A stretch of DNA of 27,675 nucleotides from a virus. Taxonomy: Duplodnaviria; Caudoviricetes. Below, piece after piece: positions 1 through 27,675 of this stretch; the stretch's first letter is position 1; every line of letters starts with the position of its first letter. The stretch covers positions 1 through 27,675 of the IMG/VR virus record IMGVR_UViG_3300022821_000091, one strand, 5' to 3'. The notes under the pieces were generated by a model that was not told the DNA's origin, searched no databases, and saw nothing but the letters and a program-made list of their open reading frames with translations. The position numbers were made by a program, and so were the translations under genes.

Positions 1-32
1 GTGTGGCGTGTGGCGTGTGGCGTGTGGCGTGT
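1..32 (+). repeat. Tandem heptamer repeat (GTGTGGC) x4.6, probably truncated by window edge
   Basis: gtgtggc gtgtggc gtgtggc gtgtggc gtgt read directly; related copies at ~103-113, 544-560, 582-590, 610-626. Confidence 0.9.
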
Positions 33-214
33 GTTGGTGTTTAGTGGTTAGAGTGTTGTTTATCAATAAATAGGGTTATTTCTGTGTTTTGTGGTAAAAA
101 GGGGGGCGTGTGTGCCGTTTTAAGCGTTGTTATAATTAGAGTTAATGTATAAGTCAGCTTATTTTCCTAAATTTAGGCAAAACTTTCTAAACATATACTC
201 TAAAAGCTTTTAAT

Positions 215-390
215 TTACTAGATAAACTTTTAGCCCCTTGTTATTCGTTCCGTCTTTATTGCGATAACTATACGATAAGCTATAGTCTTTTAAAAGTCAT
301 GTAATTGTCGCAAGTGATAGAACGCAAGAGGCTAGAGTTATAAGATAACTAATAGTCCGTCGTTAATGTTGATTGACTTCTTGCTATCTA
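215..390 (-). ncRNA. Candidate rod-like non-coding RNA
   Basis: Nested complementary blocks 231-240/325-334 (one U-G wobble on minus strand), 246-250/320-324, 259-264/308-313, 267-272/281-286; directly downstream of the leftward promoter; no long ORF. Confidence 0.45.
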
Positions 391-396
391 TTTATC

Positions 397-425
397 ATTA
401 TACTCTTGATTAATATAAAAGTCAA
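397..425 (-). promoter_or_regulatory. Sigma70-type leftward promoter
   Basis: Minus strand TTGACT (425-420), 17-nt spacer, TATAAT (402-397). Confidence 0.75.
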
Positions 426-433
426 GCGTAGCC

Positions 434-442
434 TGTGGATAA
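434..442 (-). promoter_or_regulatory. Consensus DnaA box TTATCCACA
   Basis: Plus strand TGTGGATAA at 434-442, 8 nt upstream of the leftward -35. Confidence 0.55.
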
Positions 443-543
443 CTTAAAGGCTTATATCCTCCTATCATTAGACTTAAGACTATAGGTTAAGCCTGTAGTC
501 TGTAGTCTGTTGCTATTGTGTCATATGGTTTAGACTTTTGCTT

Positions 544-626
544 ATAGTGTGGCGTGTGTGTGCTAATATCCTATAGCCTGTATAGTGTGGAGTTAGTCGT
601 TAAAACGTCATAGTGTGGCGTGTGTG
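544..626 (+). repeat. 17-nt direct repeat ATAGTGTGGCGTGTGTG
   Basis: Identical copies at 544-560 and 610-626; partial ATAGTGTGG at 582-590. Confidence 0.85.
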
Positions 627-896
627 GGCTTAGGCTTGAAGGGGGGAGTGGTTCGTTTAGGGTGGTTGAAATTATTTAGGAATCCGTTATATGGGACTCT
701 AGTACGAAAATTGAACAATTTTAAATCTTCCTTATATCTATAAAAAATTCAGACAAAAAAATCCCAGCCAAATTTTGTAGCCTAAACCATAGTGTTTTAT
801 AGCCTTTAGTTTGGGACTCCTAGCAATCTATAGTTTTCATACTACAAAAAAAATTCTCATATTTTTTACTTAGTTAAAGTAGGTTTATGTTAGGTA

Positions 897-925
897 TTGC
901 TAAAGATTGTAACTTATGCTATAAT
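897..925 (+). promoter_or_regulatory. Promoter TTGCTA-17-TATAAT with extended -10 (phage motif ACTTRTGCTATAAT)
   Basis: TTGCTA 897-902; TGcTATAAT 917-925; motif recurs at 5324, 11773, 26477. Confidence 0.75.
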
Positions 926-1001
926 GATAATGTGTTATTCTTAATAGATAAGAATTTCAGGCTAATTAATATACTATACTAAATAAATAATAAATAAAAT
1001 T

Positions 1002-1541
1002 ATGAAAAATGAAAACAAAGGAGAAGCTAATAGCAAAGAAGTTAAAGAAAAAAAAATTATATCTTCATTAACAGATGATAATGTTAATAAAATTAAAGAA
1101 AGCATTAGAGTTTCTGGTGGTGATTGGAATGAAGGATGTGAATATGCTGGATATTGGTTAAATGGAAGATCACTTATTTTTACAAATAATTGTATAGATA
1201 AACCATCAAAAGATGCTTTTTGTATAAGTAGAAATTGTTTAGAAAAAATTATTAAAGAATTACCAGAGCATGATAATAAAGATAAAAAATTAAAAGAGAT
1301 ACAAGAAGATGTTAATGCTAAAGATGTTAAAGAAATTCCTAAAGCTACTAAAGAAAGTTCTGTTAGAAGGATTATTATTGAAACAGATGGTAATATTATA
1401 ACAAACGTAAATGCTCAAGTTAATGGTAGTATTGAATTAATAGCTATTCTAGAAGAAGTAATTGGTACTCTTAAGAATGCTCAAATTGAAAGAGCTAAAG
1501 AAGTACAAGCTAGTTTCAGAGCTAAAGAAGAAAAGAAATAG
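1002..1541 (+). CDS. Hypothetical protein
   Basis: 179-aa ORF downstream of promoter, A-rich leader; no recognised motif. Confidence 0.75.
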   Translation: MKNENKGEANSKEVKEKKIISSLTDDNVNKIKESIRVSGGDWNEGCEYAGYWLNGRSLIFTNNCIDKPSKDAFCISRNCLEKIIKELPEHDNKDKKLKEIQEDVNAKDVKEIPKATKESSVRRIIIETDGNIITNVNAQVNGSIELIAILEEVIGTLKNAQIERAKEVQASFRAKEEKK

Positions 1542-1568
1542 TTAGATTTGTCAAATAAAATTTTTTTT

Positions 1569-1838
1569 ATGAAATTAGAAAATAAAAGGATAATTAAAAT
1601 TGGAGGTCTTAATGTTGATTTAAAATTTGTTACTAGTGATGAATTAGAAGGTGATTGTGGATCATCTGACCAGAAGGCTCCGTATATCAAGATAGATAAA
1701 GATATGAGTGATGATTTGATTATTCTTACATTACTTCATGAGATTTTTCATCACATTGACCCTGGACTATCAGAAAGTAAAGTAGAGCTATATTCTCGAG
1801 CGTGGTTTCAAATTTTTAAAGATAATGATTTATTATAA
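1569..1838 (+). CDS. Small HExxH zinc-metallopeptidase-like protein
   Basis: TLLHEIFHH motif with downstream E, preceded by IKID strand; ATG 1569 preferred over TTG 1548. Confidence 0.65.
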   Translation: MKLENKRIIKIGGLNVDLKFVTSDELEGDCGSSDQKAPYIKIDKDMSDDLIILTLLHEIFHHIDPGLSESKVELYSRAWFQIFKDNDLL

Positions 1839-1843
1839 TATGT

Positions 1844-2092
1844 ATGCCAAACGGTAAAAAACAAAGTAGCGAGCCAGAGTGTAAAAAACAATTTAATAGA
1901 ACTGTAGCGAAAACAGGAAAGTGGAGAGGAAAAACTCCAGATAAATATATTAAGTATCAGTCTCCTAAAAGAAATAAAGTAATAACCTTAATGGGTAATG
2001 ATAAAGGTATTAGTTCTAGAGAACAAAAAAAGATTTATAAAGAATTTCAGTTCAAAAAGAAAAAAAAGCACGATAAAGAAGAAGATATGTAA
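1844..2092 (+). CDS. Basic hypothetical protein
   Basis: 82-aa Lys-rich ORF tightly following upstream gene. Confidence 0.55.
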   Translation: MPNGKKQSSEPECKKQFNRTVAKTGKWRGKTPDKYIKYQSPKRNKVITLMGNDKGISSREQKKIYKEFQFKKKKKHDKEEDM

Positions 2093-2166
2093 TCTTCTAT
2101 CCCATCAGCGTAAGTTGGTGACAGGAAAACAGTCCATCATTATTTATAATGGTGGGATAGAAGATT
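2091..2166 (+). ncRNA. Structured RNA element A
   Basis: AATCTTCTATCCCATCA pairs with TGGTGGGATAGAAGATT (17 bp, 1 G-U); alternative inner hairpin CATCAGC-GTAA-GTTGGTG with GNRA loop. Confidence 0.55.
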
Positions 2167-2334
2167 AATTGATTTAACTTCCAGCGTATAGAAACTCTAT
2201 ATTAAGACTTGTTGTAATATACAAAGTCTAACCCCCAGCTCATAGAGTAAAGAAACTGGAAGAAGCTAATATTTATATCCTTAAAAGAAATATTAGTATC
2301 TGGATAACTAAATGTTGGGGGTTAAGTTAATTAA
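2165..2334 (+). ncRNA. Structured RNA element B (~170 nt multibranch)
   Basis: 23-bp closing stem 2165-2187/2312-2334 with 6 G-U and no mismatches; inner hairpins ~2188-2200, 2205-2229, 2235-2259, 2265-2297. Confidence 0.6.
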
Positions 2335-2357
2335 TTGATAATAGTAAAAATTGTTCC

Positions 2358-2809
2358 TTAAAACCTGAAGTCAAGTTATGTTATGTTATGTCAAAATGTT
2401 ATGTTGTTATATAAAAAATATTTAACTTGTAAAGATGATAAAGATACTTTATCTTATCCTTGTAAAATTATTACAGATGGAAAAGATACGAATGATTATA
2501 ATGGAGATAAATTAGTAGATTTTCAATTTATTCAAGCTAATTTAAGAAGTTTAACTGGAAGAATATTGACGATTATCGATGCGTCAATAACAGATAGTAA
2601 TCAGAATAAATGTGTTAAAGACTTAGTTAGAGGAGAGTTTATGCACGAGTTTGAAGCGTTAGGAGATTTAATGTTCGATAAACAAAGAATAGAGAGAACA
2701 ATGAATGGATTTTATACAAATGGTATTGATCCAGAAATTATTACTGCCAAAGAAGCATTAGGAGCTTAATTAATTAAAATAAAAACATTAAGTTGACTTC
2801 AGATTTTAA
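2358..2809 (+). repeat. Inverted repeat pair 1 enclosing ORF 2383-2769
   Basis: TTAAAACCTGAAGTCAAGTTATGTT (2358-2382) vs AACATTAAGTTGACTTCAGATTTTAA (2784-2809). Confidence 0.85.
2383..2769 (+). CDS. Hypothetical protein, paralog of 3563-3967
   Basis: GRILTIIDASITDSNQNKCVKDLV matches GEILTIIDAVIVDEKQNKSVKDLI; start may be ATG 2401. Confidence 0.75.
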   Translation: MLCQNVMLLYKKYLTCKDDKDTLSYPCKIITDGKDTNDYNGDKLVDFQFIQANLRSLTGRILTIIDASITDSNQNKCVKDLVRGEFMHEFEALGDLMFDKQRIERTMNGFYTNGIDPEIITAKEALGA

Positions 2810-2864
2810 AAAATAAAATGGGCTATAAAGGTATCGATTGCTTTATATGTAAAAAATAAATTAT

Positions 2865-3428
2865 ATGTCACGTATCAAGGGAAAGAAAAATCCTAATATG
2901 GCTCGTTTTGGTAATACTAATTCTTTAGGTCGCATTCAAACGCAAGCTACTAAAGATAAAGTAGGAAACGCACACAGAGGAAAAATTGTTTTACAAGCTA
3001 CTAGAGATAAACTAAGCAAAGCCAATTTAGGTAATAAAAATCCTCGTGGTATGCTTGGTAAAAAACAAACGCAAACTACTAAGTATAAAATGCATCAGTC
3101 TAAGCTAGGAGATAAAAATAATAATTGGAAAGGTGGTATAACGCCAATAAATGATACAATAAGACATAGCATTGAGTATGATTTATGGCGTAATGCAGTA
3201 TTTACTAGAGATAATTTTACTTGCCAAAAAACAGGGATTAGTGGGGGAGAATTACAAGCACATCATATTAATAATTTTTCTATATTTTCAGATTTAAGAT
3301 TTGCCATAGATAACGGTATTACTTTATTAAAAAAATCGCATATAGAATTTCATAAAATATACGGTTATAAAAACAACACTAAAGAACAATTAGAGGAATT
3401 TCTATTAGATGGTCCTCAAACGCAATAA
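2865..3428 (+). CDS. NUMOD3-like repeat + HNH homing endonuclease
   Basis: QATKDKVGNAHRGK/QATRDKLSKANLG repeats, NWKGG, RDNFTCQK, AHHI, NGITL. Confidence 0.85.
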   Translation: MSRIKGKKNPNMARFGNTNSLGRIQTQATKDKVGNAHRGKIVLQATRDKLSKANLGNKNPRGMLGKKQTQTTKYKMHQSKLGDKNNNWKGGITPINDTIRHSIEYDLWRNAVFTRDNFTCQKTGISGGELQAHHINNFSIFSDLRFAIDNGITLLKKSHIEFHKIYGYKNNTKEQLEEFLLDGPQTQ

Positions 3429-3434
3429 TAATCC

Positions 3435-3509
3435 CGGTGTATGCCGAAGTAATGGTTTAGATGCCATTAGGTAGTAATGGTTTATAAGGGTTCGATTCCC
3501 TTGCTACCA
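3435..3509 (+). ncRNA. tRNA-like element / pseudo-tRNA
   Basis: Canonical T-arm AAGGG-TTCGATT-CCCTT followed by GCTACCA; acceptor and anticodon arms non-canonical. Confidence 0.5.
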
Positions 3510-3522
3510 TATATTTAGTTCT

Positions 3523-4001
3523 TTTAAATTTGCAGTCAAGTTAAATTTAGTCAAGTAAAGTTATGCCAAACAAAGATCAAACAGGTCCTAAAGGAAAAGG
3601 TCCTAAAACAGGTAGATTAGGTTCTATAAATAAAAAAGTCATGTTCAAAGAAAATGAAGTCAATAAAGACGTAGCAACATTATGGAATGCTATATATAGC
3701 GAAATATATGAATATAAGCAACATAAGTTAGGTGAAATATTAACTATAATAGACGCAGTTATAGTTGATGAAAAACAAAATAAAAGCGTAAAAGATTTAA
3801 TTAAAGCAACTATTTATAATGGAGACAATATGGATTTTAGAATAGCCTCTTGGTTATTTTGGTTAATTGATAACAATGATATTACTCATAATAATTCAAG
3901 ATCAAGTGTTCCATTTAGATATACTGATGAATTAAGAAATCCACAATTAGAAGCTTATAAACAATAATAAACTAATATTATAAGTTGACTGCAAGTTTAA
4001 A
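3523..4001 (+). repeat. Inverted repeat pair 2 enclosing ORF 3563-3967
   Basis: TTTAAATTTGCAGTCAAGTTAAATTTAGT (3523-3551) vs ACTAATATTATAAGTTGACTGCAAGTTTAAA (3971-4001). Confidence 0.85.
3563..3967 (+). CDS. Hypothetical protein, paralog of 2383-2769, with DUF5320-like N-terminal motif
   Basis: MPNKDQTGPKGKGPKTGR resembles the MPxxDGTGPxGxGPxTGR start of DUF5320 proteins; shared ILTIIDA...QNKxVKDL block. Confidence 0.75.
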   Translation: MPNKDQTGPKGKGPKTGRLGSINKKVMFKENEVNKDVATLWNAIYSEIYEYKQHKLGEILTIIDAVIVDEKQNKSVKDLIKATIYNGDNMDFRIASWLFWLIDNNDITHNNSRSSVPFRYTDELRNPQLEAYKQ

Positions 4002-4303
4002 TGAATTATATGAATAAAGATAATAATGAAAATAATTTTTTTAATAATTTAGCTATTGAAATTGGTATTACAGATGTTAAAGTTGTTAGACAATTTTATT
4101 ATGCTTTAGTAAGAACTTTATATAAAACATTAAAGAATAATAAAAAAGTTGAAATGCCTGATTGGGGAATATATAAAATTAAACCATTTAAGGCAAGAAG
4201 TGTTCATAATATTAATACTGGTGGTAAAATAGATGTACCAGCTACAAATACTCTTAGATTTGAAGTTGATTACAAATTAAAAGATAAGGTTAAAAATTTA
4301 TAA
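4001..4303 (+). CDS. HU/IHF-family DNA-binding protein
   Basis: VEMPDWGIYKIKPFKARSVHNINTGGKIDVPATNTLRF follows HU pattern LxGFGxFxVxxRxARxGRNPxTGExIxIPAxxxxxF. Confidence 0.85.
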   Translation: MNYMNKDNNENNFFNNLAIEIGITDVKVVRQFYYALVRTLYKTLKNNKKVEMPDWGIYKIKPFKARSVHNINTGGKIDVPATNTLRFEVDYKLKDKVKNL

Positions 4304-4304
4304 T

Positions 4305-4375
4305 AGCGGGATGGAGAAGAGGCATCTCGACGGTCTCATAAGCCGTAGTCCTGGGTTCGATTCCCAGTCCTGCCA
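4305..4375 (+). tRNA. tRNA-Met (CAT), initiator-like
   Basis: Acceptor AGCGGGA/TCCTGCC, D-stem GAGA/TCTC, anticodon arm ACGGT-CTCATAA-GCCGT, T-arm CTGGG-TTCGATT-CCCAG; CCA not encoded. Confidence 0.9.
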
Positions 4376-4382
4376 CAAACAA

Positions 4383-5272
4383 TATTCTTTAACAATTTAC
4401 GCTAAGCATAACGGGCAGAAGTCGTCTACGTGACGCAGAAGTCCCACAAAATCTATGCTAAAAAATAATTACGAAGTTGATATATTAATCAACGGAAAGA
4501 GAGTACAAGAATACTTACAAAAAGATAAAATGTATATTGAAGGAAGAAAAGGTACTAAGTATTCAATTAAAATCAATAATAATTCATGGGAAAAAATAAT
4601 TGCTATTCCTACTGTTGATGGCATTTCAGTCATTAATGGAAAGTTAGCAGATTATAATTCTACGGGATATATTATTAATAGCCATTCTTCAATTACTATT
4701 GATGGATGGAGAAAAAACGATAAAGAGGTGGCTGAGTTTTATTTCTCAAACACGAAAGACTCTTATGCGAGAAGAGTCGGAAAGAATGGTAACCAAGGTG
4801 TTATTGGAGTTGCTATATATAAAGAACAAAATGAAGAAAGAAATTTTATAAAAAGAATAACAGAAATAGAACCTATATATAGAGAAGTTCCAATGTGGTA
4901 TAATGGTAGTATTAGTAATATTACTACTAATATAGATTCATGTTCTAGTATAACAACTGCTTCTTGTTCATTATCAGCATTAAAATCATCAGCATCACAA
5001 GTAAATTGTTGTTTTAAATCACAACAAGTTGGTACTGGATGGGGAGAAATTAAACATTCTGAGGTAATCAATTCTTCATTTAATAAAGATAATAGTTCTT
5101 TAACAGTGTTTGAGATATTTTATAACACAAGAAAAGAGCTTGAAAAACAAGGGATAACTTTTAATAAGGTTACATATATTAGTTCACCAAAAGCGTTCCC
5201 TAATGAGTATTGTGAAACACCAAGAAGATAATTAATTAATAAATAACGTTTAGCGTAAGTTGTTAGAGAGTA
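4383..5272 (+). repeat. Inverted repeat pair 3 enclosing ORF 4455-5231
   Basis: TATTCTTTAACAATTTACGCTAAGC (4383-4407) vs GTTTAGCGTAAGTTGTTAGAGAGTA (5248-5272): 25 bp, 4 G-U, no true mismatch. Confidence 0.9.
4455..5231 (+). CDS. Conserved uncharacterised beta-rich protein
   Basis: Motifs VDGISVING, GYII, IDGWRK, FYF..DSYA, GVIGVA, VGTGWGE recalled from a widespread bacterial/phage hypothetical family. Confidence 0.8.
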   Translation: MLKNNYEVDILINGKRVQEYLQKDKMYIEGRKGTKYSIKINNNSWEKIIAIPTVDGISVINGKLADYNSTGYIINSHSSITIDGWRKNDKEVAEFYFSNTKDSYARRVGKNGNQGVIGVAIYKEQNEERNFIKRITEIEPIYREVPMWYNGSISNITTNIDSCSSITTASCSLSALKSSASQVNCCFKSQQVGTGWGEIKHSEVINSSFNKDNSSLTVFEIFYNTRKELEKQGITFNKVTYISSPKAFPNEYCETPRR

Positions 5273-5275
5273 AAT

Positions 5276-5307
5276 AAGCTTCACTTTTGAAGCTTTTTTG
5301 TTTTTTT
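5276..5307 (+). terminator. Intrinsic terminator
   Basis: AAGCTTCA-CTTT-TGAAGCTT followed by T-rich run. Confidence 0.7.
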
Positions 5308-5323
5308 AGCGACAAAACGGTGT

Positions 5324-5338
5324 TACTTATGCTATAAT
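5324..5338 (+). promoter_or_regulatory. Extended -10 promoter motif
   Basis: TACTTATGCTATAAT just after terminator, upstream of 5402. Confidence 0.7.
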
Positions 5339-5401
5339 GTTATATAGAATGATATAAATTATAACTTTCTATACATAGTTTAATATAAAATTTTTAAAAA
5401 T

Positions 5402-5875
5402 ATGGATAAACCAATGAATAAATCTAAGAATTTAGTATCAAAAGTAAAATCTTCTGAAAGAAAAACAGAACTTGAAGGAAGTTTAGATGATTTAAATAAC
5501 AGAGAAGGAGCTATTAATAGTCAAGAAGTTATTAGTAAGAACAAAATAAACGAAATGAAAGGTAAAATAATCCAAGAACTATTTAAAATCTTGGAGAATT
5601 TTGGCGTGGATCCATCAGACTTAAATTCTATTAATAAATTTTTATCAGAATTAGAGAAGACACAACCAGATTTATTAAAGTTATTTGAATTAACATTCAA
5701 TGATTTAATTAAAGAACCAGAAAATAACGCTAATACTATACCAGCAACACCACCTACTACTGGATTACCTGAAGCTATGCCTAATACTAGTACAGCTCCA
5801 ACACAACCAATTGGAAACGAAGGATTAATGGATAAATATAAAAATTTGGGTCAAGAAACAATGATGCCAAGATAA
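5402..5875 (+). CDS. Hypothetical protein (helical core, Pro/Thr-rich C-terminus)
   Basis: 157-aa ORF with A-rich leader after promoter. Confidence 0.75.
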   Translation: MDKPMNKSKNLVSKVKSSERKTELEGSLDDLNNREGAINSQEVISKNKINEMKGKIIQELFKILENFGVDPSDLNSINKFLSELEKTQPDLLKLFELTFNDLIKEPENNANTIPATPPTTGLPEAMPNTSTAPTQPIGNEGLMDKYKNLGQETMMPR

Positions 5876-6422
5876 TTATATATAGCTAAGAGAAGTCAAG
5901 AACGGTATAAAAAAATATGATTGATAAACCGTTAGAAGTACTAGAAGCCAGATTCCCAGAATTTTTAGTGTGGCTTAGAGAGATTAGTCGATATGCTCAA
6001 GTAGAAAAATTTATTCTACTAAAGGACTATAAAGAAAGTGTAAGGGTTAGTTTCTTTACTAAGGAAAATGAATATAGCGTTAGTGTGAGACGACCACATG
6101 AATTTAGCGAACACATTGTTCAAAGAGATGTTAATGATAGAATTATTGGTGAGAGCAATGCTCCTATTGATAATGGGTATTTAGGGGGCGGAGTGTCTAC
6201 TAGAAAGCCTAGAGCTGGAGAAGACTGGAGACGAGGAAACGATTTAGCTGACGGACCTTACTGCAAGGAAACTTGGAACAAAATTAAAAATGATATTGTT
6301 TCATATGAACTTGTTAGAGTCATTCGTCCAGTAGATCCAACCTGTGAACCAGTTAATGGACCACTTGTTAAAGAAGTAAAATAATTAACACCATTCTTTG
6401 ACTTCTCTTAATTATATATAAT
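5875..6422 (+). repeat. Inverted repeat pair 4 enclosing ORF 5917-6384
   Basis: ATTATATATAGCTAAGAGAAGTCAAGAACGGT (5875-5906) vs ACCATTCTTTGACTTCTCTTAATTATATATAAT (6390-6422). Confidence 0.85.
5917..6384 (+). CDS. Hypothetical phage protein
   Basis: 155-aa ORF; motif-like GYLG..RKPRAGEDWxRGNDLADG; function unknown. Confidence 0.8.
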   Translation: MIDKPLEVLEARFPEFLVWLREISRYAQVEKFILLKDYKESVRVSFFTKENEYSVSVRRPHEFSEHIVQRDVNDRIIGESNAPIDNGYLGGGVSTRKPRAGEDWRRGNDLADGPYCKETWNKIKNDIVSYELVRVIRPVDPTCEPVNGPLVKEVK

Positions 6423-6425
6423 AAT

Positions 6426-7067
6426 ATGAAGGAATATAAAAAAAAATACGAAGATGTTTATACTTCTTCTAGATTTTTAAATAGATGTAAAATTTGGAAA
6501 GTATCAACTGTTTTAGATTTTGATGAACTTAAATATAGAAAAACATTGAGAATAGTATTAAGACAATATCAATCTAATACATTTAATATGTTATTGAAGA
6601 ATGATTGGTTAGTACATCATTTTTGTTATAATGGTGTTCAACGTATGAAATCTAAGAATAATGGTATTGTATTAGATCGTTCTTACGGAATATACATGAG
6701 ACATTATGTTGGTTATGATAATAAGTCTATTAGTTGTAATCAATTAAGTTCATCTGTAATTAGTTATTTTGAAGATTTTTTTCCAAATTTTTATTCACTC
6801 AATCCTTTAAAAAAACGTTTTAAATACCCATACTCTTATATGAATTTTGAATGTTTATTTCTTGTTTATCAAATGCCAGAGCGATTAGATTTATTGAAAA
6901 TTGGTGAAAAGAAAAGAATGAGATATACAAAATTCGTTGATTATGTTATTAACTATGCTTTATCAAAGACTGATGAACTTAATGATGAGAATTATTTTTC
7001 TATAGCTTATTCCGGTCAAACAAAAGCACCATTTATAAGATATAAATATTATGAAAGAAAAAAATAA
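6426..7067 (+). CDS. Hypothetical protein upstream of terminase
   Basis: 213-aa basic/aromatic ORF overlapping next gene. Confidence 0.7.
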   Translation: MKEYKKKYEDVYTSSRFLNRCKIWKVSTVLDFDELKYRKTLRIVLRQYQSNTFNMLLKNDWLVHHFCYNGVQRMKSKNNGIVLDRSYGIYMRHYVGYDNKSISCNQLSSSVISYFEDFFPNFYSLNPLKKRFKYPYSYMNFECLFLVYQMPERLDLLKIGEKKRMRYTKFVDYVINYALSKTDELNDENYFSIAYSGQTKAPFIRYKYYERKK

Positions 7068-7608
7068 AAAACAATTAAAACCAGTTATCTTTTTAAAAGG
7101 CAAATATAACTATCATGGTCAAAATCTTTTTCAACAAAATTTATTACTAAAAGCATTACAGGTTACTACTGATGTTAATGAACTTAAGAAAATGATTGGA
7201 GTTAAAACTGTTGCTGAGGTTTATAGAACGTTAGATAAGATAGCTATTAGAAAAGAATATCATGAGGCATTACTAAGAAATGAAATAGACCTTGATAGCA
7301 TTGTTAAAGGAATTAAAGATGTATGTACAGATGAAAATGAATCTGGTGCTATCAAACTTAAAGGATGGCAAGTATTACTTAAATCATTAGGCTTAGATAA
7401 TTATAGTGATATAGAAAAAGAAAGTAGAAATTCATGGGAAGATGTTGTTAGAGAAACTGTTAAAGCTATTGATAAATCTAAAGATAAACAAATTATTAAT
7501 GCTGATTATGAAGTTGTTATTCCAAAAGCACCAGAAGCAGAAAGGAGAAAACAAGAAGAAGAGAATGAACTAGGAAAGAGTTTGTATGAAAATGAAAACG
7601 AAAAATAA
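7051..7608 (+). CDS. Probable terminase small subunit
   Basis: Position immediately before terL, size, helical character. Confidence 0.5.
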   Translation: MKEKNKKQLKPVIFLKGKYNYHGQNLFQQNLLLKALQVTTDVNELKKMIGVKTVAEVYRTLDKIAIRKEYHEALLRNEIDLDSIVKGIKDVCTDENESGAIKLKGWQVLLKSLGLDNYSDIEKESRNSWEDVVRETVKAIDKSKDKQIINADYEVVIPKAPEAERRKQEEENELGKSLYENENEK

Positions 7609-7611
7609 AAT

Positions 7612-9048
7612 ATGAATACTCAATTATCAAAACTTAAAGATGTTAAATTCTATCTTGAAAATTATACAAAAATTAAAATTAAAAAAGGTGGAATTGCTCC
7701 GTTCGTTTTAAAAGAAGCTCAAAAAGATTTGTTTAATACTTTGAAATATCACAATAGAGTGATGATTTTGAAAGCTAGACAATTAGGTTTCAGTACTGCT
7801 GTAGTTGGATATTTTTATCATAAGACAATTATGAATCCTGGTGTTACAACTGTTTTAGTAGGATATAACCAAAAAATTGTATCAGAATTATTAGATAAAA
7901 TTAAAACATTACATAAAACAACTCCAGAAGCTTTAAGACCAACATTACAATATAACTCTAGGTCAGAAATTAGTTTTCCTAAAATAGATTCAAAGATTAT
8001 TGTTTTACCTAGTAGTGAAAACGTTGGTCGTGGTTTAATGATTAACTATCTTCTTGTTACCGAGCTTTCATCATGGGATAAAGCAGAAGAAAAAATGGCT
8101 GGACTTGAAGAATGTGTACCTAAAGAAGGAATGATAGTTATTGAGTCAACTCCTCGTGGTGTTGGTAATTTGTATCATAGAATGTGGATGATAGATAGTG
8201 AGTATACTAAGAAAAAATATGGTTGGTGGTGGGAGTATACACAAGCAGAAATGGATATTAAGAAGAAAGGTAAAGGTCCACAAATGTTTGCTCAAGAATA
8301 TGGACTTGAATTCCTTGCATCTGGTAGATCAGTATTTGATGGTGATATAGTAAAAAAACAAAGAAAAAATATACTTGAAGTTGGTGATATTAGAAGAGAA
8401 AAAGGTAAAGAAGATTTTACTGTTTATAAACAAGATAATTGGACAATATATAGAGAACCAGAAAAAGATGGATTATATGTTTGTGGAGCTGATATTTCAG
8501 AAGGTGTTCAAGGAGGAGATTATTCAGTAGCTGCTATTCTTGATAGAAAAACTGGTGAAGAAGTTGCTATGTGGAGAGGATTAGTTTCTCCTGATAGATT
8601 TGGAGAAATACTTAATAAAAAAGGTAGAGAATATAATAATGCCTTAATGGTTCCAGAAGTTAATAATCATGGTTTAACAACAATAACAATTTTAAAACAA
8701 TTGCTTTATCCATCAATGTATTTCAGACAAGCAAAACATGAAGCTTTAAGTCAAACAACTACTGATAAGATGGGATGGAAAACAAGTAAGGTAACAAGAC
8801 CATTATTGATTGATGATTTTATACAAATGGCAAGAGATGGTGAAATAACAATTCATAGTAAAATAACATTAGATGAAATGTCAATATTCGTTTATGATGA
8901 TGCTGGAAATATGGTTCCACAAGCTGGATTCCATGATGATACAATTTTTGCTACTGGAATTTGTTTGCAAGGATTCAAAGTATTATATGATAAAAAATTA
9001 GATCAATTAAATTATCAAGACCATTTACCAAAGAGTTTCGCATATTAA
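7612..9048 (+). CDS. terL: Terminase large subunit
   Basis: Walker A KARQLGFS, Walker B LLVTE, ESTPRG coupling motif, nuclease GADISEG...GDYS, EVNNHG, HDD. Confidence 0.95.
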   Translation: MNTQLSKLKDVKFYLENYTKIKIKKGGIAPFVLKEAQKDLFNTLKYHNRVMILKARQLGFSTAVVGYFYHKTIMNPGVTTVLVGYNQKIVSELLDKIKTLHKTTPEALRPTLQYNSRSEISFPKIDSKIIVLPSSENVGRGLMINYLLVTELSSWDKAEEKMAGLEECVPKEGMIVIESTPRGVGNLYHRMWMIDSEYTKKKYGWWWEYTQAEMDIKKKGKGPQMFAQEYGLEFLASGRSVFDGDIVKKQRKNILEVGDIRREKGKEDFTVYKQDNWTIYREPEKDGLYVCGADISEGVQGGDYSVAAILDRKTGEEVAMWRGLVSPDRFGEILNKKGREYNNALMVPEVNNHGLTTITILKQLLYPSMYFRQAKHEALSQTTTDKMGWKTSKVTRPLLIDDFIQMARDGEITIHSKITLDEMSIFVYDDAGNMVPQAGFHDDTIFATGICLQGFKVLYDKKLDQLNYQDHLPKSFAY

Positions 9049-9065
9049 TTAATATTTAAAAATAT

Positions 9066-11105
9066 ATGAGTACAGAAAAAGATTACAGACCTGAAGATTT
9101 CTCTAAAGGAGAAATTGAAATGATGAGAAAATATCCATTACAACTAGATGATTCTAGAAATTATTTTAAAGCTATTCTTAAACCAAGACTTGATAGGTCT
9201 TATAAAATTTATATTTGTGATACAAGAGATAGAGCTAAAGAAATAAATTCTTGGCAGGCTAATGTTTTTGTTCCATATGCTCATGCTGTAATAGAAACAT
9301 TAAAACCACGTATTTTAGATGCTAGACCAGATTTAGGTGTACAAGGAAGAACTGAAGATGATCAACCAAAATCTAGTAAAGTACAAAATTTATTAGATTA
9401 TGATTGGGAAGTATCTAAAGCTGACTCTATGGCAGAGATGTTTGTTGATGCTGCCTTAATTTATGGCACAGGACACGCACAAGTTTATTGGAAGAAAGAC
9501 GTTAGAACTCATAAGTTTTTCCAAGGAACTAATATAAATACTAAAAAAGCAGAATGGAAAGATAAAACTCAAACATTCTATGATGCTCCATATGTTGAAA
9601 ATGTTGATAACTATGATTTATGGTATGATTGGCATAATATTGCTGCTGAAGATAAACAATATTGGTTTAGAAGAAAAGTTTTAAATAGAGCTACTATTGA
9701 AAGACGTTATCCAATGTTTGATAAAAAAAGATTGGATATGGCTGTCAAAAAGAGTGGTGATTTAACAAATTATGCTTCTATTAGAAATGAAGTTAAATAT
9801 ACACAAGAAAGTATTTCTAAGGGGACTAATAATATAAGTGGTGGAATGTCTAGTGATAATTATGAAAGCGCGGATAATAGTCCTGATTTAAAAATGCATG
9901 AAGTATTCGAATGGTGGAGACCATTTGAAGATAAATATGCTGTTATGGTTAATGATGTTCCAATTCTTAAAGGAGGAGAAATGCCATGTCCATATGATTT
10001 CAAAGAAGCTCCATTCATTTCAGTTCAGTATTTAAAACTACCTAATGAATTTGAAGGTTATGGAGTATCACTTATATTAGAGAATCCTGGTAAAATGTTG
10101 AATATGGTTAAAAACCAAAGACTTGATGCTATGACATTAAATATTCATAAGATGTGGATTGTTAATCCTTTAGCCAATATTAATAAAGAAGAATTAGTAA
10201 CAAGACCATTTGGTATAGTTTATTCAACTGACCCTAATGGTGTTAAGCCGGTAGAATTTAGTGATATTAAAGCTAGTGCTTATAAGGAAGAAGAATTAAT
10301 AAAAGCTGACATGAGATATGGTATTGGTGTTGATGATTCATCTATGGGTGTTGGTGGTAGTTCTGGAAGTGCTACAGAAACTAGACATTTAAGAGAATCA
10401 ACATTAGAAAGAGTTAGATTGTTTGTTAATCATCTTGGAGAAGCATTCTCTACATTAGAAAGATATTGGATTTCAATGCATAGACAATTCTTTACTAAGA
10501 AATTTAACATTAGAATATTTGGAGATAATGGAGCAATAGAATTTCCATTAATTGAAAAAGATGATTTAATGGGAGAGTTTGATTATAAAGCAACTGTATT
10601 ACCATCTATTACTGGACAAAATGAAGTTAAGAAGAAACAAGATATGGATTTATTTCAACTTCTTATTGGGTTACCATTTATTGATCCTCAAAAACTTACT
10701 TCTAAAGTTTTATATGATTGGAATTGGGATATTGATTCATTAACTGTTTCAGAAGAAGCACCAACAGGAATACCATTACCAGGAGAAGAAAATGGAGAAG
10801 TACCAACTGGTGAGAGTGGCTTATCAGAAAAAATAGCTGGTGGACAAATACCAGAAGATGTAGCTAAAAAGGCATTAGCATTATTAGGTGAAGTTCCATC
10901 TAGTCAAAGTCAATTTGCTGAAGCAAAATCACCAATAAATTTATTAGAATCTGGTGTACCACCAACAGTTAAGAATATTCCATTACCTACTACTAATACA
11001 AGAGGAATGAATCGTGGAGGTAAAGTTAATACTAATGTTCCAACAAAAGCACCTAATGGCCCTGCTGCACAAATACAAAATAGAGCAAATAATATACAAC
11101 GTTAA
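9066..11105 (+). CDS. Portal protein (podovirus/P22-SU10-like)
   Basis: 679 aa after terL; DAALIYGTG, FEGYG..LNMVKNQRLD, SATE motifs. Confidence 0.85.
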   Translation: MSTEKDYRPEDFSKGEIEMMRKYPLQLDDSRNYFKAILKPRLDRSYKIYICDTRDRAKEINSWQANVFVPYAHAVIETLKPRILDARPDLGVQGRTEDDQPKSSKVQNLLDYDWEVSKADSMAEMFVDAALIYGTGHAQVYWKKDVRTHKFFQGTNINTKKAEWKDKTQTFYDAPYVENVDNYDLWYDWHNIAAEDKQYWFRRKVLNRATIERRYPMFDKKRLDMAVKKSGDLTNYASIRNEVKYTQESISKGTNNISGGMSSDNYESADNSPDLKMHEVFEWWRPFEDKYAVMVNDVPILKGGEMPCPYDFKEAPFISVQYLKLPNEFEGYGVSLILENPGKMLNMVKNQRLDAMTLNIHKMWIVNPLANINKEELVTRPFGIVYSTDPNGVKPVEFSDIKASAYKEEELIKADMRYGIGVDDSSMGVGGSSGSATETRHLRESTLERVRLFVNHLGEAFSTLERYWISMHRQFFTKKFNIRIFGDNGAIEFPLIEKDDLMGEFDYKATVLPSITGQNEVKKKQDMDLFQLLIGLPFIDPQKLTSKVLYDWNWDIDSLTVSEEAPTGIPLPGEENGEVPTGESGLSEKIAGGQIPEDVAKKALALLGEVPSSQSQFAEAKSPINLLESGVPPTVKNIPLPTTNTRGMNRGGKVNTNVPTKAPNGPAAQIQNRANNIQR

Positions 11106-11123
11106 TTAACTAATAAAAATAAT

Positions 11124-11384
11124 ATGTCAAAAGGTATTATACAAATGATTAAGGACAAATTAAAAAATCGTAAGGCTAATAAACAAGAAAAAAAAGAAAT
11201 TATTAAAAAAGCAACTAAAGAAGGTGAAGAAATTTTCATGAAGAATAGACCAGATATGGCAATGAGTGATAAAAGTTATCCAAAAGTATCTAAAGATACT
11301 CCACGTAAATACAATAAAGAAGCGTTAAGAACACAAAATCAAGTTATTAAAACAAGATTAGAACAATGGAAGAAAAATAAATAA
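11124..11384 (+). CDS. Basic hypothetical protein
   Basis: 86-aa ORF with A-rich leader. Confidence 0.65.
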   Translation: MSKGIIQMIKDKLKNRKANKQEKKEIIKKATKEGEEIFMKNRPDMAMSDKSYPKVSKDTPRKYNKEALRTQNQVIKTRLEQWKKNK

Positions 11385-11398
11385 TAAATAATAAATAT

Positions 11399-11746
11399 AT
11401 GAACAAAAAAACAATTATGAAGGAAAAAAGTAAAATCAAAAAAGAAAAGCCAGTAAAGCCAGTAGAGAATAAAACAAATAATGATACTAATGACATGAGT
11501 ATTAATGAAATTACTACAATGTTAGTTGAATTATCAAGAAGTAAATATTGGCCAGCATTAGTATCAATTACTAATGGTTGGAAGTTAACTATAGAGAGTG
11601 GGTTAAAAACTATAGATCCATTTAAAGAGCCGACTTTAGTTGCTAGAGCTCAAGGACAATTATTAGCATTAAATTTTTTAGAAAGTACAATTAAAGCTGA
11701 AATTGACAGATTAAATAAAATAGAAAATAATAATACACCAGAATAA
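11399..11746 (+). CDS. Hypothetical head-module protein
   Basis: 115 aa; SKYW...ARAQGQ pattern typical of small genes between portal and scaffold. Confidence 0.7.
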   Translation: MNKKTIMKEKSKIKKEKPVKPVENKTNNDTNDMSINEITTMLVELSRSKYWPALVSITNGWKLTIESGLKTIDPFKEPTLVARAQGQLLALNFLESTIKAEIDRLNKIENNNTPE

Positions 11747-11772
11747 TCGTGTTTTATTAGTTAATATATTGT

Positions 11773-11787
11773 TACTTGTGCTATAAT
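11773..11787 (+). promoter_or_regulatory. Extended -10 promoter motif
   Basis: TACTTGTGCTATAAT upstream of scaffold/capsid genes. Confidence 0.7.
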
Positions 11788-11819
11788 ATCAGTATAAATA
11801 AAATATTATAAATAAATTT

Positions 11820-11954
11820 ATGTCATATAATGAACCAATACATGATAATACTGTTAGAACAACTGCTACATCTGAATCTGAAGGAAGAATTAAAGATATG
11901 CTTAAATCTAGGAAAAGAAAGTCTATAAAGAAAAGATTAAATAATTATAAATAA
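11820..11954 (+). CDS. 44-aa ORF resembling capsid N-terminal arm plus basic tail (not in ORF track)
   Basis: Translated by hand: MSYNEPIHDNTVRTTATSESEGRIKDMLKSRKRKSIKKRLNNYK. Confidence 0.7.
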   Translation: MSYNEPIHDNTVRTTATSESEGRIKDMLKSRKRKSIKKRLNNYK

Positions 11955-11981
11955 TTAATATATGAAGTAATAAAAAAATAT

Positions 11982-12161
11982 ATGAATTTAAAAAAAATGA
12001 ATCAAAAGCAAACTAGCAAAATCATGGATGCTTTAGCTAATCATCCTGAAAAAAAACTAAAGAAAGGTGAGGTTAACTTAGAGAAGATAACCAAAATGCT
12101 TACTGATAGAAGGTTTGCTAAGAACAATACTTCAGAAGATGATAAGTCTGATGAAGAATAA
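11982..12161 (+). CDS. 59-aa hypothetical protein (not in ORF track)
   Basis: MNLKKMNQKQTSKIMDALANHPEKKLKKGEVNLEKITKMLTDRRFAKNNTSEDDKSDEE; A-rich leader. Confidence 0.6.
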   Translation: MNLKKMNQKQTSKIMDALANHPEKKLKKGEVNLEKITKMLTDRRFAKNNTSEDDKSDEE

Positions 12162-12197
12162 AAGTCGAGTTTTATTAATTAATTATGAAGAAAAAAT

Positions 12198-13064
12198 ATG
12201 TCTGAAGAAAAAAAAATAGAACCCGGAACTGAGGCATCGGGGATGGATAATTCTAATCTAATTGCAGATCCTAAACCACCAGTAGATGATATTATCGCTG
12301 GAAGTAAAGATAAATCTGGATTTAAAGGGACAGCAACAGATGAAGAAAAAAGTGTTGAAGAATCAGCACTACAAAAAAGTTACAAAGCGTTAGAAGAAAA
12401 ATTAGGTACTCAAGGCGAAGAGCTAGGAGATTATAGAAAATTCTTTAAAGAAATTTCTCCCCTACTTGATAAACTTGATACACAACCTGAGTTAATACAA
12501 GCTATCATTGATGGAAAAGTCGATACTAGCTTAGCAAAGGCTGCCATTAATGGTAAAATTTCTATTCAAGACGCTAAAACTGTTACAGAAGCTCACAAAG
12601 AAATTAAAAAAGAAGTTGGAGAAAAAAAGTATAAGGAATTATCTCCCGAAGAAATTGAACAAAAAATCACTGAAAGAGTTAGTGCTGATGTTAAAAAACT
12701 AGGAGAAGATATTACTAAAGATGTTAAAAGAGCATCTAAGGAAGCGGAAGAAAAAAAAGATTATAGTAATAAAATTGATATTTTTATTAAAGATACAAAA
12801 GATTTCCCCGAATATGCTAACGATATTTATAAGTGGCTAGATGAAAATCCTAATCAGGATGACATTAAAATTGCTTATAGTGTTGTTAAGGGTATTGCCT
12901 TACAAAAAAAGGCTGAGGAATTATCTGATGAATCAAAAGGAGAAGATGCTAAAAAAATGGCGTCTAATGCTTCTGGTGGTGGTTCTCAAGGAACAACCGT
13001 TACTAATGATAAAAGTATTGTTGATGAACTTATAGGAGGAAAATCAAATCCAAACGTATTTTAA
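12198..13064 (+). CDS. Capsid scaffolding protein
   Basis: Charged coiled-coil protein just before MCP; LQKSYKALEEKLGTQGEELG motif; low-complexity C-terminus. Confidence 0.7.
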   Translation: MSEEKKIEPGTEASGMDNSNLIADPKPPVDDIIAGSKDKSGFKGTATDEEKSVEESALQKSYKALEEKLGTQGEELGDYRKFFKEISPLLDKLDTQPELIQAIIDGKVDTSLAKAAINGKISIQDAKTVTEAHKEIKKEVGEKKYKELSPEEIEQKITERVSADVKKLGEDITKDVKRASKEAEEKKDYSNKIDIFIKDTKDFPEYANDIYKWLDENPNQDDIKIAYSVVKGIALQKKAEELSDESKGEDAKKMASNASGGGSQGTTVTNDKSIVDELIGGKSNPNVF

Positions 13065-13120
13065 TATTTTGTGGGAAAACTGGACAGATATCTAATTAAA
13101 ATTAAATAAGAAATACAAAT

Positions 13121-14371
13121 ATGTCTAATTTCCCTTATTACACCGAACCTACACATGACGAAGGAACAGTTGCTGCAGCTCCAAGAACTACAGCAGTTTC
13201 TAACGCAGAAGGTCGGTTAATAGTTAACGCTGTCGATAAAATCTTTCTTTTAGAACCTAACAAGCATCCACTTGTAACATTATTAACTAACGTTGGTAAA
13301 GTTTGGGATGGAAAAGCTTGGTCAGGATCTAGTATGCTTAAACAAGCAACTGGAAATCCTGAATTTAGTTGGTTTGAAGATTTTTATGGTGGACGTTACG
13401 CAAGAGTTAGTGGTACTTATACAACTGCCGCTGACCAAACTCCTACTTTAACAGGAGCTGGTGCTAATTCAGGTTACATTTTCACTGCTGGTGATATTGT
13501 AAAGAATGCTAGAACTGGCGAATGTATGGTAGTTGGTACTGTTGCTGCTACAACTATTCAGTTACATCTACGTGGATTCGGTTCTACGGCTGCTGCTGCT
13601 GGTGTTGATAGTGATGGTATGTACCTTATTGGTAATGTAAATGAAGAAAATGCTGGTGCAAGAAATGTTAATACTACACGTTCTACAAAAGAGAGTAATT
13701 ATACTCAAATTTTTAAGACTACTATTGCTGTTTCTGGTACTGAAAAAGAAGCTGATTTATATGGTGGAAAAGATTTACCATATCTTAGAGCTAAGAAAGG
13801 AACTGAACATGCTCTTGATATCGAAAGAGCTATATGGTGGGGTCAAAAGAAATACTCTACAAGTGGAACTAACAGTCATCCATTAAGAGCTACTGGTGGT
13901 GTATTAGAATTCATCGAAGGTGGAGGATCTTATGTTCAAAATCAAGGTGGTGTTTTAACTGCTCCTGATTTTAACACATTCTTAAGAGAAGGATTTACTT
14001 ATGGAAATGATACAAAAACATTTTTCTGCGGTGGTGTTGTTTTACAAGCCATTAATGAAATTGCTCGAGGTCAAATCCAAATGAAACCATTAGCTAAGTC
14101 TTATGGTATGCAAATCGGAGAATATGTTACAGCTTTTGGTAGAATTAATATTATTCACAATCCTCTATTTATAGAAGATTATGCTGGATATGGATTCTTA
14201 CTAGATATGGAATGTTTCAAATATAGATTCATGAATAATCGTGATACTAAATTAGAAACAAACGTTCAAGCTAATGATGTTGATGGTCAAATCGATCAAT
14301 ATAAAACTGAATGTGGATTACAAAGAATACAAGCTCCTAAATGTGCTTTATTAAAAGGTGTTACTGCCTAG
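13121..14371 (+). CDS. Major capsid protein (SU10/DUF5309-like HK97 fold) with insertion domain
   Basis: FSWFED, NYTQIFKTTIAVSGT, EHALDIERAIWWG, RATGGV; beta-rich insertion at approx. aa 90-170. Confidence 0.9.
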   Translation: MSNFPYYTEPTHDEGTVAAAPRTTAVSNAEGRLIVNAVDKIFLLEPNKHPLVTLLTNVGKVWDGKAWSGSSMLKQATGNPEFSWFEDFYGGRYARVSGTYTTAADQTPTLTGAGANSGYIFTAGDIVKNARTGECMVVGTVAATTIQLHLRGFGSTAAAAGVDSDGMYLIGNVNEENAGARNVNTTRSTKESNYTQIFKTTIAVSGTEKEADLYGGKDLPYLRAKKGTEHALDIERAIWWGQKKYSTSGTNSHPLRATGGVLEFIEGGGSYVQNQGGVLTAPDFNTFLREGFTYGNDTKTFFCGGVVLQAINEIARGQIQMKPLAKSYGMQIGEYVTAFGRINIIHNPLFIEDYAGYGFLLDMECFKYRFMNNRDTKLETNVQANDVDGQIDQYKTECGLQRIQAPKCALLKGVTA

Positions 14372-14381
14372 TAATTAAACG

Positions 14382-14503
14382 TTTAGAAATTCTTTAGTGG
14401 GGAGCAGAGAATTAAAATTTAGCTCCCTTCTAGGGGTTTTATCTCCTAGTCCGAAAAGGTTACGGATAATTAACCGCTTAGTAATTAAAGCTAAGAAACT
14501 AAA
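14382..14503 (+). ncRNA. Structured intergenic RNA with H-type pseudoknot
   Basis: Hairpins GGGAGC/GCTCCC, CTAGGGG/CTCCTAG, CTTAG/CTAAG; crossing pairs TCCG/CGGA and GGTTA/TAACC. Confidence 0.45.
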
Positions 14504-14514
14504 ATAAAAAAAGT

Positions 14515-15243
14515 ATGAACAGATACGAATACCAATTAATGAATAGAAAAGGTGTTGTAGGACAAATAACAAGTGATACTCCAGTTGCCATACGTATTAA
14601 ATACGTTGGTGGTGGATCAGTAACATCTGTTACTAATACCGCTGCTACTGCTCTTGTATTAATTGCTACAGATTCTGCTGGAACTTCTTCAACAGTTACC
14701 TGTACTTACTCAACAGACGACACAGTAGGTGAAGTTGTAGACAGAATTAACGCTAGTGACCTTTGGGAAGCTAAAGTTATGGATTGTTTAAGAAGCCTTG
14801 CTACTGATAGTTCTGAATTAGGAGTAGATACTGGTTCTCTTTCAACAACTGCTGTTGATGGTGTAAACTATTACGAAGTACACGCAGATACTAGTGTTAC
14901 TCTACAATTCGCGTATAGATTAACTTATGATCGTGCCGTTGGTGCTGAAAAGCCTAAAGGTTCTCATAGAGTAATCTTACAAGAAATTCAATATCTATTA
15001 GATGTTGGAACTGCTGCTATGGATAACTTTCAAGTTTATGAAACAAATCCTGTTGGCAATAGTGAAACACAACGTCTTAAGATGTTAAATGTAGATAATT
15101 CAGACACTACTAAGAATTGGGCAAGTGGTCTAGGATACATTACAGCTGATTATGGAAATGATTTAGTTGTTATTATCAAGGATGCTGCAACTCTTACAGA
15201 TTCAACAAGTAACTTTTTAACTGTTACAGGTTTTAGAGAATAG
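14515..15243 (+). CDS. Probable capsid decoration / structural protein
   Basis: Thr/Ser/Ala/Val-rich protein directly after MCP and before a strong hairpin. Confidence 0.6.
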   Translation: MNRYEYQLMNRKGVVGQITSDTPVAIRIKYVGGGSVTSVTNTAATALVLIATDSAGTSSTVTCTYSTDDTVGEVVDRINASDLWEAKVMDCLRSLATDSSELGVDTGSLSTTAVDGVNYYEVHADTSVTLQFAYRLTYDRAVGAEKPKGSHRVILQEIQYLLDVGTAAMDNFQVYETNPVGNSETQRLKMLNVDNSDTTKNWASGLGYITADYGNDLVVIIKDAATLTDSTSNFLTVTGFRE

Positions 15244-15249
15244 CTTATT

Positions 15250-15276
15250 CAGGGGGAAGGAAACTTCCCCCTGTTT
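15250..15276 (+). terminator. Terminator-like hairpin
   Basis: CAGGGGGAAG-GAAA-CTTCCCCCTG then TTT. Confidence 0.7.
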
Positions 15277-15306
15277 GAGAATTAATTAATTTATGAATAA
15301 AAAAAT

Positions 15307-15900
15307 ATGAAGTTTATATCTAAACAAGCAAACTATCGTGTTGTTTTAAAACACGGACAACCAGCCGAACCAATTACTGGTAGAAATTCTGTTTCTGGCG
15401 TTTATGTTAAGTTTGAAAATGGAATCGCTAAAGTAGACGATCCAAAATTATGTGAAATGATGAAAAATCATCAAGCATTTCAAACAGATTTTATTCTTGC
15501 TGAAGATGAAAATATGGTAGATCCATTTTTATCTACAAGAAGTAATGTAGAACCAGAACATACAATTACTGAAATAAAATATGGCGGTGTTGGTAAAAGT
15601 ATTGGTGCTAAGGCAAGTCCGTTTACTAAAGATCAACAAAAAGCAATTAGTGATATGGCACAAAAAATGGCGTTAGAAATGGCACCAAAAATGGCTGTAG
15701 AATTAATGAAGAGTTTATCTGATAATAAAAAAGAAGATAAGCCATCAGTCTCAAAAAAGATTGATAAAGTTGAAAAAGTTAAAGAAACGGAAACAATTAA
15801 ATCAGATGATGATGTTAATGAAAATTTAACAACTAAAGATGATTTAAAAGTTGAAAACAAAAAAACTAAAATAACTGATAGTAAAGAAAATAATAAATAA
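15307..15900 (+). CDS. Hypothetical protein
   Basis: 197 aa; YVKFENG motif, charged C-terminus. Confidence 0.75.
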   Translation: MKFISKQANYRVVLKHGQPAEPITGRNSVSGVYVKFENGIAKVDDPKLCEMMKNHQAFQTDFILAEDENMVDPFLSTRSNVEPEHTITEIKYGGVGKSIGAKASPFTKDQQKAISDMAQKMALEMAPKMAVELMKSLSDNKKEDKPSVSKKIDKVEKVKETETIKSDDDVNENLTTKDDLKVENKKTKITDSKENNK

Positions 15901-15918
15901 TAAATAAATCAAAAAAAT

Positions 15919-17082
15919 ATGGCAGATACAAGATTGGTGGATATGCAATACCACTTTCTCTATGACCCAACAATATTTGGTGCCAGTGATGATTATTTTA
16001 AGAACATAACACTTAAAAAACCATCAATTGCTGGTGGGAAAATAAGACTTAATGCCGTTACTGTAAATACGACTGACTTTTTTATGTATGGAAATTTTGA
16101 GTTTAGAACTCAAGTTCCTACAGTTCCGACAGGCGGAGATTCTCGTATCATTGGTATTTATACCAGAGCTATGGGTAATCGAAATGCCGCGTATTTCTTT
16201 ATCAGTGGTACAAGTCTTTATACAAGATCTTATAACGATGATAGTGCTGTTGCAGAATCTAATACCATTACATGGGATACTACATGGACTAATACTCCTA
16301 CATCATTTGAAATTAAATGGAGAATAGATAGAGTAGAATTTTGGATTGGTAATGGAAGTTTAAAAAGAAAAGTAGCTACTCATTATGACAAAGTTCCAAG
16401 AGCGTTAACTTTACCATTATATATTTATAATGGTAATAGTGATAATATGGATGTTAGTTGGATATGGATAGACGAAGTTAGAAAACATGTAAGAGGTAGT
16501 GCAGAATTTTATTCTTCTACATCTTCTACATCTAGTTCAACCTCATCTAGTACCTCTAGTTCAACTTCATCTAGTACATCAAGTTCTACGACTACAAGTT
16601 CAACTTCTAGTTCTACAAGTTCTAGTACTTCTAGTTCAACAAGTTCAACCTCATCTAGTACGTCAAGTTCTACTTCAAGTTCAACAAGTTCAACTTCTAG
16701 TTCTACAAGTTCTAGTACTTCTAGTTCAACAAGTTCAACCTCATCTAGTACGTCAAGTTCTACTTCAAGTTCAACAAGTTCAACATCTTCTAGTACATCA
16801 AGTTCTACTTCTAGTTCAACAAGTTCAACTTCTAGTTCAACTTCATCTAGTACATCTAGTTCAACTTCTAGTTCGACTTCATCTAGTACTTCAAGTTCTA
16901 GTTCAAGTTCGACTTCATCTAGTACTTCAAGTTCTAGTTCAAGTTCGACTTCAAGTTCTACATCAAGTTCAACAAGTTCAACTTCTAGTTCAACTTCATC
17001 TAGTACCTCTAGTTCTAGCTCGTCTAGTACGTCAAGTTCTAGTTCATCTAGTACATCAAGTTCAACCTCATTGTTAGGTTAA
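15919..17082 (+). CDS. ConA/GH16-like beta-sandwich protein with 186-aa Ser/Thr tail
   Basis: FMYGNFEFR and FEIKWRIDRVEFWI resemble GH16/LamG strands; residues 199-384 are only S or T. Confidence 0.8.
   Translation: MADTRLVDMQYHFLYDPTIFGASDDYFKNITLKKPSIAGGKIRLNAVTVNTTDFFMYGNFEFRTQVPTVPTGGDSRIIGIYTRAMGNRNAAYFFISGTSLYTRSYNDDSAVAESNTITWDTTWTNTPTSFEIKWRIDRVEFWIGNGSLKRKVATHYDKVPRALTLPLYIYNGNSDNMDVSWIWIDEVRKHVRGSAEFYSSTSSTSSSTSSSTSSSTSSSTSSSTTTSSTSSSTSSSTSSSTSSTSSSTSSSTSSSTSSTSSSTSSSTSSSTSSTSSSTSSSTSSSTSSTSSSTSSSTSSSTSSTSSSTSSSTSSSTSSSTSSSTSSSSSSSTSSSTSSSSSSSTSSSTSSSTSSTSSSTSSSTSSSSSSSTSSSSSSSTSSSTSLLG
16513..17070 (+). repeat. Ser/Thr coding low-complexity repeat
   Basis: TSSS-type periodicity with mixed synonymous codons; perfect 90-nt tandem duplication 16594-16683/16684-16773. 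Confidence 0.95.
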
Positions 17083-17095
17083 TGATATGTTATAA

Positions 17096-17118
17096 GAGGG
17101 GGGTTAATTCCCCCTTCA
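17096..17118 (+). terminator. GC-rich hairpin after S/T gene
   Basis: AGGGGGG-TTAA-TTCCCCCT; poly-T tail weak. Confidence 0.4.
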
Positions 17119-17160
17119 CTAACATAAAAATATAAAAAATAATAAAAAAATTTTAAAGAT

Positions 17161-17439
17161 ATGGATAGTATTAATAAAAATGGTAATAGAAAATCCGAAG
17201 AGGTTTGTATTGCTGAACTAAAAAAAGATCAAAATTTTATGTCACAAACATTAAATAGAATAGAGAAAACTCTAAACGATTTTATAAATAAAGCTGACGA
17301 AAAATATGCTATTAAGTCAACAGAGGAAGATTTAAAAGATTTAGAAAAACAAATATCATCTAGAAATTACGATTGGTTAAAATATGCTATAGTTACTGCT
17401 ATAGGAATAGGAATAACTTTATTATTAGCTTATTCATAA
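17161..17439 (+). CDS. Coiled-coil protein with C-terminal transmembrane helix (XhlA/holin-like)
   Basis: Heptad region then WLKYAIVTAIGIGITLLLAYS. Confidence 0.6.
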   Translation: MDSINKNGNRKSEEVCIAELKKDQNFMSQTLNRIEKTLNDFINKADEKYAIKSTEEDLKDLEKQISSRNYDWLKYAIVTAIGIGITLLLAYS

Positions 17440-17463
17440 GGAATATAAAAATTTATAAATTAT

Positions 17464-18462
17464 ATGGATATAAATAATATAAAATCTGGTGCAGTTAGAG
17501 ACAGACATGATAAACGAGATTATATATATGAAAAAACACTAGGTGCCGGAGAAGTAATTACAACTAATGAATGGGAAGAAGGTTATGATATAGAAAAAAT
17601 TATTGGTATTTCATTAAATCCTAATAATCAACATTCTTCATCATCATGCGTAGGGCAAGCTTATTCTAAATATAGTGCTGTCCTTAATTTTATAGAAACA
17701 ACAAAATGGGATGAACATTCTGCTAAGGCTGTTTATTCTCAAATTACTCTCGGATATGGTAAGGGAGCATTTTTACGCGATGGAGCCGCTCATTTAGTTG
17801 ACTGGGGCTCTGTTTTTGAAACTATAGTAAAATCATATAAAGATAACGGAACAACAGACGAAGAATTCATGATTAATAAAACATGGATTACACCAGAAAT
17901 AGAAAAACTTGCTAAAATATTACAAGCTAAAGAATATAGATTAATTCAAGGAATAGGAATTGATATTTTTGCTAGAGCAATAAAGGATGGTAATGGTGTT
18001 GTTGCTGGAGTTGAGGGAGTAAATAATGGAACGTGGAATAATATATATCCATCTCCTCCAACATTAGAAACTCCACAAAAAGATTTATGGGGACATGCTT
18101 TATATTTTGGTAAATTTAGAATAAAAGATGGAAAGAAACAAGTCGGATTTATTAATTCATGGGGGAATATTGGAGAGAATGGATGGCAATGGTTAGGAGA
18201 AGAATGGTTTGATAATAGTAATAGATTTATATTTAATCCATGGGTTTTAATTGATAAAAAAAATAAAGAAGAAAATATGACATTTAAAAAAGAAAAAAAT
18301 AGTACAAATATCTATCTTGTTAATGAAGAACATAAAACTAAGTCAATGGTGGTCGATATGGAATCACTAGATGCTTTTTTTGGAGAATATGAAGAAGTTG
18401 ATAGTTTAGCTGAATATAAATTACATGGAACTTTTGCTTGGTTTAATAGAATTATTAATTAA
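17464..18462 (+). CDS. Papain-like (C1) cysteine peptidase
   Basis: NQHSSSSCVGQA (oxyanion Q, catalytic C), GHAL (H), INSWG (N); D.RDY N-terminal motif. Confidence 0.85.
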   Translation: MDINNIKSGAVRDRHDKRDYIYEKTLGAGEVITTNEWEEGYDIEKIIGISLNPNNQHSSSSCVGQAYSKYSAVLNFIETTKWDEHSAKAVYSQITLGYGKGAFLRDGAAHLVDWGSVFETIVKSYKDNGTTDEEFMINKTWITPEIEKLAKILQAKEYRLIQGIGIDIFARAIKDGNGVVAGVEGVNNGTWNNIYPSPPTLETPQKDLWGHALYFGKFRIKDGKKQVGFINSWGNIGENGWQWLGEEWFDNSNRFIFNPWVLIDKKNKEENMTFKKEKNSTNIYLVNEEHKTKSMVVDMESLDAFFGEYEEVDSLAEYKLHGTFAWFNRIIN

Positions 18463-18472
18463 TAATAAATAT

Positions 18473-18658
18473 ATGATTAAAGAGATTACACAATCTGTTA
18501 TTGCAGTATTAGTAGTTGGTGGTGCTATTTATGCAGCCATCGTTGGTAATACTTTAGCAGTAAATTATTTAGTTGGTATTGCTGGTATTGTTATCGGATT
18601 TTACTTTCAAGATGGTATGACTGCTTTAAAAAAAGCATTTGGATCAAAGAAGAAATAA
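18473..18658 (+). CDS. Two-TM holin-like protein
   Basis: Two hydrophobic helices, IVIGFYF, basic C-terminus; ATG 18473 preferred. Confidence 0.65.
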   Translation: MIKEITQSVIAVLVVGGAIYAAIVGNTLAVNYLVGIAGIVIGFYFQDGMTALKKAFGSKKK

Positions 18659-18678
18659 AAAATTAATTAGATGAAAAT

Positions 18679-20106
18679 ATGAAGAATATAAAACTAAGCG
18701 ATGTAATAAGCAGCGTGGAGTCTCTTGGCAGTTATTTTATAACAATAACATCAAGAGATACAAATAAAATAGAAAATGATTTAAAGCATTATGTTTTTAG
18801 AAAACAATTTTCTAATGATGATATAGTTCCATCTCTAGACGTTTGCGTACGCGGTTTAGGAGTAAAATTTCCACAATTAGTTCCAGTTATAATACCAAAA
18901 ATAATAAATGAAAAAGTTAAACCACTTAAAATTGCTATAATTACTCATTTTAATAGAGCACCTGATTCTTATTCTCCCGGAAAAGCTGTAAAGAATCAAA
19001 TAAAACTATTAATGGAGTATGGGCATGAAGTGGTATTTTTTGTACAAGAGGGTAGTAAATTAGATGTTGGATGTACAATGAAACCAATAATGCCAAAGTT
19101 TAAAAGAATAAAGAACGTAGTAGATAATGAAGCAAAAGAAAAGATTAAAAATATATTAAAGTCAGAATTAACAGATAATTTTGATATAGTTATTACTCAT
19201 GATTTCTTTATAGACGACTGTATAACGTATAGAGAGGCTATAAAAGAGTGTGGAATAGACATTAAATGGCTTCATTGGGCACGTTCTGGTATTGGTAGAC
19301 CAATAGATTTTAAAATGGATAACACTAGATATGTATACATGAATTATGCTGACGTTGGAGTTTTCGCAGAAAGAATTAATGTTAATTCAGATAAAGTTAG
19401 AGTTATATTTAATGAGAAGGATCCAGCATTATTATTTCAATGGAATCCAATAACTAAATATATTGCTGATAAAATGAAACTTTATGATAAAGAGATTATT
19501 CAAACATATCCAATTTGTACTACTAGGATGGATTCTAAGGGTCTTAATTCGGTAATAAAAGTATTTGCTGAACTTAAAAAATGTGGAAAAAAAGTTGCAT
19601 TAATAATATGTAATTCTAATGGTAGACGTAGATTAGATGAAATTAAAAGTAAACAAGATTATGCTAAATCTTTAGGATTAACAGATAAAGATATTGTTTT
19701 TACTAGTACACTTTCTAATGAAGAACACATTATACATAGTGAAGTTCCGAATAAGGTTGTTTCAGAATTATTACAGATTTCAAATCTATTTGTATTTCCA
19801 ACAGTCGCAGAGGTTTGTAGTAATGTGTTATTAGAAGCATCAATGACTAAAAATCTATTAGTTTTAAATGAAGACTTGCCATTACTGTTTGATTTTGCTG
19901 ATGAAAATTCTGTTTTAAAATATCCATTCACATCTTCAAGAAATTTACATTATTCTGGTAGAGATGATAAGCCAGTTAATGATTTAGCTAAAAGTATTAT
20001 TAATCAATTAGATAATAATAAAAACGATTTACAATTTAGACGAATATGGAGAGTACATAATAGACATGCTATTTATCAAATGTTAAAAAACGTTTTATAT
20101 GAATAA
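18679..20106 (+). CDS. GT-B (GT4-like) glycosyltransferase
   Basis: KIAIITH...GHEV; NLFVFPTVAEVCSNVLLEA (EX7E motif). Confidence 0.85.
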   Translation: MKNIKLSDVISSVESLGSYFITITSRDTNKIENDLKHYVFRKQFSNDDIVPSLDVCVRGLGVKFPQLVPVIIPKIINEKVKPLKIAIITHFNRAPDSYSPGKAVKNQIKLLMEYGHEVVFFVQEGSKLDVGCTMKPIMPKFKRIKNVVDNEAKEKIKNILKSELTDNFDIVITHDFFIDDCITYREAIKECGIDIKWLHWARSGIGRPIDFKMDNTRYVYMNYADVGVFAERINVNSDKVRVIFNEKDPALLFQWNPITKYIADKMKLYDKEIIQTYPICTTRMDSKGLNSVIKVFAELKKCGKKVALIICNSNGRRRLDEIKSKQDYAKSLGLTDKDIVFTSTLSNEEHIIHSEVPNKVVSELLQISNLFVFPTVAEVCSNVLLEASMTKNLLVLNEDLPLLFDFADENSVLKYPFTSSRNLHYSGRDDKPVNDLAKSIINQLDNNKNDLQFRRIWRVHNRHAIYQMLKNVLYE

Positions 20107-21388
20107 TAAAGATATACAACCAGTACCAGTTATTTTAGTAACATATAGAAGACTTCATCTTTTAAAGAAAGTTATTAAGAATATTTATGATAATACTAAA
20201 ATTTATCATAGACTTTATGTGGTTAATAATGATATTACTGATATTGATACAATAAGAACTTTACAACAATTTAAGGCATTTGGTTATATAGATGATTTTA
20301 TAAGTACCGAAGAAAACAAAGGATTATCTTATGGATTTAAAAAAGGTTTTGAGTTCGCTAAAAGTAAAGGAGATTTTAAATTGGTAGTATTTACCCAAGA
20401 TGATTTGCTTAGCCCTAAATTATCTCCGTGTTGGTTAGAAAGATTAGTTCATTTATCTGAAAAAAATCCTGAAATGGGAGCAATATGTATGAGAATAGAA
20501 CGAACTGCTCGGCGCGATATAAATGAATTTTTAGATTTAATACCATCTGATACTGCTTGTCCTGCTGTATTTAGAATTAGTTCAAAAGAATTAATAGAAA
20601 AAATAGGATTTTCTAAACGTCCACATTGGGAAAGTCATGAGTTTTCAAATAGAATTAAAAAAGAAGGCTTTAAAATGGCTATGGCTACTAAGATTTATTC
20701 TAGTCATATTGGTTTTGTTGATAATAAAGGATTTGATAAAGAAACAATGTATCTTACATATGCTGAAAATAAATTAAGTCAACATATAGATAATCCTTAT
20801 CCAAAAATTGATAGTGATACTAATATGCCTATAGAGATAACTACTGGCAAGGATAAAAGGGAGCAAGATAAACGTGAAGCATATTATAAATATTGGGGGG
20901 TAGATTTTAGAGTTAAAAAAACAAAAAGAATTACTCCAGAACAATTAGAGTTAGCAAAATATTGTAAGAAAGGTAAAGGTATTGATATCGGGTGTGGTCA
21001 AATGAAATGCGATCCAAATTGTATTGGAGTTGATATACATCATGAAAGTGTTGCTGAAATAAAAACTGACTGTCGTGATTTATGGATGTTTAACAATGAA
21101 TTAGATTTTGTTGTTAGTAGTCATTCTCTCGAGCATATGCCTGATGTTATAGAAGTATTAAAAGAATGGAAGCGTGTTTTAAAAGTAGGAGGAATTATGG
21201 GAATAGCTGTTCCTAATGGACATAAATATCCGAAGTTTATTATAAAGAATGGTCATAAGATAAATTTTGGTATGGAGGAATTAAGGTTGATATTTAAGTT
21301 TATTTTAAAGATGAAAATAATAAAATTAAAACTAGTATCTAATACTAAAGGAATAGATAGAGTTATATTAATAATAGGAAAAAAATAA
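20099..21388 (+). CDS. GT2 glycosyltransferase fused to SAM methyltransferase
   Basis: PVILVTYRR, FTQDD; C-terminal IDIGCG, DFVVSSHSLEH, RVLKVGG. Confidence 0.85.
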   Translation: MNNKDIQPVPVILVTYRRLHLLKKVIKNIYDNTKIYHRLYVVNNDITDIDTIRTLQQFKAFGYIDDFISTEENKGLSYGFKKGFEFAKSKGDFKLVVFTQDDLLSPKLSPCWLERLVHLSEKNPEMGAICMRIERTARRDINEFLDLIPSDTACPAVFRISSKELIEKIGFSKRPHWESHEFSNRIKKEGFKMAMATKIYSSHIGFVDNKGFDKETMYLTYAENKLSQHIDNPYPKIDSDTNMPIEITTGKDKREQDKREAYYKYWGVDFRVKKTKRITPEQLELAKYCKKGKGIDIGCGQMKCDPNCIGVDIHHESVAEIKTDCRDLWMFNNELDFVVSSHSLEHMPDVIEVLKEWKRVLKVGGIMGIAVPNGHKYPKFIIKNGHKINFGMEELRLIFKFILKMKIIKLKLVSNTKGIDRVILIIGKK

Positions 21389-21398
21389 AATAAAAAAT

Positions 21399-22004
21399 AT
21401 GGCTAATAAATTTACACCACAAAAAGAATTAAAACAATTTCCTCCAGAATTAATGGGACTTAAAGAAAAAGGATTTAACATGGCTGGTTTCGTACCACTT
21501 TTATACTCAATTGGAACAGACTATATTAAGGGGTTGAGAAATATTTTAGAGATAGGTGTTCGTGGAGGTACAAGTACAAATGCGTTTTTATTGGGAATTA
21601 GAGACCGTGGACACAAGAATGTTCATCTTTATAGTATGGATATATCTGATTGTTCTGGTGTTGTAAAAGATGATGAACTTAAAAAGTACTGGACATTCAT
21701 GAAAGGTGATTCTAAGGAACTTCCATGGGATAAAGAGATAGATGTTTTACTTATAGATGGTGATCATTCATATGATGGCGTAAAGGCTGATTTTGAGCGT
21801 TTTTCTCCTTTTGTAAAAGAAGGTGGTATAATTTTAATGCACGATGCCAGATGGTTCGCGAAAGGCGTTATTAAATATTTTTGGGATGAAATAAAATATC
21901 CAAAATCAATTTTACCGTTATCTAAATCTGGTATGGGGATTGTATATAAAAAACTTCCACCATATTATGATGATAGTATGGTTAAAGTAGATAATAAGTT
22001 ATGA
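21399..22004 (+). CDS. Class I SAM methyltransferase (Methyltransf_24-like)
   Basis: ILEIGVRGGTST, LLIDGDHSY, GGIILMHD. Confidence 0.9.
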   Translation: MANKFTPQKELKQFPPELMGLKEKGFNMAGFVPLLYSIGTDYIKGLRNILEIGVRGGTSTNAFLLGIRDRGHKNVHLYSMDISDCSGVVKDDELKKYWTFMKGDSKELPWDKEIDVLLIDGDHSYDGVKADFERFSPFVKEGGIILMHDARWFAKGVIKYFWDEIKYPKSILPLSKSGMGIVYKKLPPYYDDSMVKVDNKL

Positions 22005-22594
22005 AAAAATGTAAAGTAAAAAATTGTAATAGAATACATTTAGCAAATGGTTATTGTAGAAAACATTATCATCAAATAAGAGATTATGGTAAAATTATAA
22101 AAAGAACTATTTATGATAAAAATGAAATAATAGAACATAATAATTATTGTGAAGTAATATTATATGATATAAATTGTAATGAAAGTGGAAGAACTACTAT
22201 AGACAAAGAGTCTCTTAATGAAATAATAAAATATAAATGGAGACTTAACTCTAAGAGGTATGTAATAACTGATATACCTAGTGGTAATGGTAAAAAGATA
22301 TTATTACATAGACTTATTACTAAACCATTAGATAATATTGAAATAGATCATATAGATAGAAATCCTCTTAATAATAGAATTAGTAATTTAAGATTTGCTA
22401 CTAGACAAGAAAATAATAGAAATACTAAAGGTCTTGGAGTATGTTGGCACAAACAATCAAAAAAATGGAGAGCATATATTATGATAAATTATAAGCAAAT
22501 ATCATTAGGATTATTTAATTATAAAAAAGATGCATTAATTAGTAGAGAAAAAGCAGAATTAAAATATTTTAAAGAATTTGCTAAAAAAAAATAA
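22001..22594 (+). CDS. HNH endonuclease with AP2-like domain and N-terminal Cys/His motif
   Basis: CKVKNC...CRKHY; LHRLI, DHIDRNPLNNRISNLR; GVCW...KWRAYI...LGLF. Confidence 0.9.
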   Translation: MKKCKVKNCNRIHLANGYCRKHYHQIRDYGKIIKRTIYDKNEIIEHNNYCEVILYDINCNESGRTTIDKESLNEIIKYKWRLNSKRYVITDIPSGNGKKILLHRLITKPLDNIEIDHIDRNPLNNRISNLRFATRQENNRNTKGLGVCWHKQSKKWRAYIMINYKQISLGLFNYKKDALISREKAELKYFKEFAKKK

Positions 22595-22595
22595 T

Positions 22596-23189
22596 ATGAT
22601 TACAAGAGGTTATGCTAGAAAATATGTTGGTGGAAATTGGGATACAGCAGGAATAAAACAATTCAATCTTTTAATTAATGAAGGATTAACACCTAATCAT
22701 AAATTATTAGATGTTGGTTGTGGAAATTTAAGGGCTGGAATATATTTTATTGATTATTTAAATATAGGAAATTATACTGGTTTAGATCATCATAGATGGT
22801 TAATTGATGCCGGTATTAATAATGAATTAGAAGAAAAAGTTAATACAGAAAAGAAACCAACATTTATAGTAAATAATAATTTTAATTTAACATCAGTTGA
22901 AAATAAATTTGATTTTATTATAGCTAAGTCTGTATTCACACATTTACCACAAAAAGATATAGTTACATGTTTAAATAGTGTTGCTAGTGTATTAAAAAAA
23001 GATGGACATTTTTATGCTAGTATTTCTATTGGTTCTTCAATAAATAATTTAGAAGAATCACATGATAATAAAAGGTTTAGATATACAGTAGAGGAAATAA
23101 AAGAATTAAGTAAAGATTTATTTAATATAGAGAAAATAGGTAATCAAGGATGTTTTTCTCAAACAATGCTTAAATTTACGTTAAAATAA
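22596..23189 (+). CDS. Class I SAM methyltransferase
   Basis: LLDVGCGNLRAG, FDFIIAKSVFTHL, LKKDG; ATG 22596 preferred. Confidence 0.9.
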   Translation: MITRGYARKYVGGNWDTAGIKQFNLLINEGLTPNHKLLDVGCGNLRAGIYFIDYLNIGNYTGLDHHRWLIDAGINNELEEKVNTEKKPTFIVNNNFNLTSVENKFDFIIAKSVFTHLPQKDIVTCLNSVASVLKKDGHFYASISIGSSINNLEESHDNKRFRYTVEEIKELSKDLFNIEKIGNQGCFSQTMLKFTLK

Positions 23190-23190
23190 T

Positions 23191-23808
23191 ATGGCAAATG
23201 TATCGATTATAACAGCAGGATATTCAGCAAAATATTTAGATGGAGTTTGGAATAGTATTAAAAAACAAACTCATACTAATTGGGAATGGATTTTAGTTTG
23301 TGATAATTCTATTGATGTGCGTGATTGGTATGATGATATGAATATTAAAGGAGAATTTGATAATTATCATGTTTGGGCTATAGTGATTGGTAAAAATCAG
23401 GGAAGGTTTGGTTTAGTATCTAGGAATATTGGAGCTATGTGTGCTAGTTGTAATCGTATACAATTTGTAGATGATGATAATGAATTAGAAGAAGATGATT
23501 ATTTAGAAGAAGTTCTTAGAGTTGAAATGGAAACAGGTAAAATACCATATACTAAATTACATTTATTAGGAAAGAAACCAAATTCAACTTATAATAGATA
23601 TAAAATAACATCTTTATCTAGACATCATATCGATCTTGGTAATCCATTATATTATAAGAAAAACTTTTTAAAGTATGGTTATTTCGATGATACAAGAAAC
23701 AGAATAATGTTTGATTTTGATTTAATAGAAAAAATAATTAACGGAGAAGGTAAAGATAATTTTATACAAGTAGATAGAAATCTTCTCTTTAGACATAAGC
23801 GTTACTAA
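23191..23808 (+). CDS. GT2 glycosyltransferase
   Basis: VSIIT, QTHTNWEWILVCD, SRNIG, QFVDDD. Confidence 0.85.
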   Translation: MANVSIITAGYSAKYLDGVWNSIKKQTHTNWEWILVCDNSIDVRDWYDDMNIKGEFDNYHVWAIVIGKNQGRFGLVSRNIGAMCASCNRIQFVDDDNELEEDDYLEEVLRVEMETGKIPYTKLHLLGKKPNSTYNRYKITSLSRHHIDLGNPLYYKKNFLKYGYFDDTRNRIMFDFDLIEKIINGEGKDNFIQVDRNLLFRHKRY

Positions 23809-23812
23809 AAAT

Positions 23813-25207
23813 ATGACAAGAGACTTTTTAAAAGATAAAAAAATAATTGGTACAATGTTAGTTTCTCGAGGTGGAGAAATGTTAAATATTACAGTTCCAG
23901 AACTTCTTAAGTGGTGTGACTGGGTTCTTTTAATGATGGATAATGAAAATGATGAGACTAGAAATATTTGTAACGACCTATTTAAGAGATATCCAGAAAG
24001 GATAAGAATAGAACATAGTGGATTCCCTAGAGCTACAGAAGAACAAGAAAATACACCAAGAGGATTATTCCATAGATTTAAACCATTACAAGGTCCAATT
24101 AGAGACACTGTATTTGAATACTTTAGACAACATCAAAATGAAGTTGATATATTAATATGGCCAGACAGCGATGAAATTTTTTCAGATTCATTTAAACAGT
24201 TGTTAATAGACTTTAATGTTATGGATGATAAGAAAGCTATAACCATGAAGCCAGTAGATGTATTTGGAGATATGAATACTATCCATAGTAGAAGCATGAC
24301 AGGACATACTAGGGTATTCAAATTCTTTCCAGAATTGACAGCTTTACCATATAGAACAGCCTGTAATCATAGACCACTTACAAAACTTGATAGAATTGGT
24401 TCATCTAGGGTTTTAATACATTTATGTAGTTTAAGTTTAAATAAAAGGGATTGGCGTAATACACATTGGAAACCAAATGCTAATAACAGCGAGGCTCTTT
24501 GGAGACTACCAAAAAATATTAAAAAAATGACTCCAGATGAGTTACATGATATATTACATAAAGAGCCAGATTTGACCATAGAGGAGTATTTACGTGGTGG
24601 AGATAAAAGATTACCTGTTGGAGTTAATAATGCCAACACGGCTCTATTAGAGGCATCTGTGTTGCTTACAGACATAGGGGTGAGACATTATTTAGCGTTT
24701 GGAACTGCTTTAGGTGTATATCGCGATAAAATGTTGATAAAATGGGACTGGGATGTTGATTTAATATGTTTAGGAGAAGATATAGATAAAATAGATAATA
24801 ATGTTAAAAAAATATTAGATGCTGGATTTTCTGATTTTAAAAGAAAACAAGATATACCAAAATGGAAAAGAGAAGATGGAACTATTAGTGAAGAAAAATA
24901 TGTTCGAACTTATAGTTTTAAAAAATATGGTGTTAGAATAGATATTGATCCAGCATATATTAGTGCTGATGGAAAGAGTAGACTAATTTTAAAGGGACGC
25001 AAGAGACAGATTTTTGTAGCTGAAGTAAATATAGAATGGTTTGACAATCCACTTAAAATACGGTATAATAATTATGAATATAATTTACCTAATCCTCCAG
25101 AAGATTATTTAAAATCTAATTATGGAAATGGATGGAATAAACCAACATATGGTCCAATGCCATGGAGCAAAAGACAATGTAAAAGGGATTATTGGGAAAT
25201 TAAATAA
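23813..25207 (+). CDS. GT-A-like domain fused to LicD/fukutin-family phosphotransferase
   Basis: N-terminal ILIWPDSDE; C-terminal YLAFGTALGVYRD...WDWDVDL and PNPPEDYLKSNYG.GW. Confidence 0.85.
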   Translation: MTRDFLKDKKIIGTMLVSRGGEMLNITVPELLKWCDWVLLMMDNENDETRNICNDLFKRYPERIRIEHSGFPRATEEQENTPRGLFHRFKPLQGPIRDTVFEYFRQHQNEVDILIWPDSDEIFSDSFKQLLIDFNVMDDKKAITMKPVDVFGDMNTIHSRSMTGHTRVFKFFPELTALPYRTACNHRPLTKLDRIGSSRVLIHLCSLSLNKRDWRNTHWKPNANNSEALWRLPKNIKKMTPDELHDILHKEPDLTIEEYLRGGDKRLPVGVNNANTALLEASVLLTDIGVRHYLAFGTALGVYRDKMLIKWDWDVDLICLGEDIDKIDNNVKKILDAGFSDFKRKQDIPKWKREDGTISEEKYVRTYSFKKYGVRIDIDPAYISADGKSRLILKGRKRQIFVAEVNIEWFDNPLKIRYNNYEYNLPNPPEDYLKSNYGNGWNKPTYGPMPWSKRQCKRDYWEIK

Positions 25208-25211
25208 AAAT

Positions 25212-25631
25212 ATGAATGTAAATAAAAAATATAAAACAGGAATTTGCTGGGGCTCATGGGACGGACTACATGTTGGACATCTAAATTTACTTAGAAAAGC
25301 TAGTAAGTATTGTGATATACTTTATGTTGGAGTTAGTACGGATGATTATATTAGAAAAGTTAAGGGGCATGATCCAATGTTTAGTTATAAAAGTAGAGTA
25401 ATGTCATTAAAAATATTTGCTAAACAATTTATTACAAAAGTATTTCCACAAAATTTAGGATGTTATTCTAAAAAAAATATTATAAAAAAAATAAATTTAG
25501 ATATAATTTTTGTTGGTAGTGATTGGAAAAATAAAGAGTGGGAAGGATCAAATCTTGGTATTAAAATAAAATATATACCTTATACTAAAGAAATATCATC
25601 TACGATGTTAAGATTAAAAAAAATAAAATAA
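25212..25631 (+). CDS. TagD-like (glycerol-3-phosphate-type) cytidylyltransferase
   Basis: GSWDGLHVGH, LYVGVSTD, GSDW, YTKEISST; ATG 25212 preferred. Confidence 0.85.
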   Translation: MNVNKKYKTGICWGSWDGLHVGHLNLLRKASKYCDILYVGVSTDDYIRKVKGHDPMFSYKSRVMSLKIFAKQFITKVFPQNLGCYSKKNIIKKINLDIIFVGSDWKNKEWEGSNLGIKIKYIPYTKEISSTMLRLKKIK

Positions 25632-25636
25632 TATTT

Positions 25637-26467
25637 ATGTTAGATATAATTTCTAAACGTAAACCAATGTCCGAAGAAACTAAAAGGAAAATATCATTAT
25701 CTTTAATTGGTAATCAATATTCTTTAGGATATAAACATTCAAAAGAAACAAACGATAAAATAAGTAAAGCTCGTCTTGGAATAAAATTATCTATTGATAC
25801 TAAAAATAAAATAAGTATTGCTCGTAGTGGCATGAAATTTACAAAAAAACATAAAAAAAATATATCTTTATCTCTTATTGGAAATAAATGTCATTTGGGA
25901 TGTAAGCACTCTGATGAATCTAAAAGAAAAACGAGTAAAGCTCATATAGGAAAAAAATTATCTAAAGAACATCGAGAAAAAATAGGTAAATCTAATATTG
26001 GTAAAAAAATGTCAGAACAAGCAAAGATAAAAATAAGTAAGTCTCATATTGGTGAAAAAAATCCAATGTGGGGAATTAATGGTATTAATCATCATAATTG
26101 GAAAGGTGGCATAACCCCACTATGTAATAAGATTAGAAGTTTACCTAAATCAAAATTATGGAGTAATAATATTTTTAAACGAGATAATTATACTTGTCAA
26201 AAATGTAAAAAGACTGGTAATAATTTAAATGCACATCATAAAATAAATTTTGCTTATATTATTAAAAATAATAACATTAGAACAATAGATGAAGCAAATA
26301 ATTGTGCAGAACTGTGGGATATTAATAATGGTATAACTTTATGCAAGAAATGTCATGATAAATTTCATAAAAAATATTCAAAAAAAAATAATACCATAGA
26401 GCAATTGTATAAGTTTTTACCAAGAACACCTAACATTTCAAGCACAATATTAAGAAAAATACTTTAG
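25637..26467 (+). CDS. NUMOD3-repeat HNH homing endonuclease
   Basis: Multiple HSxETKxKIS repeats, NWKGG, RDNYTCQKC, AHH, NGITLCKKCH. Confidence 0.9.
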   Translation: MLDIISKRKPMSEETKRKISLSLIGNQYSLGYKHSKETNDKISKARLGIKLSIDTKNKISIARSGMKFTKKHKKNISLSLIGNKCHLGCKHSDESKRKTSKAHIGKKLSKEHREKIGKSNIGKKMSEQAKIKISKSHIGEKNPMWGINGINHHNWKGGITPLCNKIRSLPKSKLWSNNIFKRDNYTCQKCKKTGNNLNAHHKINFAYIIKNNNIRTIDEANNCAELWDINNGITLCKKCHDKFHKKYSKKNNTIEQLYKFLPRTPNISSTILRKIL

Positions 26468-26476
26468 TATAGCTAA

Positions 26477-26491
26477 TACTTGTGCTATAAT
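26477..26491 (+). promoter_or_regulatory. Extended -10 promoter motif
   Basis: TACTTGTGCTATAAT, identical to 11773 copy. Confidence 0.7.
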
Positions 26492-26511
26492 ATATATATA
26501 ATATGTAATAT

Positions 26512-26553
26512 GAAGACAAATAAAGGCCATGTTTTGGCTAATTTGTCTTTTTT
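26512..26553 (+). terminator. Terminator-like hairpin in leader of tail gene
   Basis: GAAGACAAAT..GCCA-TGTTT-TGGC..ATTTGTCTTT then TTT. Confidence 0.55.
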
Positions 26554-26589
26554 AAAATAAATAGAAATTAAATAAGTAATATAAATAAT

Positions 26590-27675
26590 ATGGCTGATAA
26601 AAAAATAAGTGAATTAGATGCTATAACTAGTTCAACCTCTGATGCTGTTTTTCCATTGACTAATGATCCTGGTGTTACCCCTATAACAAAAAAAATAACG
26701 TATGCTAATTTAAGGGCTGCTATGAATGCCTCTCCAACCTTTACTGGGACAGTAACTTTACCAGCTAATGTTATATCACCAAGTAGTCACCAAGTTTCAG
26801 AAGAAGGGCTAGTCTTGGGAATGAACTTTAATACAGAAAACATCACAGGAACAGCAGGAGCAGAAACAGTGTTAGATAGTTCAGTATATAACAATCACGG
26901 TACAAACAACGGAGCAACTCACGACCCAGACGGAGGATTTAATGGTGGTGGTGCTTTTAGTTTTGATGGGACGAATGATACAATTGAAACTAGACTTATT
27001 AATTCTGTTCTAGGAAATAATTTTACAATTTCTTTTTGGGCTTATTTAAGTAATAACGATGATAATTACAGGAATATAATAAAAACAGCTGGTTGGAACG
27101 GAGCAGGAAATTTTATTATATATTACAGGTTAACAGTATTAAGTTTTGATATAAAAAATGACTCAGGAACTATCTTCTCAATACCTTATACATCATTTTC
27201 TAAATATAATCAGTGGGTTAATATAACAGTAAAAGCAGATAGTGATAACTACGTGCGAATGTATATTGACGGAGAATATTATAATCAAACATCTTTTACT
27301 GGAAGTCTAAACACAGCAGTAAATAAAGCTATTAGTATAGGTTCTTCTGACACAGGGTTAAGTGGTTCATTAGACAACGTAAAAATCTACAACAGAGCAT
27401 TATCAGCAGATGAAATAAAAGCTCAATATCTTCAAAGAGCAGAAGTTAAAGATAGTTATGTAAGTCAGAAAGATGTGTTTGTTGATAGTAGTGGTAATGT
27501 CGGTATTGGAACAATTAATCCAACAGAAAGGTTAGAAGTAGCTGGTGATATAAAAGCTGAAACTGTTATTTCTCCTATCTTAATAGGTGGAAAAGAAGAA
27601 GGAGATAAAATAATATATAAATCTACTCTTGGAATTGGTGGAACTACTGCTCATACTTGGAGAGGCGGTAATAAT
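26590..27675 (+). CDS. Tail fibre / receptor-binding protein with LamG domain (3' truncated, not in ORF track)
   Basis: MADKKISEL start; DSSVYNNHG, FSFDG, FTISFW, MYIDG, LDNVKIYNRALSADEI; GNVGIGTINPTERLEVAG fibre repeat; open to window end. Confidence 0.85.
   Translation, partial: MADKKISELDAITSSTSDAVFPLTNDPGVTPITKKITYANLRAAMNASPTFTGTVTLPANVISPSSHQVSEEGLVLGMNFNTENITGTAGAETVLDSSVYNNHGTNNGATHDPDGGFNGGGAFSFDGTNDTIETRLINSVLGNNFTISFWAYLSNNDDNYRNIIKTAGWNGAGNFIIYYRLTVLSFDIKNDSGTIFSIPYTSFSKYNQWVNITVKADSDNYVRMYIDGEYYNQTSFTGSLNTAVNKAISIGSSDTGLSGSLDNVKIYNRALSADEIKAQYLQRAEVKDSYVSQKDVFVDSSGNVGIGTINPTERLEVAGDIKAETVISPILIGGKEEGDKIIYKSTLGIGGTTAHTWRGGNN

Follow-up and report, generated by a model that had tools for sequence, protein, structure and literature searches.

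A 27,675-nt stretch of an uncultured Caudoviricetes phage (record IMGVR_UViG_3300022821_000091; hereafter the window) carries 34 ORFs, four of which lie between long complementary arms, and the locus raises the question of what such arms do for the genes that they enclose. A first-pass annotation had described the four arm pairs and had proposed that they act in RNA, through RNase III-type excision or silencing of translation, or as ssDNA cassette boundaries. We compared the duplex formed by the 80-nt upstream flank and the 60-nt downstream flank of each ORF with 300 shuffles. The flanks of ORF1 to ORF4 gave duplexes of -29 to -35 kcal/mol (z of -5.8, -6.5, -6.1, and -8.0), equaled in 0 of 300 shuffles, while none of the other 30 of the 34 window ORFs fell below z -1.7. 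All four pairs were present, a few bases off the coordinates first given, and the flank-duplex comparison bore out the earlier claims that each left arm matches its own right arm best and that neighboring ORFs are armless. Farther upstream in this phage, over 17.5 kb, 0 of 37 ORFs had arms. When the cassettes were folded whole, stems 1, 2, 3, and 4 were closed in both the MFE and the centroid structures, with a z of just -1.8 for cassette 1. The stems are near-regular duplexes of 25 to 28 bp, long enough for an RNase III substrate (about 20 bp or more). Pair 3 consists, as claimed, of 25 contiguous pairs including four G-U, and the AGTCAAG core said to be common to pairs 1, 2, and 4 was seen in their left arms. 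The long complementary stems around the four genes are real; their coordinates and those of adjoining features are collected in Table 1.

Table 1. Arms, enclosed genes, and adjoining features of the four cassettes
Feature	Position	Strand	Remarks
ORF-less structured RNA region	2092..2337	+	just upstream of cassette 1
Left arm 1	2351..2378	+	boxA-like GTTCCTTAAAA 2353-2363; core AGTCAAG 2369-2375; best RNase III-consensus center 2360-2361
ORF1	2401..2769	+	122 aa; function without assignment; paralogue of ORF2; first in-frame ATG 2383
Right arm 1	2788..2815	+	TTGACT core
tRNA-like relic	3433..3510	+	just 5' of left arm 2; acceptor-like stem and T arm, CCA end; from sequence and fold
Left arm 2	3517..3543	+	boxA-like GTTCTTTTAAA 3518-3528; core AGTCAAG; best RNase III-consensus center 3525-3526
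ORF2	3563..3967	+	134 aa; same family as ORF1
Right arm 2	3981..4007	+	overlaps first ATG (4001) of HU-like gene
tRNA-Met	4305..4376	+	directly 5' of left arm 3; order tRNA, boxA, stalk
Left arm 3	4383..4407	+	best RNase III-consensus center 4392-4393
Leader hairpin with internal loop	4413..4444	+	conserved; between left arm 3 and AUG
ORF3	4455..5231	+	258 aa; DUF7918 (PF25534)-like
Right arm 3	5248..5272	+	pairs with left arm 3
Terminator-like hairpin	5276..5295	+	after right arm 3
Left arm 4	5874..5901	+	core AGTCAAG 5894-5900; boxA lost (4 mismatches); best consensus center 5885-5886
ORF4	5917..6384	+	155 aa; large uncharacterized family, 171 homologues
Right arm 4	6396..6423	+	pairs with left arm 4

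The loops of the cassettes are ORFs, and no rRNA family was found in positions 1-8000 of the window. Rfam contained no family for the stems or for the ORF-less RNA upstream of them. The cargo proteins of the window range from 122 to 258 aa. The end first annotated for ORF1 stood, but its start is probably at 2401 instead of 2383, judging by a 122-aa database protein and the homologues. ORF1 and ORF4 had no Pfam or PHROG match, and ORF1 had no fold match in the PDB; the predicted structure of ORF4 (model pLDDT 85) had no PDB match at E ≤ 0.001. ORF3 matched PF25534 below the cut-off (E 0.002), and this family is present in many ORF3 homologues. The cargo proteins gave no usable Atlas match.

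The tRNA-like relic ahead of cassette 2 showed a weak match to a tmRNA 3' end (E 0.1) and no ARAGORN call. The second unit (2164-2337) of the ORF-less RNA recurs in L007 and L091, and a search of 71 sources with a model of this RNA recovered its three training sequences and, beyond them, only one weak partial match (E 0.099). The sequence of the terminator-like hairpin serves in L003 as the right arm of a different cassette. AGTCAAG was also weighed as an antisense -35 box and rejected, the arm copies having no strong -10 partner and promoter-like sites occurring at chance level (53 versus 46.9); a good promoter match at 425-397 was found along the way.

Overall, 76 cassettes were found around 33 protein clusters, with up to 14 in a phage record and with uncharacterized cargo of 61 to 258 aa (median 126 aa). 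Across loci, a flank score of at least 20 was obtained for 72 of 2757 ORFs versus 16 of 5514 mismatched flank pairs. Arms are kept by 17 of 24 homologues of ORF1/2, by 12 of 67 homologues of ORF3 (12 of the top 15), and by 14 of 42 homologues of ORF4 (12 of the top 14); distant homologues are without them. A scan of viral contigs with the left-arm pattern returned mostly chance matches, a right arm being present in 3 of the 22 ORF-followed matches among 120 loci. Because a MAFFT alignment of 12 ORF4 cassettes placed the right flanks too poorly for column counts, covariation was counted on anchored pairs. With anchors chosen for pairing and controls given the same optimization, stems of the ORF1/2 family had at least two Watson-Crick pair types at 19 of 22 positions, 379 of 418 cells paired, and the own right arm was the best partner for 17 of 19 left arms; the corresponding values for the ORF4 family were 20 of 22 positions and 10 of 15 arms. 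Close relatives keep the flanking complementarity with compensatory changes, and the predicted co-variation of the arms is seen in both families.

The G-U and A-C positions within the stems bear on the strand on which pairing is maintained. With symmetric scoring, the 76 cassettes contained 186 G-U and 89 A-C against 180 and 188 in the null, and one cassette per protein cluster gave 76 versus 49. Sorted by gene orientation within the same loci, the counts were 29 versus 4 and 75 versus 50; the G-U excess tracks the coding strand in both orientations. The plus-strand G-U pairs that had earlier been taken as a sign of RNA in pair 3 form a bias only in pairs 2 and 3 of the window; in pairs 1 and 4, A-C exceeds G-U on extended alignments (3 versus 1 each), counter to the overall bias. 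Compensatory changes and the coding-strand bias nonetheless support the RNA-level helix that the first-pass annotation had favored.

If the arms were instead DNA sites, either marking the ends of cassettes that move or invert or folding like attC in ssDNA, differences in cassette order and presence among relatives would be expected, and these are observed: ORF4 is missing between the same neighbors in L008, L021, and L109. G-T wobble, moreover, favors one strand in ssDNA too. We regard DNA sites as extremely unlikely all the same, as the G-U bias follows the coding strand whichever way the gene is oriented and a second assembly of the window phage is colinear. The option of ssDNA cassette boundaries is disfavored because the 8 flanks are essentially free of attC boxes (a single GTTRRRY, and RYYYAAC in none), PF00589 and PF00239 searches of five records that are 28-83% complete revealed neither a tyrosine nor a serine recombinase, and the three empty sites, in distant phages, are all A/T spacers of 16-17 nt without a scar of the core.

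Left arms 1 to 3 share at their outer end a GTTCTTT(A/G)AAA-like word that had been missed, and the likeness of the cassettes to the boxA, processing stalk, and 23S helix 1 of rRNA operons had likewise been overlooked. At one mismatch or fewer to GTTCTTTRAAA, this boxA-like word occurs in 22 of 76 left arms but in only 3 of 76 reverse-complemented right arms, against a background of 9 of 533 other genes. Within the window, arms 1 and 2 have one mismatch each, arm 3 has two, and arm 4 has lost the word; the 14 nt at positions 4386-4399 of left arm 3 fully match the boxA region in an E. coli rrn leader. The GTCAAG/CTTGAC core is present in 28 of 76 cassettes versus 15 of 533.

In rrn stalks of the Bacillota type, the long helix that closes around the product has boxA as its 5' strand, and a covarying helix between the 5' and 3' flanks and a boxA word on the 5' side are both found in the phage cassettes. 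The same word is paired over 10 of 11 positions in both the 16S and the 23S stalks of a Priestia plasmid rrn operon. A tRNA precedes boxA in rrn operons, as at cassette 3, and the inner AGTCAAG/TTGACT core of the phage stems resembles 23S rRNA helix 1. Among metagenome pattern matches, 36 of 82 lie at the start of a 23S gene and combine boxA with a short stalk and TCAAG, although this search was built from the phage motif and can therefore attest the layout in rrn operons but not its frequency. The TCAAG of these 23S starts has its pairing partner, CTTGA, at the 3' end of the 23S, and the 23S ends in L316 match the phage core. In these compact rrn hits, boxA is paired at its 3' end only, and it lies 23-27 nt from TCAA in 35 of 36, whereas the phage spacing is mostly 18-19 nt, about 5 nt shorter. 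Of 17 testable Bacteroidota 16S loci, 14 had a boxA-like word, which was mostly paired in 4 of the 14; the 23S starts shown at those loci had no adjacent boxA. The phage stalks further differ from those of rrn operons in that they enclose a protein gene and no rRNA and that there is one stalk per gene.

In the ORF1/2 and ORF4 stems, conservation is highest in the core, and this, together with the match of the core to the 23S ends in L316, is what would be expected if Mini-III or another 23S-maturation nuclease read GTCAAG/CTTGAC and cut beside it, the final pre-23S rRNA cut being attributed to Mini-III in PMC5141509. Yet the preference reported there is for WSSW, with ACCU the best, which the conserved AGTC/GACT is not, and pre-rRNA cleavage is described as dependent on ribosomal protein L3 (PMC5141509). 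The core is also absent from 48 of 76 cassettes, and we judge recognition by such a nuclease to be very unlikely.

Pairing potential, compensatory conservation, a coding-strand bias, a boxA-like word on the left strand only, and a helix-1-like core come together in these cassettes. Since related phages keep the complementarity and the arms resemble an rRNA frame, host RNase III likely cuts out each gene. We consider it rather probable that the arms form rRNA-style leader-trailer helices, likely cut by host RNase III inside boxA, that release single-gene mRNAs with clamped ends. In such a scheme, the left and right arms would pair in the mRNA as a helix of 25-28 bp with the layout of an rRNA processing stalk. 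NusB/NusE would read the boxA-like word and tether the left arm to RNA polymerase until the right arm has been transcribed, as has been proposed for rrn operons. The RNase III cut would fall within the run of A in the boxA word, about 8 bp outward from the core, at the candidate centers of Table 1. The residual 12-16 bp of stem would then shield both mRNA ends from exonucleases while the AUG stays free, and each accessory gene would therefore have its own stability and could be swapped as a self-contained expression module.

Excision of the RNase III type is the best supported of the options first put forward; the cut itself is putative, backed by the compensatory changes, the G-U bias, and a modest fit to consensus. 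Measured against the consensus that PMC5141509 gives for E. coli RNase III, from which the host enzyme may differ, the related cassettes scored 19.1 versus 18.4 of 32, with 0 of 200 pair-order shuffles reaching this value. The gain is 0.7 of 32, and just 47 of the 76 cassettes, which are related, exceeded their own null mean. By eye, one register was seen in 22 of 34 ORF1/2 and ORF4 cassettes. Duplexes of 10-36 bp in mRNA, with sites up to 505 nt apart, are described as cut by B. subtilis RNase III (PMC11780869).

An RNA helix that stays uncut could also account for part of these data, serving as an end-to-end clamp or as a Nus-factor signal: boxA would load the rrn antitermination complex over each gene and pairing of the right arm would then remove boxA, or the stem would block exonucleases. 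Conservation of boxA on the left strand only agrees with such a function, as does the position of several cassettes after tRNAs or long non-coding stretches. A stem length of some 25 bp, however, is one that RNase III cuts, as described in PMC11780869. The consensus register also recurs in arm 4, which is without boxA, and an early-gene arm family has a word other than the boxA-like one. We regard an uncut helix as unlikely, if still deserving of attention.

In hok and aapA toxin mRNAs, the 3' arm silences translation once it has been transcribed. Silencing of this kind, one of the options first raised, would suit the small (median 126 aa), uncharacterized cargo genes and the inner stem extension that comes within 5 nt of the AUG in 8 of 76 cassettes. 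We find it disfavored, and very improbable, because the helix stops a median of 14 nt short of the AUG (10 nt or more in 60 of 76 cassettes) and the phages are without Shine-Dalgarno sites to mask (0 of 27 window genes). The conserved letters, moreover, belong to the outer part of the stem and are distant from the start.

The host probably belongs to a lineage that initiates translation without Shine-Dalgarno sites, Patescibacteria for instance. A host search gave a single genome match, a 4.5-kb contig, perhaps misbinned, from a Bacteroidales bin; look-ups of clusters yielded no host name, and capsid relatives had at most 30% identity. An extension of excision by RNase III would have host rrn antitermination deliver the arms and a phage or host RNA ligase seal the adjacent 5'-phosphate and 3'-hydroxyl after the cut, giving circular phage mRNAs. 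We think this improbable. ATP-dependent RNA ligases are present in 2 of 5 records of cassette-bearing relatives, and in the window's own phage RtcB is the only RNA ligase seen so far. RtcB joins ends other than 5'-phosphate and 3'-hydroxyl.

Open-access searches turned up no paper on this layout, and known systems share parts of it. In T7 and SP82/SPO1 early transcripts, host RNase III cuts the polycistron to single-gene mRNAs at local intergenic hairpins; single-gene mRNAs are proposed here as well, but the window gene is the loop of the helix. The intervening sequences of 23S rRNA hold an ORF in an RNase III-excised stem, inside rRNA genes and with one protein family, whereas the phage cassettes, whose ORFs are also enclosed by a stem, stand free in mRNA and carry 33 cargo clusters. 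Integron cassettes are single promoterless ORFs in variable order with an attC hairpin behind the ORF. The phage cassettes likewise are single promoterless ORFs in variable order, but their arms flank the ORF on both sides, with no R boxes and no integrase found. The long-range B. subtilis RNase III sites described in PMC11780869 also form duplexes of 10-36 bp up to 505 nt apart within one mRNA. Compared with the sites described there, the phage duplex, with its putative cut, spans a whole ORF by pairing the 5' and 3' untranslated ends, and its arms share a boxA-like word and travel with the gene between phages.

If the proposed excision by RNase III is correct, the cassettes would amount to dozens of RNase III substrates with natural covariation, drawn from a host group that is uncultured, and would offer a hint in sequence at that host and a simple design for stabilizing bacterial mRNA. 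Antitermination and stalk processing of the rrn type would then apply to protein genes as well. These phages would be borrowing the rRNA production line of their host, with boxA, Nus factors, and RNase III, to turn out separate mRNAs with protected ends, and the stem frame would move with each gene as a portable expression module.

For each of the 34 ORFs in the window, the 80 nt before the start were folded against the 60 nt after the stop and compared with 300 shuffles. Flank pairing stood out only for ORF1 to ORF4, with z-scores of -5.8 to -8.0, and none of the 300 shuffles matched the four stems. The best partner of each left (5') arm was its own right (3') arm, and the stems were retained when whole cassettes (arm, ORF and arm) were folded. 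These results bore out the first-pass annotation, which had described four ORFs bracketed by self-matching arms and a third pair of 25 bp containing four G-U. ORF1, which probably starts at 2401, and ORF2 are paralogues; ORF3 had a below-threshold match to DUF7918, and no other name was obtained for the proteins of ORF1 to ORF4.

Stems and marker genes in the window
Feature	Coordinates	Remark
Stem 1	2351-2378/2788-2815	flank pairing
Stem 2	3517-3543/3981-4007	flank pairing
Stem 3	4383-4407/5248-5272	25 contiguous pairs, four G-U
Stem 4	5874-5901/6396-6423	flank pairing
HNH gene	2865-3428	small-gene run
HU-like gene	4001-4303	small-gene run
tRNA-Met	4305-4376	small-gene run
Terminase	7612-9048	tailed-phage marker
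Portal	9066-11105	tailed-phage marker
SU10-type major capsid protein	13121-14371	tailed-phage marker

The marker genes identify the window as a portion of a tailed phage, and the four cassettes sit among consecutive small genes that precede the terminase. Completeness of the record is 28%. Another assembly of this phage, colinear with it and showing 2 mismatches over the 14.4 kb that were compared, reaches further upstream and adds RtcB and a large group of tRNAs. These tRNAs, about 25 in number (L164, 5115-9710), are clustered with RtcB and with endonuclease genes of the GIY-YIG and LAGLIDADG types. Of the 37 ORFs in the upstream part of the phage, 0 have arms. Elsewhere in the window, tandem copies of GTGTGGC and promoter-like sites standing back to back (1-40, 540-630, 369-425) occur where divergent transcription units switch. 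A gene at 15919-17082 closes with Ser/Thr repeats that span about 190 codons. Behind it lies a gene block (18679-25631) for glycosyltransferase, methyltransferase, LicD and cytidylyltransferase functions, and the whole is possibly for virion glycosylation.

Several other RNA elements were observed near the cassettes. In the ORF3 leader, a hairpin whose internal loop is rich in GAAG (4413-4444) lies between left arm and AUG; it is kept in seven related loci (L006, L007, L008, L010, L013, L014, L021) and is possibly a protein-binding or regulatory element. Leaders of the ORF1/2 family (2369-2403 and 3534-3565; L163, L230, L264) have three to four GTCAAG/GTTAAG/GTTATG repeats before the AUG, of which the right arm pairs with the first only; these may be an autoregulatory binding site. 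A tRNA-like relic (3433-3510), which has a T arm and ends in CCA but lacks regular D or anticodon arms, lies directly before left arm 2. Upstream of cassette 1, a long stem closes an RNA that has no ORF (2164-2337; z -7.2) and that contains a second internal copy of both strands, allowing nested or alternative pairing, which covaries in L091; this RNA is absent from Rfam and, in 71 sources, was found only in the window, L007 (754-892) and L091 (6189-6344). Immediately 5' of it is another long hairpin (2092-2164), with no match found outside this phage.

Homologue alignments gathered about 160 viral loci, from which 25 near-duplicates were left out before flank scores and homologues were counted. 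Flank alignment scores of at least 20 were reached by 72 of 2757 ORFs versus 16 of 5514 mismatched pairs. Close homologues keep the flanking complementarity, with arms around 17/24 homologues of ORF1/2, 12/67 testable homologues of ORF3 (12 of the top 15) and 14/42 of ORF4 (12 of the top 14), and distant homologues in these sets lack it. A cassette set, limited to loci of at most 47% G+C with one related record (G002) taken whole, comprised 76 cassettes from 35 loci and 33 protein clusters. Arms bracketed 14/198 ORFs in G002, ten of these grouped in a single cluster that points away from the head genes, and 2/144, 2/92 and 1/92 in other whole records. Since the capsid of G002 is Mu-like, unlike that of the window, the arms cross virion types. 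Cassette order varies among relatives, and L008, L021 and L109 have both neighbours of ORF4 but no ORF4 between them. A terminator hairpin after cassette 3 (5276-5295) has no clear left partner in the window, whereas in L003 (~130-770) it serves another cassette as right arm, which suggests cassette replacement.

Pair counts were anchored on the GTCA/TGAC core. With anchors chosen for pairing, likewise in controls, and the counts not a formal covariation test, 379/418 cells paired in the ORF1/2 family and 284/308 in the ORF4 family, with at least two Watson-Crick types at 19/22 and 20/22 positions; 17/19 and 10/15 left arms, respectively, preferred their own partner. Across the 76 cassettes G-U exceeded A-C, both scored alike, by 186 to 89 (null, 180 to 188), and by 76 to 49 with one cassette per protein cluster. 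These comparisons indicate that the arm structure is selected, and on the coding strand. In the two gene orientations at the same loci the ratios were 29:4 and 75:50, as expected of RNA-level pairing; a fixed DNA strand would not yield this. The earlier argument from G-U to an RNA helix holds for the cassettes overall, but window pairs 1 and 4 reverse the trend, with A-C above G-U.

The proposal that the arms are single-stranded DNA cassette boundaries is disfavoured by this strand bias, by missing attC boxes, by the lack of recombinases in five records, all incomplete, and by empty sites without a scar. Silencing of translation by the 3' arm, as in hok or aapA mRNAs, is likewise disfavoured, as the helix stops a median of 14 nt short of the AUG and Shine-Dalgarno-like words precede 0/27 window genes. 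Such words were also few in relatives (0/16, 7/131, 2/82, 5/60 and 3/59 genes).

A frequent opening of the left arms is GTTCTTT(A/G)AAA, the rrn boxA word. With at most one mismatch it occurred in 22/76 left arms, versus 3/76 reverse-complemented right arms and 9/533 other genes. The opposite strand drifts through U-G pairs, so the word is preserved as a signal of the single strand. Left arm 3, directly 3' of a tRNA, has 14 consecutive bases in common with the boxA region of an E. coli rrn leader. As in the phage arms, the boxA word of a Priestia plasmid operon is paired within the stalk, at 10/11 positions in both 16S and 23S stalks. The boxA name follows PMC10250234.

The helix-1-like core (GTCAAG/CTTGAC) flanks 28/76 cassettes versus 15/533 other genes. 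A metagenome scan with a pattern derived from the phage motif (boxA, short gap, TCAAG, 23S motif) gave 82 matches; 36 were 23S starts, four of them Rfam-confirmed, in which TCAAG is the 5' strand of helix 1, pairing with CTTGA at the 23S 3' end. One of these 23S sequences was 72-74% identical to the full-length 23S genes listed for named plasmids, and insertions or a group I intron occur in some of the rRNAs. By sequence they are deep-branching and consistent with Patescibacteria, a group the data do not themselves name. These rrn operons differ from the phage arms in spacing (23-27 nt versus mostly 18-19 nt) and in pairing only the boxA 3' end.

Divergent genes have a second arm family, in which TTCTGGAAC faces GTTTCAAAA and a C-A mismatch is conserved; 15 of 17 left motifs had a matching right motif. 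Arrays of as many as ten such genes carry it (G002, 99.8-107.5 kb; L092, L099, L117), and the mismatch adjoins a G-U pair. For the Aquifex pre-16S stem, PMC3074117 reports a cut that adjoins an A-C pair.

We scanned each stem with the E. coli RNase III consensus, as given in PMC5141509. The fit was 19.1 of 32 versus 18.4 for pair-order shuffles (0/200), a small gain for a consensus that may not be that of the host, and 47/76 cassettes exceeded their own null mean. By eye, one register was picked in 22/34 ORF1/2 and ORF4 cassettes, including arm 4, where boxA is lost; the predicted cut lies within the boxA run of A, eight pairs to the outer side of the core. PMC11780869 describes B. subtilis RNase III cutting mRNA duplexes of 10-36 bp spanning up to 505 nt. 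From this register and precedent, excision of each gene from the transcript by host RNase III, among the earlier proposals, is the best-favoured reading. The product would be a single-gene mRNA, clamped, with its AUG free. Nus factors on boxA would probably assist the two arms in finding each other, a role that PMC10250234 gives as a proposal for rrn.

ATP-dependent RNA ligases, present in 2/5 records, would allow circularisation of the excised mRNA, but this is unsupported, since such ligases in tRNA-rich phages usually serve tRNA repair. RNase III products have 5'-phosphate and 3'-hydroxyl ends, according to PMC3867540.

The component parts (boxA, leader-trailer stalks and long-range RNase III sites) are known; their gene-by-gene use around phage ORFs was not found in searches of the open-access literature. 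The window contributes boxA conservation confined to the left strand, the core resembling helix 1, a predicted register for the cut, and the strand test in two gene orientations. The arms are real RNA-level features and most likely an rRNA-style processing frame around these phage genes.
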